Shown in pieces: positions 1 through 64,000 of a DNA stretch of 64,000 bases; within the stretch, counting starts at the first letter, position 1; every line of letters starts with the position of its first letter. Made by a program: the position numbers and the translations under genes. The DNA comes from Deltaproteobacteria bacterium (GTDB lineage: Bacteria; Desulfobacterota; GWC2-55-46; JADFVP01). Below the pieces are notes generated by a model. The model had not been told where the DNA came from and ran no database searches. It worked only from the letters and a program-made list of their open reading frames with translations. The stretch covers positions 1,434 to 65,433 of the forward strand of contig JAJCZH010000029.1 of assembly GCA_029262515.1 (NCBI GenBank), in the 5' to 3' direction.

Positions 1-88
1 ACGCGCATTGGTCGGTTTCTTCTCTTGTTGGGGAGTCGGTTCGGTGGTCATACTTGACTTTCAATACGTTGTTTGTAAATATCAATTA

Positions 89-808
89 ATGAACCCTGAA
101 ACCATTTCTAAAAGTGCCGACCTTATTAGCAGCGCAGTCTCTGAAACCGCTGCTGCTGCCAGTAATGGTGCTGCAATACCCTATATGAGTCCTGAAATGA
201 TTGCAGCTGCAATAGGTGCTTTAATAGGTGGTGGCATAATTATTCTTTTTGAAGTAATTAAACAGTATAGAGCAAACAGTGCTCTCAGAAAGGCTCTTAA
301 GATCGGTCTCTACTTTGAAGTTTCGGATAATTTTATCAACGAACTTCCACTTGAAGCTGATGGTTCCCCTAATTTTGAACTAAATCTTTTTTATGATTCT
401 TTTTACCGGCAAAATAAAACAGATATCGTACGACTACTTGATGAAAAACTGCTTATAAGGTTGTCACGATTCTACACAATGGCCTCATATGCACATAATT
501 TAAAAGAGACAGTGTCAGAAAAAGCAACAAAAATAAATGCCCCTAGTGTCTTTAGTAATGCGGATGCAACAGCGCGGATTAAGAACTCACAATTGCACAC
601 ACTGCAACAAGGCTTAAAGCGTGATCTTAGGTTTCCACTATGTGCCGCCTTGGGTTCACAGGAAGTTCTAAAACCTGAACTTGAGAGTGTGTTTGCAAGC
701 AATCCTCTCGATTTTCAACTTCATCCTCCTACAAGATATGAAAAGTGGTGGAATAAGTACACGAAGGAACAAAAGGAAGCTGCGAAAGCAACTCAACCTA
801 CTAACTGA
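89..808 (+). CDS. Hypothetical membrane-associated protein. ORF-track frame 8..808; the ATG at 89 ('MNPETIS') is the more likely start.
   Basis: Long ORF with a hydrophobic segment 'IAAAIGALIGGGIIILF'. No recognizable motifs. Confidence 0.4.
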   Translation: MNPETISKSADLISSAVSETAAAASNGAAIPYMSPEMIAAAIGALIGGGIIILFEVIKQYRANSALRKALKIGLYFEVSDNFINELPLEADGSPNFELNLFYDSFYRQNKTDIVRLLDEKLLIRLSRFYTMASYAHNLKETVSEKATKINAPSVFSNADATARIKNSQLHTLQQGLKRDLRFPLCAALGSQEVLKPELESVFASNPLDFQLHPPTRYEKWWNKYTKEQKEAAKATQPTN

Positions 809-990
809 TCCTCCCACTCATGCCCTCACTACCCCCAATTGCCTGAAGTCGCCGCCGTAAAGCTGTTCGTCTATTATTGTAAAGAAGCAGCAGAGGTGCA
901 GTACTCGCTCGTGGCCGTGAATATCCATATAATAAGCGAGGGACGTTAACAGCTTGCCGGCACAGTGAAAGCAGATGCAGGTCGGCTCAC

Positions 991-2037
991 TCACGCCGCA
1001 TAGCCCCCTCTCAGATACTCGTCCGCATCCTTGGTGGAGCCCGGGTGAACGATTACCTTTACCTCGATATTGTCGTCCTTGAGGCCCTCGATAATCTTGC
1101 GCGTATACTGGATTCCGCCGCCGCTCTTCTTGCGGGGATCCCGCCCCGGGTCCTTGTCGAACCAGGTGAAGAGCGTCGCTCCGGAGCAGAAGTTCCGTAT
1201 CAGCTTTATCTGCTCCAACGTCGGCCCGCCGGCCGTGCCTATCACGTTAGGGAAACCGGCGTCCATAAGGCTCGCCACGTCGTTCTCGCCCTCCACCACT
1301 ATCAGCTCGTCATAACGGCCGAGAGCCGCATGGTTGATAAACCACGCCCCCTTCGGACCTCTCATAAAGCTGGCTACATTCTTCTTTTCAGGGTCCTTGG
1401 CCGTAAAGGCGATAACGTGGCCGTCGTGGTCGACTATCGGAAAGACCGCCACGCCCCGGTACCACTCGTACGGGTCTACGGTCTTCTCTTTTCGTGTGTT
1501 ACTGGCGAGGCCGAACTTGATTATCGTGTCGACCTTGAAGCCCTGCTCCTCGAGGTACGGAATAAGGCCGCCCCCTGCCGGCGCCCAGCCCACGCGCATC
1601 CTCTTTAAAACAACCTCCTTGTGCCCCCTGGTGCCGCAGAACCACTCTTTGCCCTTGCACCCGGGCTCTGCCATAGCACGCTCGTAAAAGGCCGCTGTGA
1701 GGCGGTACATGCGCTGCTTCTCGGTCTCTTGAGGCTGTACGCGCTCCGTCTTTTGACTCTGCTCAAGCTCCACGCCGGCTATCTCGGCCCCGCGCTTCAA
1801 GGCCTCCACGTCCGTACAGTTGTCGACCGCCATAATCATGTCGATAACCGAGCCCTTTGCCTCGCACGAAAAGCACTTGAAGACCCCCTTGACCTCGTCG
1901 AAAGAGCAACAGCCTTTATGGTTGCAGCACGGGCACGGCTCGAGGAACTTCTGCTTGACCTGGCTGTTGTAGTGGGCGGCCAGTTGCCCGATCGGCAAAC
2001 TCGCCTTGACCGTCTCAAAGTTATTCTGTTGCATCAC
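991..2037 (-). CDS. Phage/plasmid-type DNA primase (CHC2 zinc finger plus Toprim domain)
   Basis: Cys cluster 'CPCCNHKGCCSF...FKCFSCEAKG' matches the CHC2 zinc finger. 'VVEGENDVASL' and 'FDKDPGRD' match the Toprim acidic motifs. 348 aa. Confidence 0.8.
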   Translation of the reverse strand: MMQQNNFETVKASLPIGQLAAHYNSQVKQKFLEPCPCCNHKGCCSFDEVKGVFKCFSCEAKGSVIDMIMAVDNCTDVEALKRGAEIAGVELEQSQKTERVQPQETEKQRMYRLTAAFYERAMAEPGCKGKEWFCGTRGHKEVVLKRMRVGWAPAGGGLIPYLEEQGFKVDTIIKFGLASNTRKEKTVDPYEWYRGVAVFPIVDHDGHVIAFTAKDPEKKNVASFMRGPKGAWFINHAALGRYDELIVVEGENDVASLMDAGFPNVIGTAGGPTLEQIKLIRNFCSGATLFTWFDKDPGRDPRKKSGGGIQYTRKIIEGLKDDNIEVKVIVHPGSTKDADEYLRGGYAA

Positions 2038-2155
2038 TCACCCCTCTCGTCTTAACATGGCGGAGCCTGCAGGATTACGAGCACTCTATACAGAATATAG
2101 ATATACAAAATATGCTCTGTTACCTTGCAGACCCTTAAAAAGAGTTTTAAAGTTA

Positions 2156-2632
2156 TCACTCACCACCTCCGAGCGCCTTCTGCCCGCTTAGATACTCCTT
2201 AAATTGCGGAATAATAACCGAGCTGAGCCGGCGCCCCTTATGGTCTATAAAACTGCCGATAAAGGCCTCTTCAAAGCTGATAGCGTTCAGCTCGACCATC
2301 ACAAGAGTGCCCTTCAGGTAATCTTCTAAAAGACTGTATGCGGCCCTCGATGCAATCTCCAGCTTCTCCGCTTCCCATTGCTTTCTTGTCTTGCGCGCAT
2401 TCCAGGCTTGTGGCGTAGCTTCCATATAGACCTTGGCCAGTTTGCCGTAATCGACCGGCAGGCTGACAGGGTAATCTTTGTATTTGAAGTTGACGGCAAT
2501 CACGAGGTTCTCGATATCCTCCGACCAGGACAGGCTCTTCACCCCGAACTTGAGAAGCATGGCACGGATCCGTGCCATTGCCTTCTCCGGTTTTGCCGTG
2601 CTGTTTGCGTACGGTTTATCCGGTTTACTCAT
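2156..2632 (-). CDS. Hypothetical protein (mobile element)
   Basis: 158 aa ORF. Overlaps the next gene's stop by 8 nt, suggesting translational coupling. Confidence 0.5.
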   Translation of the reverse strand: MSKPDKPYANSTAKPEKAMARIRAMLLKFGVKSLSWSEDIENLVIAVNFKYKDYPVSLPVDYGKLAKVYMEATPQAWNARKTRKQWEAEKLEIASRAAYSLLEDYLKGTLVMVELNAISFEEAFIGSFIDHKGRRLSSVIIPQFKEYLSGQKALGGGE

Positions 2633-2867
2633 CCTCTCCCTCCGGAATAGAAACCTTGACCCAACCTAAAGAGAAACCCTCTTTTTTGTAACCCCTTAGA
2701 TTACGCCACGCCTGCGAGAACTTCTGCTCTGCCTTAATCTGATCAAGGCTGGTGGCAAGTTTCGCAACACGGTGCGATTGACTACCCTGAAAAAGAAACA
2801 CTATGTCGTGTCCCGAATAATAAGCAGGCTTGCCATCAATGGTGTGCATGTAATACGGTTTACTCAT
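2625..2867 (-). CDS. Hypothetical small protein
   Basis: 80 aa ORF in a co-oriented gene train. Confidence 0.4.
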   Translation of the reverse strand: MSKPYYMHTIDGKPAYYSGHDIVFLFQGSQSHRVAKLATSLDQIKAEQKFSQAWRNLRGYKKEGFSLGWVKVSIPEGEDE

Positions 2868-2978
2868 CTTCTCCCCTTTAAAAAGCGGCGGGGAGGGATA
2901 AGTTCCCCGCCGCCCAATCTACTACAGTCTATTTCGTTCCAGGTACTGCATCTGATAAAACTTAAACGTGTGACTGTC

Positions 2979-3206
2979 TCACTCTGGCATCACCTCCTCA
3001 TGGCCTAAACAACCCTTCTTCGGGTCGAAGTTATCGCACTCACCGACGGGCATTACGTCATGACCCTTGTCGAGCAGCTCTATTAAATTCTTACGGGCCT
3101 CGATGGGACTCACAGGACTCCCGTCTTTATGTGTAAAGAAACCGAGATCCTCGTCTTTAAGTCTCAAGGCCCCACGTATGCTCTGGCTCATGTGTTTTCG
3201 CATCAC
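2979..3206 (-). CDS. Hypothetical small protein
   Basis: 75 aa ORF in a co-oriented gene train. Confidence 0.4.
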   Translation of the reverse strand: MMRKHMSQSIRGALRLKDEDLGFFTHKDGSPVSPIEARKNLIELLDKGHDVMPVGECDNFDPKKGCLGHEEVMPE

Positions 3207-3216
3207 TTTTCCCCCT

Positions 3217-3498
3217 TCACCCTTTCCCGCAATAAGCCGCGTACCCCTTGCTGACCTTTATAATCTGCTTGCACCAGAGTACGAAGGCCTTCTTAAACTT
3301 CTTGACGTCGCCGGCGGCCGTGCGGATCTTCATCGACTCTCTCATCGCCTCGTATAACGTCTTATGCTCTTCAGGCATGCCCTTCTCGGCCCAAATTATC
3401 GCTGCCGAACCGTTTACGCGGATATGATCGTCGATATGCGCCACAGCCTGGTTAAAGACCTGAACCTCGATCTCTTCGTAAGGGTCCTTGTCGCTCAT
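3217..3498 (-). CDS. Hypothetical protein
   Basis: 93 aa ORF directly following 2979..3206. Confidence 0.45.
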   Translation of the reverse strand: MSDKDPYEEIEVQVFNQAVAHIDDHIRVNGSAAIIWAEKGMPEEHKTLYEAMRESMKIRTAAGDVKKFKKAFVLWCKQIIKVSKGYAAYCGKG

Positions 3499-3751
3499 AT
3501 ATCCCCCTATACTTTACACAACCGGCTTGTTGCTAACCTGATAGACACAAACGGCGATGGAGGGCTGCACGTCGCTCGCCTCGTGCAGCCCGGGGACAGT
3601 TATCACTTAACGAGGCTTAGGAGATGTAGAAAAGGGCCCCGGGCGAGTTACTCTGTCCATGTGTCGCCGCTCCCGATTATAGTTGAGGGCATATTTCAGT
3701 TCGTCTCTCAGGGGACTCGAACCCCATATTGACAAGCCCTCTTGGAACTCC

Positions 3752-4372
3752 TTAAAACGGCACGGCGCTTTCTTCAGGCGCGCCCTCTACCTTTACCTGC
3801 TCTATCACCGGCCTCGGGCCCTTGATAATATCGTTGTACTGGTCGGTCTCCACGGCTATAACGCCCTTTACGCGCGCCGTGACGCCTACCTCGGGCATGT
3901 AATCGAGACCGAGCTTGTTCTCGGCAGTTATAAATAGCTCGAAAGTCTTGCTCTCGTCCTCGCGCCGGATCTCGAACTCTAGCCGCTCGTCACCATCATC
4001 GACCGTGGCGCACTTGTTTACCGTGCCCTTAAGAATGAAGACGGCACGGTGTGCCTTGTGCTGGTCAGACTCGGGATCCCATGTGCTGAACTCGTAGACG
4101 TTGAAGTTTGTAGTGACCTTCTTGCGATTCTTGCGGTTGGTCGTATACTGGTCGAGAAAGGCCTTGAGGTAGACGGTATCGCCGACCTTGAAGGCCTCCT
4201 TAAAGTCCTTGAGCTTGGTTTTGCTCCAGATACGGCAGAAGGCTATTACGTTGCCGTACTCACGGCTGTTGCACTCCACCTCGATATCGAGGTACGGGCT
4301 ATTATTCCTGGTCTGCTTCTCTTTGAATGATTTAAGCAGCCCCCATATAAGGGCCGAGTTGAAGTGCTTCAT
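3752..4372 (-). CDS. Hypothetical protein (206 aa), charged, possibly nucleic-acid binding
   Basis: Long ORF. Its start overlaps the stop of 4369..4551 (ATGA). Confidence 0.5.
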   Translation of the reverse strand: MKHFNSALIWGLLKSFKEKQTRNNSPYLDIEVECNSREYGNVIAFCRIWSKTKLKDFKEAFKVGDTVYLKAFLDQYTTNRKNRKKVTTNFNVYEFSTWDPESDQHKAHRAVFILKGTVNKCATVDDGDERLEFEIRREDESKTFELFITAENKLGLDYMPEVGVTARVKGVIAVETDQYNDIIKGPRPVIEQVKVEGAPEESAVPF

Positions 4373-4551
4373 CTGTCCTCTATGTTTAAGGCCTTCTTTA
4401 TCTCTGGCCAGATAGCCTGTTCCATATCGAAGAGCATATCGTCTACGCGATCGAGACCCGGCTTTTCCATCTTAATGTCAACCCTTATCTCCATAATTTT
4501 CTCGCGGATAGCGTCATAGAGAGCCTGCTTTTTCTCTTCGCTTAACCTCAT
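4369..4551 (-). CDS. Hypothetical small protein
   Basis: 60 aa ORF coupled to the downstream gene. Confidence 0.4.
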   Translation of the reverse strand: MRLSEEKKQALYDAIREKIMEIRVDIKMEKPGLDRVDDMLFDMEQAIWPEIKKALNIEDR

Positions 4552-4576
4552 AACATCGATTCCTCGTGGTTGACAC

Positions 4577-4693
4577 TCAACAGCAGTAACCGATACAGAC
4601 GAAACGCTCGATAATATCGAGGCTCGTGTTGATAAAGATCAGTGCGGTGATGATTATCATGAGCACAATAAGTAGATTAATATCTATCTTCAT
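4577..4693 (-). CDS. Small hydrophobic peptide (38 aa, 'MKIDINLLIVLMIIITALIFINTSLDIIERFVCIGYCC'), not in the ORF track
   Basis: Its ATG overlaps the stop of 4690..5016 as ATGA. It is a single transmembrane-like peptide. Confidence 0.3.
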   Translation of the reverse strand: MKIDINLLIVLMIIITALIFINTSLDIIERFVCIGYCC

Positions 4694-5016
4694 CCCGTCA
4701 GCTCCTCCTCATTGTTGTCCATGCGCTTGATAGCTTCGTCACGGAGGCCTCTGAGCCTCCGGAGCTTCACGATCTCAAAGCTCATGTAATTTATCGAGTC
4801 GAGCAGCTCCAGCTCCGCCTCGAGCAGGAAGTCGCGCGGGTCGGTAGGTATGTCGAGTACTCCGTTCTTTTTCTCGCCCTTAAGGAACTTGCCGAAGGCG
4901 TTAAAGAGTACTCCCATGATCTTGGCGTCGGACGGCGGACGCTCGCTCTCACCCATATCGTACTCGGCAACCAGCCGGTCCATCCGCTCTTGAGCCTCTT
5001 TACTCAGCGGCATCAC
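4690..5016 (-). CDS. Hypothetical protein
   Basis: 108 aa ORF. Overlaps the start of 5013..5651 (ATGA). Confidence 0.5.
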   Translation of the reverse strand: MMPLSKEAQERMDRLVAEYDMGESERPPSDAKIMGVLFNAFGKFLKGEKKNGVLDIPTDPRDFLLEAELELLDSINYMSFEIVKLRRLRGLRDEAIKRMDNNEEELTG

Positions 5017-5651
5017 TCACCCCCTACTTTGACGTCTAAGTTTTTTAGATTGTTGTTAATCCCCTCGATTAACATGTCTACGTCACACAACTCATCCTCG
5101 AACAGCAGTTTCACAGCCTGCAGGACTCTTGCTCTGCAGCTCTCGGTGAGGGGTTCGAGAACCCCTAAAACAGTCTTGAACGGTTCAAGGGGGCTGTCGG
5201 GTGCAGGAGTAACAACAACGGGTGGTATAGGATCATCAAGCGGAGCCTTCCCCTCGGATATAGGCGTATACGTTCCGCCGGTCTTTTTTTCCTTCTCAAC
5301 CGGTTTCTTCTTGGCCTTTTTGGATTTATTCTTGTGGTAATACTCCTTATTGAGACAGGCACGGCACTTGCCCTTCGTGCGGTTGAACCCTGAGAGAGCT
5401 TTCGAGGCTGGCGTTTTACAAACCGAACACTCAGGCTCTTTAGGCTCTGCGGGCTTACCCTTCTGTCCGCGACATACCAGGGATGTACAGCCTTTGGTCT
5501 TCTTCAAGAGCCCGCAGGTCGGACACTCAGCATCACCCGGTTTTGGCTCCTTAGGGTGCATCTCTGCATCCTCGCAATTCATGCAGTAGCGACTATGCTC
5601 CAGTGAATACTTCTTGCACCCCTCTGTCGCACAGATATCTCCGTTAGCCAT
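5013..5651 (-). CDS. Cys-rich multi-zinc-finger protein (several CxxC pairs) with a Lys/Pro-rich linker
   Basis: 'CATEGC', 'CMNC', 'CPTC', 'CSVC', 'CRAC' and further Cys in the first ~120 aa, then a 'KKAKKKPVEKEKK' linker. Confidence 0.55.
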   Translation of the reverse strand: MANGDICATEGCKKYSLEHSRYCMNCEDAEMHPKEPKPGDAECPTCGLLKKTKGCTSLVCRGQKGKPAEPKEPECSVCKTPASKALSGFNRTKGKCRACLNKEYYHKNKSKKAKKKPVEKEKKTGGTYTPISEGKAPLDDPIPPVVVTPAPDSPLEPFKTVLGVLEPLTESCRARVLQAVKLLFEDELCDVDMLIEGINNNLKNLDVKVGGE

Positions 5652-5945
5652 TTATCCCCCCACTCCTGTTTGAACCGGCTTAACCGGCCCGGCGTGATCG
5701 CCCTTTTTAATCTCCGTAACGATCGCAAGCTTTTCCCTCAGTTCATCTATGTCCGGGTTTGCCGCCTCGAAGTAGACGGCCCTCTCGACCTGGCACGTCT
5801 CGAGGCGCCCCCTGATTATTGCCATCTGGTACATTGCGTCCTCGTCGATCTCCGCGCGCTCAAGGTTGCGGCCGTGCCAGATACCGAACTGTATTGCCGC
5901 AATAAGCATGACCGGAAAAAGTATATAGACGGTTGCATTCTTCAT
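5652..5945 (-). CDS. Small membrane protein
   Basis: 97 aa with an N-terminal hydrophobic helix 'VYILFPVMLIAAIQFGIW'. Confidence 0.4.
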   Translation of the reverse strand: MKNATVYILFPVMLIAAIQFGIWHGRNLERAEIDEDAMYQMAIIRGRLETCQVERAVYFEAANPDIDELREKLAIVTEIKKGDHAGPVKPVQTGVGG

Positions 5946-6027
5946 GAGAAAACCCTCCGTAGCAGCAGCCCTACAAGCAGCATAAAACCTATGCAGAAAG
6001 ACTCGGCCAGTATGAGTTCGTGAAACT

Positions 6028-6702
6028 TCAAGAGGCTGCCTCCAGTACGCGCTTTACGCTGTTAGCGAACCACTCACCGCCCTTCTTTGTCGGGACATTG
6101 AACCTGTTCAGCTCGCGCGCAATTCCCTGATAACCGAAGTCTCTATCATCCATATCTATTATCTTGTCGATGATCTTCTGCTCTTCTTCATTCTCTACGA
6201 GCATGCCGTCGACAACATCGTATCCGTAAGATGCATGGTTATAGGCCACACCAGAGGCCTTCAGATAGGCAAGGGCGTCCGTGGTGCGCTCAGAGATGAG
6301 GTTGCGCTCCATCTCGGCACAGGCGGCCATAATCGTGAAGAAGAAGATACCCATTGCAGACTGGGTATCTATAGACTCTGTAACGGAGTGAAAGGCCACT
6401 TCGGCCTCGTTGAACTGACTTGCTGTATCGAGTGCGTCTTTAGCGTTACGGAAGAGGCGGTCGAGCTTATAGACTATAACGGCATCTATTACACCATGTA
6501 AGGCGGCGTCTATTACCGCATGCGCCCCGGGACGATTCTTTATATCCTTGCCAGAAATGCCCTCGTCTCGACAGATGTTTACCAGCTCCAGGTCGTGCAG
6601 CTCGGCGTAGGCCTTGATCTTCGCCTCCTGGTGGGCGATGCTGATGCCCTCCTTGGCCTGCTCCTCGGTCGAGACTCTTATATAACCGAAAGCCTTCTTC
6701 AT
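6028..6702 (-). CDS. Serine recombinase (resolvase/invertase family). ORF-track frame extends to 6750; the start is more likely 'MKKAFGYIRVS' at 6702.
   Basis: N-terminal 'GYIRVSTEEQ' catalytic-serine motif of resolvase-family recombinases. About 224 aa. Confidence 0.8.
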   Translation of the reverse strand: MKKAFGYIRVSTEEQAKEGISIAHQEAKIKAYAELHDLELVNICRDEGISGKDIKNRPGAHAVIDAALHGVIDAVIVYKLDRLFRNAKDALDTASQFNEAEVAFHSVTESIDTQSAMGIFFFTIMAACAEMERNLISERTTDALAYLKASGVAYNHASYGYDVVDGMLVENEEEQKIIDKIIDMDDRDFGYQGIARELNRFNVPTKKGGEWFANSVKRVLEAAS

Positions 6703-6956
6703 GCGCAGACCTCCTTCAGGTGAAGGTTCTTGTCGAGAGGGCGCCGGCAACGCCCGTTGTGCCGGTCCTTACCGCTGCCGCGCTTATGGGCCTTTGTGTA
6801 GTCTTCGATAATACGGCCGCACCTGTCGCATGTGGCCGGATGGACCGAAGTAATCTTGACGATAAAGACCACGCCGCACGGCTTGCAGATATAGTCGTTC
6901 TCCACACGGCCGTAACGCTTAACCCTTTTCGAATCGCAGACCGGGCAACGTCTCAT
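6699..6956 (-). CDS. Zinc-ribbon small protein
   Basis: 'CPVCDS...CKPCG...CDRCG' Cys pairs. Coupled to the recombinase gene. Confidence 0.45.
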   Translation of the reverse strand: MRRCPVCDSKRVKRYGRVENDYICKPCGVVFIVKITSVHPATCDRCGRIIEDYTKAHKRGSGKDRHNGRCRRPLDKNLHLKEVCA

Positions 6957-7414
6957 GCGCCTACTCCTGCACTGACAGAACTCATTGCAGCCCGTAGGTC
7001 GGCTTTAATGGTCGGCCTAAGAAAAGCATCAACCATATGAGAGAGAGTGGCAACCTTGGAGGGGTCTTCATCACGCGCTACCTTGAGGACCTTACCTACA
7101 AGGATCCCCTCGTCGGGGCTTAACTGCAGACCTGCCGAGGCGTGAGCGGCCGGAGCGGAAAGATCGACCGGCATATTCTCCGGCGGCGTTACGCCGTCGA
7201 GGTACATCTTGCCTTCACCGGTCAAGAGCCAGTCGACTGATAGACCTGTAAGCCTTGAGAGCTTAATCACCAGGCTGGGCGGTATCGAACCACGCTTCTT
7301 ATAATTCGACATCGCTTGAGGAGTAACCCCTAGTTTTCTGGCCAGCGCCGAGTCATTCTTTAAGTGGTTGCCCCAGCGCATCCGTTCTACTATCTCCGCA
7401 TAATTCTGTTCCAT
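6953..7414 (-). CDS. CI-like HTH transcriptional repressor (phage repressor N-terminal domain)
   Basis: 'SALARKLGVTPQAMSNYKKRGSIPPSLVIKLSRLTGLSVDWLLTGEG' is a typical CI/Cro-type HTH. Confidence 0.6.
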   Translation of the reverse strand: MEQNYAEIVERMRWGNHLKNDSALARKLGVTPQAMSNYKKRGSIPPSLVIKLSRLTGLSVDWLLTGEGKMYLDGVTPPENMPVDLSAPAAHASAGLQLSPDEGILVGKVLKVARDEDPSKVATLSHMVDAFLRPTIKADLRAAMSSVSAGVGA

Positions 7415-7416
7415 AT

Positions 7417-7605
7417 CTACCTCCCGCTTGGTAGCTCTATGTGGTTATCCCCGGACACCGTGTCCGGAGTATCTGAAAAAAGTATCTTCATCTGGCCGTC
7501 TTCAGGTGCGACGGCATTCAAGAGATCAGCCGGCCTTATCTCTCCGTTAAAAAGACTGTGTACGAGTTCTCTACATGTAACCTGGTCGGTGTTCCTCACG
7601 CTCAA
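7417..7605 (-). CDS. Hypothetical small protein
   Basis: 62 aa ORF coupled to neighbouring genes. Confidence 0.3.
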   Translation of the reverse strand: MSVRNTDQVTCRELVHSLFNGEIRPADLLNAVAPEDGQMKILFSDTPDTVSGDNHIELPSGR

Positions 7606-7781
7606 GTCCTCGACCTCTTCAGCCTCTTCTTCCTGTATGCCTTTATAGCCGCTTCGGTAAAGTGTGCCGGGCGGCCCGGAATGTAGGCTATTTCCCTTGC
7701 GGACATTTTGTTCCGAAGGGTTGACGGCTTCAGCCCTAAAAGCTCAGCAGCTTCGAATGTTGTGTACAGTTTTTCAATCAT
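7602..7781 (-). CDS. Excisionase/AlpA-like HTH DNA-binding protein. ORF-track frame extends to 7841; the start 'MIEKLYTT' at 7781 is more likely.
   Basis: 'LYTTFEAAELLGLKPSTLRNKM...' resembles MerR-type excisionase HTHs. Its ATG overlaps the upstream stop as ATGA. Confidence 0.5.
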   Translation of the reverse strand: MIEKLYTTFEAAELLGLKPSTLRNKMSAREIAYIPGRPAHFTEAAIKAYRKKRLKRSRT

Positions 7782-8296
7782 CTGACCCTCTCTCCAATAA
7801 CTGCGAGCAGCCCCATAACGGCCTGTACTGCCTCCATACACTCTTTGCTGAGCTCCTTGAGCTCGGCCTTCGACACCTTGTTATCCTTGAGAACCTCGGC
7901 CAGCTTCTGGCTCGTCTCCCCGAACTCCTTGTTGTAGGTGAGAATCGCCTGCATCAACTCTTTGTCGGATGTATTGCTTGCCGGCATCTTCACCGGCGGC
8001 ATAAAACCGAAACGGGCGCATAGCCATTCAATTGGCACGTACGCCCTGTCGGGGTCGATCTTTGCAATTGTAGTTATTATGGTTTCAAGACGGTCGAGGG
8101 GATTACGGGCCCCGGACTGGTCGGGGTCGTCAATAGTTGAAGGAGGTGAGCACCACATACGGACGAGCCTACCGGAGAGATGAAGGTCATCAGCAACGAT
8201 CGTCGTATGCCGCCTTATAGTCTCATCAAGCGCCTCAAAAGATTTCCAGTACGCAAGCCCTTCTTTACTCATTGCCGATCCCCGCTTAATCTGCAA
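7778..8296 (-). CDS. Hypothetical protein
   Basis: 172 aa ORF at the head of the leftward transcription unit. Confidence 0.5.
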   Translation of the reverse strand: MQIKRGSAMSKEGLAYWKSFEALDETIRRHTTIVADDLHLSGRLVRMWCSPPSTIDDPDQSGARNPLDRLETIITTIAKIDPDRAYVPIEWLCARFGFMPPVKMPASNTSDKELMQAILTYNKEFGETSQKLAEVLKDNKVSKAELKELSKECMEAVQAVMGLLAVIGERVR

Positions 8297-8387
8297 TTGT
8301 CAGTTGCGCGGCCCTCTGCTACGATTTAGCATGGCCACCTATTTACAACCTACATGGAACCTGATAAACTCAAACTCTAAAAGAGCG

Positions 8388-8432
8388 CAGACAGGCCCGA
8401 ATAAATCTGCCCGATCTCATCGGGCCCGTCTG
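8388..8432. promoter_or_regulatory. Imperfect 13-bp inverted repeat (cagacAggcccga...tcgggcccgtctg) in a divergent intergenic region. Possible operator or structured RNA.
   Basis: 12 of 13 positions are complementary with a 19-nt spacer. Located between divergent gene starts at 8296 and 8535. Confidence 0.3.
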
Positions 8433-8534
8433 CTGGTATCGAGCACCGATCGCGTCGGTAGGTGGGGCCTGCGACCGCCACCGGGCTCAATTCGTTTAAA
8501 AACTTGTTCTGGATCTTCTATATATGGAAAGCTT

Positions 8535-8771
8535 ATGTCTCAAGATATTGAAGAGCCTTATCTTTTAAAATGTCCTAAGTGCTATACTTCGCGTTCAGGG
8601 ACAGGGTGGTCGTCAATAGATGAAAAGCGTCCCTATTGCGCAGGTTGTGGCACACGTTGGATAGCAAAATGTCCCGGTTGCGGTATATTAATCGATCCAA
8701 CATTTCACTCGAAGAAGACTGAAAAAAACTGTGTATCTTGCGGCACATCGTTCTCAGCCACGCCTACCTGA
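8535..8771 (+). CDS. Small zinc-ribbon protein. ORF-track frame 8304..8771; the likely start is 'MSQDIEEPY' at 8535.
   Basis: 'CPKCYT...CAGCGTRW...CPGCG...CVSCG' shows four CxxC pairs. Confidence 0.35.
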   Translation: MSQDIEEPYLLKCPKCYTSRSGTGWSSIDEKRPYCAGCGTRWIAKCPGCGILIDPTFHSKKTEKNCVSCGTSFSATPT

Positions 8772-8922
8772 GTTTATAGGCGCAACAAGGGGCAAACTTA
8801 GCATCAGGATCGTTCCGAAAAATCTCTTTAATTTCTTCAGGGAACTCCATGCTACAGTTTGGGCACTTATCAGGCAGTACGAACATGGCTGTTTTGTTAT
8901 TTTTAAAGTTTTCATTATTCAT
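8764..8922 (-). CDS. Small Cys-containing protein (52 aa, 'MNNENFKNNKTAMFVLPDKCPNCSMEFPEEIKEIFRNDPDAKFAPCCAYKLR'), not in the ORF track
   Basis: Its ATG overlaps the stop of 8922..9182 (TGATG). Confidence 0.3.
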   Translation of the reverse strand: MNNENFKNNKTAMFVLPDKCPNCSMEFPEEIKEIFRNDPDAKFAPCCAYKLR

Positions 8923-9182
8923 CACAGACCTTTTGTTTGATGTGTCGGAGCACCCTGAGCTTCTGAATTTGAAGCATCCAGGAGATTACGCAGTCGCTCC
9001 ACAGAAGGGTTCGGAATAACTACGTGTCTGTGTAGCTTATTGTCCCAAACTCTTAACAAGGTGCCGTCTTGGCATATTGAATCGATAAGCTCCTGTGAAG
9101 ATAAGTCTTCACGGAACCGGTCAAGATCAATAATTTGAATGTTTACTGAGATTTTTTTGTAATGACGTTTTGGTTTACTCAT
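8922..9182 (-). CDS. Hypothetical small protein in the cro position, divergent from the S24 repressor
   Basis: 86 aa ORF. Transcribed divergently from 9272..9898 across an AT-rich 90-bp region. Confidence 0.45.
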   Translation of the reverse strand: MSKPKRHYKKISVNIQIIDLDRFREDLSSQELIDSICQDGTLLRVWDNKLHRHVVIPNPSVERLRNLLDASNSEAQGAPTHQTKGL

Positions 9183-9271
9183 CGCAGGCCCCTTTATTTG
9201 ATGTGTATGGGTAGATATTAGAAGTATTTTTCTAATTTGTCAAGCATATATATAAATTATATTCTATTATT
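9183..9271. promoter_or_regulatory. AT-rich divergent promoter/operator region (cI/cro-like switch)
   Basis: A 'tatatataaattatattctattatt' tract between divergent regulator genes. Confidence 0.4.
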
Positions 9272-9898
9272 ATGAGCACAATCGGTCAAAGACTTAAAAA
9301 TACTAGAAAAAAAATTCTACAAATTTCGCGTGAGAAGTTTGTAGAAGGGCTTTCTATTTCCACAAAAACCCTTGAAAACTACGAAAACGACGGCACCTCT
9401 CCGGATGCCAACTTCTTCACCCTGCTTTGGGGGAAGTACCACGATCAGCTAAGCATGAGCGACCTCGACTGGATTATGTGGGGCAAGCGCATGGAGTACG
9501 AAGTCGCAACAACAACCCCGGTTCTGGGGCGTGTGCCTGCTGGCTTTCCGGAAAACATAGCCGAAGAGGATATACTCGAGTACATAAGCATGCCCGGAGC
9601 GCCGAAGGAGGCCTACTCGCTCATCATCGACGGTAACAGCATGGCCCCCGATATTAAAGACGGCGACTATGTCATTTTTTTGCCTGCAGAGCGCACCAGT
9701 ACAAACCCCGGCGACATAGTCGTCATCAACGACGAGTTCGGGCAATCTATGATAAAGCGCTATGTCCTGAAAGATGGTCAGCCGTACTTGAAAAGCGACA
9801 ACCCCGAGTACCCAGGCTTCGAACCAAATGAACATTACACGGTAATTGGTAAGGTTATTGATGTGTGGAGCAGAAAGAAAATAAGGAGCGCACCGTGA
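9272..9898 (+). CDS. LexA/CI-like repressor with an N-terminal HTH and a C-terminal S24 peptidase domain
   Basis: 'IDGNSMAPDI' is the catalytic Ser motif and 'MIKRYV' carries the catalytic Lys. HTH at the N-terminus. Confidence 0.75.
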   Translation: MSTIGQRLKNTRKKILQISREKFVEGLSISTKTLENYENDGTSPDANFFTLLWGKYHDQLSMSDLDWIMWGKRMEYEVATTTPVLGRVPAGFPENIAEEDILEYISMPGAPKEAYSLIIDGNSMAPDIKDGDYVIFLPAERTSTNPGDIVVINDEFGQSMIKRYVLKDGQPYLKSDNPEYPGFEPNEHYTVIGKVIDVWSRKKIRSAP

Positions 9899-10710
9899 AG
9901 AAGTTGATAATACTGCTATTCGTTCTGGCTCTGCCCGCAATGGCTGAAGCAGCATCCTATAACAAGGCATCGATGTACAACCAACATGGCTTAAGTGCTG
10001 AAGCCAAAAAGGAACTCATCAACCTGATCTACAGCAAGACTACTACTGTCGAAAAAGCAAAGGCACATTATCTTCTAGGCACCATCGCTTTTAATGAAAA
10101 TAATGTAAGAGTTGCACTCAAAACTTGGAAAGACCTTGTCCGCAAGTACCCGAACTCCCAAGAAGCTACCTTAGTTAAAGACCGCATTAAAGAACTGTCA
10201 GATATCGTAGGTGATATTAAAGCCGATACCCTTAAAAACGCTCTGGCACAGACATATTTACGACATGGAGACTTTTGGACCAAGAATAAAGCGAGCAGGT
10301 TTACTATTGACTCAAGCTGGCTACCAAAAGTTGAAATGGCGTTAAAGTGGTACGATAAGGTGATTGCTAAATTCCCAAAAACAGACGCTGCCCGCGTTGC
10401 ATATGAGTCGAAGCTAATGACCTTGCTGGGATGGAAAGATAGAGGACGTAATGCAACTTCATACGGCGTAAGAAAGAGCCTGACAGAATATATGCCTCAA
10501 TTACTCGAAACTTTCGCGGCATTTGAAAAAGACCACCCGGATGCCTCCTCTCTTCAGGCTTATCGTTATCAGATCGCACAAGCGTATTGGGACAATAAAG
10601 ACTGGGATAAAACACGTGAATGGTTAAACACGGTTATAACAAAGGCGGGTGATGCAGATAGCTTTTACAAGGACGCAGCACAAAGACGCCTTGAAAAAGT
10701 CGTGTATTAG
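9895..10710 (+). CDS. Secreted TPR-like repeat protein. GTG start overlaps the upstream stop; the ORF-track frame begins at 9865.
   Basis: Signal peptide 'KKLIILLFVLALPAMAEA'. Helical-repeat composition with 'AKAHYLLGTIAF...' and 'AQAYWDNKDWDKTREWL'. Confidence 0.55.
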   Translation: MKKLIILLFVLALPAMAEAASYNKASMYNQHGLSAEAKKELINLIYSKTTTVEKAKAHYLLGTIAFNENNVRVALKTWKDLVRKYPNSQEATLVKDRIKELSDIVGDIKADTLKNALAQTYLRHGDFWTKNKASRFTIDSSWLPKVEMALKWYDKVIAKFPKTDAARVAYESKLMTLLGWKDRGRNATSYGVRKSLTEYMPQLLETFAAFEKDHPDASSLQAYRYQIAQAYWDNKDWDKTREWLNTVITKAGDADSFYKDAAQRRLEKVVY

Positions 10711-10816
10711 CGCTGTTGAAGGAGATCTTTAATACTTCTGTACCATCGAGGCTGGTGACATGAGTATTGTTAATTTTATAAAATTGAAATAAAGAATATA
10801 AAAGGGAGGCACGTAC

Positions 10817-11230
10817 ATGCTCACCATCTTTGTATTATGGGTCGTACTCGCTGTCGTCGCTGGGATTGTCGCTAATAACAAGAACCGTAGCTCGGTAATT
10901 TGGGCCCTTCTCTGCTTCTTTCTCACCCCAATTCTGCTGCTTATACTCTTGGCCTTACCGAAGCTCGAACCCAAGGCGCCGCATCAAACCGGTAAGCTCA
11001 CGAGAAGGCAAGCATCGTCAGTCACACCTGCACCGATAATGGACGACCCGGGCGAGACTCGTAAATGCCCTTTCTGCGCCGAACAGATACTGGCCGAAGC
11101 GATAATCTGCAAGCATTGTGGCAAAGAGAGCAAGATAGAAAAAGTAGCAGAGAAGTGCTCACGCTGCGGCATCGAGGTACTTGAGGGAGCATCTGAATGT
11201 TTCAACGGTCACTCACAGGACTACTCCTGA
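10817..11230 (+). CDS. Membrane protein with a C-terminal zinc ribbon
   Basis: Two TM segments, then 'CPFCAEQ...CKHCG...CSRCG'. Strong RBS 'aagggagg' upstream. Confidence 0.5.
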   Translation: MLTIFVLWVVLAVVAGIVANNKNRSSVIWALLCFFLTPILLLILLALPKLEPKAPHQTGKLTRRQASSVTPAPIMDDPGETRKCPFCAEQILAEAIICKHCGKESKIEKVAEKCSRCGIEVLEGASECFNGHSQDYS

Positions 11231-11616
11231 TAGGGTTGCTCATTGCAGGGGGGACAGTTTTTGCCATATTGACACAGGGCGCAATTAACGCTTTCGCCGC
11301 GACCATGCACCCTGAGAAGACCTACCAGACCGCATGGTGTGACGAGCATAAAGGGGAAATGGAGTACGTCGTCTCTGGCGGATCCCGGGTTGATTGCCTG
11401 ACCGAGAAGTATGCTGTTGAGGTTGACTTTGCGCATAAGTGGCAAGAGGCGATCGGCCAGGCTCTATACTATGCGCGAAAGACCGACCGGGCCCCGGGCA
11501 TAGTTCTCATTATGGAAAAATCGGGCGACCACAAGTATCTCGGGCGGCTCTTCTATACCATCAAAGAACGAGATGAATTTATAAAGGTCTGGACCATCGG
11601 ACCAGGGGATCTATGA
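11197..11616 (+). CDS. Hypothetical exported/membrane-anchored protein
   Basis: N-terminal hydrophobic helix. Its 3' end 'KVWTIGPGDL*' is repeated as a scar at 12725-12761. Confidence 0.5.
   Translation: MFQRSLTGLLLIGLLIAGGTVFAILTQGAINAFAATMHPEKTYQTAWCDEHKGEMEYVVSGGSRVDCLTEKYAVEVDFAHKWQEAIGQALYYARKTDRAPGIVLIMEKSGDHKYLGRLFYTIKERDEFIKVWTIGPGDL
11578..11616 (+). repeat. Junction repeat copy A: 'ataaaggtctggaccatcggaccaggggatctatga', followed by the vestigial start 'atgagcattaaataa' (MSIK*) of the zinc-ribbon gene
   Basis: Near-identical to 12725-12764. The 'ggatctatga' junction recurs at 13721-13730, and a similar 'ggggagcctatgag' precedes zinc-ribbon copy 1 (12401-12420). Confidence 0.5.
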
Positions 11617-11626
11617 GCATTAAATA

Positions 11627-12112
11627 ATGCCAGTGTCTCTGGCAGTGAAAGGAGCGAGGGATTTGAAGAAGCTATTGATTCTTATAGGTGTGATATTTTT
11701 TATGGGGTGTGCGGCTGCACCTGTTCAACGCGCTGAACCTAAAACAATGGAGTTTCAGCAGCCTTTTGATAAGGTCTGGAGTGCCGCCGTCAGGATCATC
11801 ACTGTCGACAACGACCTGCCTATCCAGGTAATAGAAAAAGATTCCGGAATTATTACCACCGATTGGGTTACTTATGAACGCCCTGTTAAAGGCATGGGTG
11901 AGGCCTTCATGATATCCAGCTCAAATACTACTAACCCGAACATTCAGATACGTTACAAATTGAATATTAGTATTGAGAAGACCGACAACGGAACAGAGGT
12001 TTATATCCGCGATCATGTAGAGCGGTTCAGTGGTATGACTTGGAGTGTTACTAATGAACGCCCCCCGGCTCTTGAGAATATCGCGGCGGACCTGGCGGCT
12101 AGACTAAAATAG
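11627..12112 (+). CDS. Putative lipoprotein. Alternative TTG start at 11663 with RBS 'gaaaggag'.
   Basis: 'LLILIGVIFFMGC' is a lipobox-like signal peptide. Confidence 0.5.
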   Translation: MPVSLAVKGARDLKKLLILIGVIFFMGCAAAPVQRAEPKTMEFQQPFDKVWSAAVRIITVDNDLPIQVIEKDSGIITTDWVTYERPVKGMGEAFMISSSNTTNPNIQIRYKLNISIEKTDNGTEVYIRDHVERFSGMTWSVTNERPPALENIAADLAARLK

Positions 12113-12123
12113 GAGATGGACCT

Positions 12124-12399
12124 TTGGCTCTTATACAATGTCCCGAATGCAATAAAGATATCTCTGACCAAGCGGTAGCCTGCCCCCAATGCGCCCACCC
12201 AATAAAAGCCGTAACCATTGAGGCGACCGGAAAGCGATGGAAGGGTATACAGCTTATCTGTGCCCTATTTATTATAATCGGCGCTTTCTGGGCAGCGAGC
12301 AATACTCAGGGGGGGCCAGCGTTCGGTGGTATTCTTGTAGCGGTGGGGCTTATCGGTTTTATAGTAGCCCGACTGGGCGCATGGTGGGGGCACGGTTGA
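12124..12399 (+). CDS. Zinc-ribbon membrane protein (TTG start)
   Basis: 'CPECNK...CPQCAHP' then two TM helices. RBS 'aggag' 8 nt upstream. Confidence 0.45.
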   Translation: MALIQCPECNKDISDQAVACPQCAHPIKAVTIEATGKRWKGIQLICALFIIIGAFWAASNTQGGPAFGGILVAVGLIGFIVARLGAWWGHG

Positions 12400-12414
12400 T
12401 ATTATGGGGAGCCT

Positions 12415-12564
12415 ATGAGTATTAAAACCATAGACCTGACCCTCAAATGCCCGTCGTGCTCTCACGAGTGGACTGAGCACCTCGAAGTTGGAGAGATTCT
12501 CTTACGTCCACCGTGCCCGAAGTGTACCGACCAGCCAGTTTATATGCTGAAGATTAAAGCTTGA
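12415..12564 (+). CDS. Small zinc-ribbon protein, paralog copy 1 (49 aa, MSIKTIDLTLKCPSCSHEW...CPKCTDQPVYMLKIKA); not in the ORF track
   Basis: CxxC-x17-CxxC. Has two paralogs at 13727 and 15504 (about 70-80% nt identity by eye). Confidence 0.5.
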   Translation: MSIKTIDLTLKCPSCSHEWTEHLEVGEILLRPPCPKCTDQPVYMLKIKA

Positions 12565-12628
12565 GGCCGCCGATGAGACGCCTCCTTATAACAATAAAGG
12601 CAGTAACCATGCTTAGGGAGCTCAGAAC

Positions 12629-12733
12629 ATGAAGAGGTTGCTGGTCTTATTTTTTGTTCTGACTCTGCCCGCACTGGTTGTGGCCGGCGATTCTCCCGTT
12701 ATTAAGCGTTCAATCTTTGGACTCTACCTATAA
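12629..12733 (+). pseudogene. Truncated remnant (34 codons) of a secreted-protein gene paralogous to the 5' end of 9895..10710
   Basis: 'atgaagaggttgctggtcttattttttgttctgactctgcccgca' is homologous to 'gtgaagaagttgataatactgctattcgttctggctctgcccgca'. The ORF stops inside the junction repeat. Confidence 0.4.
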
Positions 12734-12764
12734 AGGTCTGGACTATCACCCGTGAGGATCTATG
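12725..12764 (+). repeat. Junction repeat copy B: 'ataaaggtctggactatcacccgtgaggatctatga', with the ATG now used by the 300-aa cargo gene
   Basis: Matches the 3' end of 11197..11616 plus the zinc-ribbon start context. Confidence 0.5.
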
Positions 12765-13664
12765 AAATCTATAAATGATCTAAATAGACAACTCGTACAG
12801 ATTAAACAAATTTTTCTTCATGGAAAGAAGCATGCTATTAGTAACAACGCCCTCGACAGGCTTCACTCTATAATTTCTTTAGATACAGCTATAGAATACT
12901 TCCTTGTTACTATCATCCACCAAGCTGATATAAAATTACCCCGCAAGGATGAGAACAACTTTGATTCAATCTTCGAAAACGCAAATATAGGGCTTAAAAA
13001 AATTAGAAATAATTCCATCGAACTACCCCATAAAACCGTCATTACAAGTAGAGTACATAAAGTACGAAACGGAGCTTGTCACAGCGGCAATATACCTAGC
13101 ACTGAAAGCATCAATACAGCCTTAATCCACACCGAAACATTTCTTAATGAAACCTTCAAGCTTTGCTTCAATAAGGCTTTTGGTGAGGTTTTTCTTGCCG
13201 ACATGATTGAGCACCAAGAAATCTGCAAGTATTTCAAAAAGGCAGAAGTAGCCATGGAAGAGAATGATCTTGAAAGTTTAACTGTTGAACTCGCAACTGG
13301 CATCCAAATTTTTAAGAATAAAGTCACCTCAGAACTACCAGGCTGGCTAAAGCAAATGGAAAGAACAGACGTCTCCACCACACTTGATGATAACCAAAGG
13401 ATACAAACTGCTCTGGGAGACATAGTAGAGTCGGTTTGCCTCCTTCGAAATTTTACAGTTTTCATTAGCCTTGGATTTACATTCCACGATTTGACACTTT
13501 TTATAGCAAAATTCCCAATTATTAATTTGAGTGTTAGCGGTAATATTCTTGGTGTACATCACGGCCGCATAAAACCCACTATGAGTGAGTGCGTTCACCT
13601 CATGAATGCCTTTTACAACATGATACTTTCATATCAGTCCAGCAATAAATCTATATGCCCATAG
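12762..13664 (+). CDS. AT-rich cargo gene 1: hypothetical 300-aa protein with a candidate HEPN-type Rx4H motif ('RNGACH'). Putative Abi-like RNase.
   Basis: Low-GC coding sequence. 'VHKVRNGACHSGNIP' at about residue 100 fits the R-[N]-x3-H HEPN signature. No other motif recognized. Confidence 0.5.
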   Translation: MKSINDLNRQLVQIKQIFLHGKKHAISNNALDRLHSIISLDTAIEYFLVTIIHQADIKLPRKDENNFDSIFENANIGLKKIRNNSIELPHKTVITSRVHKVRNGACHSGNIPSTESINTALIHTETFLNETFKLCFNKAFGEVFLADMIEHQEICKYFKKAEVAMEENDLESLTVELATGIQIFKNKVTSELPGWLKQMERTDVSTTLDDNQRIQTALGDIVESVCLLRNFTVFISLGFTFHDLTLFIAKFPIINLSVSGNILGVHHGRIKPTMSECVHLMNAFYNMILSYQSSNKSICP

Positions 13665-13726
13665 AAGATAATCAAAGAAACCTAGGCTTACCTCATGTAT
13701 CGAAACACTTTCATCCCTGAGGATCT

Positions 13727-13876
13727 ATGAAAGCCAAAACCATCGACCTGAACCTTAAATGCCCGGCCTGCTCTCACGAGTGGGCGGAGCGCCTCGATAC
13801 CGAGGGCGTATACCTCAACCCCGTCTGCCCGGAGTGTACCGAGCAGCCGGTCTACATTCTAAACATTACGGTCTAA
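13727..13876 (+). CDS. Small zinc-ribbon protein, paralog copy 2 (49 aa, MKAKTIDLNLKCPACSHEW...CPECTEQPVYILNITV); not in the ORF track
   Basis: Preceded by the 'cctgaggatctATG' junction. Its 3' half is nearly identical to copy 3. Confidence 0.5.
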   Translation: MKAKTIDLNLKCPACSHEWAERLDTEGVYLNPVCPECTEQPVYILNITV

Positions 13877-13970
13877 ACCAAGGTTTCAATCCAAGTAGGT
13901 TGCGAATAAGTGTTGTGTTAGAGGACACGTCGCATTGTATTCAAGGCACACTAGAAATCAAACGAGGTGA

Positions 13971-15431
13971 TTGATGGAATATTTTAAGCTTGGAGACATA
14001 TTTTTAGGTTTGAATGACGGAAAGAAGGAGGCATTAATTAGAAGTGATTTTGAAAGATTTTTTTATGATCATGAAAACATTCATGATCAAGTTATGAAGC
14101 CTCAAAATTTTTTGATCCTAGGTAAAAAGGGTTCTGGGAAAACAATTTTGGCTGAATATATAAATAAAACTTCTAAAAAGGATCCGCTGTGGTTCAGCGA
14201 GATAAGATCTTATAAAGATTTTAAATTTCATGAATTAGTCCAACTAAAAAGCGATGATATCAAACCTAATGAATATATTTCAATATGGGAATGGGTAATT
14301 CTATTAGATTTGGCAAGGCTTATACTACAAGATCAAGGTATCGACAATGTTGAGCTACGCAATAAATTAGAAAGTTTTTATACAAATAATTATTATTCAA
14401 TTGATATTGACTCTGGAAGGGTTGTTGAAATTACCAAAGAAAACCAAATAACTGGTACCATTCCAACTTCAATCGTAAATTTATCAGCGGGGCATGCCTC
14501 TAAATCAACAAAAGTTTCTGGAAGTTATTTTAATTATTTAGAAGGTTTGAGAGAAGTTGTGCTTGGCTTGCTAGAAGGATCGAGCAGTAAATACACCGTT
14601 TTTTATGATGAACTAGATGATCGCTTTAGAGATAATGAGTTTTATAAAGATGGTATTATCAGTTTGATAAAAGCAGCTGATAAGGTTAATTTGGAACTAC
14701 TGAGAAGAAATGTCGATGCCAAAATATCAATTTTGCTAAGGTCGGACATTTTCTACATACTTAATGACCCCGATCTTAATAAGATAAAAATGGATAATTC
14801 CTTGGTAATCGATTGGGGTAATATTGTGTCACAACAATCTCCTCTTTTTAAGTTGATTCTATCAAAGATCAGGACGTCTCTACCAGCCATAGAAAAGAAA
14901 AGTGATGATCAACTTTTTTCTTTATTGTTCCCTCAAGGAATTAAAGGTATTGATCCCGAGAGGTATATACTTGAAAGGACTCTCTTCCGCCCTCGGGATG
15001 TAATAACAATGTTGAACCTAATAATAAAAAAATATCCGAAGACTGGTTATTTTGGCTGGAAGGGTTTTATAGATATTAAGAAAGCTTATTCAGAGTATTT
15101 TTTTCAAGAAATAAGGAATGAGTTGTGTGGACATTTGAGCGATAAAGAAATAGATCAATCAACATTAATGATTAAACAATATAATAAGCACTTTTTTTAT
15201 TTTGATGAAATCAAGGAGTACCACAAGAAAAATATCGCAATCTATCCAGATATAAATTTAGAGAAAATTTTAAGATTATTTTTCAAATTTAATATAATAG
15301 GAAATACGTGGTTCAACAAATATAAAAATAGAAACTACTATTGTTGGGCTTATCGGGATAATAAGGCGGAAGTCGACTTTAAGAAGAAGTTTGTCATTCA
15401 TCTAGGCTTAAGAGAAGAGCTATCACTATAA
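13971..15431 (+). CDS. AT-rich cargo gene 2: KAP-family-like P-loop NTPase (putative defense/abortive-infection ATPase)
   Basis: Walker A 'LGKKGSGKT' near residue 52. Walker B 'VFYDELDD' about 160 aa later, which is the long A-B spacing typical of KAP NTPases. 'FRPRDVITMLNLI' resembles the KAP 'PRxIKRxxN' motif. Very low GC. Confidence 0.6.
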   Translation: MMEYFKLGDIFLGLNDGKKEALIRSDFERFFYDHENIHDQVMKPQNFLILGKKGSGKTILAEYINKTSKKDPLWFSEIRSYKDFKFHELVQLKSDDIKPNEYISIWEWVILLDLARLILQDQGIDNVELRNKLESFYTNNYYSIDIDSGRVVEITKENQITGTIPTSIVNLSAGHASKSTKVSGSYFNYLEGLREVVLGLLEGSSSKYTVFYDELDDRFRDNEFYKDGIISLIKAADKVNLELLRRNVDAKISILLRSDIFYILNDPDLNKIKMDNSLVIDWGNIVSQQSPLFKLILSKIRTSLPAIEKKSDDQLFSLLFPQGIKGIDPERYILERTLFRPRDVITMLNLIIKKYPKTGYFGWKGFIDIKKAYSEYFFQEIRNELCGHLSDKEIDQSTLMIKQYNKHFFYFDEIKEYHKKNIAIYPDINLEKILRLFFKFNIIGNTWFNKYKNRNYYCWAYRDNKAEVDFKKKFVIHLGLREELSL

Positions 15432-15503
15432 ACCCTCATTAGTAACGCTGTGATGGCCTGCCGTACAGCTCTTCATTCGGGCGGCCATCTACCCAAGGAA
15501 TTT

Positions 15504-15647
15504 ATGAAGACCATCGACCTGACCCTAAAATACCCGAAGTGCTCTCACGAGTGGATAGTGCGCCTCGATGCCGAGGAGGTCTACCTCAACCCCGTCTGTC
15601 CAGAGTGTACCGAGCAGCCGGTCCTTATCCTTAACATCACGGTCTAA
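15504..15647 (+). CDS. Small zinc-ribbon protein, paralog copy 3 (47 aa, MKTIDLTLKYPKCSHEW...CPECTEQPVLILNITV). The first Cys is replaced by Tyr.
   Basis: Inside ORF-track entry 15450..15647. Homologous to copies 1 and 2. Confidence 0.45.
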   Translation: MKTIDLTLKYPKCSHEWIVRLDAEEVYLNPVCPECTEQPVLILNITV

Positions 15648-15751
15648 GCCAGAGAACAGCATTCAAACCTCATTATCCAAATTTAGCATGATCAAGAGTA
15701 CTTCCTGTAGTCCGCACATTCCAACCACGCTTCCACATGCAACACTTCTAC

Positions 15752-15796
15752 CGGAAATAAACAAAGCCCACCAGTCATTACGACCAGTGGGCTTCA
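15752..15796 (-). terminator. Hairpin ('aagcccac'/'gtgggctt', 8-bp stem) with a T-rich tail on the minus strand. Likely terminator for the PEP-CTERM gene.
   Basis: Lies between convergent genes. The minus-strand read gives a stem-loop then 'tttgtttatttcc'. Confidence 0.35.
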
Positions 15797-15817
15797 AAAC
15801 CTTCTGATTTAAAACTC

Positions 15818-16471
15818 TTACTTCTTAAACCTTCTTCTCACAAACCCAAGACCTGCAAGGCCACTTCCGAGAAGGAGGAGGGTTGAGGGTTCTGGGACTG
15901 AGGCAAGAGTAATCGTAGCATCAACTGCCGTCCATCCGTGTTCGGTGTTACCTCCGTTATTTGTAAGCAGAAAGTCAACATGGTTCCCCGCAACTAGATC
16001 AAGGTTGAGCAGAGAGAAAGATGCTGTATCCAAATAGGTAGTAATGTAATCGCTAAACACAACTACACCGTTGATGGCGACATAAACGCGGTTATTAACG
16101 CTTCGGTTGTCAGTCCCAGTGAAAGCTCCTGTCACGTCATAGTTACCCGCCGTTGAAGCGGTCCAGCGCACCACTGGAAAACCATTCGAATTGTCTTTCG
16201 CCCACAAATGCGGACCATAAACAGCCCACTGGTCTGCAATACTCGGACCACCGTGCCCGTAGTTGCCCAGAAACCAACCGTCTGACCAACGTACGTTCAT
16301 AACATCTATCGTGCTAGCAGTCACGGTGGTCGTTCTTCCATAAGTCCAGTCGCCATTTGGGTTGGTAGTAGTCGAGTAGTCGCCTGAGATTGAGGCGGCG
16401 TTTGCGCTCTGAGCCAGAGTAAATCCGAAACAGAGTACCAGGGTTAAAATAGCGATATACATTTTTTTCAT
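15818..16471 (-). CDS. PEP-CTERM sorting-domain secreted protein
   Basis: N-terminal signal peptide. C-terminal 'VPEPSTLLLLGSGLAGLGFVRRRFKK' is the canonical PEP-CTERM exosortase signal (PEP motif, TM helix, Arg cluster). Confidence 0.7.
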   Translation of the reverse strand: MKKMYIAILTLVLCFGFTLAQSANAASISGDYSTTTNPNGDWTYGRTTTVTASTIDVMNVRWSDGWFLGNYGHGGPSIADQWAVYGPHLWAKDNSNGFPVVRWTASTAGNYDVTGAFTGTDNRSVNNRVYVAINGVVVFSDYITTYLDTASFSLLNLDLVAGNHVDFLLTNNGGNTEHGWTAVDATITLASVPEPSTLLLLGSGLAGLGFVRRRFKK

Positions 16472-16849
16472 AATATTCTCCTAAACATCGAATTATATAC
16501 TTATATTAAATTGTACTTGATGGGTTACTTAATTAAAAATGCAAGATGCATGCCACTACCTCTTCGCTGCCGTAACCATCTGTTTTGCTTACTAAAGAGC
16601 GTTAGGTGGCGAACTTAGTGGTTCTATATGGGGCAACAAAGTGTAAAGAAACATAACGAGCGAAATTACATAAAGAGCACAGTTCTCAAATAAGACCTTA
16701 TACTCCAGCAGGTTATGGAGTTTTCAATATGTGTAAAAATATTTGACAATGCTGGAAGAATTTACATAAAAGAGGCTTGTTAGATAGATAAGGAAGCGAT
16801 CGTGCAATATTTCTTTTGGTAATCATGTAGATTGAGCCTACCCTTAAAG

Positions 16850-16874
16850 TGCGTAGTAGTAGGTGTACTACGCA
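16850..16874. promoter_or_regulatory. Perfect 9-bp stem hairpin (tgcgtagta-gtaggtg-tactacgca) about 55 nt downstream of the integrase stop
   Basis: Read directly from the sequence. No T-tail follows, so it may be an operator or arm-type site rather than a terminator. Confidence 0.25.
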
Positions 16875-16928
16875 TCTTACACCCATCCTACAGCAAGCAC
16901 TTCCTACTGATCATGCCCCACCTACCCT

Positions 16929-17993
16929 TCACAGCAAATTGATCTCGTCATGCGTCTCTTCTATCGGTATATGAGCGTAATGCTTTGTCGTTACATCCAC
17001 GCTTGAATGGCCGAGGTACTGGCTCACAAGATAGATGGATACTCCCCTCCGGAGAAGGTGGCTACCGAAAGTCTCACGAAACGTCTGTATGGTGAGCCCC
17101 TCAACATCAATTCCGGCAACCTTGCCTATGGTCTTCAACTTACGGTTCAGGTTATTAGCTCTCGGATCCCCGTCTTTTGTAGGAAAGCACCACTTGCTAT
17201 CAGAATCCATTGCCAGGAACAGCTCACGCAGCTCCCTGTGCAGTGGAATCTTCCTCTCCTGATGATCCTTGATCTCATTCTCTTCTTTGCTCCGTACCAG
17301 CAGGTAGCCCTCATCGAAGTTAATGTCTCTCGGCTCCAGGTGTATTAACTCCCCGAACCTCAGGCCGGCGTAGTAAGCTGTGGCGAAGAGCGGGTAAAAG
17401 TCGGGATCCCGCTTCTTGATTGTTTTGAGCAAGGTGCTTATGTCTTTTAATGAAAGGTCCCTGAAGAGCTTCTTTGTAGGCTTGTCTGCCCGGACTTCCT
17501 TCGCAGGGTTGTCCGGTATATAACCCCTCTTCATGGCATAGCCCAGCACGGCCCTTAACGCCCTCAGGTCTGCACGCGCGCCGCCCGGGGTTTTCTTTCG
17601 TGCTTTTCCACCTTCTTTCTTGGCTCTACTATAAAAGCCCTCTTTTCTCTTATTGTAAAAGATCTCTACGGTATCGATATCTATTTCGGATATAAGCTCG
17701 ATACCCTCGTCTTCACAGAAATCAACAAAGATGCGCTTGCGCGTCCGGTACCATCGTTTTGTCGCTTCTCGAGGCGCTCGCTTCTCAATATATGCATCAA
17801 AAACCTCAGCGACCGACTTTTTTAATATGAGATGTTTGGACCGGTGCTTCTGTCTGCCCTCGAGTTCCTCGTAGTCCCGCAATAGGGCCGAAGCTGCGGC
17901 CTTTGCCGTTACCCTCAAAGATTTCTGAGCAGACACGCCGCCGTCCACATAGCCGACCCACCAGATTTTACCGCGCTTATAGATGTAAGCCAT
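16929..17993 (-). CDS. Tyrosine site-specific integrase (phage integrase family)
   Basis: C-terminal catalytic region '...HLLRRGVSIYLVSQYLGHSSVDVTTKHYAHI' carries the R...H-x-x-R...Y pattern. It lies directly next to the tRNA gene. Confidence 0.85.
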   Translation of the reverse strand: MAYIYKRGKIWWVGYVDGGVSAQKSLRVTAKAAASALLRDYEELEGRQKHRSKHLILKKSVAEVFDAYIEKRAPREATKRWYRTRKRIFVDFCEDEGIELISEIDIDTVEIFYNKRKEGFYSRAKKEGGKARKKTPGGARADLRALRAVLGYAMKRGYIPDNPAKEVRADKPTKKLFRDLSLKDISTLLKTIKKRDPDFYPLFATAYYAGLRFGELIHLEPRDINFDEGYLLVRSKEENEIKDHQERKIPLHRELRELFLAMDSDSKWCFPTKDGDPRANNLNRKLKTIGKVAGIDVEGLTIQTFRETFGSHLLRRGVSIYLVSQYLGHSSVDVTTKHYAHIPIEETHDEINLL

Positions 17994-18140
17994 AAATGTA
18001 AGTCTATTGTAAGTTAGAAAGTGAAACTAAATGAGATTGAGTGAAGTATAGTGAACTTACAGAGAAAAGTCAAGAGGGGTGCTTAATGTAAAAACCCCTT
18101 GATAATACTAAAAAATTAGCATTACCAAGGGGTTATATTA

Positions 18141-18217
18141 TGGCTCCCGGGGAGGGATTCGAACCCCCGACAAGGTGATTAACAGTCACCCGCTCTGCCA
18201 GCTGAGCTACCCGGGAA
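18141..18217 (-). tRNA. tRNA-Asn (anticodon GTT)
   Basis: Reverse complement 'TCCCGGGTAGCTCAGCTGGCAGAGCGGGTGACTGTTAATCACC...GGTTCGAATCCCTCCCCGGGAGCCA'. 7-bp acceptor stem, anticodon loop 'CTGTTAA', T-loop 'GGTTCGAATCC', 3' CCA. Confidence 0.8.
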
Positions 18218-18394
18218 TAGCAAGCAATAGGCTAAAATGTTAAGGAGACATATTATACTTACGAGTACTTCAAGTCAAGAATTTTATAGCACCTTTACGA
18301 AGCATCGTTAGAGTATCGGTTGCAAAGAGAGGGGACTTGATGCCATTTCCGCTCTTTTTTCCAGACTCGTCACGCCCTCTTATACTGCCAAACC

Positions 18395-18919
18395 CTATTT
18401 CCAGATTCCGACCCCGGCCTGCTTCGCTTTATCCTCCAGACCTAGCAGCTCTTCTCGTTTCTCCGTGCCGCATGGCGGTATCAAGAGCGTTTTCGCAAAG
18501 CCCTCTTCGAGCAATAGCCCGTTAACGAAAAATCCGTCCACATAGACCCAGCCGAGTGTCCTTCCGTACTTGTCCTTCGGCTCCCCTCTACAGACTCGCA
18601 ACTCGATCTCTTTACCCTTTACAAGCTCGGCATTTCTCTCTCTTGCGGCCTCATATAACGGCTCGCCGCGCTCAGGCGTATCTATTCCTATATACCTTAC
18701 TATCAGACCGCCGGAGGTCCTTACGGTATCGCCATCATATACAAAAGCCACGGTCTGCTTACCGCCCTCTTCGGGTTTCATCGCCGTGGCCATGCCCTCT
18801 GCCAGATCGAAAGGCGCTGCAACAAAGAGCGTAACAAACAGCACAAACGTACCCATAACGATTGCAAAGAGCGCTCTACTCCCACGGATTCTTCTTATCA
18901 TAAATATAATTGGAAGCAC
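18395..18919 (-). CDS. Thermonuclease (staphylococcal nuclease, SNase-like) family protein with an N-terminal membrane anchor
   Basis: 'VYDGDTV...YIGIDTPE' matches the SNase catalytic core. Confidence 0.7.
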   Translation of the reverse strand: MLPIIFMIRRIRGSRALFAIVMGTFVLFVTLFVAAPFDLAEGMATAMKPEEGGKQTVAFVYDGDTVRTSGGLIVRYIGIDTPERGEPLYEAARERNAELVKGKEIELRVCRGEPKDKYGRTLGWVYVDGFFVNGLLLEEGFAKTLLIPPCGTEKREELLGLEDKAKQAGVGIWK

Positions 18920-18926
18920 AAAAAGC

Positions 18927-19487
18927 CTACCATTTTTCCCTGAATTTATGCAACTTATCCTCCAAGGTGACTATCTCTTTCTTGATACTCACACAATCTA
19001 TCTTCTCGCTCTCAAGCGCCTCCCTTATCTCCTTGAGCTTGGTCATGGAAAGGCTTGAGAGCTTATTATACTCTATGCTCATCTGCTCGAACTCGGAAAG
19101 GAATTTATTGGCGGAAGCAACGAAATTTCTTATATGGAGGTCGTCCTTGTTCCGTACCGTCAACCTTCTGTCGTACTCGCCTCCGGCGATTCTCTTCATC
19201 TCATACTCAAGCCTTCTGAACGGCCCTATGAGGCGATGGGCGAAAAAGAGCGCGAGCAGAACTACGATTGCGATATAACCGACTATTAGCAGCACACCGA
19301 GCACCGGGGTAGCAAAACCGAAGTGTGTTGTCAGGGCCTTGGAAATGGACTGGAGCACCAGGCCGCCCAAGAGCGCAAGCACGGCCAGCACAGCAATACT
19401 CAATTGCAACTCTCTGGCCGCGAACGACTTGTGACGCAACGGTTTGCCCGATTCGCTCTTGTTCTTTACAGGCTTCGGCTCGGTCAT
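18927..19487 (-). CDS. Membrane protein with a HAMP-like and coiled-coil region
   Basis: Two TM helices followed by a 'HRLIGPFRRLEYEMKRIAGGEY' amphipathic segment. Confidence 0.45.
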   Translation of the reverse strand: MTEPKPVKNKSESGKPLRHKSFAARELQLSIAVLAVLALLGGLVLQSISKALTTHFGFATPVLGVLLIVGYIAIVVLLALFFAHRLIGPFRRLEYEMKRIAGGEYDRRLTVRNKDDLHIRNFVASANKFLSEFEQMSIEYNKLSSLSMTKLKEIREALESEKIDCVSIKKEIVTLEDKLHKFREKW

Positions 19488-19567
19488 ATACCCGGACTCC
19501 CTCTGTCTTGTACGACATAATGCTTACACATGACACATGATCGATTATCACAATACTGCGAATTGCC

Positions 19568-19596
19568 TTGACTCTTTTTCGTGCTAAAATTACTAT
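19568..19596 (+). promoter_or_regulatory. Sigma70-like promoter (TTGACT, 17-bp spacer, TACTAT) upstream of the AbrB-like gene
   Basis: Hexamers read directly from the sequence. RBS 'ggaaaggga' before the ATG at 19704. Confidence 0.35.
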
Positions 19597-19703
19597 ATCT
19601 AATAGGAACCGTCTACCGAGTGGCAATATGGAAGATCTGTTCCGGGTGCGTAAAAAGCCTTCTTATACTATAATACTACAAGTAGCGGAAAGGGAACACC
19701 TTT

Positions 19704-19904
19704 ATGAAGACAAGCATTATCAATATAGAGCGGGGCAAAGCCGGCATAACTCTACCAGAAGACTTTCTGATGGAGCTGGAACTGATTCCCGGCGCCGAAG
19801 TCGAGATCAAACTCGACAAGAGCAAGAAGTGGATCGTCATACGCCCCCTGCATGGCGAAGACTTTATCGACCACTTCAAAGACTCTATGGAAAGCATGGC
19901 ATGA
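19704..19904 (+). CDS. AbrB/MazE-family (swapped-hairpin) small DNA-binding protein
   Basis: 'ERGKAGITLPEDFLMELELIPGAEVEI' resembles the SpoVT/AbrB fold. 66 aa. Confidence 0.45.
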   Translation: MKTSIINIERGKAGITLPEDFLMELELIPGAEVEIKLDKSKKWIVIRPLHGEDFIDHFKDSMESMA

Positions 19905-20335
19905 AGATATTTCGACTGCCTCAACTGGCAGAACTGGACCCTAAAAAGAGTGTGGTACTCGGCAAAACAGAGCTCGGCGCAGAGAACGTCGGGCTTAAGT
20001 ACCAGAGCCTCTCGCCAAAGGAACGTGCATGTATAGAAAAGAGTTCCAAGGGTAGAGAGGAAATCATCTACATTGTAAAGGGGTCTCTTCAGGTAGAGGT
20101 CAAGAGGAGCAACTTTGCGGTAAGCGCCGGCGAGGCTTTTTACTCCGAAAAGGAGATGATGCTCGATAACAGGTCAGACACAGAAGCCGCCTTCCTTACT
20201 GCCTCTGCACCTGCCACCACATACAGCTCAGCGAACGGCAAAGCTGTCTCATCGACACCGAACATCAATAATAACGGTGAGGCTAAAAACAGCCCTGTAA
20301 CCGGGAGAGATAAAAAAGATCCGAGCCCTGCGTAG
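19901..20335 (+). CDS. Cupin-domain protein. Start at 19901 overlaps the upstream stop; the ORF-track frame 19568.. is an artificial N-terminal extension.
   Basis: 'GAENVGLKY...EEIIYIVKGSLQVEV...VSAGEAFY' is a cupin beta-barrel pattern. Confidence 0.4.
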   Translation: MKIFRLPQLAELDPKKSVVLGKTELGAENVGLKYQSLSPKERACIEKSSKGREEIIYIVKGSLQVEVKRSNFAVSAGEAFYSEKEMMLDNRSDTEAAFLTASAPATTYSSANGKAVSSTPNINNNGEAKNSPVTGRDKKDPSPA

Positions 20336-20432
20336 AGCCATTCTGCCCTGCCGGTAAAAAAAATAAAGGACTGCACCAGTTACACCGGATACAGGCCGAA
20401 GAGCGCAATACTTAACGCTACTTACACAAGAG

Positions 20433-21305
20433 TTATGCCCCTGCGATTATCTTGGGCACGCTCACCTCCTGGCTTATAGCCATAATATGAGCACCATCGC
20501 AAAAAGCCTTCAACTCGCGCACCTGCCTCGATGCTATCTCTATTCCCTTCTCCAGCTCATCGGTCGCGCCTTCGAGCTGCTCGATCAGATGGGGCGGAAC
20601 ATCTACGCCCGGAACATTCTTATTGAGGAAGTGCGCCATCTTGGCCGACTTCAAAAGGAGTATACCACCGAGTATCTTTATTCCTGGCCTCTTCACTCCC
20701 TCAAAAAAACGTTTGAACTTATCCATATCATAGATAGCCTGACTCTGAAAAAATGTGGCCCCTGCGGCTATCTTCTTTTCAAACTTGATCTCTTCCGGCT
20801 CCCATGGGTCGGCGTCGGGTGAGACTACCGCACCGAGATGCAGCGCCGTGCCGCCGCGAAGCGCCGTACCGTTGAGGTTAACACCGGAGTTGAGCGTATT
20901 GGCCGTATGAACCAGCTGTATGGCGTCGAGGTCGAAGACCGGTTTTGCGCCCCTGTGGTCTCCGCACGAAACATGGTCTCCGGTCAAGAGCAGCACGTTC
21001 TTTATACCTAGAACCGATGCGCCGAGAAGATCGGATTGAATTGCGATACGGTTGCGGTCCCGGCACGTAAGCTGAAATACCGGCTCGACCCCCGCCCTCA
21101 GCAGCAGCGTCGAGGCGGCCAGAGACGAAAGGCGCATTACGGCACGCTGATTATCGGTGACGTTAGCAGCGACTATACACTCTTTCAGCAGCTCCGCCTT
21201 CTTAAGAAAATTCTTTACATCGGTGCCGCGCGGCGGACAGATCTCCGCCGTTATAGCGAACTCTCCGTTCTCGAGACACTCTTGCAGCTGACTCTTCTCA
21301 TCCAT
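20433..21305 (-). CDS. metF: 5,10-methylenetetrahydrofolate reductase
   Basis: 'FAITAEICPPRG', 'LTCRDRNRIAIQSDL', 'GIKNVLLLTGD' are conserved MTHFR blocks. Confidence 0.75.
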   Translation of the reverse strand: MDEKSQLQECLENGEFAITAEICPPRGTDVKNFLKKAELLKECIVAANVTDNQRAVMRLSSLAASTLLLRAGVEPVFQLTCRDRNRIAIQSDLLGASVLGIKNVLLLTGDHVSCGDHRGAKPVFDLDAIQLVHTANTLNSGVNLNGTALRGGTALHLGAVVSPDADPWEPEEIKFEKKIAAGATFFQSQAIYDMDKFKRFFEGVKRPGIKILGGILLLKSAKMAHFLNKNVPGVDVPPHLIEQLEGATDELEKGIEIASRQVRELKAFCDGAHIMAISQEVSVPKIIAGA

Positions 21306-22007
21306 TTATTTCTTCACCAAAGAGTTTATAACCGACTCGAATAACCCGCACCCGTCAACAGAACCGAGTTCCGGCTCGCAAGCCCGTTCCGGGTGAGGCA
21401 TCATGCCCATAACGTTACCTTCGCTGTTTATTATCCCGGCAATACCATTTACCGACCCATTGGGGTTTGCCTCTTCCGTAACTTCACCCTCGGGAGTCGA
21501 ATACCTGAAGAGCACACGGGAACCTTCCTCCAGCTCCTTTACGGTCTCGGCGTTTGCATAATAACTGCCGTCGGCATGGGCGATCGGAATTCGCACTGCC
21601 CCTTCGGAAGCGTAGGAGCTTGTAAAGCGTGTCTCTCTATTATCCACGATAAGCGGAACAGTCTCGCAGATAAACTTTAAACCCCGGTTTCTCATCAGCA
21701 CGCCAGGCAGAAGACCTACTTCGGTCAAGACCTGAAACCCGTTGCAGATGCCTATTACGATTCCACCGGCCTCGGCAAACTTAACGACCGCATCCATTAC
21801 CGGAGAGAAGCGGGCTATCGCTCCCGTACGAAGATAATCGCCGTACGAAAAACCGCCGGGCAGAACGATACAGTCGAACCCGTCGAGTTTCTCCGACTTA
21901 TGCCACACATACTCTACTGGCTGATTGAAGACGTGCTTTAAGACATGGTAACAGTCGTGGTCGCAGTTGGACCCGGGAAAGACAATAATTCCGAACTTCA
22001 TAGACAA
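21306..22007 (-). CDS. purQ: Phosphoribosylformylglycinamidine synthase, glutaminase subunit
   Basis: '[19 protein letters not shown]', 'GICNGFQVL', 'MMPHPER'. Confidence 0.85.
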
Positions 22008-22046
22008 GACCTTTATCCTATTACATGAGAGAGTTAGAAGAACGGC

Positions 22047-22286
22047 TTATTCAAACTCTACCCTGTAGTTCTCTATTACGGTATTGGCAAGCAACTTCTC
22101 GCACATATCCTTCACCCGGCGCTCTTCTGCCTCCTTGGAGTCTGCGTCGAGCTCTATCTCCATAAACTTGCCGATACGCACGTCGCTCACTTCAGAGAAC
22201 CTCATCGACTTTAACGCGCCCATAACGGCTGAGCCCTGCGGGTCGAGCACTCCCTCTTTAAGCGTTACGTAGACCTTTGCCTTCAT
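22047..22286 (-). CDS. purS: Phosphoribosylformylglycinamidine synthase subunit PurS
   Basis: 79 aa 'KVYVTLKEGVLDPQG...' between purC and purQ. Confidence 0.8.
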   Translation of the reverse strand: MKAKVYVTLKEGVLDPQGSAVMGALKSMRFSEVSDVRIGKFMEIELDADSKEAEERRVKDMCEKLLANTVIENYRVEFE

Positions 22287-23011
22287 TTCATCACCCGGTC
22301 CATGACCTCTTTATATGACTCCTCAACCTTGCCGAGATCACGGCGGAAACGGTCCTTGTCGAGCTTCTCGCCTGTCTCCTTGTCCCAGAGACGGCATGTG
22401 TCGGGACTGATCTCGTCACCGAGCAGCAGTTGCCCCTGATGAAGTCCAAACTCAAGTTTAAAGTCCACAAGCAGCAAACCGCGCTCGTCAAAGAAGCTCC
22501 AGAGCAGGTTGTTTATCCTCTGTGCCTCTACCTCCATTACGCGGATATGTTCGAGGTCTGCGATCTTAAACGAGTTGACGTGGAACCTGTTTATCATAGG
22601 GTCCCCTAAGGAATCGTCCTTATAGTAGAGCTCGACAACCGGATCATCAAGTTCCGTACCCTCTTCCTTGCCCATCCGCTTGGCAAGAGAACCGGCCACG
22701 ACGTTACGAACGACCACCTCTACAGGTATTATTGCGAGCTTCTTTACGAGTTGATCATTTTCATTAAGAGTCGCGATATAGTGGGTCTTGATCCCGCTCT
22801 CATTAAGAAAGAAGAAGATACGCGCTGAAATCTGGTTGTTCATAGCGCCTTTGTTGGCTATTTCACCCTTCTTCTCACCGTTAAAAGCGGTAGCGTCATC
22901 CTTAAAATGCTGTATGACAAGTTCGGCCTCGTCGGTTGCGTAGATAGACTTCGCCTTGCCTTCATAAAGCATCTTCAACCTGTTCACACGCGTCAAATGT
23001 TTTACACTCAT
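22283..23011 (-). CDS. purC: SAICAR synthetase (possible start at internal 'MLYEGKAKSIY', 22972)
   Basis: 'LYEGKAKSIY', 'IPVEVVVRN', 'LVDFKLEFG' motifs. Confidence 0.85.
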   Translation of the reverse strand: MSVKHLTRVNRLKMLYEGKAKSIYATDEAELVIQHFKDDATAFNGEKKGEIANKGAMNNQISARIFFFLNESGIKTHYIATLNENDQLVKKLAIIPVEVVVRNVVAGSLAKRMGKEEGTELDDPVVELYYKDDSLGDPMINRFHVNSFKIADLEHIRVMEVEAQRINNLLWSFFDERGLLLVDFKLEFGLHQGQLLLGDEISPDTCRLWDKETGEKLDKDRFRRDLGKVEESYKEVMDRVMK

Positions 23012-23093
23012 TTCATCTCTCCGTCTTTTACTCTTTACTTAGTTTACTATCTAAATACGGACACTCTATAACGTATAAACTAAACAGCGCCGG

Positions 23094-23489
23094 TTAACCC
23101 TTGTAGTACTGTTTAAACTCATCTGACGGTTCACGATCGGAATAGATATAAACAGAATTCCCAATCGGGTCAATTACGGAAAACCCTCTATCTCCCCAAG
23201 GGTGATCCTCAAGCGGCATTGCGGTATTCAAACCGGCCTTACACAGCCTGGCATGCTCAGCGTCCACATCATCCACCTTGAAGTTGAGCATAACTCCTGC
23301 TCCGCTAAATGTAGCCATACCATCTTGCGGCTGCATGAACGCAACTACCGGCCCATCTTCATTAATACATAAACTGACATACCAGCCGCAATCGAAAACA
23401 GCCTTTGCCGAGAAATAACGTTGATAGAACTCACGACAGGCATCCACGTCATTTGTGCAAAAGCATGTAGACAGTTCAATGGTCTTCAT
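23094..23489 (-). CDS. Glyoxalase/bleomycin-resistance (VOC) family protein. ORF-track frame extends to 23525.
   Basis: Small βαβββ-type composition, 'HPWGDRGFSVIDPIGNSV'. Confidence 0.5.
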   Translation of the reverse strand: MKTIELSTCFCTNDVDACREFYQRYFSAKAVFDCGWYVSLCINEDGPVVAFMQPQDGMATFSGAGVMLNFKVDDVDAEHARLCKAGLNTAMPLEDHPWGDRGFSVIDPIGNSVYIYSDREPSDEFKQYYKG

Positions 23490-23578
23490 GGTCTCTCCCT
23501 GTGCAGGGCATATACCCAACACCATTTATAAACTATTAAACCCCAAACCAGCTGCACCCAATTGCCTGACCAGACCGC

Positions 23579-24913
23579 TTACTTAGTCTTTGCGGCGCCG
23601 GAACTCTTCTTCTTGCTGCTCTTTTTGAAGACACGCCTGAAAATATAATCGATCCTCTTCAGGTACGGCTTAAGGTCGAAACAGGCATCGATCTCTTTTG
23701 ACGTTAGCAGGCGCACTATGTTCTCGTCATCGTTAATGAAACCCCTGAAGTCGGAGTCCCACTCCCATACCTTCATGGCATTTCTCTGCACCAGCTCATA
23801 CGACTCTTCGCGCGAAAGCCCCTTGTCCACCAACGCCAGCATAACCTTCTGAGAGAAGACGAGCCCACGAAGACGCTCCATGTTCTTCTTCATATTGTCA
23901 GGGTAGACCACAAGATCGCGTACAAGGTTAGTTACGCGAACCAGCATATAGTCCACCAGGATATTGGCATCCGGCGCTATTACGCGCTCTACCGAAGAGT
24001 GGCTGATGTCGCGCTCGTGCCAGAGAGCAACATTCTCCATTGCGCTGGTCGCATAACCACGCACGAGGCGCGCGCAGCCGGTAAGATTCTCCGAGGCCAC
24101 GGGGTTACGCTTGTGCGGCATAGCTGAAGAGCCTTTCTGCCCACGCGTAAACGGCTCCTCGGCCTCAAGCACCTCGGTACGCTGCAAATGGCGTATCTCA
24201 ACGGCAAACTTCTCAATAGAGCTTGCGACTATCGCAAGCGTGGAGAAGTACTCGGCATGACGGTCGCGCTGAACCACCTGAGTGGCAACCGGCTCTACGC
24301 TCAGCCCAAGCTTCTTTAGTACGTACTTCTCTATAAATGGATCGGTCTGGGAGAAGGTGCCTACCGCGCCAGAGAGTTTGCCGCATGCTATGTTCTTCTT
24401 CGCCTGCTTCATGCGCTCAAGGTTGCGCCCCATCTCTGCATACCATAGGGCCATCTTGAGGCCGAAGGTCATGGGCTCGGCATGTATGCCGTGCGAACGG
24501 CCCATCATAACCGTCTTTTTATGCTCCAGTGCGCGAACCTCGATAACATCCATCAAGGTCTCTATGTCGGAAATAATAAGCTCTGCGGACTCTTTTAACA
24601 GAAGCCCGAGAGCGGTATCGAGTATATCGGAAGAGGTGAGGCCCATATGGATATAGCGCGACTCAGGTCCTACGTGCTCGGCGACTGAGGTCAAAAAGGC
24701 GATTACGTCGTGCTTGACCTCTTTTTCTATCTCGTCAATGCGATTTATATCAAAAGCCGCCTTCTTCTTGATCTTCTTCAGGGCAGTTTTCGGTATCTTA
24801 CCCAACTCGCACCACGCCTCGCATGCGGCGATTTCAACATCCAGCCAGCTCTGAAACCTGTTGGCCGGTTCCCAAATAGAGCCCATCTCAGGCCTTGTGT
24901 AACGCTTAATCAC
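23579..24913 (-). CDS. purB: Adenylosuccinate lyase
   Basis: 'YTRPEMGSIWE', 'GSSAMPHKRNP' signature. Confidence 0.85.
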   Translation of the reverse strand: MIKRYTRPEMGSIWEPANRFQSWLDVEIAACEAWCELGKIPKTALKKIKKKAAFDINRIDEIEKEVKHDVIAFLTSVAEHVGPESRYIHMGLTSSDILDTALGLLLKESAELIISDIETLMDVIEVRALEHKKTVMMGRSHGIHAEPMTFGLKMALWYAEMGRNLERMKQAKKNIACGKLSGAVGTFSQTDPFIEKYVLKKLGLSVEPVATQVVQRDRHAEYFSTLAIVASSIEKFAVEIRHLQRTEVLEAEEPFTRGQKGSSAMPHKRNPVASENLTGCARLVRGYATSAMENVALWHERDISHSSVERVIAPDANILVDYMLVRVTNLVRDLVVYPDNMKKNMERLRGLVFSQKVMLALVDKGLSREESYELVQRNAMKVWEWDSDFRGFINDDENIVRLLTSKEIDACFDLKPYLKRIDYIFRRVFKKSSKKKSSGAAKTK

Positions 24914-25097
24914 TTATACTGCTCCTTCAAAAGTTTCATATTTCAGGCACTTAAGGTGCCAAAGCAGGTATGCGGAACTTCGCTAAAATTTTAAAGACCT
25001 ATACTTATACCAAATAGAGCATGGCCAATACAAGAGCCAATTGAAGCAGCAGGGCCGAGTCGGGCGCAAGTCTGTTTGGAAGAGTCACGCAAACACA

Positions 25098-25535
25098 CTA
25101 CTCTTCTGCTCCTGACCCATTCGGGGTTACCGTTACCAACGAGCGGACCGTCTCCAGCTTCACCCTTCCGATCCACTTAACCTCAAGCAGGTCGTCTACG
25201 GAGTTAAAACCTCCGACCTCTCCCCTCTGTGCAACGATACGGCGCGCGATTGCGGGCCCGATTCCAGGCAAGACGGTAAGCTCTTCGGCAGTAGCGGCAT
25301 TGAGGTCCAGTGGGAAACCCGGAAAACTCTCGGCACGCTCCAAGGTATCAGGACTCCTGACGCTCACGCTCTCAGGCAAAGAACCGGACGACGAAGCAAC
25401 CGGGGCCAATAGAAACGACCTGCCGTCAAAGAGAAAGAAGTAAAGGATAAATAGCGCAACTGATAAGAGAATATAGGCTCCGTACCTCTTATCTTTCATT
25501 ACGTTGCTCCCGCTGTCTTTACCTCCGGGCCGCAC
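25098..25535 (-). CDS. ComEA-like helix-hairpin-helix DNA-binding protein (probable start 'MKDKRY' at 25499)
   Basis: 'LDLNAATAEELTVLPGIGPAIARRIV' is the HhH motif. N-terminal TM. Confidence 0.6.
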   Translation of the reverse strand: MRPGGKDSGSNVMKDKRYGAYILLSVALFILYFFLFDGRSFLLAPVASSSGSLPESVSVRSPDTLERAESFPGFPLDLNAATAEELTVLPGIGPAIARRIVAQRGEVGGFNSVDDLLEVKWIGRVKLETVRSLVTVTPNGSGAEE

Positions 25536-25588
25536 TAACCGCCTCGTTCACCTGTTTCGTCTCAAAGTGCTGCCCGAAAGAATAGCGC

Positions 25589-27187
25589 TCAACCCTTCTT
25601 GCGCCTCTTGGCTGCTCTCTCGTCTTTATAGAGCTTGTACTCAAGACTATCCACAAGCGCCTGCCAGCTCGCCTCTATAACGTTCTCGGAGACCCCTACG
25701 GTGCCCCACTTTGTTTCGGCGTCTCCGGACTCCACCAAAACCCTTACCTTGGCGGCAGTTCCCTGCATACCCGCAAGCACACGCACCTTGAAGTCGACCA
25801 GGTTAACCTCTTTAAGGCTCGGATAAAAACGCTCAAGCGCCTTTCTGAGCGCAGCGTCGAGCGCATTTACCGGCCCCGTGCCCTCGGCGGCCGTATGTTC
25901 GACAAGCCCGTCAACCTCAAGTTTTATAGTAGCCTCTGCATGCGGACTCCCGTCCTCAATCTTCTCATCCGTCACGCGAAAACCGTGGAGCTTGAAGTAC
26001 TGCTTCTTCTTCTTCAACGCCTTCTGCATAAGCAGTTCAAAAGAAGCCTCCGCCGCTTCATACTGGTAACCGTAGTGTTCCAGGTCTTTAAGTTCACTCA
26101 GAACTTCGCGTACCACACCCGACTCACTATCGAGGTCTACGCCGTACTCCAGCGCCTTGCTCTCTATATTAGACCGGCCCGCAAGGTCGGAGACCAGCAC
26201 CCTCCGGCGGTTTCCGACTTTATCGGGCGAGATATGCTCATACGTCTTCGAACACTTCAAGACCGCATTTACGTGTATTCCGCCCTTGTGAGCGAATGCC
26301 GAGTCCCCGACGTAAGGCTGATGCGTGGAATGCGGCAGGTTCGTAAGCTCGGCTACGAAACGCGACGTATCACGCAGACGCGTAAGCTCTTTATCCGTAA
26401 CCGTACCGAGCCCCATCTTGAGCTTGAGGTTCGGGATCACGGAGCAGAGGTTGGCATTTCCGCACCTCTCGCCGTAACCGTTTATCGTGCCCTGCACCAT
26501 CGACGCTCCCTCTTTGACCGCAACCAAAGAGTTTGCAACCGCGCTCCCGGAATCGTTATGCGTATGGATACCGAGCGGGGTTTTAACCACTGGCAGTACC
26601 TCACGCATGATTTCTACTATATCGAACGGAAGCATGCCTCCGTTGGTATCGCACAAGACCAGAAAATCGGCTCCGGCCTCTTCTGCAGCCACAAGCGTCT
26701 TCAAGGCATACTCCGGGTCTTGCCTGTAGCCGTCAAAGAAGTGCTCGGCATCGTAAAAGACCTTATCAACTCGCGCCTTCAGGTACTGAACAGAGTCGTG
26801 GATCATTGCAAGGTTCTCGGCAAGCGGAACACGCAGCGCCTTCTGCACATGCAACTTGCTCGTCTTGCCAAAGAGCGTCACCACAGGCGTGGATGAGTTG
26901 AGGAGAAACTTCAAATTGTCATCCGCCGAAGCCTTGATACGCGCCCTTCGGGTAGAACCGAAGCTTACCAGCCTGGCGCGCGTGAGTTTCTCTTTTCCCA
27001 TCATCTTAAAGAACTCAATGTCTCTCGGGTTGCTTCCGGGCCACCCGCCCTCGATATAACCGATACCGAGTTCGTCGAGACGGTGCGCTATGCGCACCTT
27101 GTCCTCAACCGAGAATGAAACGTCCTCGGCCTGGGTACCGTCCCTGAGCGTTGTATCGTACAGCTCTATCTTTCTCTTTCTGCTCAT
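25589..27187 (-). CDS. (R)-citramalate synthase / 2-isopropylmalate synthase family enzyme
   Basis: '[12 protein letters not shown]', '[14 protein letters not shown]'. 532 aa with a C-terminal LeuA-dimerization region. Confidence 0.8.
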
Positions 27188-27261
27188 ATCATCTACCGTC
27201 TACTCTATTACCGTTTATCTCTATTTCACCACCGGACATGGCAGCGTAACCGGCTTAAAGA

Positions 27262-28491
27262 CTACTCTTCTACGACCTCATCAGAGCCAAGCTCAAAGGC
27301 GTCATGCAGAACGCGCACGGCAAGCTCCGTATACTTCTCATCGACCACACACGATATCTTTATCTCCGAAGTCGAGATCATCTGTATGTTTATACCCTCT
27401 TCGGCCAAAACCTCGAAGGTCTTTGAAGCGATACCCGCATGACTCTTCATGCCTGCGCCGACTATCGAGACCTTTGCTATACCGGTATCCCCTTCGACCC
27501 CTTTGGCCCCAAGGTCGTCCTTCATCTCTTCTATCAACTTAAACGCCTTTGAGTAGTCGGGCCGGTTTACGGTAAAGGTCATGTCCGTAGTGCCATCGTG
27601 CCCTATATTCTGCACTATCATATCTACATTTATACCGGCCTCTGTAAGGGGCTTGAAGAGCCGCGCCGCAATGCCCGGACTGTCCTGCACCTGCAGCACC
27701 GATATCTTCGCCTCACCCTTATTATAAGTAATGCCGGAAACTACGACCTTCTCCATTTCGCTATCCTCCTTGCAAACGAGTGTGCCGACGGTATCGGTAA
27801 AGGATGACCGCACCATAACCGGAATATCGTACTTCTTGCTGAACTCTACAGAGCGGGTCTGGAGTACTTTGGCTCCGAGACTCGCCATCTCTAACATCTC
27901 GTCGTATGAAACCCTCTCCAATTTACGGGCATTCGAGCATATATTCGGGTCGGTGGTGTAGACCCCTTCAACATCGGTATATATCTCGCACAGATCCGCA
28001 TTAAGGGCCGCAGCAAGTGCAACGGCAGTAGTATCCGAACCGCCTCGGCCTAACGTAGTGATATTGCCGAGGGTATCGACACCCTGAAATCCAGCCACGA
28101 CAACCACTGTTCCGTCATCGAGTTCGCGGGTAATCTTGCCGGTATCGATAAACTCTATACGCGCGGAACTGTAACTCGTGTCGGTCAGGATCGGAACCTG
28201 ATGACCGAGGAAACTCATCGCTTCGCACCCGCGTTCCCTGAGGGCGAGTGAGAGCAGCCCAATCGATATCTGTTCACCGGAACTGACGATTACGTCGTAC
28301 TCCCTGCCTTCGGGATTTTCACTCAACTCTGCGGCAAGCCCGGCCAACCTGTTGGTCTCCCCAGACATAGCCGACAGAACTACCACAACGGAGTTACCCT
28401 CATCCCTGGTTCGGTGAATGCGCTCGGCCACGACCTTGATACGCTCTATACTGCCTACGGACGTGCCGCCGTACTTCTGTACTATGAGTGC
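27262..28491 (-). CDS. lysC: Aspartate kinase (TTG start '[13 protein letters not shown]'; the ORF-track frame extends to 28530)
   Basis: 'KYGGTSVGS' kinase motif and C-terminal ACT domains. Confidence 0.85.
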
Positions 28492-28710
28492 CAATTCAAA
28501 ATCCCCTACTGAAAAAAAATCTAAAAACACAAACTGCCAATACTGGTAGCACCCAGCAAAGAGGGTGGAGAAAAGAGCTGTCTACTACTGGTAAAACCGA
28601 TTATTTTCTCAAAGTCGAGACGGGGTGAATGTAATAAGCGGAGCATCATTGTAAATATGTGAGCATTATTACGTTTGCACCCAACAAAGAGATTGGGAAA
28701 AAGAGCCCGT

Positions 28711-30105
28711 TCATCTTCTCTTGCGCCCCATCTTATGCACCGCCATACCGTGCGCATCTTCCGCCGCCTCTAGAATAATCTCTGGCAGGGTCGGGTGCGC
28801 GTGAATAGTCTCTATAATATCCTTTACCTTCATCTTTGCCTTTACGGCCAGAGTAACTTCGCCGAGCAGATCGGTCGCGTGGGCGCCGACTATGGTACAG
28901 CCGAGAATCGTATCACTTCCCTTCTCTGCGACCAGTTGACAGAAACCGTCCGTCTCGCCCATGCCGAGCGCCTTGCCGCTCGCAACGTACGGAAAGCGGC
29001 CTATCTCAATATCGAGTTCCTGCTCCTTTGCCTCTCTCTCTCTCAAACCGACGCTAGCGATCTCGGGATCTGTAAAGATGCCGGCCGGAACCGCCGAATA
29101 ATCCATCACCTCACTACCGCCGAGCGCATTCGCTGCGGCTATAGTGCCGTGTACCGAGGCTATGTGCGCCAAGAGCATACGCCCTGTTACGTCACCGATC
29201 GCATAGAGTCCCTTGACATTCGTCTCCAGCGAGTCATTTACGACTATGCGCCCCTTGTCGGTCTCAACGCCTAAAGCTTCGAGCCCGAAGCCCGTGGAGT
29301 TGAAGCTGCGGCCGATAGACACAAGAACCTTCTCGGTCGTGAACTCGCGCCCGTCCTTAAGTATCGTCTTTACGTTTCCGTCCCCTACCTCAACGCCGTC
29401 TACCATTACGTCGGTAAGCACCTCCACGCCCGAGGCTTTGAAACCTTTGGCTATTACGCGAACAACGGCCTTGTCTTCCGTAGAAAGTATGGTAGGCAGA
29501 AGCTCTACTATGGTTACCTTGCAACCGAATGCCGCATAGATAGTAGCGAACTCGCAACCCATCACACCGCCGCCGATTATCAACATCGACTCCGGTATCT
29601 CTTTTAAGTTGAGCGCCTCGGTCGAGGTAAGTACGTTTTTACCATCTATATTGAAAGCCGGAATAAGCGCCGGCTCAGACCCGGTTGCTATGATGGTCGC
29701 TTTCGCGCCGAGTTCCTCTGCGCCTTCGGCGGTCTTTACTATCACTCTACCGCCCGCCTCTACTGCGGCGCCTCCCCTTATAAGCTCTACGCCGTTGCCT
29801 TTAAGAAGCTGCCCAACCCCGCCGACGAGTTTCTCAACAACACCGTCTTTGCGCTCAACAGCTTTAGAGAGATCGAAGCTTACCTCACCGGTGCTTACCC
29901 CGAACTCTTCCGCGTGGCGCGTCGCCTTCAGGGCTTTGGCCGAGTAGTAGAGGGCCTTGGTCGGTATGCAGCCCCTGTTGAGGCACGTTCCGCCTACCCT
30001 GTCGCGCTCGACCACGGCGACATTAGCGCCGAGTTGCGCTGCTCTGATGGCGGCAACGTAACCACCGGGCCCGCCGCCTATGACAACAAGATCAAGCTCT
30101 TTCAT
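28711..30105 (-). CDS. lpdA: Dihydrolipoyl dehydrogenase
   Basis: 'VVIGGGPGGYVAA', 'GGTCLNRGCIPTK' redox-active disulfide, C-terminal 'HAHPTLPE'. Confidence 0.85.
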   Translation of the reverse strand: MKELDLVVIGGGPGGYVAAIRAAQLGANVAVVERDRVGGTCLNRGCIPTKALYYSAKALKATRHAEEFGVSTGEVSFDLSKAVERKDGVVEKLVGGVGQLLKGNGVELIRGGAAVEAGGRVIVKTAEGAEELGAKATIIATGSEPALIPAFNIDGKNVLTSTEALNLKEIPESMLIIGGGVMGCEFATIYAAFGCKVTIVELLPTILSTEDKAVVRVIAKGFKASGVEVLTDVMVDGVEVGDGNVKTILKDGREFTTEKVLVSIGRSFNSTGFGLEALGVETDKGRIVVNDSLETNVKGLYAIGDVTGRMLLAHIASVHGTIAAANALGGSEVMDYSAVPAGIFTDPEIASVGLREREAKEQELDIEIGRFPYVASGKALGMGETDGFCQLVAEKGSDTILGCTIVGAHATDLLGEVTLAVKAKMKVKDIIETIHAHPTLPEIILEAAEDAHGMAVHKMGRKRR

Positions 30106-30209
30106 CTCGATAACTCCATTTCAAAAATTTTATTCTCCATAATTCCATTCTAACGGTAACAGTCGATATAAATAAAGAAGGCATAACAACAGGGTTCATG
30201 CCAGCGCTG

Positions 30210-30677
30210 CTATTTGCCCTCTCTTCTCACTATCTCGATCTCTCTCGCCCCGTCGGCCTCTGAGTACTTCAGGGTAACCAGAATAGTGCACTCATCAGCG
30301 AGGCCGGCTACGTTATCGACCCATTCTATAACAGAAAGACCGCCCGAGTAAATATACTCTTCGAGTCCGATAGAGTCGTACTCCTCAGGGCTCGACACTC
30401 TGTAAAGGTCCATGTGATAGAGCGGTAACCGTCCGCCCTCGTAAATGTTTATAATCGTATAAGACGGGCTCTTGATATAACCGACTGAACCTAGCCCGGA
30501 AGCAACGCCCTTTACAAAGCAGGTCTTGCCTGCTCCGAGTTCACCAACAAGGCCGACCACATCGCCCTCTTTAAGCTCTTCGGATAACTTCCGCCCGAGC
30601 GCTTCAGTCTCTTGCGTACTCTCTGTTATACACAACTCTTTCATAAAAGACTTTTTGGAACCGCGGCACTCATCCAT
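30210..30677 (-). CDS. tsaE: tRNA t6A biosynthesis ATPase TsaE (probable start 'MKELCI' at 30644)
   Basis: 'GELGAGKTCFVKG' P-loop and a conserved C-terminal region. Confidence 0.7.
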   Translation of the reverse strand: MDECRGSKKSFMKELCITESTQETEALGRKLSEELKEGDVVGLVGELGAGKTCFVKGVASGLGSVGYIKSPSYTIINIYEGGRLPLYHMDLYRVSSPEEYDSIGLEEYIYSGGLSVIEWVDNVAGLADECTILVTLKYSEADGAREIEIVRREGK

Positions 30678-32265
30678 CTAAGGCTGAGAGAAAAGTGTTC
30701 AAGACCGAGGATAGTTCCGCAACAAGATCCATGGCCATCATCCCGCCAATACCTATCCTCTCTTTTATTCTATCGGCAGCTAGTCCGTGCAGGTAGACGG
30801 CACAGATCGCAGAGTCGAGCGGGCTCTGCCCCCCGGCCAGAAACGCTCCGATCATGCCCGCCAGCACGTCACCGGTCCCGGCGCTTGCAAGTCCGGCGTT
30901 ACCTGTAGTATTGAAGTAGACCTCGGCTTCAGGCGTTGCGATAATAGTGCCTGCGCCCTTTAAAACGACCACGGCGCCGGTCAAGGCCGCCAGCCTTTCG
31001 GCTGAGCCTATACGATCTGCCTGTATCTCTTCCGTACGTACTCCGAGCAACCTTGCGGCTTCGCCGGGATGGGGCGTGATCACAAGATCGGCCTCTGCCT
31101 CTTTAAAGGCCCCGCACTCTCCGCCGAGCGCATTAAGACCGTCGGCATCCACCACCACCGGCACCTCTGAGGTCTTTACCAGCAGTTCTACCAGCGCCCT
31201 TACGCCTGAAGTGGTACCGATACCAGGACCTACAAGAAGGGCGCTCTTCAAATTCAACTGCGCGTCAACCGCGCCGTAAGAATCGAGCGAGAGACAACCG
31301 TTTTCAGACTCCGGCAGCGGACACGTCATAACCTCGGTGCTCTTCACCTCCATTGCCTGATTCAATCCTTCAGGAAGCGCGAGCGTAGCGAGCCCGACAC
31401 CGGTTCTCATTGCGGCTATAGCCGCCAGATATGCAGCACCGGTCTTTCCCGGAGAACCGGCAACGAGCAGCAGGTGTCCGAAACTGCCTTTGTGCGAGTC
31501 AGCGCATCTCGGAACTACTATCCGCCTTATGTCTGCCGGTTCCGTAACGTTCCAGCGTATTTCTAAATCCTCTACAAGTTTATGCGGCAGACCTATATCG
31601 ACGACCTCAACCCTTCCCGCAAGCTCACGCGCCGGGTAATTGTAAAGACCGGTTTTGGCTATCGCCATCGTCGCGGTAATATCAGCCCTTACAGCGCTAC
31701 CAAGTTTCACACCGGTCGAGGCGTCGATACCAGAAGGAAGGTCAATTGCAACAACTCTCTTGCCGGCTTTCCCTGAACCAATCGAGTTGACAAGCTCTAT
31801 AACCTCTGCATATAGACCGCTTACAGGCTCGGAGATTCCCGTACCCAGCATAGCGTCTACTATAACTGCCGAGTGTCTAAGGATTGACTCATGCTTTTTA
31901 GATTCGTTCTTTTCCGTAATAGCCTGTACGGATCCGCCCATGCGAGTCCAGACCTCGGCATTGGTAAGCGTATCACCCTTTAGTGCATCCGGCTCTGCCA
32001 ACAGAAAGAGACTGACATCCAGCCCGGCATTCCTTAAGTGGCGCGCCGCGACAAAGCCGTCGCCACCGTTATTACCCTTGCCTGCAAGAATAGAGACACG
32101 CGGTACGCGGCTGCCGCCGACCTCATTTAAAGCGGCAAGCTCGGCCTTCACAATGTCGGCAACGCCTCTTCCGGCGTTCTCCATAAGTTGTATAGAGAGC
32201 ATGCCGAACTCTTTTACCGCACGCTCGTCTATGGCCCTCATCGTTGCCGCATCAACCGCCTTCAT
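30670..32265 (-). CDS. nnr: Bifunctional NAD(P)H-hydrate epimerase/dehydratase (YjeF N- and C-terminal domains)
   Basis: N-terminal YjeF-N ('GKGNNGGDG') and a C-terminal carbohydrate-kinase-like domain ('GPGIG...'). Confidence 0.8.
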   Translation of the reverse strand: MKAVDAATMRAIDERAVKEFGMLSIQLMENAGRGVADIVKAELAALNEVGGSRVPRVSILAGKGNNGGDGFVAARHLRNAGLDVSLFLLAEPDALKGDTLTNAEVWTRMGGSVQAITEKNESKKHESILRHSAVIVDAMLGTGISEPVSGLYAEVIELVNSIGSGKAGKRVVAIDLPSGIDASTGVKLGSAVRADITATMAIAKTGLYNYPARELAGRVEVVDIGLPHKLVEDLEIRWNVTEPADIRRIVVPRCADSHKGSFGHLLLVAGSPGKTGAAYLAAIAAMRTGVGLATLALPEGLNQAMEVKSTEVMTCPLPESENGCLSLDSYGAVDAQLNLKSALLVGPGIGTTSGVRALVELLVKTSEVPVVVDADGLNALGGECGAFKEAEADLVITPHPGEAARLLGVRTEEIQADRIGSAERLAALTGAVVVLKGAGTIIATPEAEVYFNTTGNAGLASAGTGDVLAGMIGAFLAGGQSPLDSAICAVYLHGLAADRIKERIGIGGMMAMDLVAELSSVLNTFLSALDG

Positions 32266-32615
32266 TCTAATACCTCTACAATCGTCTCGGCCATAGAGTA
32301 CTCTTTTGAATGCGCCATAGAGAGATTACATCTCAGACCGTCGGTACTATTGCCAGCAATTCTCAGTGCCGGGGCACCACTGATGGCGCGCTTAACCTCG
32401 ACGCTGGAGTATCCGAGCGTTCGCCCCAAGGCCTTAAAGAGACTGTTCTTGGCTGCAAAGCGGGCAGAGAGATGGATTTCGGGATACCTGCGAGTCAAAC
32501 AATACTCCAGCTCTTCAGCAGTAAAGAGCCTGCTGAGAAACTTAGAGCCTCTTCTATCCATCACTGCCTTAAACTTATCTACCGATACTATATCTATGCC
32601 TACTCCGTGTACCAT
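32262..32615 (-). CDS. acpS: Holo-[acyl-carrier-protein] synthase
   Basis: 'GIDIVSV...RFAAKNSLFKALG'. Confidence 0.75.
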   Translation of the reverse strand: MVHGVGIDIVSVDKFKAVMDRRGSKFLSRLFTAEELEYCLTRRYPEIHLSARFAAKNSLFKALGRTLGYSSVEVKRAISGAPALRIAGNSTDGLRCNLSMAHSKEYSMAETIVEVLE

Positions 32616-32669
32616 CCACGTAAACCTCTATAACTAAAAAAACAGGCCGCAGCAACCGGGGCCCAAGAG

Positions 32670-33392
32670 CTAGCCTATCAGCCTCTTCATCTCGGCAACC
32701 GCCGCCTCGATGCCGACATAAATCGCGCGCGATACTATGGAGTATCCTATTGCAAACTCGTCTATTTCGGCGATAGCCGCAACGGCCTTTATATTGATAT
32801 AATTGAGGCCATGTCCCGCATGAACCTTCATAGAGAGTCTATCTGCAAGAAGCACTGCGTCATGCACCCTCTTTAACTCCATGTCCCTGCGCCCATCCGT
32901 GCCGGCATCGGCATATGTACCGGTATGAATCTCCACACCATCCGCACCGATCCTGTGCGATGCCTTTACGGCGTCGAGTGACGGATCTATAAAAAGATTG
33001 ACCGGAATGCCGCCCTCTTTCAGGCTCCTTACAAAATCCTTTAACTTCTCTCCATCACCCCTGCCATCCACGTTGAGTCCGCCCTCGGTGGTAAGCTCGG
33101 CCCGCTTCTCCGGAACCAGCGTCACCATATCGGGTTTTACCTCAAGGGCTATGCCGAGCATCTCAGAGGTAGCGGCCATCTCAAGATTGAGCCGCGTCTT
33201 GGCGGTTCTGCGTATCAGATGGAGGTCGCGGTCCTGAATATGGCGCCTGTCTTCACGCAGATGAACGGTTATTCCGTCGGCCCCGGCAAGCTCGGCCTTG
33301 AGCGCAGCAGTTACCGGGTCGGGTTCCTTAGCAAGCCGTGCCTGCCTTACGGTTGCGACATGATCTACGTTTACCGATAAAGTCGCCATCAA
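32670..33392 (-). CDS. pdxJ: Pyridoxine 5'-phosphate synthase
   Basis: '[15 protein letters not shown]', '[12 protein letters not shown]'. Confidence 0.85.
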
Positions 33393-34747
33393 CCTATCTC
33401 TTTCTTCAAAAGCTCTTCAAGCTCACTTGCCATCATCTCTATCTCACCCTTATCCTTACCTTCAATCGTTATACGAGCCAGAGATTCTGTGCCTGAGTAA
33501 CGGATAAAAGCCCTGCCCTGACGGCCAAGTTTTTCCGTAACCCTCTTTAACGCCGCAGAAAGATCCGCCATCTCTTCTATCGGCCTCTTCTCTTTTACCG
33601 CTACGTTTACAAGCACCTGCGGATACGGGGTCAGCACTCTGGCAAGTTCCGAGACCGGTTTACCTGCCTCAACAATCATCTTCAACGCCTGAAGGGCGGT
33701 TATTATACCGTCGCCTGTTGTAGTATGGTCGAAAGAGATTATATGTCCCGACTGCTCGCCGCCGAGGTTGTAGCCGTTTTTTAACATTTCTTCCACAACG
33801 TACCTGTCTCCGACACCGGTTCTTACGACCGTGCCTCCATGGGCCTCTATAGTCTCTTCAAGGGCTGAGTTGCTCATAATAGTAGCAACGAGCGTCTTCT
33901 TCTTAAGCGTCCCCTCTTTGAGCATAGCGATGGCGATCATGGCCATTATGTGATCGCCGTCTACCTCCTCGCCCTTTTCGTCTATCATTATGCACCGGTC
34001 TCCATCGCCGTCTATCGCAAATCCGACGTTGGCCTCCGAGTCGAGTACCGCCTTCCTGAGCCCTTCCGTATGGAGCGGGCCACAGTTAAGGTTTATATTT
34101 TCACCGCTCGGTTTTACGCCTATAGATACTACCTTTGCCCCTAGTTCCTCAAACACTGCCGGGGCGACCTTATAAGCTGCACCGTTGGCGCAATCGACCG
34201 CAATAGTCAGACCTTCTAGGGTAAGCTCATACGGAAAAGAGTGCTTGGCAAAGACAATATACCGGCCTATGGCGTCATCAACCCTGTACGCCTTACCGAC
34301 CTCTTTTGCGGTCGGTCGGTGGGTCGGGTCTTCGTTATCAAAGATAAAACTCTCTATCTCGAGTTCCATCTCGTCCGGCAGCTTAAAGCCCTCTCTTGAG
34401 AAGAACTTTATGCCGTTGTCCTGGTACGGGTTATGAGAGGCGCTTATTACCACACCGGCGTCCGCTCTCATGCTCGAAGTTATAAAAGCTATGCCAGGAG
34501 TCGGCAACGGCCCTACCATTAACGCGTCGACCCCCATTGAGCAGATTCCGGCCATCATTGCGCTCTCCAGCATATAACCTGACAGGCGGGTATCCTTGCC
34601 TATAACGATCCTGTGCCTGTGCTCCTGCTTCTTAAAGACATAAGCTATGGCGCGACCGAGCTGGAGCGCCATTTCTGCCGTCATAGGCTCCTTGTTGGCA
34701 ACCCCTCTTACTCCGTCCGTCCCAAAAATTCTCTTCTTCAAAGCCAT
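33389..34747 (-). CDS. glmM: Phosphoglucosamine mutase
   Basis: 'FGTDGVRG', '[19 protein letters not shown]' with the active-site Ser. Confidence 0.85.
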
Positions 34748-34886
34748 AGCTACCTCTTTATTTAATACTATATATCTATCCCTATAGATTCGGCCTCAGT
34801 ACAGGCTCAGAACCGGACTGTCAATAATTGATGCCGTATCGTCAAATAATATGAAGCTGCTGCTCTTTAAGAGTGCGGAGCCTCTC

Positions 34887-35855
34887 TCAAGCCTTTAAAC
34901 AATCTGCGACGGCTGCCGCCTCATATGCCTCTTTAACGTCATGGACCCTCAAAATATGCGCACCGTTCATTACAGCAGCCGTACACGCGGCTATAGTGCC
35001 GCTAAGGCGGTCTTTGGAGCTATTAGAACAGGACAACGGCTCCTTAGGCGAACCCTTCAAAGCGCCAGCGCCACCTGTATCAAGAATATGGCCGATGAAA
35101 GATTTACGTGACAGCCCTACGAGCAGGGGCCTGCCGAAACTCTTAAACTCACCGAGACGCCGTATAAGCTCTAAGCTGCCCGAGGCCGACTTACCAAAAC
35201 CGATTCCCGGATCTACCGCAATACTCGAAACATCTATACCGTTTTCAATGGCAAACTCAACCCGTGCCGCCAGAGTAGAGCGAACCTCGGAGAGTATATC
35301 GGTATATTCGACATTGTCCTGCATACTCTCCGGAGTACCGCGTTTATGCATAAGGATCACCCCGGCACCGTAAGACGCGCAGACCCCGACCATACGAGGA
35401 TCGAACCCCAGGGCGCTGACATCGTTAACTATCTCGGCGCCGGCATCGAGCGCAGACTCGGCTACTTCGGCCTTCATGGTATCTATAGATACTGCAATAC
35501 CCTCACCGGCCAGGGCCTCAACAACAGGAATCGTACGCCGAAGTTCTTCGTCTACGGCAACAGGCGCTGCTCCGGGGCGCGTGGACTCCCCGCCGACATC
35601 TACCCAGTCGGCGCCTTCGGCGATCATACGAAGCGCCCTCTCTACCGCAAGACCTTTATCGAGATATAACCCGCCGTCGTAAAAAGAGTCCGGGGTAACG
35701 TTGAGCACTCCCATAATCCCGGTACGGGAGCCGAGGGTCCAGCTCTTTGAGCGCCCCTTGAGTATAAACTCGCTTTTCGTCGATACTGTTGTCAGGCCGG
35801 CTGCCTGGCCAACCGCCTCTTCGGTAACGGGGTCAGTCATCAATACCTCTGTCAC
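34887..35855 (-). CDS. folP: Dihydropteroate synthase
   Basis: 'GVLNVTPDSFYDGG', 'IVNDVS', pterin-binding barrel. Confidence 0.8.
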   Translation of the reverse strand: MTEVLMTDPVTEEAVGQAAGLTTVSTKSEFILKGRSKSWTLGSRTGIMGVLNVTPDSFYDGGLYLDKGLAVERALRMIAEGADWVDVGGESTRPGAAPVAVDEELRRTIPVVEALAGEGIAVSIDTMKAEVAESALDAGAEIVNDVSALGFDPRMVGVCASYGAGVILMHKRGTPESMQDNVEYTDILSEVRSTLAARVEFAIENGIDVSSIAVDPGIGFGKSASGSLELIRRLGEFKSFGRPLLVGLSRKSFIGHILDTGGAGALKGSPKEPLSCSNSSKDRLSGTIAACTAAVMNGAHILRVHDVKEAYEAAAVADCLKA

Positions 35856-36088
35856 AGGTTTAAAATCAACGGCCCGTTATCCGCCCTCTTTTTGAGTATC
35901 TCTAACGATCATGCCCAGGTCGTAGTATCTTATCTGCCCGCACACCCACCCACTGCGGCAACAACGGACCTTCTACGCCTCTTGAGGGAATATTCAACTA
36001 TTTTGAATAGGTCGGAAAAAATTTAAGGAGCCGCTTTAACTATAAAAGGGCTCCTCAAAGAATGTCCGGCCAGAAAAAGTTTTCGTTA

Positions 36089-38035
36089 TCAATCGACTAT
36101 ATAACCGAGCTTACCGGTATGACCGCGCCCCTTGTCGCCCTTGTCATCAGACTCTTTCGCTGGCGTCTTCGCAGGTTTATCAGGTCTATCCGGCTCCGAG
36201 ACCTTTGCAGCCTCTGAAGCCTCTGAAGCCTCGCCGGCGTTGTCTTCTGTATTGCCGAATATTATCGCGTCAATCTCGGCCCCGTCGAGCGACTCCTTCT
36301 CCAGAAGCGCCTCGGCAAGACCATGGAGCTCATCAAGATGCTCCTCGAGCAACTTGTACGCCCGGTTATAATTACCGGTCACGATCTCCTTCATCTCGGC
36401 ATCTATCGCAATTGCGGTCTCTTCACTGAAATCCCGGCTCTGGCCAATGTCTCTGCCTAAAAAGACCTGTTCATCCTTCTTGCCGAAACTGAGCGGACCG
36501 AGCTTCTCGCTCATTCCCCACTCGCAGATCATCTTGCGCGCGATTTCCGTCGCCCTCTCGATATCGTTACCGGCGCCCGTGGTCATATGCTTGAGCACTA
36601 TCTCTTCGGCTGCGCGACCACCCATGAGAACAGCAACGTTATTTAGAAGGTACTCTGTATTATACGTGTGCCGCTCGTCTATAGGAAGCTGTTGCGTCAC
36701 GCCGAGCGCCATGCCTCTTGGAATAATAGAAACCTTATGTATCGGGTCGGTATTAGGAATAAGCCTTGCAACGAGCGTATGGCCGGCCTCGTGATAAGCG
36801 GTATTCTTCTTTTCATCATCCGTTATAACCATGCTGCGCCGTTCCGTACCCATCAAGAGCTTGTCTTTGGCAGAGTCGAACTCTTCCTGTTCTATCTTGT
36901 CCTTACCCTTGCGTGCGGCCATTAACGCGGCCTCATTTACGAGGTTGGCAAGATCAGCGCCTGAAAAACCGGGCGTGCCGCGAGCTATCTCGTCAAGTTT
37001 CACATCATCTGAAAGCGGACTTTTGGACACATGAACCTTCAGTATAGCCTCCCTGCCCTTTACGTCGGGCTTGGAGACGACCACATTGCGGTCGAACCTG
37101 CCGGGTCTTAATAGCGCCGGATCGAGCACATCTGGGCGGTTTGTCGCAGCAATTATGATAACGCCCTCATTCGACTCGAAACCGTCCATTTCTACGAGCA
37201 GCTGGTTCAGCGTCTGTTCTCTTTCGTCATGGCCCCCGCCGAGCCCTGCTCCCCTGTGGCGTCCAACGGCATCTATCTCATCTATAAAGATTAGACACGG
37301 CGCATTCTTTTTTCCCTGCATAAAGAGGTCACGTACGCGCGAAGCTCCTACACCGACGAACATCTCCACAAAATCGCTTCCCGAGATCGTAAAAAACGGC
37401 ACACCGGCTTCGCCTGCTATGGCCTTGGCCAGAAGCGTCTTACCGGTACCGGGAGCACCCACAAGGAGTACGCCCTTTGGGATTCTGCCTCCGAGCTTGG
37501 TAAACTTCTTCGGGTCTCTTAAAAACTCCACTATCTCTTCGAGTTCGTCCTTCGCCTCCTCTATTCCGGCAACATCGGCAAATGTGATCTTGTGCTGCTC
37601 TTCGGTCAGAAGCTTCGCCTTAGACTTGCCAAAACTCATGGCCTTGCCTCCACCGCCCTGCATCTGGCGCATAAAGAAAACCCAGACGCCGATAAGCAGT
37701 ATCATCGGAAACCATGAGACGAAGATCGTACCCCATGAAGGAGAGTCGACTACCGGCGCCGCCGTTATCCTTACACCGCTCGAACGGAGTTTATTAATAA
37801 GATCCGGGTACTGCGGCGAGTACGTTACGAACGGTTTCTCCCCCTCGAACTTTCCGGATATATCATTACCCTGGATAGTGACTTCGGAGATACTGCCCTC
37901 CTCAACCGAGGCGATAAAATCGGTAAAACTTATCTTATTCGCAGTCGGCTGCTTATAACTTATTAAGTTGAACATCAAAACGACCGTGGCGATTATTATC
38001 AGCCACATCGCTATATTCTTGTAAAGATGGTTCAT
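36089..38035 (-). CDS. ftsH: ATP-dependent zinc metalloprotease FtsH
   Basis: N-terminal TM, AAA motifs 'GAPGTGKT' and 'IIFIDEIDA', zinc-binding 'HEAGH'. Confidence 0.9.
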
Positions 38036-38199
38036 CAGGGCTCCTCACTGCTATTAACATATTAGAATATCGCATTAATTTTGTCACATATCCGATCCTA
38101 TTACAATCTAAATCTTATGTCCAAAAAGGTCCCGCGTCAAGGTTTTGAAGCATTCTTTCCCGCATTACATAAGTCGAAGTGCCGCAGATACCCACAGGA

Positions 38200-39036
38200 T
38201 TACAACTCGGAAGTCTTCTTCTGCACAAAGGCCGATCGCGCAACCGAAGCGCTAAAGAGAAAGAGCGTAGAGGTAAAAAATAGCCACAGAAGCAGTATCA
38301 TTATCGTACCTATAGAGCCATAGAACTTGTTATAACTCGGAAAATGGTAGAGATAGAATGCGAAAAGGTGCTTGGCAAGTTCCCACAACACCGCAAAAAT
38401 GAAACTGCCGTAGAAGGCGAACAACCAGTTGAGGTTACCCCCGGAAAAGATCCTGAAAACTATGGCAACTGCAACGGTAACGGTAATAAAGGGCAGCACG
38501 TAATTGAGCGCTAAAGACTCAAAGAAGTAATACCCTATATCATAACCGAAAGGCTTCATGTCGTAGCTATGGATTATATTGAGTATAGCGGTAACCATTA
38601 TCGAAACAAAAGCGGTCAGAACCGCCATCAACAGAACCAGTATATTTACTATCCGTTTTCTGAAAAAACCGAACTTCTTGCGCATGTCGAAGATCGCAAT
38701 CAACGAGGTGGAGAAGGAGTTTAGCACCAGCTCGGCGCTTGAAAGCAATATAACTACACTAACCCACCCCATGGCCATCCACCTTGAGGCGAGCCCCCTA
38801 AGGTCTAAGATGATAGAGTCGCTGATATACGGCACGGTCGTTTTCGAAAGGTCGATGACCTTGTCGAGCAGCCCAACCCGCGACCCCAGTATAAAACCGA
38901 GCCCCGCGGTTATAAAGAGCATAATAGGAATAAGTGAGAAGAAGGCGTAGAAAGAGATCGCCGCAGCTCGCTCGAAACCGTGATTAGAGTGGAAGAGGTG
39001 TACTGCGCCCCTGAGTATTAGATACCGCCTCAACAT
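38200..39036 (-). CDS. YihY/BrkB family inner membrane protein
   Basis: 'RAAAISFYAFFSLIP' family signature and six TM helices. Confidence 0.7.
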   Translation of the reverse strand: MLRRYLILRGAVHLFHSNHGFERAAAISFYAFFSLIPIMLFITAGLGFILGSRVGLLDKVIDLSKTTVPYISDSIILDLRGLASRWMAMGWVSVVILLSSAELVLNSFSTSLIAIFDMRKKFGFFRKRIVNILVLLMAVLTAFVSIMVTAILNIIHSYDMKPFGYDIGYYFFESLALNYVLPFITVTVAVAIVFRIFSGGNLNWLFAFYGSFIFAVLWELAKHLFAFYLYHFPSYNKFYGSIGTIMILLLWLFFTSTLFLFSASVARSAFVQKKTSEL

Positions 39037-39048
39037 AACAGGAAAGAA

Positions 39049-40359
39049 TCAATGCCTCCGTTTGAACTTCAACCTTATCGGCACCTCTGTTAGTTCCAGC
39101 GCCTCTCTGAAGTAATTGACCAGATACCTCCGGTACGACTCTTTAATCCCCTCTACGGTATTGGTAAAGAGCGTAAAGGTCGGCGGAGAGGTGCCGGTCT
39201 GCGTCATATAGTAGAACTTCACCATCTTGCCCATATGGGACGGCGGGTGATGAGCACACGCAGCCGCCTCCAATACAGTGTTGAGCTTCGATGTCTTAAT
39301 TTCAACCCTGCTCTGCTCCATCACTTGATCTACAGAACCGAAAACCTGAGAGGCCCTTTGCCCCGTAAGGGCTGAAATAAAGAGAACAGGCGCATACGCA
39401 ACGAATGAGAGTTTCTCCTTTATCATATCGACTGCCCGGCTCATTGTTTTAGTATCTTTTTCTATCGCATCCCACTTGTTAACCACCACAACGCAGCACT
39501 TGAAATTATCCTCAATAAGCCCGGCGATCTTCTCGTCCTGCATAGTGATACCACCCGTGGCATCTATTACCAGCACGGCGAGATCGCACCGCTCTATAGA
39601 GTGGACCGCAGCAATCGCGCAGTAGGTCTCGACCTTGTGGCTCACCTTCATCTTCTTGCGTATTCCCGCAGTATCTACAAAGAGGTACTTCTTTCCGGCA
39701 CGTTCAAAGGGCATATCGACCGGGTCTCGCGTGGTGCCTGCAACCGGGCTTACAAGCGCCCTCTTGCCTCCAGTCAACCTGTTCAGGAGCGAACTCTTGC
39801 CGACATTAGGCCTGCCGACTATCGCCACCTTCACAGTCTCCGGGTCCTCCTCCTCAAGCCTCTCATCCGGCAGCAGCTCAAGTATAGCGTCGAGAAGCTC
39901 GTTAATGCTCCTCCCGCCCTCTGCCGAAAGGCCGAGCAGCGGATCGACGCCGAGAGAGTAGAACTCCGTCATATTCTGCTCAAGGGTAGCCGAATCTATC
40001 TTGTTAATACCGTAGACAATCGGTTTGGAGACCTTTCTCAGCATTTCAACAAGCGCAAAGTCCTCACTCGTAGGCCCGGTGCGGCCGTCGAAGAGCAGCA
40101 GTATCAGGTCCGCGTCCTCTATCGCGTACGTCGCCTGCTCGCGCACCTGAGACTGTATGGCATCCGGGGTACCGGGTTCGAACCCTCCGGTATCGACAAG
40201 CGTAAAGGTACGGCCGCACTCATGCACGTCACCGTAATTGAGATCGCGCGTAACGCCCGGCTCATCCACGACCACGGCCTTGCGAATTCCGATCAGCCTG
40301 TTAAAGAGCGTCGACTTTCCTACGTTTGGTCTTCCTACAATAGCTACTACCGGTTTCAT
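39049..40359 (-). CDS. der: Ribosome-biogenesis GTPase Der (EngA)
   Basis: Tandem G domains 'GRPNVGKSTLFN' and 'GRPNVGKSSLLN' plus a C-terminal KH-like domain. Confidence 0.85.
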   Translation of the reverse strand: MKPVVAIVGRPNVGKSTLFNRLIGIRKAVVVDEPGVTRDLNYGDVHECGRTFTLVDTGGFEPGTPDAIQSQVREQATYAIEDADLILLLFDGRTGPTSEDFALVEMLRKVSKPIVYGINKIDSATLEQNMTEFYSLGVDPLLGLSAEGGRSINELLDAILELLPDERLEEEDPETVKVAIVGRPNVGKSSLLNRLTGGKRALVSPVAGTTRDPVDMPFERAGKKYLFVDTAGIRKKMKVSHKVETYCAIAAVHSIERCDLAVLVIDATGGITMQDEKIAGLIEDNFKCCVVVVNKWDAIEKDTKTMSRAVDMIKEKLSFVAYAPVLFISALTGQRASQVFGSVDQVMEQSRVEIKTSKLNTVLEAAACAHHPPSHMGKMVKFYYMTQTGTSPPTFTLFTNTVEGIKESYRRYLVNYFREALELTEVPIRLKFKRRH

Positions 40360-40371
40360 AATACTCCGTTT

Positions 40372-41274
40372 TTAATATCCGAACTCTTCTATCGTCCGCT
40401 CGCTTTTGGTCCAGTCCTTGCTCACCCGTACGAAGAGCTTCAAGAAGACCTTTGAGCCGAGCAACCTCTCTATGTCGGCCCGCGCCTCGCTGCCGACCCT
40501 CTTCAAGAGTTTACCGCCTTTACCGATAACAATACCCTTCTGGCTCTCGCGCTCAACATTGATGACAGCGTCTATCTCTATAAGTCCGGCACCGGCCTTT
40601 GTGGTTCCCTCATTAAACCGCTCCACAAGCACTGCGACCGAATACGGGATCTCGTCGTGAGTGAGGCAGAAGAGTTTCTCGCGCACTATTTCTGCGGCAA
40701 TAAAACGCTCCGGCTGGTCTGTGGAAATATCTTCAGGAAAGTACTGTGGGCCTTCAGGCAATAACGCCTCTATCAACCCCGTAAGCCTATCGACCCCAAT
40801 GCCTTTAAGCGCCGAAATCGGCACGACCTCTTTAAAGGGGTAGAGCCCGGAGACCTCTTTGATAAAAGGAAGCAACTTCTCTTTAGGTACGCGGTCAACC
40901 TTGTTCACACCTAACAGAACTGGCGGAGCCTCATCGCCTGCGGACTTGAGCCCCTCTATGATGAAGCGGTCGTCGCTGCTCACCTTATCGCCAACTTCGA
41001 TCATATAGAGCACGGCATCGACATCTCTAAGAGACGCCATCGCCTCTCTCACCATCCGTTCGTTCAGGATACCCTTACCGACATGAATACCGGGGGTATC
41101 TAGAAAAACTATCTGGGCATCCTTTATGTTCTTGACACCTCGAATAACATTGCGCGTGGTCTGCGGCTTTCTCGAAATGATAGAAATCTTCTCCCCGAGC
41201 AGGGCATTCAGGAGAGTCGATTTGCCGGCATTAGGGCGGCCAACTATTGAGATAAAACCTGATTTAAACGACAT
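40372..41274 (-). CDS. era: GTPase Era (start 'MSFKSGF'; ORF-track frame extends to 41334)
   Basis: 'GRPNAGKSTLLN', 'DTPG' and a C-terminal KH domain. Confidence 0.8.
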   Translation of the reverse strand: MSFKSGFISIVGRPNAGKSTLLNALLGEKISIISRKPQTTRNVIRGVKNIKDAQIVFLDTPGIHVGKGILNERMVREAMASLRDVDAVLYMIEVGDKVSSDDRFIIEGLKSAGDEAPPVLLGVNKVDRVPKEKLLPFIKEVSGLYPFKEVVPISALKGIGVDRLTGLIEALLPEGPQYFPEDISTDQPERFIAAEIVREKLFCLTHDEIPYSVAVLVERFNEGTTKAGAGLIEIDAVINVERESQKGIVIGKGGKLLKRVGSEARADIERLLGSKVFLKLFVRVSKDWTKSERTIEEFGY

Positions 41275-41414
41275 ATAAAACCTTTCAACAAGGCAGGCAA
41301 TACGCCTGCAAAATATAAAAAAAAGAATTATCAATAAAAAGACCCGGTGTCGAGATTAGCACTACCAGACACCGGGTGTCAAAGCCGTATCACGTACCGG
41401 ACACAAGAACCCAG

Positions 41415-42899
41415 CTAATCTACTCTATCACACTCAACCAGCTTGCCGCCGTTTATCGCCGCTATCAAAATAGCAAGCGGCAGCAGGTGAAGCACTAGCC
41501 TGTCTAAAGAGGTCGATATCTGCCACGATACATCAGCCGGGGTGATTATATAAACGAGCGCATAGACCGCGAACTGCCCGACAAGCAATAAAATCAGCGC
41601 CAGCACACCGGGCCTCTGAAGCCCCCTGATGTTGACTATTAGAGAGAGCAGAAGCAACCACCATGCGACGTTAACCAAAGAAATACGCGTGAAGAGGTGA
41701 GCCAGAATAGAGCCTACCACTAACGGCAGCCGCACAATATTGGAGGTTAGTGTGCCGATATTAAGCCCTACCGTGTACTCGCTGCCTAGACCGAAGTGCA
41801 CTTTATAGGTCGCCCACGGGGCCATGAAGAGAACGAAAACAGCCACCATAAAAAGCAGGCCGGATAAAAGAGGCCTCAAGTCCCCACTCTCATGCTCTCT
41901 TATATCGTAAACTAGTAACGCAAGCCGTAAGCTGAAAGTTCGCATAAAAAGCAGCAACAGTAGAAGCAACGCTCCGATCATGGCAAAGACTAGCCCTTCG
42001 TTCTTGGTCCAAGCCCCTATGGCCAGCAGTACTGCCGCAACCCTGAAGGCGCCCGGACACCCGTCCTTTGCGTAGAGATAGATAAAACCTCCGGCAGCGA
42101 CAAAAAAGAGCGAGAGGATTAAATCCGCATAACCTACAAAGTCTCCTGAGTAGAGTCCGCCGATCTTTACCGGAAGGCCAGCTGCATGGATAATTACCAG
42201 AGGCGAGAGCGAGAGCACCGCAGTAGCAACAAGCGCCGCCCTTCGTCCGACAGACCTCTTGACAAAGTAGTAAACAATACTGAGCAGGGCAGCAAACTGC
42301 ACAGGGTAGAGTATCTTTGCGGCGATATCGTTGACCTCGCCTAACGTGGTAAAGAGCCACATTATAGAGAGCGGCACGAGCAGCGGATAGTCCGGGTGAT
42401 CGTAACCGTAAGAGGCGTCGAGAAGAAAAGCTGGCGTAACGCCCCCGTCAACAAAGAAAGCGCGCGCCTTCAAAAACCAGATCGACCACGCATCCCAGCC
42501 CGTAACAGGCAGGGTCGTAGAGTAGAGTAATGAATAGAATAACTGAACAGCGATAATTATAACCGATACGATTTCGACCGGCCCCCAACCGTCCCTGGGC
42601 AAAGGAGCAAGAGTAGAGGCGCGCCTATCTATAAATCCGAACTTGTAAACCAGAAGAAGCAGGCAGAGAATAATAAGCCACGGCAAGGTAACTGTAACAG
42701 AGCTAATACCAATTCCCAAAACAGAGTAGAAGAAGAGCTGTAAAGAGATAAAACCGAGACCCAAGAGAAAGCCGAGCGCATTGATTGCGATAGCGCCGAG
42801 GCGTAACTCGCCAGCCGGGTCAACGAGAAGCAGAAACAGACGACCCGAGAGCAGAAAAAGAGCAAAAGCGAAGAGGAGGCTTATAAGCGTGGAGATCAT
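41415..42899 (-). CDS. Polytopic integral membrane protein, possibly a GT-C-fold glycosyltransferase (ArnT/PMT-like)
   Basis: About 12 predicted TM helices in 494 aa. No soluble catalytic motif recognized. Confidence 0.45.
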   Translation of the reverse strand: MISTLISLLFAFALFLLSGRLFLLLVDPAGELRLGAIAINALGFLLGLGFISLQLFFYSVLGIGISSVTVTLPWLIILCLLLLVYKFGFIDRRASTLAPLPRDGWGPVEIVSVIIIAVQLFYSLLYSTTLPVTGWDAWSIWFLKARAFFVDGGVTPAFLLDASYGYDHPDYPLLVPLSIMWLFTTLGEVNDIAAKILYPVQFAALLSIVYYFVKRSVGRRAALVATAVLSLSPLVIIHAAGLPVKIGGLYSGDFVGYADLILSLFFVAAGGFIYLYAKDGCPGAFRVAAVLLAIGAWTKNEGLVFAMIGALLLLLLLFMRTFSLRLALLVYDIREHESGDLRPLLSGLLFMVAVFVLFMAPWATYKVHFGLGSEYTVGLNIGTLTSNIVRLPLVVGSILAHLFTRISLVNVAWWLLLLSLIVNIRGLQRPGVLALILLLVGQFAVYALVYIITPADVSWQISTSLDRLVLHLLPLAILIAAINGGKLVECDRVD

Positions 42900-43543
42900 C
42901 CTTCCTCTCCTTCTATAACCGCATTCTGCTCAACTCCGCTATCCGCGCCACCTACCCTGTAAAGAGCGCCGTACGCCCCTGTACCGTCACCAAACCTCTC
43001 GGAAAAGTGCCCGACGAGTCCGTAATATAACTTCATGTTTGTCTCAATCCTGGCTGCAGCCTGAACATTCTCTCTACTGGCAAGCGCGGCAGCAGGAAGA
43101 TAGATTAAGATATAGTCGCCGGGTACAATACCTTCCGGATAGGACTTGGAACCGAACTCCTCAACATTTAGACGTTTCGGGTAGAGACCGTATCTGAGCC
43201 TCGAACCTATTGAGCCGAATGCCCTGGAGATCGTAAAGAGGTGCAAGCGGCTTTCGGGCCGCAGATCGGACGACAGGCTCGACGATAGACCGGACGATAA
43301 GACAGACGCAGTCTCTTGAGTAACGAGATATAGAGGGCCGCCGGTCGCAAGGTTCCTACTCTCTCTATCTTCACCGATAAACGAAAAAGCAACCCCAACG
43401 CCCGTAAGCTCGGCGCGCAGAAGCGGATACGCTAAGAGTAAAGAGACCACCAGCAGCACGAAGGGTGCAATAAGAGCGGAACCGGCACGCCCCCTACCCA
43501 CTGCAATACCTTCAGCTTCATTCGACTCTATTCCGTTCGACAA
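42896..43543 (-). CDS. Hypothetical membrane-anchored protein (coupled to 41415..42899 by an ATGA overlap)
   Basis: 215 aa with an N-terminal TM 'ALIAPFVLLVVSLLLAYPLL'. Confidence 0.45.
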   Translation of the reverse strand: MSNGIESNEAEGIAVGRGRAGSALIAPFVLLVVSLLLAYPLLRAELTGVGVAFSFIGEDRESRNLATGGPLYLVTQETASVLSSGLSSSLSSDLRPESRLHLFTISRAFGSIGSRLRYGLYPKRLNVEEFGSKSYPEGIVPGDYILIYLPAAALASRENVQAAARIETNMKLYYGLVGHFSERFGDGTGAYGALYRVGGADSGVEQNAVIEGEEG

Positions 43544-43743
43544 AAGAACCGTCCTCGTCTACACAATTTATGCTTAACAGAAAGTAAATAAGGGCACTAT
43601 ATATCCGGCCATATTTCAGAATCGCTAACCATCTCCGTCTTAATACCTGAACCGACGGGACCGGCCTCTAAACGGATAGCATGGAGAGATATTTACTCAT
43701 TTTAGAGCATGGAAAGCGTCTAAGTCAACAGGCCGTAGCAAAC

Positions 43744-43810
43744 AAAAAGGGCCGCGCTACCTGCGGCGCGGTTCAATGAAAAAGGGCCGCGCCATCTGTG
43801 GCGCGGCCCA
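43744..43810 (-). terminator. Tandem rho-independent terminators downstream of rho
   Basis: Two near-identical GC hairpins. The minus-strand read is 'gggccgcgccacagatggcgcggccc' followed by 'ttttt', and a second 'ccgcgccgcaggtagcgcgg' followed by 'ccctttttg'. Confidence 0.6.
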
Positions 43811-43890
43811 ACGAAATAACTCTATTTACAAGTACCGTAAATGACCGGCTTATCCAACCCTGCACCGCAGAGCACATAGCTACTTACCCC

Positions 43891-45225
43891 CTACTTACCC
43901 ATCGTAGCGAGGAATTCCTGATTGCTTTCCGTACTCTTCATCTTATCCAACAGGAACTCCATCGACTCAACAGGATTGAGCGGCTGGAGAACCTTTCTGA
44001 GTATCCATATACGGTTAAGTTCCTCTTTACCAAGCAGCAGATCCTCTTTTCTCGTTCCGCTCTTGTTGAGGTCAATAGCCGGGAAGATCCTTCTCTCGGC
44101 CAGTTTCCTGTCGAGAACAACCTCCATATTGCCCGTACCCTTAAACTCCTCGAAGATAACCTCATCCATCCTCGAACCAGTATCTATAAGCGCGGTAGCA
44201 AGAATTGTAAGACTGCCGCCTTCTTCGATATTGCGCGCGGCGCCGAAGAAACGCTTCGGTTTATGCAGCGCATTAGAATCTACACCGCCTGAAAGAACCT
44301 TTCCGCTCGGTGGAACAACAGCGTTATAGGCGCGAGCAAGACGAGTAATGGAGTCGAGCAGAATAACTACATCCTTTTTGTGCTCAACAAGCCTCTTGGC
44401 CTTCTCTATCACCATCTCCGAGACCTGCACGTGCCTCTGTGCCGGCTCGTCGAAAGTGGAGCTTATGACCTCTCCATTGACCGATCGCTCCATATCCGTA
44501 ACCTCCTCGGGACGCTCGTCTATAAGCAGTACCAGAAGCACGACATCCGGGTGATTGGTCGTTATGGCGTTTGCGATCTTCTGCAGAACCATCGTCTTAC
44601 CGGCTCTCGGAGGCGAAACTATGAGCCCCCTCTGCCCCTTACCAATAGGCGTAAAGAAGTCCATTACCCTCATAGAGAGATCAGGCTTCGTCAGACTTTC
44701 GAGATGGAGCTTCTCCTCCGGATATAACGGAGTAAGGTTATCGAAGAGGATCTTCTCTCTGGCTACTTCTGGGTCTTCGTAATTGACCTGCTCAACTTTT
44801 AAAAGGGCGAAATACCTCTCACCCTCTTTCGGGGGACGAATCTGGCCGGAGACTATATCTCCTGTCCTCAGGTTAAAGCGCCTTATCTGAGAAGGTGAAA
44901 CATATATGTCATCGGGACCCGGAAGGTAGTTGTAGTCCGGAGCTCGAAGAAAACCGAAACCGTCCGGAAGCGTCTCCAGAACACCCTCGCCGTAAATCAT
45001 GCCGTTTTTGTCGCTCTGAGCCTGAAGCAAAGCAAAAATAAGATCCTGCTTGCGCATACCCGAAGCGCCCTCGACATTGTACTTCTTGGCGAGTGCGTTG
45101 AGTTCGCTTATCTTGAGCAGTTTCAACTCCTTCAGGTTCATGTAATTATCGAGATCAGCCTTGGAGACTACGTTCTTGGTATCAGACGACTTTGCGGCAG
45201 GCGGTTTCCGGGTAGGTGTTGACAC
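43891..45225 (-). CDS. rho: Transcription termination factor Rho
   Basis: '[15 protein letters not shown]' Walker A and N-terminal RNA-binding OB region. Confidence 0.9.
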
Positions 45226-45462
45226 AGATATTTCCTCTTTTAATGGTTTGGGGGTATTGGTGTGGGTTCTATAAACGAGCTATCAAGCCCTGTAAGTACG
45301 ATTATATTCCTTTGACTTTTACCTTAATAGGAATTATCTTCTGCGGTATGGAGTCAACCTGGTTGAATTGTTGAAATTAGATCTTCGTTGAAAGGTAACC
45401 CGACTCTAGCACGCTTCAATAGCGCTGTCAATCATTTTTGTCTTTATCGAGGCTCCTGCCGG

Positions 45463-46068
45463 TTATGCCCGGCGTTCACGCTTCAGCTCTTCGTAGAGCG
45501 CCCGCGTTTTCTCAAGAACCTCCTCCACGGTACCGTTGTTATCTATAACAATGTCTGCGTGAGCGGCCTTCTCTGCTGCGCTCATCTGCGCCGCTATACG
45601 GCTCCTTACCTGTGCCTCTTCAACTCCGTCTCTTTCAACCGAGCGGCGCACCTGCTCCGCTTCCGCAGTATCGACAACCACTACGGCATCCATTTCTCTA
45701 TAGTGGCCAGACTCTATTAATAACGCCGCATTCACTACTATTATCGGCTTGGGGCGTCTGGAACTTAATACCTCTATCTCTTTTTTTATCTTCTCTATAA
45801 TTCTCGGATGCGTAATAGAGTTGAGCCTATCGAGCCGGCTCCTGTCGGTAAAGACGATTTTACCTAATGCGGGCCTGTCGATTCTGCCGTCTAAAGAGAG
45901 TATGCCGGGGCCGAACTCTTCGACTATCTCAGAGTAAGCCGCCTCTGCGGGCTCTAAAAGCTCGTGGCCGATAGTATCGGCATCTATAATAAAAGCGCCG
46001 AGCCTCTTTAACTCACCAGCTATCAGGCTCTTGCCCGTAGCTACTCCGCCCGTAAGGCCTACTATCAT
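45463..46068 (-). CDS. coaE: Dephospho-CoA kinase
   Basis: 'MIVGLTGGVATGKS' P-loop. Confidence 0.8.
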   Translation of the reverse strand: MIVGLTGGVATGKSLIAGELKRLGAFIIDADTIGHELLEPAEAAYSEIVEEFGPGILSLDGRIDRPALGKIVFTDRSRLDRLNSITHPRIIEKIKKEIEVLSSRRPKPIIVVNAALLIESGHYREMDAVVVVDTAEAEQVRRSVERDGVEEAQVRSRIAAQMSAAEKAAHADIVIDNNGTVEEVLEKTRALYEELKRERRA

Positions 46069-46967
46069 AACCGCCTCCGACCTGTACCGGTAGCCTTAAC
46101 CAGACCCAACATCCTGCCCGTGCCGGACTTGCCACATATGGTAACGTCTCTTCTATACGAGAAAAAGAGCTCTCTGTTGCAGCATGTGCATTCACCCGAT
46201 ACGTCTATATTCCCCGTGGCAATTCCTGAATCGAGCAACTGAGTTCTGTTAGCGCCTTTGAGATCGAAAGCCAAACGCCGGTCTTCTAAAAGCGCAGTGC
46301 CCGCTTCGTCGGCAGAAAAGTAAAAAAAAGCCTTTGCAGACTCTCCGAATGCAGAACAGAATTTATCGTAGAACTCCTCTTGAACGGTATAACAACAGAC
46401 GCCTATAGACGGGCCGAGCGCCGCTTTAATATCGTCTGTGCGGCTACCGTACTCTTTAACCATGACCTCTATTGCCTTCTGCACGATCCTTTCATGCGTG
46501 CCGCGCCAACCGGCATGAACAGCCCCTACGGCCCCGGTAACAGGATCGTACAAGAGTACCGGCAGACAGTCCGCTGTCAGAACCCCTACCGTCGCACCAG
46601 GGCTAGCCGTTACTATTGCATCGGCCTCTACGCCGGGCAGGCCATCAAACACCCGCTCATCAACGCCCTCTTCGGGCTCGAACTTAAAGACCCTATCGCC
46701 ATGCACCTGAGAGACGAGGGCACACTTTAAAGAGTCCACCCCGAGAGCAGAACCGAGACGGCGCAGATTCTCGCCCCTCTCCTCACCTCTCTTTTTCGCC
46801 CCTCTTTTACCTTCAGCGCCTGCGGCCCTGCTGAAGTCGAGTGAATCGAAGGGCGCTGAGCTTACCCCGCCTATGCGCGTTGTAAAAGCGTTTAGAGCTT
46901 TTTTACCGCCCAACGAAAAACCCTTAGAGGTAAAGTATCTTATCCCGTTACAAGCTCTCAATTTCAT
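46065..46967 (-). CDS. pgeF: YfiH/PgeF (DUF152) family purine-nucleoside phosphorylase / peptidoglycan editing factor
   Basis: 'LTADCLPVLLYD', 'AVHAGWRG' conserved His/Cys/His triad. Confidence 0.7.
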   Translation of the reverse strand: MKLRACNGIRYFTSKGFSLGGKKALNAFTTRIGGVSSAPFDSLDFSRAAGAEGKRGAKKRGEERGENLRRLGSALGVDSLKCALVSQVHGDRVFKFEPEEGVDERVFDGLPGVEADAIVTASPGATVGVLTADCLPVLLYDPVTGAVGAVHAGWRGTHERIVQKAIEVMVKEYGSRTDDIKAALGPSIGVCCYTVQEEFYDKFCSAFGESAKAFFYFSADEAGTALLEDRRLAFDLKGANRTQLLDSGIATGNIDVSGECTCCNRELFFSYRRDVTICGKSGTGRMLGLVKATGTGRRRL

Positions 46968-46978
46968 AATGAAACCTG

Positions 46979-47941
46979 CTATTTCTTTACGGCTTTTTCC
47001 AACCTGCCTACCAGCTCTGCCATGTCGGGCGGCATAGGAGCTGAAAACTCCATAAACTCACCGGTCACAGGATGTTGTATACCTAGAGTAGCGGCATGGA
47101 GCAGCTGCCTCTTTATCCGTTTTATAGAGTCGTAGACCGGTTTGTCGAGCCCTGTATGCGGTTTACGGGTACCGTAGACCTGATCACCTACTATCGGGTG
47201 ATTTATACTCGTCAAGTGAACGCGTATCTGGTGCGTCCTGCCGGTCTCGGGTTGCAGCTCAACAAGAGTAAAACCGGGGTAACTCTTCAACACAGTGTAG
47301 AGGGTCGCGGCGTTGCGTCTCTTTTTAGAACGTATTGATATTTTTTTTCTGTCTGCTATATCGCGCCCCAATGGTGCGTCTATCCTGCCGCTCTTCTTCT
47401 TTACTACCCCCCAGACGAGTGCAACGTAAGACCTGCTTGGCGTATGCTCTTTAAACTGGGTGGCAAGGTTCGGGTGGCTAGCATCGTTTTTAGCTACAAC
47501 CATTACCCCTGTCGTGTCCATGTCGAGCCTGTGTACCACGCCCGGCCTCACTGGCGCGCCAATCGACGACAAGCCTCCGGCTCTACCGATAAGGGCGTTA
47601 ACGAGCGTGCCATCCGGACGCCCGGCGCCAGGGTGAACCGCCATTCCCGCACTCTTGTTAACGACTACAATGTCGTCATCTTCATAGAGTATATCAAGTT
47701 CAACGGGACAATATGTAAGCTCCGGCGGGGGTGGAGCCGGCACAACGACAACTACTCTTTCGCCACCCTTTAACAGACGCCCGGCCTTCCCGGCCACTCT
47801 GTCCGCAACAGATACATGACCATCGGCAATAATGTTCTTTAAGCGAGAGCGGGTTATATCGGGGAGTCTTTCGGTCAAAAAGATATCGAGCCGTGTTCCG
47901 ACCTCTTCCAACGTAACGGTATAGGTGTGTAGATCTGCCAT
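46979..47941 (-). CDS. rluD: 23S rRNA pseudouridine synthase (RluA family, RluD-like, with an S4 domain)
   Basis: 'HRLDMDTTGVMVVAKN' catalytic Asp motif. N-terminal S4-like region. Confidence 0.8.
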   Translation of the reverse strand: MADLHTYTVTLEEVGTRLDIFLTERLPDITRSRLKNIIADGHVSVADRVAGKAGRLLKGGERVVVVVPAPPPPELTYCPVELDILYEDDDIVVVNKSAGMAVHPGAGRPDGTLVNALIGRAGGLSSIGAPVRPGVVHRLDMDTTGVMVVAKNDASHPNLATQFKEHTPSRSYVALVWGVVKKKSGRIDAPLGRDIADRKKISIRSKKRRNAATLYTVLKSYPGFTLVELQPETGRTHQIRVHLTSINHPIVGDQVYGTRKPHTGLDKPVYDSIKRIKRQLLHAATLGIQHPVTGEFMEFSAPMPPDMAELVGRLEKAVKK

Positions 47942-48077
47942 TGAGTTTTTGGAAAGTACCTTAAGAAGTGTCAGTTACAGGAAAAGAACGGAAATCGAAT
48001 AAGAGCTGGGTAGATGGCAAGCAAATTACGTTATACGGGCCGGAGCCCATCTATATGACCGGTCTAAATTAAAAGAG

Positions 48078-48344
48078 CTACCAGATATCCGACTCTATGC
48101 TGCCGTACCGTTTAATCAGAATATCGACGACCGCCTTATTGAAGAAGTTATTCTTCTTGTCTACCTCTGGGTCTACCTTGCTTCTGTAGAGCACCAACCC
48201 CTCGTTGAGCTCATCTGCCAACAGCTCGAAGATATTGTCATTCTTAATGCCGCTATCTATCTTATCCTTATTATAGATGGCGACATCTGCGATAATGGTG
48301 CGGGCGAGGCGTGCGGCTGCTTCGGTATCAGTTATTAGTGACAT
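48078..48344 (-). CDS. Hypothetical small protein
   Basis: 88 aa ORF overlapping the GntR gene stop. Confidence 0.35.
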   Translation of the reverse strand: MSLITDTEAAARLARTIIADVAIYNKDKIDSGIKNDNIFELLADELNEGLVLYRSKVDPEVDKKNNFFNKAVVDILIKRYGSIESDIW

Positions 48345-49056
48345 GCTTAGACTTCTCTTTTAAAATTTCTTCTACCAGAAGATCCCTGCCCTTCTCTGCA
48401 TTGGCCATAACAAGGGTCTCGACCTTCGTTGCGTTCATCTGCTTGAAGGCATCTATTATATCTGAGTGCTGCCTCAACGATACCTCCATCCTGCCGGGCA
48501 GCGAAAGAGCCGTCATTCTGAACCGCTCAAACTGCTGTACAAGAGCGTGGACCAGAGTTAGAAGCTTGTCATTGCCGCAAGCGCGCAAGAAAGTAGCGTG
48601 AAAGTCGTTATCGTAACGGAAAAAGCCTTTAAAATCTTCCTTTGCCTCGCATTTAACCATACTGGCATTGAGTGCTTCAAGCCTTTTTATATCTTTGTCC
48701 GTCATCTTGTCACAGGCAGTCCTGGCGGCATACCCTTCCAAAAGGCTCTTTATCTCATAAAACTCTTTTACGTCACGGTCGGTAATCGGGCTTACTACAG
48801 CACCTTTTCTCGGCGTCACGGTAATAAAACCTTCGGACTCCAACTGCCTGAAGGCCTCACGTATCGGCGTACGGCTTATACCGAGGTTCTCGGCTATCTC
48901 AGACTCCGGTACGCGCTCACCCGGCTTCAAACGCCCGGAGACTATCGAATCTTTAATAAAATCGACAATCTGCTCCCTGAGCGTCATCGGTTTTTCTAAC
49001 GGATAATCGAGTGAACCAGTTCTCTGCATCTGTAAATGCCTATTTAAGTATAACAA
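48328..49056 (-). CDS. GntR/FadR-family transcriptional regulator (FCD domain); the start may be an internal Met
   Basis: 'ESEIAENLGISRTPIREAFRQLESEGFI' winged HTH. Confidence 0.75.
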   Translation of the reverse strand: MLYLNRHLQMQRTGSLDYPLEKPMTLREQIVDFIKDSIVSGRLKPGERVPESEIAENLGISRTPIREAFRQLESEGFITVTPRKGAVVSPITDRDVKEFYEIKSLLEGYAARTACDKMTDKDIKRLEALNASMVKCEAKEDFKGFFRYDNDFHATFLRACGNDKLLTLVHALVQQFERFRMTALSLPGRMEVSLRQHSDIIDAFKQMNATKVETLVMANAEKGRDLLVEEILKEKSKHVTNN

Positions 49057-49321
49057 TCTGTTCCGTTAACATATGCGGCCGCGGCATATGAAATATCTAC
49101 TCTAAAAGTGGCCACAAGATACCTTTAATGTATACTGTATACATACAAAAAGTCAAGGTTTTTTTATAGCTTACGCCACCGCATAGAGACACGACCGGAC
49201 CCTATTCAACTCATTAGGCCTTGCGCCTACCCTCAAGACTTGCTATTACCATTTATAATGGATATAGTTCGTTTAAGCAGAAAAGAGCACTCAAACCAAC
49301 GGCCTAAAGATACGGATCAAC

Positions 49322-50095
49322 ATGGTGCAGACCCAGCCGGTTCAGGTACATATTCCATTCAAAAAGCTGGCAAGTGAACTCGATGCTATTATCGAAGCAC
49401 GAATAAACCCCGAGATATACCTCGACGGCGATTATCTTGCAAATGCCGACACTCTCGTTCTTGACGAGATAAGAAAGCGGCTCGACGAGTACAACCTGAG
49501 GGTGACTATGCACGGGCCGTATATGGGAACGAGTCCCGGCAGCCCGGACGAGCAGAGGAGGATAAGTACCGTCGAGGTCTACCGCACGGCACTGAGGGCG
49601 GCAGCACACCTCAGACCAGTCAATATAGTACTGCACGCCGGTTACAACGAAGACCGTTACAATGGCGACATAGACTGGTGGCTCCACCAGTCTATGAAGA
49701 CGTGGGGCGAAGTCGTAAAAGAGGCCGAAGACATAGGCGTAACCATAGCCGCAGAGAATATCTTTGAAAAAAACCCATTTCCACTGCGCACCCTCTCGGA
49801 GACCGTGGGGTCGCCACGATTCGGAATCTGCATAGATACGGGACACCTTAATATCTTCTCCGAGATACCGCTCGAAGAGTGGTTCGTCTCGATAGCCGAA
49901 CACGTCAAAGAGGTCCACATACACGACAACAACGGCTCAAGCGACGAGCACCTGCCTATAGGAGAGGGCAACATCGACTTCACTACACTCTTCAAGGCGC
50001 TCAAAGAGAACTCGCCCGAAGCACTGTTGACTATAGAGCCGCACGGAGATGACGCGATCAGGCGGGGGCTCAAGGCGATACACGAGTTCCTGTAA
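49322..50095 (+). CDS. Sugar phosphate isomerase/epimerase (xylose-isomerase-like TIM barrel)
   Basis: 'IVLHAGY', 'IAAENIFE', 'IDTGHLNIF', 'HIHDN' metal-binding pattern. Confidence 0.7.
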   Translation: MVQTQPVQVHIPFKKLASELDAIIEARINPEIYLDGDYLANADTLVLDEIRKRLDEYNLRVTMHGPYMGTSPGSPDEQRRISTVEVYRTALRAAAHLRPVNIVLHAGYNEDRYNGDIDWWLHQSMKTWGEVVKEAEDIGVTIAAENIFEKNPFPLRTLSETVGSPRFGICIDTGHLNIFSEIPLEEWFVSIAEHVKEVHIHDNNGSSDEHLPIGEGNIDFTTLFKALKENSPEALLTIEPHGDDAIRRGLKAIHEFL

Positions 50096-50223
50096 AAACC
50101 TTTCTTCTTTATCAATAAATCTTCTTCTTGAAACTTCTCTTTCTTAAGAAACCAGACTTGAAAATAAAAAAGGCCGGTTCAATTACCATTGAACCGGCCA
50201 CATAAACTAAAACCGAGAAGACG

Positions 50224-50889
50224 TTACTCTGTAACCTCTTCAGAGTCGATTGCGCGTTTTATCTTCGGGATAAGCCCTTCTATTATTTTTGCCAACGCCT
50301 GAAAATCGAAGACCTCACCCCTGTAGTAGAACTTGTTTGTCTGACCGTCATACTGTCTCAAGATATTGAGACGCGCCGAACCGACCGGGTCGCCTGCTTT
50401 TCCAACCTTATTATCTATATAATTATCGGTATCTGCGGCATCGATCCACTCGTCGAGGAACTCATCGAAATGCTCCTCGTGGTCGCGAATGACCACGTCC
50501 CCTATCATCTGCGCCTCTTCGACGCTCAGGTTAACAGCAGCAGAGAGCTCTCGCGCGCGCTCCACTACCCTTTGACTGCGCACATCAAAGTCCACATCCC
50601 CCTCACCTTCGCGCCTGAAGGCGCCGGCCGGACAGAGTAACCTTGATATATTGCTCATGTGCGCCATAAAACTGTGGGCCGACCGGAAGACCTCATTCTG
50701 CCAATACGACCTCTCACTTGACGAGAAGTCCTTGCTGATATCCGGGCTGGTCCTCGGAAGCGACTGGTTGAGTATATCGATAGAGTTTGCAACATAGAAG
50801 CACTGCTTGAATAGTTCGTTTAGATATATCTTTCTGACCTTCGGTTCCATTCTCCTGCCTTTCGTTATGTTATAAAAGTAACGTCGCAA
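50224..50889 (-). CDS. Hypothetical protein
   Basis: 221 aa ORF, acidic, no recognizable motif. Confidence 0.4.
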   Translation of the reverse strand: MRRYFYNITKGRRMEPKVRKIYLNELFKQCFYVANSIDILNQSLPRTSPDISKDFSSSERSYWQNEVFRSAHSFMAHMSNISRLLCPAGAFRREGEGDVDFDVRSQRVVERARELSAAVNLSVEEAQMIGDVVIRDHEEHFDEFLDEWIDAADTDNYIDNKVGKAGDPVGSARLNILRQYDGQTNKFYYRGEVFDFQALAKIIEGLIPKIKRAIDSEEVTE

Positions 50890-50936
50890 CGGATAATGTA
50901 ACCCGGTGCGCGCTTATAGCTATTCTTTAAAAAGAT

Positions 50937-51313
50937 CTATACCAGGCGTCCCGCTGCAACGCCGAGCAGAAGAAAAATCAGCCCGGTGATATTCTGCAAA
51001 GCGATATTGCCTATTGCCAGGGCGAACTGTGAGCCGCGCAGAAGCGAGCCGGTGTCGAAGATAAAGGTCGAAAAGGTGGTCAGCGCCCCCATAAAACCGA
51101 CCAAAATTACCGCACGCGCCTGCGGCCCAATAACAAACCTCTCCTCTGCCAGCGTCCAGACAAAACCGAAGAGCAGGCAACCGAGCATATTGACGGAAAA
51201 AGTACCCCACGGAAAGACCTCCGCCCCGGAAGCGCGCTGAACATAACCGCCGAGGTAGTACCGCGCCAGAGTTCCAAAAGCGCCTGCTATGGCTATAAGG
51301 AGTATCTTCATAA
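50937..51313 (-). CDS. crcB: Fluoride ion channel CrcB/FluC (start 'MKILLIAI'; the ORF-track frame extends to 51473)
   Basis: About 125 aa with four TM helices, 'GAFGTLARY...GALTTFSTF'. Confidence 0.75.
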
Positions 51314-51433
51314 TGTCAAAACAGAGTTTAAAGCGTCCGAAATCTCTACTTTTATACAATAGAGTCCGAGTAAAAAGCAAATTTTTTGTACTCTTGCGCT
51401 CTATCAGCCAGTTACCTCTACCCAACTGCAACT

Positions 51434-51458
51434 CAATTAATAGACAGGCTATTAATTG
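51434..51458. promoter_or_regulatory. Perfect 10-bp palindrome 'caattaatag-acagg-ctattaattg' in the crcB/tolQ divergent intergenic region. Candidate operator.
   Basis: Read directly from the sequence. Confidence 0.35.
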
Positions 51459-51569
51459 ACTTACCCGGCACAATGGTGTTACTTTTCTACTTTCTGTCCA
51501 GCGTATTATAATAAAGGTTATCTTTTGTGACCGGCATCACCCCATGATTAGTGCAACATATGATACTGT

Positions 51570-52292
51570 TTGAGCACCAAAAACTTATTGAGGAATAAAA
51601 AATTGAACGAACTCGCACTAGACACAGGTTTATGGCATATGATGACCAATGCCGGCCCTATGGTCAAGCTGGTCTTGCTTCTTCTGCTCGGGTTCTCCAT
51701 ACTCTCATGGGCCATTATCATCAATAAGCTGCTGCTGCTGAAGAAGGTAGAGGCAGAGACCTCCGCTTTCTACGATCTCTTCTGGAAAAAAGAGCAGTTG
51801 GAGCAGGTCGCGGCAGCAGCGAGAAATTATAAGAGAACACCGCTTTCGCACCTCTTTATGGCTGTCTACTCCGAGTTCTCTACAGAGATAAAGGCCGACA
51901 GGCAAGAACCGGGTCGCCCGGGAGACAGAAGATCTATCGACCGCATGCAGCGTCTCTTAAAGAAGACCGGCGCCAAAGAGCTTGCCCGCATAGAATACGC
52001 AGTTCCCTTTCTTGCGACAAGCGGTAATACCGCGCCGTTTATAGGCCTCTTCGGAACAGTATGGGGCATCATGAACTCTTTCAGGTCTATAGGCGCAAAA
52101 GGCGCGGCCAACCTCGCTGTAGTAGCCCCTGGTATTTCAGAGGCGCTCGTGGCAACCGCCATGGGCCTTCTCGTCGCCATACCTGCGGTTGTCGGTTATA
52201 ACTTTATAGTGTCAAGAACGGCGCGGGTAGCCGCAGAGATGGAGAACTTCACCTCTGACCTTATAAACGTATTCGAAAAGAAGATTCGTTAA
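51570..52292 (+). CDS. tolQ: Tol-Pal system protein TolQ (MotA/TolQ/ExbB proton channel)
   Basis: Three TM helices. 'SGNTAPFIGLFGTVWGIM' is the family signature. Confidence 0.8.
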   Translation: MSTKNLLRNKKLNELALDTGLWHMMTNAGPMVKLVLLLLLGFSILSWAIIINKLLLLKKVEAETSAFYDLFWKKEQLEQVAAAARNYKRTPLSHLFMAVYSEFSTEIKADRQEPGRPGDRRSIDRMQRLLKKTGAKELARIEYAVPFLATSGNTAPFIGLFGTVWGIMNSFRSIGAKGAANLAVVAPGISEALVATAMGLLVAIPAVVGYNFIVSRTARVAAEMENFTSDLINVFEKKIR

Positions 52293-52363
52293 GGTAGCGA
52301 TTAAGATAACGACAACCCTCTATAGCAAAAACCCGGAACAAGATCCTAAAGGAGTTTCAACGG

Positions 52364-52777
52364 TTGGAGTTCAACAGCATAGGTAAAAAACAGCTGATGT
52401 CGCAGATAAACGTCACTCCGTTGGTAGACGTAATGCTGGTGTTGCTGATAATCTTTATGGTCGCGGCGCCGATGATGCAGTCCGGTATAGACGTTGACCT
52501 GCCTAAGGTCGAGTCTTCGGCTATACAGAGCCACGACGAGCCGTTAGTAATAAGCATAGACAAGCGACTGAGAATCTTTTTAGGCAAGAAGCGGATAAAA
52601 CAGAGTAAACTGAAGACCAAGCTCGCCGCCATAAAGAAGAGCAGAGGAGAAGTCTCGGTGCTGCTCAAGGCCGACGAAAAGGTCCCGTACGGAACTGTCG
52701 TAAGGACTATGGCGGAAATAAGAAAAGGCGGCATCGAGAAGATAGGCATGGTGACCGAGCCTGCGGACGCCAGGTAA
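52364..52777 (+). CDS. tolR: Tol-Pal system protein TolR (ExbD/TolR)
   Basis: 'INVTPLVDVMLVLLIIFMV' family motif. Confidence 0.8.
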   Translation: MEFNSIGKKQLMSQINVTPLVDVMLVLLIIFMVAAPMMQSGIDVDLPKVESSAIQSHDEPLVISIDKRLRIFLGKKRIKQSKLKTKLAAIKKSRGEVSVLLKADEKVPYGTVVRTMAEIRKGGIEKIGMVTEPADAR

Positions 52778-52849
52778 CCCCCAGAAAAAAAACAAATCGA
52801 GTGGCCCGCCAACTTAAATAGCAATAGTACAGACTTACGAGTATGACTT

Positions 52850-53725
52850 ATGGCAAGTACCATGCATCAACCACCGAAAGAATTACTACGGGTCATCGGC
52901 GGCTCAATCGTTCTGCATGCCGTAATAATAACAGCCGCTATCGTAATACTGAACCATGCTCCCAAAAGAGAGTTCCTGACACCCGTCTACTCCGTAAGCC
53001 TCATAGCCCCCGAGAAGAAAGTACAAAAGACCCCGGCCGTAAAAGTACAGGCGAAACCACCAGTAAAACCCGCGCCAATAAAAACCAAGACAATCAAGAC
53101 AATAAAGACGGCACCCGTCAAGAAAGAGAAACAAAAGAGTATCACTGTCGTTGACGATAGCGCCAAAAAGGAACAAAAGAAGAAAAAAACAGAGGCAATA
53201 GAGACGGCTGTTGAGAAGATCAAGAAGGACCTGGTTAAGCAGGAAGAGCAGAAACTCATCGCCTCCAGGATAGCCGAACTGGCCGGGCGCACAGAGGCCG
53301 AGGATGTCAATAGAAAAAAACGACTAGAAGAGATACGCAGCGGCCTTATCTTCAGGGATGAAAAGGAGAAAGAGAAACCGGAAGCAACCGAGGCGCCAGT
53401 ACAGAGTACAACCGGAACCGAGGCCAACGGATTAGAGGCGAGCCTCTATCTCTCGCTGCTTCGCGATCAGATACAGAATGAGTGGAGCTACCCGGAGGTG
53501 ATGCGGGGCAAGAACCTCTCGGTAATCGTCGGTATCAAAATTGACAGGGCAGGGCGCATTGTGAAGCTTAACGTCGAGAAGAGCTCCGGCAACCCGAGGT
53601 TCGACGACTCACTGCTGCGCGCCGTTAAGAAGGCCGCACCCTTCAGTCCTCTTCCGGAAGACTTCAAGAACAGATACCTAGAAACCGGGTTGCGCTTCTG
53701 CCCGTCATGCAAGGACATGGAATGA
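52850..53725 (+). CDS. tolA: Tol-Pal system protein TolA (TonB C-terminal-like domain)
   Basis: N-terminal TM, Lys/Pro/Glu-rich central helix, C-terminal 'GKNLSVIVGIKIDRAGRIVKLNV...SGNPRFDDSLLRAV'. Confidence 0.7.
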   Translation: MASTMHQPPKELLRVIGGSIVLHAVIITAAIVILNHAPKREFLTPVYSVSLIAPEKKVQKTPAVKVQAKPPVKPAPIKTKTIKTIKTAPVKKEKQKSITVVDDSAKKEQKKKKTEAIETAVEKIKKDLVKQEEQKLIASRIAELAGRTEAEDVNRKKRLEEIRSGLIFRDEKEKEKPEATEAPVQSTTGTEANGLEASLYLSLLRDQIQNEWSYPEVMRGKNLSVIVGIKIDRAGRIVKLNVEKSSGNPRFDDSLLRAVKKAAPFSPLPEDFKNRYLETGLRFCPSCKDME

Positions 53726-55089
53726 CAAAGAGAGAGAGTATGAACGACAGGACCACTCGAGTACTTACTACCCTGCTATGTATACTAATCGGCAGCATTT
53801 GCATACTAAGCGCAAACAGCGTGCGCGCAAAGGTCTATATAGACCTCGATGCCCCTGCCATAGAGAAGCTGCCCGTGGCAGTGCAAGAGTTCGTATACCT
53901 CGGTGACGAACCGGGACTCAATACGGATACCGAGCAGCTCGAAAGAGTCGCAGAGATAATAAGAGATACCATAGAGGACGACCTCGACTTCTCTGGGCTC
54001 TTTCGCATAATAGACGAAGAGGCCTTTCTGGAGGAGGTAACGGAAAACGGGCTGAATGCAGCGGATACCGACTTTGAACAGTGGCGGATAACCGGAGCCG
54101 AGGCCGTGATAAAGGGCGGTTTCAGAATAGAAAATGGAAAACTGGAAGTTGATGTCCGCCTCTTTGATGCCGTAAAAGAGAGTACGATTATAGCGAAAAA
54201 GTATATCGGTAATCCGAAAAGGCCAAAGAGGCTCGCACATTACTTCACCGACCAGCTCTACGAAAAACTTACAGGAAGAAAAGGCATCTTCTCAACACGC
54301 CAGCTCTTCGTCTCTTCAAGCTCAGGCAATAAAGAGCTCTACGTCTCAGACTACGACGGGTCGAACGCGCGGCGCATAACGCGTAACGGTTCGATTAACT
54401 TATCGCCCCAGTGGTCGCCTGACGGGAAGAAGCTGATCTACACGTCGTATAAAGAGGGCTGTGCGTGCCTCTACATGCTCGATCTCAAAACCGGACAGGA
54501 CCGGGCGCTGTCAAAGAATCCGGGAATAAACATCAGCGGCCGCTTCTCGCCCAACGGAGAGTCCGTAGCCCTTACGCTTAGTTCCAAAGAGAGTCCCGAT
54601 CTATACATATTAGACATAGAAACCGGCACTAAAAAGAGGCTGACAAAGAACTACGGGATAGACGTCTCGCCGAGCTTCTCGCCGGACGGAAAAAGGGTGG
54701 CATACGTGTCAGATATTAGTGGCAATCCCCATATCTTTGTGTTAGATTTAACCACTGGAAAAAGGCGTCGCCTAACATATAAAGGGGGCTATAATTCCAG
54801 TCCTGCATGGTCTCCGGATGGAAAATGGATAGCCTTTTCAAGGGCTTCCAAAGGTAAATTCGATATTTGGTTACTGCGCGTCGATGGGTTCGGAGGCGCG
54901 CGCCTTACCTGGACAGGCAGTAACAAGGCTCCGTCATGGTCTCCTGATTCGAGGCAGATAGTCTTCAGTTCCACCCGCTCCGATCACACATCTTTATATG
55001 TAATACAACGTGACGGTACAGGGCTTAGAAAACTCAAGACAGAAATAGGCAACGAACAGACCCCATCATGGTCGCCGTACTTGAATTAA
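53707..55089 (+). CDS. tolB: Tol-Pal system beta-propeller protein TolB
   Basis: Repeated 'SP.WSPDGK' propeller blades. Signal peptide. Confidence 0.85.
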   Translation: MQGHGMTKRESMNDRTTRVLTTLLCILIGSICILSANSVRAKVYIDLDAPAIEKLPVAVQEFVYLGDEPGLNTDTEQLERVAEIIRDTIEDDLDFSGLFRIIDEEAFLEEVTENGLNAADTDFEQWRITGAEAVIKGGFRIENGKLEVDVRLFDAVKESTIIAKKYIGNPKRPKRLAHYFTDQLYEKLTGRKGIFSTRQLFVSSSSGNKELYVSDYDGSNARRITRNGSINLSPQWSPDGKKLIYTSYKEGCACLYMLDLKTGQDRALSKNPGINISGRFSPNGESVALTLSSKESPDLYILDIETGTKKRLTKNYGIDVSPSFSPDGKRVAYVSDISGNPHIFVLDLTTGKRRRLTYKGGYNSSPAWSPDGKWIAFSRASKGKFDIWLLRVDGFGGARLTWTGSNKAPSWSPDSRQIVFSSTRSDHTSLYVIQRDGTGLRKLKTEIGNEQTPSWSPYLN

Positions 55090-55168
55090 AAAATAAACCG
55101 ACACCGCTTGAAATAGAATACGCTCATTAGTACAAAAACATAATATTTCCGAATAAGGAGGGGAGTAG

Positions 55169-55729
55169 ATGCATCGATTCTTAAGATTCCTACCGATACT
55201 TGTCATAACCCTCGCGCTTGTCTCCTGTAAGGGCGCAATGGTTAAAGAAGAGAGCGCAGGCACGACAGTACCCGATGACGAGATAGTAACCGAAGAGATC
55301 TTAGAAGTACCCGATGTGGGTGCCGACAGTATTGAGGTACGCGGACTCAACGAAACGGCTTCTAGCGAAGAGCTTGAGATGAAGGCCGAGAAGGGGCGCC
55401 TGTACACCGTTCACTTCGACTTCGATAAGTACACGATCAAAGCCGAGTACAAAGACGAGTTGAAGCATAACGCACGCTGGCTCAAAAAGAACAACGGAGT
55501 TAAGGTGCGCGTAGAAGGGCATGCTGACGAGAGAGGCGAGAACGAATACAACCTGGCACTCGGTGAAAAGAGGGCAATCAGCGTCAAGAATTACCTCTCG
55601 GTTCTCGGTGTTAACCCCAAAAATATTACTACGCTCAGTTACGGCGAAGAGAAACCTCTCAATAAAGAGCATAACGAAGAGGCCTGGGGTATCAACAGGC
55701 GGGCGGACTTCACAATCATCAACAGATAA
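55169..55729 (+). CDS. pal: Peptidoglycan-associated lipoprotein Pal (OmpA-like)
   Basis: Lipobox 'LALVSC'. OmpA domain 'VHFDFDKYTIK...RVEGHADERGENEYNLALGEKRA'. Confidence 0.85.
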   Translation: MHRFLRFLPILVITLALVSCKGAMVKEESAGTTVPDDEIVTEEILEVPDVGADSIEVRGLNETASSEELEMKAEKGRLYTVHFDFDKYTIKAEYKDELKHNARWLKKNNGVKVRVEGHADERGENEYNLALGEKRAISVKNYLSVLGVNPKNITTLSYGEEKPLNKEHNEEAWGINRRADFTIINR

Positions 55730-55732
55730 TAA

Positions 55733-55777
55733 AAGTATCCCGCCCCTAGAGACCTGTGAGGGCGGGATACTTTTATA
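55733..55777 (+). terminator. Rho-independent terminator after pal
   Basis: 'gtatcccgcccc...gggcgggatac' hairpin followed by 'ttttat'. Confidence 0.6.
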
Positions 55778-55918
55778 CTAAATAACTGAGATGCAGGGAC
55801 GCAAAAAAGTATGGTTTAAGAAAAGACCGAGTCCCCTGATACTGAAGCCTGCAACCGGCCTTTCTTACGCCCCTATCCTACCTTCTCGCCATACAACATC
55901 TTTAAGAGAGCAAATCCA

Positions 55919-56956
55919 ATGTTTAGGTCTTATCTAAAAAAAGAAGATAAAGCGGCCATCAGGTCAAAAGCCGAAAGAGGTAGTGCTGCTGTATCACTAC
56001 TGGCACTGCTAACGGTAACAACGTTGTTCATCACGGGCTGCGGGCCGGGTTTTCCGATAATGACAAGCGAACAGGAATTGCTTCTCAAGAACGTCGATAC
56101 CCTTATGGAGGACCGCACAAAACTCAAAGATAAGGTCTCGGCTATAGAAGAGTCCGGGGCCGCTGCCAGCGAACTCGAAGAGACCAGGATCTCACTGGCG
56201 GATTCCAAGGCCGAGATGGGCACAATCCGTGACCAGCTCTCCTTCATTCGCAGCAGTTTTGAAGAGAGTGAACTCTCCATTGGACAACTCAAGGCTGATC
56301 TGGAGGCTGTCAACTCTAAGGTCGATACTGCCTCCGTGCGGCTCGCAGGCATTGAGTCATCGCTCAACAATGCCGTTGAACGTATAACATCGGTAAGCGC
56401 TGCATCGGAGACCGAGTCGGCACGCTCCGTCGAACTGGCAGCTACGGTCGATGAATTGAAGAACCGACTGAACTCTTTGGAACAGTTGGTAATCAGCAAT
56501 ACAAAAGCGCAGGAAGAGTTATCAAAGGCGCCGAAACAGAGCAAATCTTCTTCAGCAAAGTCTCATAAAGAGCTTCCGACTCCGAAATATCTATACGCAA
56601 AAGGGCTCAAGGAGACAAAAGCAAAAGAGTATCGCGCCGCCGCAAAGACCTTTAAAGACTTTCTGGTGAACCACTCTTCTCATGACCTGGCTGACAACGC
56701 GCAGTACTGGCTCGGAGAAATTTTCTATGATACAGGAGAGTACGAACGGGCAATTCTTGAATTCGACAAAGTCATAACCGACTACCCTAAAGGGGATAAA
56801 CGTCCGGCGGCGACCCTTAAACAGGGTTTCAGTTTTGAAAGACTCGGAGCTAAAAAAGAGGCCCGCGTACTGCTTGAAACAGTGATAGAGCTCTATCCGA
56901 AAAGCGAAGAAGCGACTATAGCGAAGAAGCGGCTGGAGAAGCTTAAGGCCAAGTAA
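55919..56956 (+). CDS. cpoB: Tol-Pal system protein CpoB/YbgF (coiled-coil plus TPR)
   Basis: Long coiled coil, then a C-terminal TPR block 'AQYWLGEIFYDTGEYERAILEF'. Confidence 0.75.
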   Translation: MFRSYLKKEDKAAIRSKAERGSAAVSLLALLTVTTLFITGCGPGFPIMTSEQELLLKNVDTLMEDRTKLKDKVSAIEESGAAASELEETRISLADSKAEMGTIRDQLSFIRSSFEESELSIGQLKADLEAVNSKVDTASVRLAGIESSLNNAVERITSVSAASETESARSVELAATVDELKNRLNSLEQLVISNTKAQEELSKAPKQSKSSSAKSHKELPTPKYLYAKGLKETKAKEYRAAAKTFKDFLVNHSSHDLADNAQYWLGEIFYDTGEYERAILEFDKVITDYPKGDKRPAATLKQGFSFERLGAKKEARVLLETVIELYPKSEEATIAKKRLEKLKAK

Positions 56957-56999
56957 ACCCACCTCAACTTGTCACCATACCAAACAACCGAGACAGATA

Positions 57000-57947
57000 A
57001 TGAGAGAAAAGTTACTTCTGGTAGACGACTCCAAGAGTGAGCGCACCTCTATCAAAAACGCCCTCAAAGATATCTTCTCCGACTTCATTGAGGCCGAAGA
57101 CGGCCTTAGCGCTATCAAAGCTTTTATCGAAGAGCAACCCGGTTTCGTCATTACCGATATTGAAATGCCCTCTATGAGCGGATACCGTTTTCTGGAAACC
57201 GTCAGGCAGATGGATGAAGGGCGTGATGTGCCGGTTATTCTGCTTTCGGCGACCAAAGACAGCCTTAAAGAGAAACTCACGGGGTTTAACCTCGGAGCGA
57301 GCGACTTTCTGATAAAACCGTTCAACGAGGAAGAGCTGGTGGCGCGCACAAAATCGCTTCTGCGCATACGCTCTCTTATGACAGAACTCAAAGAGAAGAA
57401 TATACTTCTCGAAAGGCTAGCTGTCACCGATGAGCTGACCGGACTAAACAACAGAAGACACTTCTTCGAATCGGTAAAAGAGCAGCTCGCACTTGGCCTG
57501 AGGCACAACTTTCAGATCGCCTTTATGCTGCTCGATATCGACCACTTCAAGGCGGTAAACGATACATACGGCCACCTGGCCGGTGATGAGGTACTGAGGG
57601 TTCTGGGCAAACTTCTTCTCAACGCCAAGAGAGAGGGTGAACTGTTAGCGCGTTTCGGAGGAGAAGAGTTTGTTATCTGCCTCTTCAATACCGATACCGA
57701 CAGCTCATTAAAGGCCGCGGAGCGCTTCAGAAGCATCGTCGAAGAATACGACTTCTCTTCAACAGAATTTCCGGAACTGAACAGAATAACTGTCAGCATC
57801 GGCATCTCGACCTGTTCTCAGCAGGCAACCATCGCTTCAAAGAACTCCGTAGGTATAGACGAACTTCTCAAAACAGCAGATACGGCGCTCTACCGGTCCA
57901 AGAGCGGCGGACGTAACAAGGTAACGCTTCTCGAACATACGCCATAA
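57000..57947 (+). CDS. Response regulator with a receiver domain and a GGDEF diguanylate cyclase domain
   Basis: 'LLVDDS...ITDIEMP' receiver with Asp. 'RFGGEEF' active-site motif. Confidence 0.8.
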   Translation: MREKLLLVDDSKSERTSIKNALKDIFSDFIEAEDGLSAIKAFIEEQPGFVITDIEMPSMSGYRFLETVRQMDEGRDVPVILLSATKDSLKEKLTGFNLGASDFLIKPFNEEELVARTKSLLRIRSLMTELKEKNILLERLAVTDELTGLNNRRHFFESVKEQLALGLRHNFQIAFMLLDIDHFKAVNDTYGHLAGDEVLRVLGKLLLNAKREGELLARFGGEEFVICLFNTDTDSSLKAAERFRSIVEEYDFSSTEFPELNRITVSIGISTCSQQATIASKNSVGIDELLKTADTALYRSKSGGRNKVTLLEHTP

Positions 57948-58174
57948 AGGTCAACCTATAAACGTTCTAATATCTAAACCTGACCGCACACCCGTAAGAC
58001 CTCTCAGACAAAGCTGAACAATCAACATACAAAAACCGTTCTTCCGCGCCACTGCCCCATACGGCTCTGGCTAACGCGCGATATTTGATATATACTATAG
58101 TGATTGGGTTAATCATCTCAGATGCCCTGTAGCCGTTTGGCAGGGGATATAACAGATAATTTGTGAGTTGAAAG

Positions 58175-59311
58175 GTGAACAGATCGACGGTATCCATAAT
58201 ACGCTCCGAGGAGTACGGTAAAGGGGTCTACGATAAAGTCCGGGAATCGGTAGACCTGCTCGGAGGGATCTCCAAGTTCGTTAAAAAAAACGAGCGCATA
58301 CTTATAAAACCGAACCTCTTACTCGACAAACCGGCAGATGCCGCGGTAACAACGCACCCGGATATCGTGGCGGCAACGATTCAGCTTGTCAAAGAGGCCG
58401 GCGCAACCCCTGTTGTCGGAGACAGTCCGTGTCTAAAGAGCGCGCTTAAGGTTGCCACCGGCTCCGGCATACTCGACGCCTGCAAGGCCTCGGGAACCGA
58501 ACTGATCGAATTTACGGAAAATGTTGCAATCGACAACCCCGGAGGATACCTCTTCAGGCGTCTTGAAATATCGAAAGAGGTGCTCGCATTCGACGGTATC
58601 ATCAACCTTCCAAAGCTCAAGACCCATGCCCAGATGTTTCTTACTCTCGGTATAAAGAACCTCTTCGGCTGCGTGGCCGGCAAGGCTAAACCCCAATGGC
58701 ACTTTAGCGCGGGAGCCGACTCCCAATCTTTTGCCGCCATGATACTCGACCTCCACCTCTTTTTAAACCCCAGGCTCAATATAATGGACGGCATAGTAGG
58801 CATGGAGGGCAACGGCCCCGGAAGCGGAGACCCAAAAGAGATAGGCCTTGTACTCGCTTCGAGCGATGCAGTTGCCATGGACACGGTAATCACCGAAATT
58901 CTCGGTGCCGACCCCGAGGCCCCGCCGATACAACGTGTGGCATCTGGCTGGGAACTGCCGGGGTCACGGCTCTCTAACATACAGGTTCTGGGCGAAAAAA
59001 TTTCCGAAGTAAAGATCGAATCCTTCAACTTCCCCCCGCTTGTCCATACGAACTTTGCGGACAAGCTGCCGTACTTCCTGGAGAGCAGGCTGCGCAAGGC
59101 CATTACCACCAGGCCGCATGTCAACAACAAGAGTTGCACGCTCTGCAACCGCTGCCTCAACATCTGTCCCGCAACCGTTATGAGCAGCACCAACAAGATA
59201 CGTATCGATTACAACGAGTGCATCCGTTGCTACTGCTGCCAGGAGGCATGTCCTGAAGGGGCCATCTCACCGAAAGACGGGTGGCTCAAAAAAATTATTC
59301 CGGGCCTTTAG
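58175..59311 (+). CDS. DUF362-domain protein with a C-terminal 2x[4Fe-4S] ferredoxin-like region (GTG start)
   Basis: 'CTLCNRCLNICP' and 'CIRCYCCQEACP' cluster motifs. Confidence 0.55.
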   Translation: MNRSTVSIIRSEEYGKGVYDKVRESVDLLGGISKFVKKNERILIKPNLLLDKPADAAVTTHPDIVAATIQLVKEAGATPVVGDSPCLKSALKVATGSGILDACKASGTELIEFTENVAIDNPGGYLFRRLEISKEVLAFDGIINLPKLKTHAQMFLTLGIKNLFGCVAGKAKPQWHFSAGADSQSFAAMILDLHLFLNPRLNIMDGIVGMEGNGPGSGDPKEIGLVLASSDAVAMDTVITEILGADPEAPPIQRVASGWELPGSRLSNIQVLGEKISEVKIESFNFPPLVHTNFADKLPYFLESRLRKAITTRPHVNNKSCTLCNRCLNICPATVMSSTNKIRIDYNECIRCYCCQEACPEGAISPKDGWLKKIIPGL

Positions 59312-59406
59312 CTTAAGCGCAATGTCGAGCCGGACTCGGAAGCGCCAAGAGTCCTGCCCGGCACAGGTTTTAGATATTATATAACAGTACCCTCTGGAGC
59401 GGTTTA

Positions 59407-62400
59407 TTGGGACAGAACAGAAGTAAACACAGAATACTACTCATAACCCTGCTGCTCCTCTCCGTAATCACGGCCTGTTTGGCATACTTCCTAACAACTC
59501 CCATAGACATAACCAGTTATTCAGATACCATCGCCTCGCGCATAGAGGCAAAGACCAAGGCCCGCTTCAGCGCAAAAAAGATAGTTATACGCGTGCTTCC
59601 GTCCTTCAGGCTTTCGCTCGAAGAAGTCGAGCTCTTCGAAGGTACTGAGCGTTTTCTCTATCTACAACAAGCAACTGCCACCTTCCCGATCTTCAAGCTA
59701 CTCTCCGGCACTCCAAAACCGAAGACAATCGATCTTGTAGAACCTGATATACTTATAAAACGGTACAGTAACGGCAGTCCGAACCTGGGTGCGCTTTTCA
59801 TAGCGAACATCCGCCCCAAAGGTACGCTCACAGATATGAGGCTCCGTAACGGCCGGTCAACCATAATAGACGAGACGATTGAAAGCGCAGAGCAGAGGTT
59901 CGAACTGACGGAGGTTGACTTCACCTTTGAAAAAAGACCGGACGCGGAGCTGGTCTCTTCCTTTACAGCTAAACTCGATTCCACGCCTATACAGTTAACG
60001 AGCACAGGACGGTATGAACACAAGAGACTGCGCTTTAATGGCCCTGTTACTGTAGGCACCTTCGACCTCACGCGTCTCAACCCGTACATACAACAGAACG
60101 CCCCCAAGGGCGAAATAACGGGTACCGCGTCAGCAAGGCTGACCTTCGCTTTCGACAGAGGACTTACCATTGACGGCGTACTCCATTATAACGAACTTTC
60201 AGTCAAGGCTCCCAGACTCTTTAATGAAAGAATAGCCTCAAGGTCCGGCAGCGCAAAACTTCACTTCGGGGTCGACAGCAATGAGATAATCGCTGGACTC
60301 GACGGAGTAATGTTCAAGATGGCCGGTTTTGATCTCAGCGGCGGCATGGAGGTCAGCAAACCGCTGCACGCCGGTGCGAAAGAGCGCAAACTGAAATTAA
60401 AAATCGCCACAACGCCTATTCCGTTAAAGAAGTTCAAGGCCCTGCTTCCGTCTAACCTCCTGACCGGCAAGCTTGCTGAGAAGATGGGCGGAATTAAGCC
60501 GCTTGGCGGTACCATAACCGTTGAAGAACTCTCAGTGGACGGGCGCATGAACAGCCTGCAGAACATGGGTAAGCTTGCCAAAGAGGGTAAGGTCGGGTTA
60601 CGCCTCAGACTCAATAACCTTAAATTCACGGGACGCGTTCTCAAAGAGACCTTCTCCGGCGTTAAGGGACTTATCTCACTCGAACAGGACAGGCTGAACC
60701 TAAGCGAATTCTCGGGCAACTACGGCCACGGCGTGCTCGAAGAGATGAATGCCGAAGTAACCGAACTAACAACGGAACCAAAGTATGCGGTATCCGTAAA
60801 AGCCTTCTTCGAGGCAGGCAAGACACTCGAAATTCTAAAAGCGATTTATGGCAAGAAGGGGGAACTGGCCGCAAGACGCCTTAAGTGGATCAAGGTCTCG
60901 GGTATAACCGGACTCGACCTCAAACTTATAGGTAACTTCAAAGATCTCAACCCGACCGGGTACTCTGGTAATATCCGCCTGAAAAACGCAAGCTTCGGTC
61001 ACAAAGGTTTTTTGCTCAAACTTTCAGAACTGAACGGTGAAATTGCATTCGACACCGAACGCCTGGTATTGAAGAATCTCAACGGCGAGGGCTGGGAAAG
61101 TACCTTCAACCTTAACGGAACCATACAAAGGTATCAGAAGAAGAATCCTTACCTGGACATTAAGGTAGAGGCGGAACTCGCCAGAGAGACCCTGGTAGCC
61201 ATCGCCGGAGACAACAGGCTCGAACCCCTGAGCTTTGGATCTAAAGTGCCCTTAAAGGTTGCTATCAAGGGTAATACTGCTCTTCTCAACTCCCGCGCAT
61301 CCGTTGATTTTACGGGCACTAACCTAAAATATGGCCCGTTAATAGACAAGAGCGCAGGTTACCCGTTTGCACTGGAGGCAGACCTGATTAAAGTAGAGAA
61401 CGAATCAGTCTCCGAAATAAAGATTAAGGACTTCAATATACGCACCGGAAGTTCGCGCGCCGGAGTAACCGGAGTATATAACCTGCGCACAAAATCATAT
61501 ACGGTAACCGCAGCAACGCACGACTTGCAAGTAACAGACATCGCCAGACTCACCCCGTCATTCGACTCGTCACTAACCGCTGCCGGTTCCGTCGGTTTTA
61601 GTTTTAAGGCCTCAAAAGAGGGTAAGGAGACAAAACCCCTCTACAGAGGCGTTGCAACGGTAAAAAATGCGACCTTCAGTTCAAACTATATACCGAGCCC
61701 TGTAGAGAGACTCAACTTGAGTGCTGAGTACGGCCCCGATTCTATTCGCCTCGATATAAAAGAGTTTGTCGCTGGCAGAACCGATCTCAAAGGCATTATA
61801 GAACTGAAACACGCGCTTCCCGCAGGAGTTAAAAAGAGTGCGGAAAATATCTCGAACAGGACAACACGGTTATGGGATACGGACTTCAACCTAGACGCCG
61901 CCGGTTTTTTTCTTAGCGACTTACTCTACCCGCGCGAAGAAAATGACAACGGCTCAACAAAAGACGATATTGAGGCTCTTAAGAAGAGGGGAAGCCTTCC
62001 TCTTCTTAAGAGTTTAGGGTCAGGTAAAGGCAGTATCAGCATAAAGCACGGAGCAATACGGGGTCTGACCTTTGAGGACCTGTCGACCGAGATACTTATA
62101 GATCCAAAAAAAATAAGCGCAGCTGAGGTACTGCTCCGCAAGAATAGAGGTCATGTTACGTCGTCTATAACATACTACCGTACAAAAGAGGCGCCTCTTC
62201 TCTTCGAATCAACAACAAAGATATCCCACATCGACCTTAAGCAGTTTATTGACGAACTCGGAGCCAACAAGACTATAATAGAGGGCGAGCTCTCGGCAGA
62301 CCTAAAGTTAAACGGCCTGCAGGGAACCACCCCCGTAAGCGCCGGGTTAACCGGTTCTGCACAGATGAGAGTCGGGCAGGGCAAGCTCTGGAAATTCCTT

Positions 62401-62841
62401 GTGATGAGCAAGATATTCTCTATCCTCAACATCTTCTCGATCGACGAGTTGCTCCAGCAGGGCCTTCCATACAAACGTATAACCGGGGACTTTGATATCA
62501 AGGAGGGCATAGTACGGTCAAATAATATCTACCTCGAGAGCGACACGCTGAGGATGACCGCCATGGGAGAGATCAGCATTCCGGACCAGTACATAGACTC
62601 CGTGCTCTTGCTCCACCCGTTCGTAACCATCGACAAGATAGTAACGATGATACCGCTTGCCGGTTGGATAATCGGTGGAAAAGAGAAGTCTGCGGCAAGC
62701 ATGTACTACGAAATAGTGGGGCCGTTAAAAAAACCGTACATAGACCCTGTGCCCGAAAAATCGATAAGCACAGGAGTAAAAGAGATGATGGAGCGGCTCG
62801 GAAAAGAACTTGAACTAAAAAGCGATAAAAGAAAAAAGTAG
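59407..62841 (+). CDS. Large AsmA/TamB/YhdP-like envelope biogenesis protein (1144 aa) with an N-terminal TM anchor
   Basis: Size, a single N-terminal TM helix and a β-rich repetitive body. No enzymatic motif. Confidence 0.5.
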   Translation: MGQNRSKHRILLITLLLLSVITACLAYFLTTPIDITSYSDTIASRIEAKTKARFSAKKIVIRVLPSFRLSLEEVELFEGTERFLYLQQATATFPIFKLLSGTPKPKTIDLVEPDILIKRYSNGSPNLGALFIANIRPKGTLTDMRLRNGRSTIIDETIESAEQRFELTEVDFTFEKRPDAELVSSFTAKLDSTPIQLTSTGRYEHKRLRFNGPVTVGTFDLTRLNPYIQQNAPKGEITGTASARLTFAFDRGLTIDGVLHYNELSVKAPRLFNERIASRSGSAKLHFGVDSNEIIAGLDGVMFKMAGFDLSGGMEVSKPLHAGAKERKLKLKIATTPIPLKKFKALLPSNLLTGKLAEKMGGIKPLGGTITVEELSVDGRMNSLQNMGKLAKEGKVGLRLRLNNLKFTGRVLKETFSGVKGLISLEQDRLNLSEFSGNYGHGVLEEMNAEVTELTTEPKYAVSVKAFFEAGKTLEILKAIYGKKGELAARRLKWIKVSGITGLDLKLIGNFKDLNPTGYSGNIRLKNASFGHKGFLLKLSELNGEIAFDTERLVLKNLNGEGWESTFNLNGTIQRYQKKNPYLDIKVEAELARETLVAIAGDNRLEPLSFGSKVPLKVAIKGNTALLNSRASVDFTGTNLKYGPLIDKSAGYPFALEADLIKVENESVSEIKIKDFNIRTGSSRAGVTGVYNLRTKSYTVTAATHDLQVTDIARLTPSFDSSLTAAGSVGFSFKASKEGKETKPLYRGVATVKNATFSSNYIPSPVERLNLSAEYGPDSIRLDIKEFVAGRTDLKGIIELKHALPAGVKKSAENISNRTTRLWDTDFNLDAAGFFLSDLLYPREENDNGSTKDDIEALKKRGSLPLLKSLGSGKGSISIKHGAIRGLTFEDLSTEILIDPKKISAAEVLLRKNRGHVTSSITYYRTKEAPLLFESTTKISHIDLKQFIDELGANKTIIEGELSADLKLNGLQGTTPVSAGLTGSAQMRVGQGKLWKFLVMSKIFSILNIFSIDELLQQGLPYKRITGDFDIKEGIVRSNNIYLESDTLRMTAMGEISIPDQYIDSVLLLHPFVTIDKIVTMIPLAGWIIGGKEKSAASMYYEIVGPLKKPYIDPVPEKSISTGVKEMMERLGKELELKSDKRKK

Positions 62842-62857
62842 TTGAAAGGGTTTTTAT

Positions 62858-63613
62858 ATGGGTTTCTGGAACAGACTTAAAGCGCAGTGGTACGCCGAGG
62901 GCGTAAAGCACTCTACGCTTGGACGTATTGCCGTGCCTTTTATTATTGAACACTCCAAAGGAGCTCGCAGTTATCTTGATATCGGCTCTGGCTGCGGAAC
63001 GCTTGCCATTCCTCTTGCTGCCGCCGAAAAGAGAGTAACCGCGCTCGACTCTTCAGAGGCCATGATAGAGTTGCTTGAACAAGAGATCAGACGCAAAAAG
63101 CTTGCAGGCATCAAAACCATAAACCGGCAATGGGGCAGTGGTGTGGTTAAACCGCACGACGTTGTTATCTGCTCAAATATACCGGCTCTCGTAAAGGAAC
63201 GCCCGGAGTTCCTGGATGAGGTCCTGGCCCTTGCGCGTAAATACGTCTTCATCATAGAGAGCGCCGGCCCGGACGCCGACAAGTTCTACTACAAGGAACT
63301 CTACCCTCTGCTCTTCAACCGTGAGTTTCCACCAAGGCGCGACTACATCTCAACCTATTCGAGGCTCCACGCCATGGGTATCTACGCAAACGTGCAGGTC
63401 ATAGAGTATGACTTCGACCAACCGTTCGGCAGTATCGACGAAGCGATCGACTTCTGGAAGGAGTATCTCGGAATAGTAACCTCGGAACATGATGAGGTGC
63501 TCAAGAAATTTCTCAAGAAGAAATTACTTAAGAGAAAAAAAGGATTGGTCGCACCGTTTAGAAAAAGGTCCGCCTTAACATGGTGGAAGCAGACGGAACA
63601 GAAAAAAAGTTGA
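62858..63613 (+). CDS. Class I SAM-dependent methyltransferase
   Basis: 'YLDIGSGCGTLAIPLA' motif I and 'VVICSNI' motif. Confidence 0.65.
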   Translation: MGFWNRLKAQWYAEGVKHSTLGRIAVPFIIEHSKGARSYLDIGSGCGTLAIPLAAAEKRVTALDSSEAMIELLEQEIRRKKLAGIKTINRQWGSGVVKPHDVVICSNIPALVKERPEFLDEVLALARKYVFIIESAGPDADKFYYKELYPLLFNREFPPRRDYISTYSRLHAMGIYANVQVIEYDFDQPFGSIDEAIDFWKEYLGIVTSEHDEVLKKFLKKKLLKRKKGLVAPFRKRSALTWWKQTEQKKS

Positions 63614-63654
63614 AACGCAGCACCAGCGTACCACCCATAACGCCAATGCATACT

Positions 63655-63684
63655 GTTAGTTTTATTCATAACGTATGGTATAAT
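63655..63684 (+). promoter_or_regulatory. Putative promoter with an extended -10 (TGgTATAAT)
   Basis: 'ttagtt' -35, 17-bp spacer, then 'tggtataat' read directly from the sequence. Precedes the ORF at 63776. Confidence 0.35.
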
Positions 63685-63775
63685 ACTTTCCGGTTCAAAC
63701 AGTCGATATTATAGAATTTATACTCTACAGGCCTCTATATAGTTATAAAATACCTGTACAGGGAAAGAAGCGCTC

Positions 63776-64000
63776 ATGAGTAACGATCCTAAAAACATCG
63801 ACTCAAAGAACCTGGCCCACAAGAACTCATACACAGACCAGTTCCTCTCGATACTCACGCACTACCCCGGTATCGCTTACCTTCAGGCACAAGACTACTC
63901 CATACGCTTTGCAAACTCTAAGTTCATAGAACAGTACGGTGAGCCCGGCGACAAGACCTGTTACGACGTTATATGGGGCCGCACAGAACCGTGCGACGAC
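63776..64000 (+). CDS. 5' part of an unidentified ORF, truncated by the window end
   Basis: ATG at 63776 with an open frame to the window edge ('MSNDPKNIDSKNLAHK...'). Confidence 0.35.
   Translation, partial: MSNDPKNIDSKNLAHKNSYTDQFLSILTHYPGIAYLQAQDYSIRFANSKFIEQYGEPGDKTCYDVIWGRTEPCDD

Follow-up and report, generated by a model that had tools for sequence, protein, structure and literature searches.

Gene content and integration site

The window, by which the whole analysed stretch of DNA (64 kb) is meant, contains on its reverse strand a gene for a protein of 217 aa that ends in a PEP-CTERM sorting signal (Table 1). This gene is separated by 457 bp from a tyrosine integrase gene, which in turn abuts a tRNA-Asn gene at the 3′ end of the tRNA. 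On its other side follow, in this order, an operon with an S24 repressor (phrog_4), CII- and CI-like regulators, an SSB and a primase (phrog_6444), and the element further encodes a serine recombinase and an ATPase (phrog_13260). The earlier note had located the gene on a mobile element, and this fits with the integrase, the tRNA-Asn and the phage-type regulators and replication genes by which it is surrounded. The serine recombinase looks truncated. As the far end of the element lies beyond the window, the coordinates given for it represent its minimum extent. Neither a copy of the tRNA region of at least 13 nt elsewhere in the window, which would indicate an att direct repeat, nor any virion structural or lysis gene in positions 1–18140 was found, but as the element continues off the window such missing parts are not countable as absent. 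Rather than an active prophage, it may represent a decayed remnant, an island or a satellite.

Table 1. Features of the PEP-CTERM locus and of the element carrying it (positions in the window)
Feature	Position	Strand	Basis
Prophage-like integrated element, minimum extent	1..18140	.	Gene content, tRNA junction
Intrinsic terminator, 16-bp stem, 3-nt loop, then TTTATTT	15762..15796	-	
PEP-CTERM protein gene, 217 aa + stop codon	15818..16471	-	ORF list, profile matches
PEP-CTERM sorting signal, aa 191–217: VPEPS, TM helix, RRRFKK	15821..15901	-	Both profiles, model
Mature passenger domain, aa 26–190, predicted beta-jelly-roll	15902..16396	-	Homologue comparison, model
Predicted signal peptide, aa 1–25: MKK, hydrophobic core, ANA before A	16397..16471	-	Sequence; model helix 5–16; putative cleavage site
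Non-coding leader/control region, 457 bp, AT-rich (GC 0.38)	16472..16928	-	ORF map, sequence
Ribosome-binding site AGGAGA, 5 nt before ATG	16477..16482	-	Sequence
Sigma-54 -24/-12 promoter TGGCATGCATCTTGCA, 68 nt to ATG	16540..16555	-	Consensus scan, published architecture
Proximal 17-nt activator-site candidate CGTTATGTTTCTTTACA (motif 1), 86 nt upstream of sigma-54 site	16642..16658	-	
Distal 17-nt activator-site candidate TGTCAAATATTTTTACA (TGT-N11-ACA)	16732..16748	-	
Tyrosine integrase	16929..17993	-	PF00589 86 bits; phrog_1 182 bits
tRNA-Asn(GTT), integration site, element/chromosome junction	18141..18216	-	

Genes for TolQ/ExbB, TolB, TonB-like, OmpA/Pal-like and CpoB-like TPR proteins as well as AsmA/YhdP are present on the host side of the junction, and the Tol-Pal, TonB and AsmA/YhdP genes among them show that the host has an outer membrane. 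A PurC scan yielded two relatives, L006 and L007 (86–88% identity). L007 contains an identical tRNA and a collinear host side; the similarity stops about 8 nt past the 3′ end of the tRNA, and the contig ends 26 nt after the tRNA. The contig of L006 stops before the tRNA. The nearest relatives of the host are labelled Delta-/Proteobacteria, the group where the control region described below occurs. In terms of GC content the locus is a mosaic, with 0.49 in the PEP-CTERM gene, 0.31 in its neighbour and 0.51 in the host. GC3 reaches 0.48 in the PEP-CTERM gene as opposed to about 0.60 in genes of the host. No exosortase, rpoN, prsK/R or EPS genes are encoded within the 64-kb window.

Searches of IMG/VR revealed no close relative of the 217-aa protein or of a neighbouring protein of 486 aa, and the integrase yielded only matches of 22–26% identity there. 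A tblastn search of 50,697 phages and of 72,556 plasmids returned no match to the element or the protein, and a close relative of the element was found neither in IMG/VR and these phage and plasmid collections nor among the GTDB representatives. Scanning genome contigs with the primase, and exact look-ups of four proteins of the window and of P0015, likewise gave no match. With PADLOC the PEP-CTERM protein was without a match, and its neighbours gave only two weak ones (mad8, E 3e-4; PDC-M49A, E 6e-3). The description of these neighbours as a defense-like cassette array could therefore not be upheld, and their identification as a defence cassette was rejected as none of the PADLOC matches was significant.

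The PEP-CTERM protein and its passenger domain

The translated gene ends with ...ASVPEPSTLLLLGSGLAGLGFVRRRFKK, in which the PEP motif, the membrane helix and the basic cluster are arranged as VPEPS-TLLLLGSGLAGLGFV-RRRFKK; the stop codon follows directly, so that all three elements are located at the extreme C-terminus. Both curated profiles recognise this tail, TIGR02595 with 28.5 bits (cutoff 16) and PF07589 with 32 bits (cutoff 20.7). The 217-aa protein is thereby confirmed as a bona fide PEP-CTERM protein, and the textbook tail which the earlier note had described withstood the HMM check proposed there. Genomes with PEP-CTERM proteins carry several paralogues of them (a median of eight); in a six-frame translation of the window no second PEP-CTERM-like tail occurs. 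The N-terminus (MKKMYIAILTLVLCFGFTLAQSANA, followed by A) is predicted from the sequence and from a helix in the structural model to be a typical Sec signal peptide. The AlphaFold model is confident (pLDDT 85.8, pTM 0.79) and shows two helices, comprising residues 5–16 and 195–216, which flank an all-beta core. An identical twin of the protein (P0001, 100% identity) originates from an NCBI assembly. The nearest homologue (63% identity) belongs to a high-GC organism and is without the sigma-54 cassette treated below, and the best matches to the tail alone come from MAGs of Thermodesulfobacteriota and Proteobacteria.

The region between the two signals is a passenger domain of 165 aa with the conserved motifs NPNGxWxYG, VRWTAP and AGDxVDF. 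It represents a large family (571 clusters) for which no Pfam model exists, and none was matched by this domain in the profile search of the protein. Its relatives are ordinary chromosomal extracellular proteins, some of which (P0005, P0006) lack the tail. In the structure comparison the modelled fold resembled carbohydrate-binding modules, PA14 and adhesin domains; the sequence identity to CBM51, CBM36, CBM61, PA14 and the gingipain K1 cleaved-adhesin modules is 11–17%. The jelly-roll is a generic fold, as C1q/TNF-like folds score nearly as high. The best viral matches in BFVD reach a TM-score of at most 0.42 and are non-specific, consisting of C1q and fibre-tip jelly-rolls. An origin of the domain from a phage receptor-binding protein was dropped as unsupported, given these generic matches. 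Taken at the level of the model, the protein looks like a small, secreted, sugar-binding-like surface protein. The extracellular modules to which the 165-aa domain belongs form a large family that merits a definition of its own.

PepA, a PEP-CTERM protein associated with flocculation in Zoogloea resiniphila, resembles the present protein in part. The equivalog profile for this protein (floc_PepA, NF033554) aligns residues 107–214 with its positions 162–259 (of 261), so that the partial match extends past the tail into the beta domain. The N-terminal halves of the two proteins are unrelated. The score of 46.5 bits lies below the cutoff of 80, and the protein is therefore not regarded as a PepA equivalog. 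In Zoogloea, the PEP-CTERM proteins required for floc formation are controlled by PrsK/PrsR and RpoN, and overexpressed PepA bypasses PrsK/PrsR. A control of the PrsK/PrsR-RpoN type appears to be a second feature which PepA and the present protein share.

A sigma-54 control region in the leader

Most PEP-CTERM genes were described as single-gene operons with a non-coding leader of more than 200 nt, and those of Proteobacteria as preceded by a 17-nt motif ending in TTTACA, a spacer of 32–92 nt and, at a distance of about 71 nt from the start, a sigma-54 site (Haft et al., 2006; PMC1569441). The present gene has a leader of 457 nt, its own terminator and convergent neighbours, as expected of a single-gene operon. 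Within the leader, the putative sigma-54 site lies 68 nt before the ATG and is preceded, across a spacer of 86 nt, by a 17-mer of the described kind and further upstream by a second one, both candidates ending in TTTACA. For the proximal candidate the comparison was made with the wording of the motif in the text of that paper (17 nt ending TTTACA) and with L092, L090 and L004. The exact sigma-54 consensus occurs once on both strands of the 64 kb (0.05 matches expected), and the composite architecture of TTTACA, spacer and sigma-54 site likewise once, with 0.10 expected per window. The distances within the cassette (170, 86 and 68 nt) are nearly those found at the chromosomal PEP-CTERM gene P0013 (171, 88 and 67 nt), and for the viral-contig gene in L004 they amount to 149, 63 and 70 nt. 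That the spacer of 457 bp between gene and integrase holds what appears to be the published proteobacterial PEP-CTERM control region is a new observation of this analysis. With this near-chromosomal geometry the gene looks like a complete cassette that is wired into a host regulon.

A consensus scan upstream of the gene detected no sigma-70 promoter. Although there is a perfect TATAAT 25 nt before the ATG, it is not accompanied by a -35 element, and the sigma-54 site was therefore taken as the promoter. The hairpin terminator attributed to the gene in the earlier note was recovered as well; it begins 22 nt past the stop codon, and 7 of its 16 pairs are GC pairs. The sigma-54 cassette is absent from the high-GC homologues L001–L003 and from the jumbo-phage gene L005, and is therefore lineage-specific rather than linked to the passenger domain.

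The likeness to the described PEP-CTERM/exosortase system (PMC1569441) comprises the signal peptide, the tail of PEP motif, TM helix and basic cluster and the small protein of an otherwise unknown family, as well as the single-gene operon, the leader of more than 200 nt, the sigma-54 site at some 70 nt from the start and the TTTACA 17-mers. The genes of that system are part of the core chromosome, whereas the present one resides in a prophage-like element beside an integrase. Indirectly, the control region points to a PrsK/PrsR PEP-CTERM system in the host or in the donor of the gene. The host is presumed to be able to express and process the 217-aa protein.

Proposed surface-protein cargo and the carriage of PEP-CTERM genes by other elements

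The explanation preferred here, with a probability of roughly 60%, is that a prophage-like element in the tRNA-Asn of an uncultured delta-/proteobacterial diderm harbours at its lysogeny end, as an accessory cargo or "moron", a self-contained PEP-CTERM cassette which serves lysogenic conversion. The cassette would consist of the enhancer-like sites, the sigma-54 promoter, the ribosome-binding site, the ORF and the terminator. An NtrC-family activator of the host, of the PrsR type, may bind the two TTTACA-ending 17-mers and bring about RpoN-dependent transcription from 16555–16540. According to its signals the precursor of 217 aa would be exported by Sec and lose its signal peptide, and going by what is known of the family the tail of PEP motif, TM helix and basic residues would retain the protein in the inner membrane until a host exosortase of the EpsH/XrtA type cuts at the PEP motif and releases it to the cell surface or the exopolysaccharide layer. 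There the mature jelly-roll domain of 165 aa could, judging from its fold, bind glycan or matrix. As an outcome, lysogeny would alter the surface, aggregation or biofilm traits of the cell, in co-regulation with the PEP-CTERM/EPS regulon of the host and not with the phage switch. The intact gene, its genuine tail and the typical sigma-54 control region make it probable that the element adds a protein to the surface or the biofilm matrix of its host.

Surface proteins which prophages provide to their lysogens as morons are exemplified by Lom and Bor of phage lambda. The present locus resembles these in being an autonomous unit of promoter, ORF and terminator near int/att, with a composition unlike that of its neighbours and an envelope protein as product. 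It differs from them as its protein would rely on a sorting enzyme and apparently also on an enhancer-binding protein that the host supplies, and there is no sequence kinship. Sorting by PEP-CTERM and exosortase is widespread in environmental diderms and needed for floc and biofilm formation, and it is biochemically poorly characterised. Should the gene prove functional, exosortase sorting can receive from mobile elements additional substrates that are plugged into the sigma-54/PrsR regulon. Matrix and aggregation traits, which are of relevance to activated sludge, sediments and phage-host ecology, would thereby have a route of horizontal change. The compact, self-contained cassette could moreover act as a portable reporter or substrate in studies of exosortase processing.

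The function suggested by the earlier note, receptor masking or superinfection exclusion, would mean that the displayed protein blocks the adsorption of competing phages to lysogens. Within the lysogeny module the gene indeed neighbours int, and the operon at its side has the orientation of the S24 repressor; exclusion and defence genes are often found in such a place. The binding-module fold and its weak similarity to C1q-like phage fibre tips would be in line with this role. Yet none of the PADLOC and PHROG families is similar to the protein, the relatives of its domain are the ordinary extracellular proteins mentioned above, and the viral fold matches are the non-specific ones below a TM-score of 0.42 or equal to it. 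The promoter, being enhancer-dependent and common to chromosomal PEP-CTERM genes, is neither constitutive nor coupled to the repressor, which mildly favours an additional member of the matrix-protein regulon of the host over a constitutively expressed exclusion gene. This function is unsupported and considered unlikely. Also not to be expected, if slightly less so, is an inert passenger from a former host, which in the present one, for want of PrsR, RpoN or an exosortase, is unexpressed or unprocessed. The lack of any sorting-system component within the window, the deviating GC3 and the nearest homologue, which is only 63% identical and stems from a high-GC organism that has no such cassette, would be in line with it. 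Against it speak the intactness of ORF, signal peptide, tail, ribosome-binding site, promoter and terminator, the affiliation of the closest relatives of the host with the group having the control region, and the origin of the best tail-only matches from MAGs of Thermodesulfobacteriota and Proteobacteria.

Whether the gene is mobile cargo at all depends on the state of the element. In a decayed prophage remnant that has become fixed it would in effect be an ordinary chromosomal gene, and the 18 kb seen without att repeat or structural genes, the truncated appearance of the serine recombinase and the lack of a close relative of the element in IMG/VR, the phage and plasmid collections and the GTDB representatives could be understood in this way. 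The integrase is, however, of full length and adjoins an intact tRNA, the genes for the CI, CII and S24 regulators, the SSB and the primase are intact ORFs, the element runs off the window, and the contig of the closest relative breaks exactly at the tRNA-Asn, as would be expected of a variable hotspot. A fixed remnant appears improbable on these grounds. The idea that the tail is a generic C-terminal membrane anchor of a periplasmic protein that does not depend on an exosortase can draw on the tailless relatives P0005 and P0006. As the tail scores far above both curated cutoffs with all three signature elements, and as the region upstream is specific to PEP-CTERM genes, this idea is hardly credible.

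Cargo of this kind is not confined to the present element. With one narrow tail pattern, PEP-CTERM tails were found on about 50 IMG/VR contigs, the provirus boundaries of which may take in host flanks, and a PEP-CTERM domain protein (HOG10) was reported from the IME1 elements of Dehalococcoides (2026 preprint, bioRxiv 10.64898/2026.09.15.751708). An integrase sequence near the PEP-CTERM gene was present in 2 of the about 50 contigs, which is a lower bound as the purpose-made integrase detector was insensitive. The carriage of PEP-CTERM genes by viruses is recurrent, and the present case is uncommon but not unique, so that the uniqueness implied by the earlier note was overstated. HOG10 of IME1 and the IMG/VR contigs (L004, L139, L005 and about 45 others) likewise concern small PEP-CTERM proteins with a signal peptide on viral or proviral DNA; their passenger domains are unrelated to the present one and most of them are without a recognisable sigma-54 cassette.

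It is conceivable, and put forward here tentatively, that PEP-CTERM cassettes which come ready-wired, with PrsR-type enhancer sites, sigma-54 promoter, ORF and terminator, are spread among exosortase-positive bacteria by their temperate phages and integrative elements as a recurrent and so far undescribed class of lysogenic-conversion modules, of which the about 50 IMG/VR cases, including L004 and L139, would be members. If so, the matrix, aggregation or phage-adsorption phenotype of lysogens would shift under the EPS regulon of the host. Two of these viral contigs share further features with the present locus: L004 has the sigma-54/TTTACA cassette and a fragment of an integrase beside the gene, and in L139 an integrase lies about 2 kb from the PEP-CTERM gene.

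Context of the gene in an integrated element

The tyrosine integrase and tRNA-Asn(GTT) adjoin the PEP-CTERM gene, phage-like genes lie to its left, and beyond the tRNA, on the right, all is housekeeping chromosome (purQ/C/B, aspartate kinase, ftsH, der, era, rho, Tol-Pal, AsmA/YhdP). On the plus strand, the operon headed by the S24 repressor continues with TPR, zinc-ribbon and lipoprotein-like genes and unknown ORFs, and ends with a 486-aa Walker-A protein and a 65-aa ORF (15450..15647). Genes on the minus strand to the left code for regulators resembling CII and CI, together with a short serine recombinase, an SSB-like protein and a primase of the DnaG type. The GC content is a mosaic (PEP-CTERM gene 0.49, adjoining 486-aa gene 0.31, island 0.47, host 0.51). 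It is concluded that the gene lies within integrated phage-like DNA, at its lysogeny end and next to int, and the earlier note's view of the gene as mobile-element cargo is well supported. As a second copy of the tRNA-Asn 3′ end is absent elsewhere in the 64-kb window, the element comprises at least 18.1 kb and extends past the left edge.

The neighbors had also been taken for a defense-like cassette array, to which PADLOC lends no support. The genes co-oriented with the repressor (9272-12112, +; TPR, zinc-ribbon matching phrog_8436, unknown ORF, lipoprotein-like ORF) matched no defense models. For the 486-aa protein (Walker-A GKKGSGKT; 13971-15647, +, including the 65-aa ORF) PADLOC yielded only a weak mad8 match (E 3e-4), and the phage family phrog_13260, of unknown function, a full-length match of 258 bits. 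Its location at this operon's end suggests an accessory gene or one of the abortive-infection type. The following 65-aa ORF exhibits a CxxC...CxxC pattern. The serine recombinase (6028-6750, -), the second recombinase of the element beside the tyrosine integrase, has only 240 aa, with a Resolvase domain and the first half of a Recombinase domain (1-50 of 102), and covers positions 82-308 of the 651 of phrog_95; truncation or a pseudogene is possible.

Directly after the tRNA-Asn 3′ end lies a hairpin (CCCCTTG-N24-CAAGGGG, then TTTTT; 18085-18140, -), which is probably the tRNA terminator, at or within the element junction. The closest genomes are two MAGs labeled "Deltaproteobacteria bacterium" and "Proteobacteria bacterium" (PurC identity 88% and 86%, next best 62%). 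L007, a contig of one of them, and the window are collinear from 26.5 kb up to and including tRNA-Asn, which is identical in both; similarity stops about 8 nt beyond the tRNA 3′ end, where this contig terminates too (L007 7892-7993, contig end 26 nt past the tRNA). As the assembly breaks at the same site, the locus appears to be a variable hotspot in that genome as well. Within the chromosomal part, an ORF of 494 aa and, next to it, one of 215 aa lie between era and rho (41415-43543, -); neither belongs to a Pfam family, and AT skew around them is strongly positive (+0.23 to +0.33), unlike in the neighboring chromosome.

Features of the PEP-CTERM gene and its surroundings (window positions)
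Feature	Position	Strand	Details
PEP-CTERM protein ORF	15818..16471	-	217 aa; N-terminus MKKMYIAILTLVLCFGFTLAQSANA followed by AS; C-terminus ...ITLASVPEPSTLLLLGSGLAGLGFVRRRFKK
Passenger domain	15902-16396	-	165 aa (aa 26-190), jelly-roll
Hairpin terminator	15796->15762	-	16-bp stem then TTTATTT; begins 22 nt past stop
Ribosome-binding site		-	AGGAGA, 5 nt ahead of ATG
Predicted sigma-54 site	16555->16540	-	TGGCATGCATCTTGCA; GG/GC 12 nt apart; 68 nt to ATG
Candidate motif-1 site	16658->16642	-	CGTTATGTTTCTTTACA; sigma-54 site 86 nt downstream
Second candidate motif copy	16748->16732	-	TGTCAAATATTTTTACA (TGT-N11-ACA)
Tyrosine integrase	16929..17993	-	PF00589 86 bits, phrog_1 182 bits; 457 bp upstream of PEP-CTERM gene
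tRNA-Asn(GTT)	18141..18216	-	147 bp from integrase
HTH-S24 (LexA/CI-type) repressor	9272..9898	+	phrog_4; first gene of operon left of PEP-CTERM gene

Protein, passenger domain and control region

The ORF was found exactly as the earlier note had described it, including the hairpin terminator of its own. With the PEP-CTERM HMMs proposed there as a check, the C-terminus scored above the cutoffs of TIGR02595 (28.5 vs. 16 bits) and PF07589 (32 vs. 20.7 bits), and six-frame translation of the window revealed no other PEP-CTERM-like tail. The AlphaFold model, calculated from a family alignment of 16 sequences, is confident (pLDDT 85.8, pTM 0.79) and predicts an N-terminal helix (5-16), an all-beta domain (25-191) and a C-terminal helix (195-216).

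No Pfam model exists for residues 26-190, and NCBIfam yielded only partial, sub-threshold matches of the protein to PEP-CTERM protein families (best: floc_PepA, 46.5 bits vs. a cutoff of 80, aa 107-214). When the domain by itself was used for an exhaustive search, 571 representative clusters were recovered at E <= 1e-3, of which 33 reached E <= 1e-30; many are large extracellular proteins with several domains, up to 4289 aa long. Partner domains include DUF7619, VWD, Ig, cadherin-like, LTD and CBM48. PEP-CTERM-like tails occur in 20 of the best 150, all 20 with at most 300 aa; some of the remaining members of these 150 end in T9SS sorting domains, others are without an anchor. Both homologs with readable context (P0002, P0074) have ordinary chromosomal surroundings without integrases. 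The domain and its relatives P0075-P0221 belong to one large family, made up of extracellular jelly-roll modules; that such a family lacks a Pfam model is modestly new.

PEP-CTERM genes are mostly single-gene operons with leaders of more than 200 nt, which in Proteobacteria contain a 17-nt motif with TTTACA at its end, in some cases more than once, and 32-92 nt (mean 63) further on a sigma-54 -24/-12 site, whose mean distance ahead of the start codon is 71 nt; the PrsK/PrsR two-component system has been proposed as regulator (Haft et al., 2006; PMC1569441). The 457-bp leader of the gene under study agrees with this description. On both strands of the 64-kb window, TGGCAY-N5-TTGCW has one exact match (0.05 expected), and the composite TTTACA/spacer/sigma-54 architecture occurs once in the window, vs. 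0.10 expected per shuffled window.

Leader geometry of four PEP-CTERM genes (nt: TTTACA end to ATG / spacer to sigma-54 site / sigma-54 site to ATG)
Gene	Location	Distances	Sigma-54 site
Gene under study	prophage-like element	170 / 86 / 68	TGGCATGCATCTTGCA
P0013 (L092)	chromosomal	171 / 88 / 67	TGGCACTCTTCTTGCA
P0017 (L090)	chromosomal	142 / 73 / 53	TGGTGCGTTTTTTGCA
L004 gene	viral contig	149 / 63 / 70	AGGCATAAATATTGCA

The chromosomal genes with this leader geometry have only the tail in common with the 217-aa protein, and motif 1 is near-identical to that of P0013 (...CTCGTT..TTTCTTTACACTT). Since the control region has the geometry of chromosomal PEP-CTERM genes, the gene is, judged from its sequence, a complete cassette of the host-type PEP-CTERM regulon kind, beyond a mere ORF with a tail. 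It points indirectly to RpoN, a PrsR-like activator and hence the sorting system in the host or, at least, in the donor. The earlier note's interpretation is supported in part, its exosortase-positive host having indirect support only. That a mobile element carries a PrsR/sigma-54 control cassette in intact form is likewise modestly new. The P0017 gene (L090 9203-10615) has a sigma-54/TTTACA cassette in a 798-nt leader; a flagellar gene cluster surrounds it, with the hook-length gene on one side and fliJ on the other, and a trio of sigma-54 response regulator, histidine kinase and TPR genes is found about 8 kb away.

Proposed role and alternatives

The best explanation, with a probability of about 0.6, is that a PEP-CTERM cassette wired to the host regulon is carried as a moron, an autonomous accessory gene in a prophage. 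Its transcription would depend on sigma-54 and on predicted binding of a PrsR-type activator; expression is suggested to follow the EPS/matrix program of the host, not a phage switch. The 217-aa precursor would be exported via Sec, and a host exosortase would presumably cut at the PEP motif and deliver the product to the EPS layer or the cell surface; there the jelly-roll domain may attach to a glycan and change aggregation or the properties of the matrix. Signals predicted for each of these steps, and the element context, are present in the DNA itself. Such a role may be likened to that of PEP-CTERM proteins in Zoogloea, in which floc formation needs these proteins and PrsK/PrsR can be bypassed by overexpressing PepA.

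Superinfection exclusion or receptor masking by the surface protein, the idea of the earlier note, is speculative and lacks specific support; with the enhancer-dependent promoter mildly contrary to it, it appears unlikely. It is also doubtful that the cassette is an inert passenger in a host without the system. That the tail merely anchors the protein in the membrane, with no part played by an exosortase, is highly improbable. Little weight is given to a fixed prophage remnant in which the gene would in effect be chromosomal; the part of the element within the window is compatible with a complete prophage, a satellite or a remnant.

Carriage by other viruses and mobile elements

Relatives of the 217-aa protein were found neither in 50,697 phage genomes, 72,556 plasmids nor PHROGs, and IMG/VR yielded no close match. 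The tail pattern VPEPSTLLLLG occurs in two IMG/VR contigs. The broader pattern [V/I/M]PEPx[S/T][L/F]4G gave 51 matches at 50 loci, 50 of the 51 being true C-terminal tails and 42 of the 51 belonging to proteins with a signal peptide, mostly of 200-250 aa, though these counts are indicative only, as IMG/VR provirus boundaries may take in host flanks. The rarity of PEP-CTERM carriage implied by the earlier note was thus overstated. As none of the broader-pattern proteins contains the passenger N-domain, these are independent captures. The one report of phage- or island-borne PEP-CTERM genes found in the literature is a 2026 preprint (bioRxiv 10.64898/2026.09.15.751708), in which a PEP-CTERM domain protein is conserved in Dehalococcoides IME1 virus-like elements. 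The gene under study, which codes for a PEP-CTERM protein and takes the place of a prophage moron, is of a kind already known.

The arrangement of a PEP-CTERM gene next to an integrase is repeated on two IMG/VR contigs. In L004 (6308-7511), the gene has a sigma-54/TTTACA cassette as in the gene under study, with three TGTCGG..TTTACA sites and a sigma-54 promoter, and an integrase fragment directly adjoins it. In L139 (3086-8759), a RecT-like gene flanks the PEP-CTERM gene on one side and a tyrosine integrase, about 2 kb off, on the other. A further tail-bearing contig, L005, is a phage contig of 155 kb.
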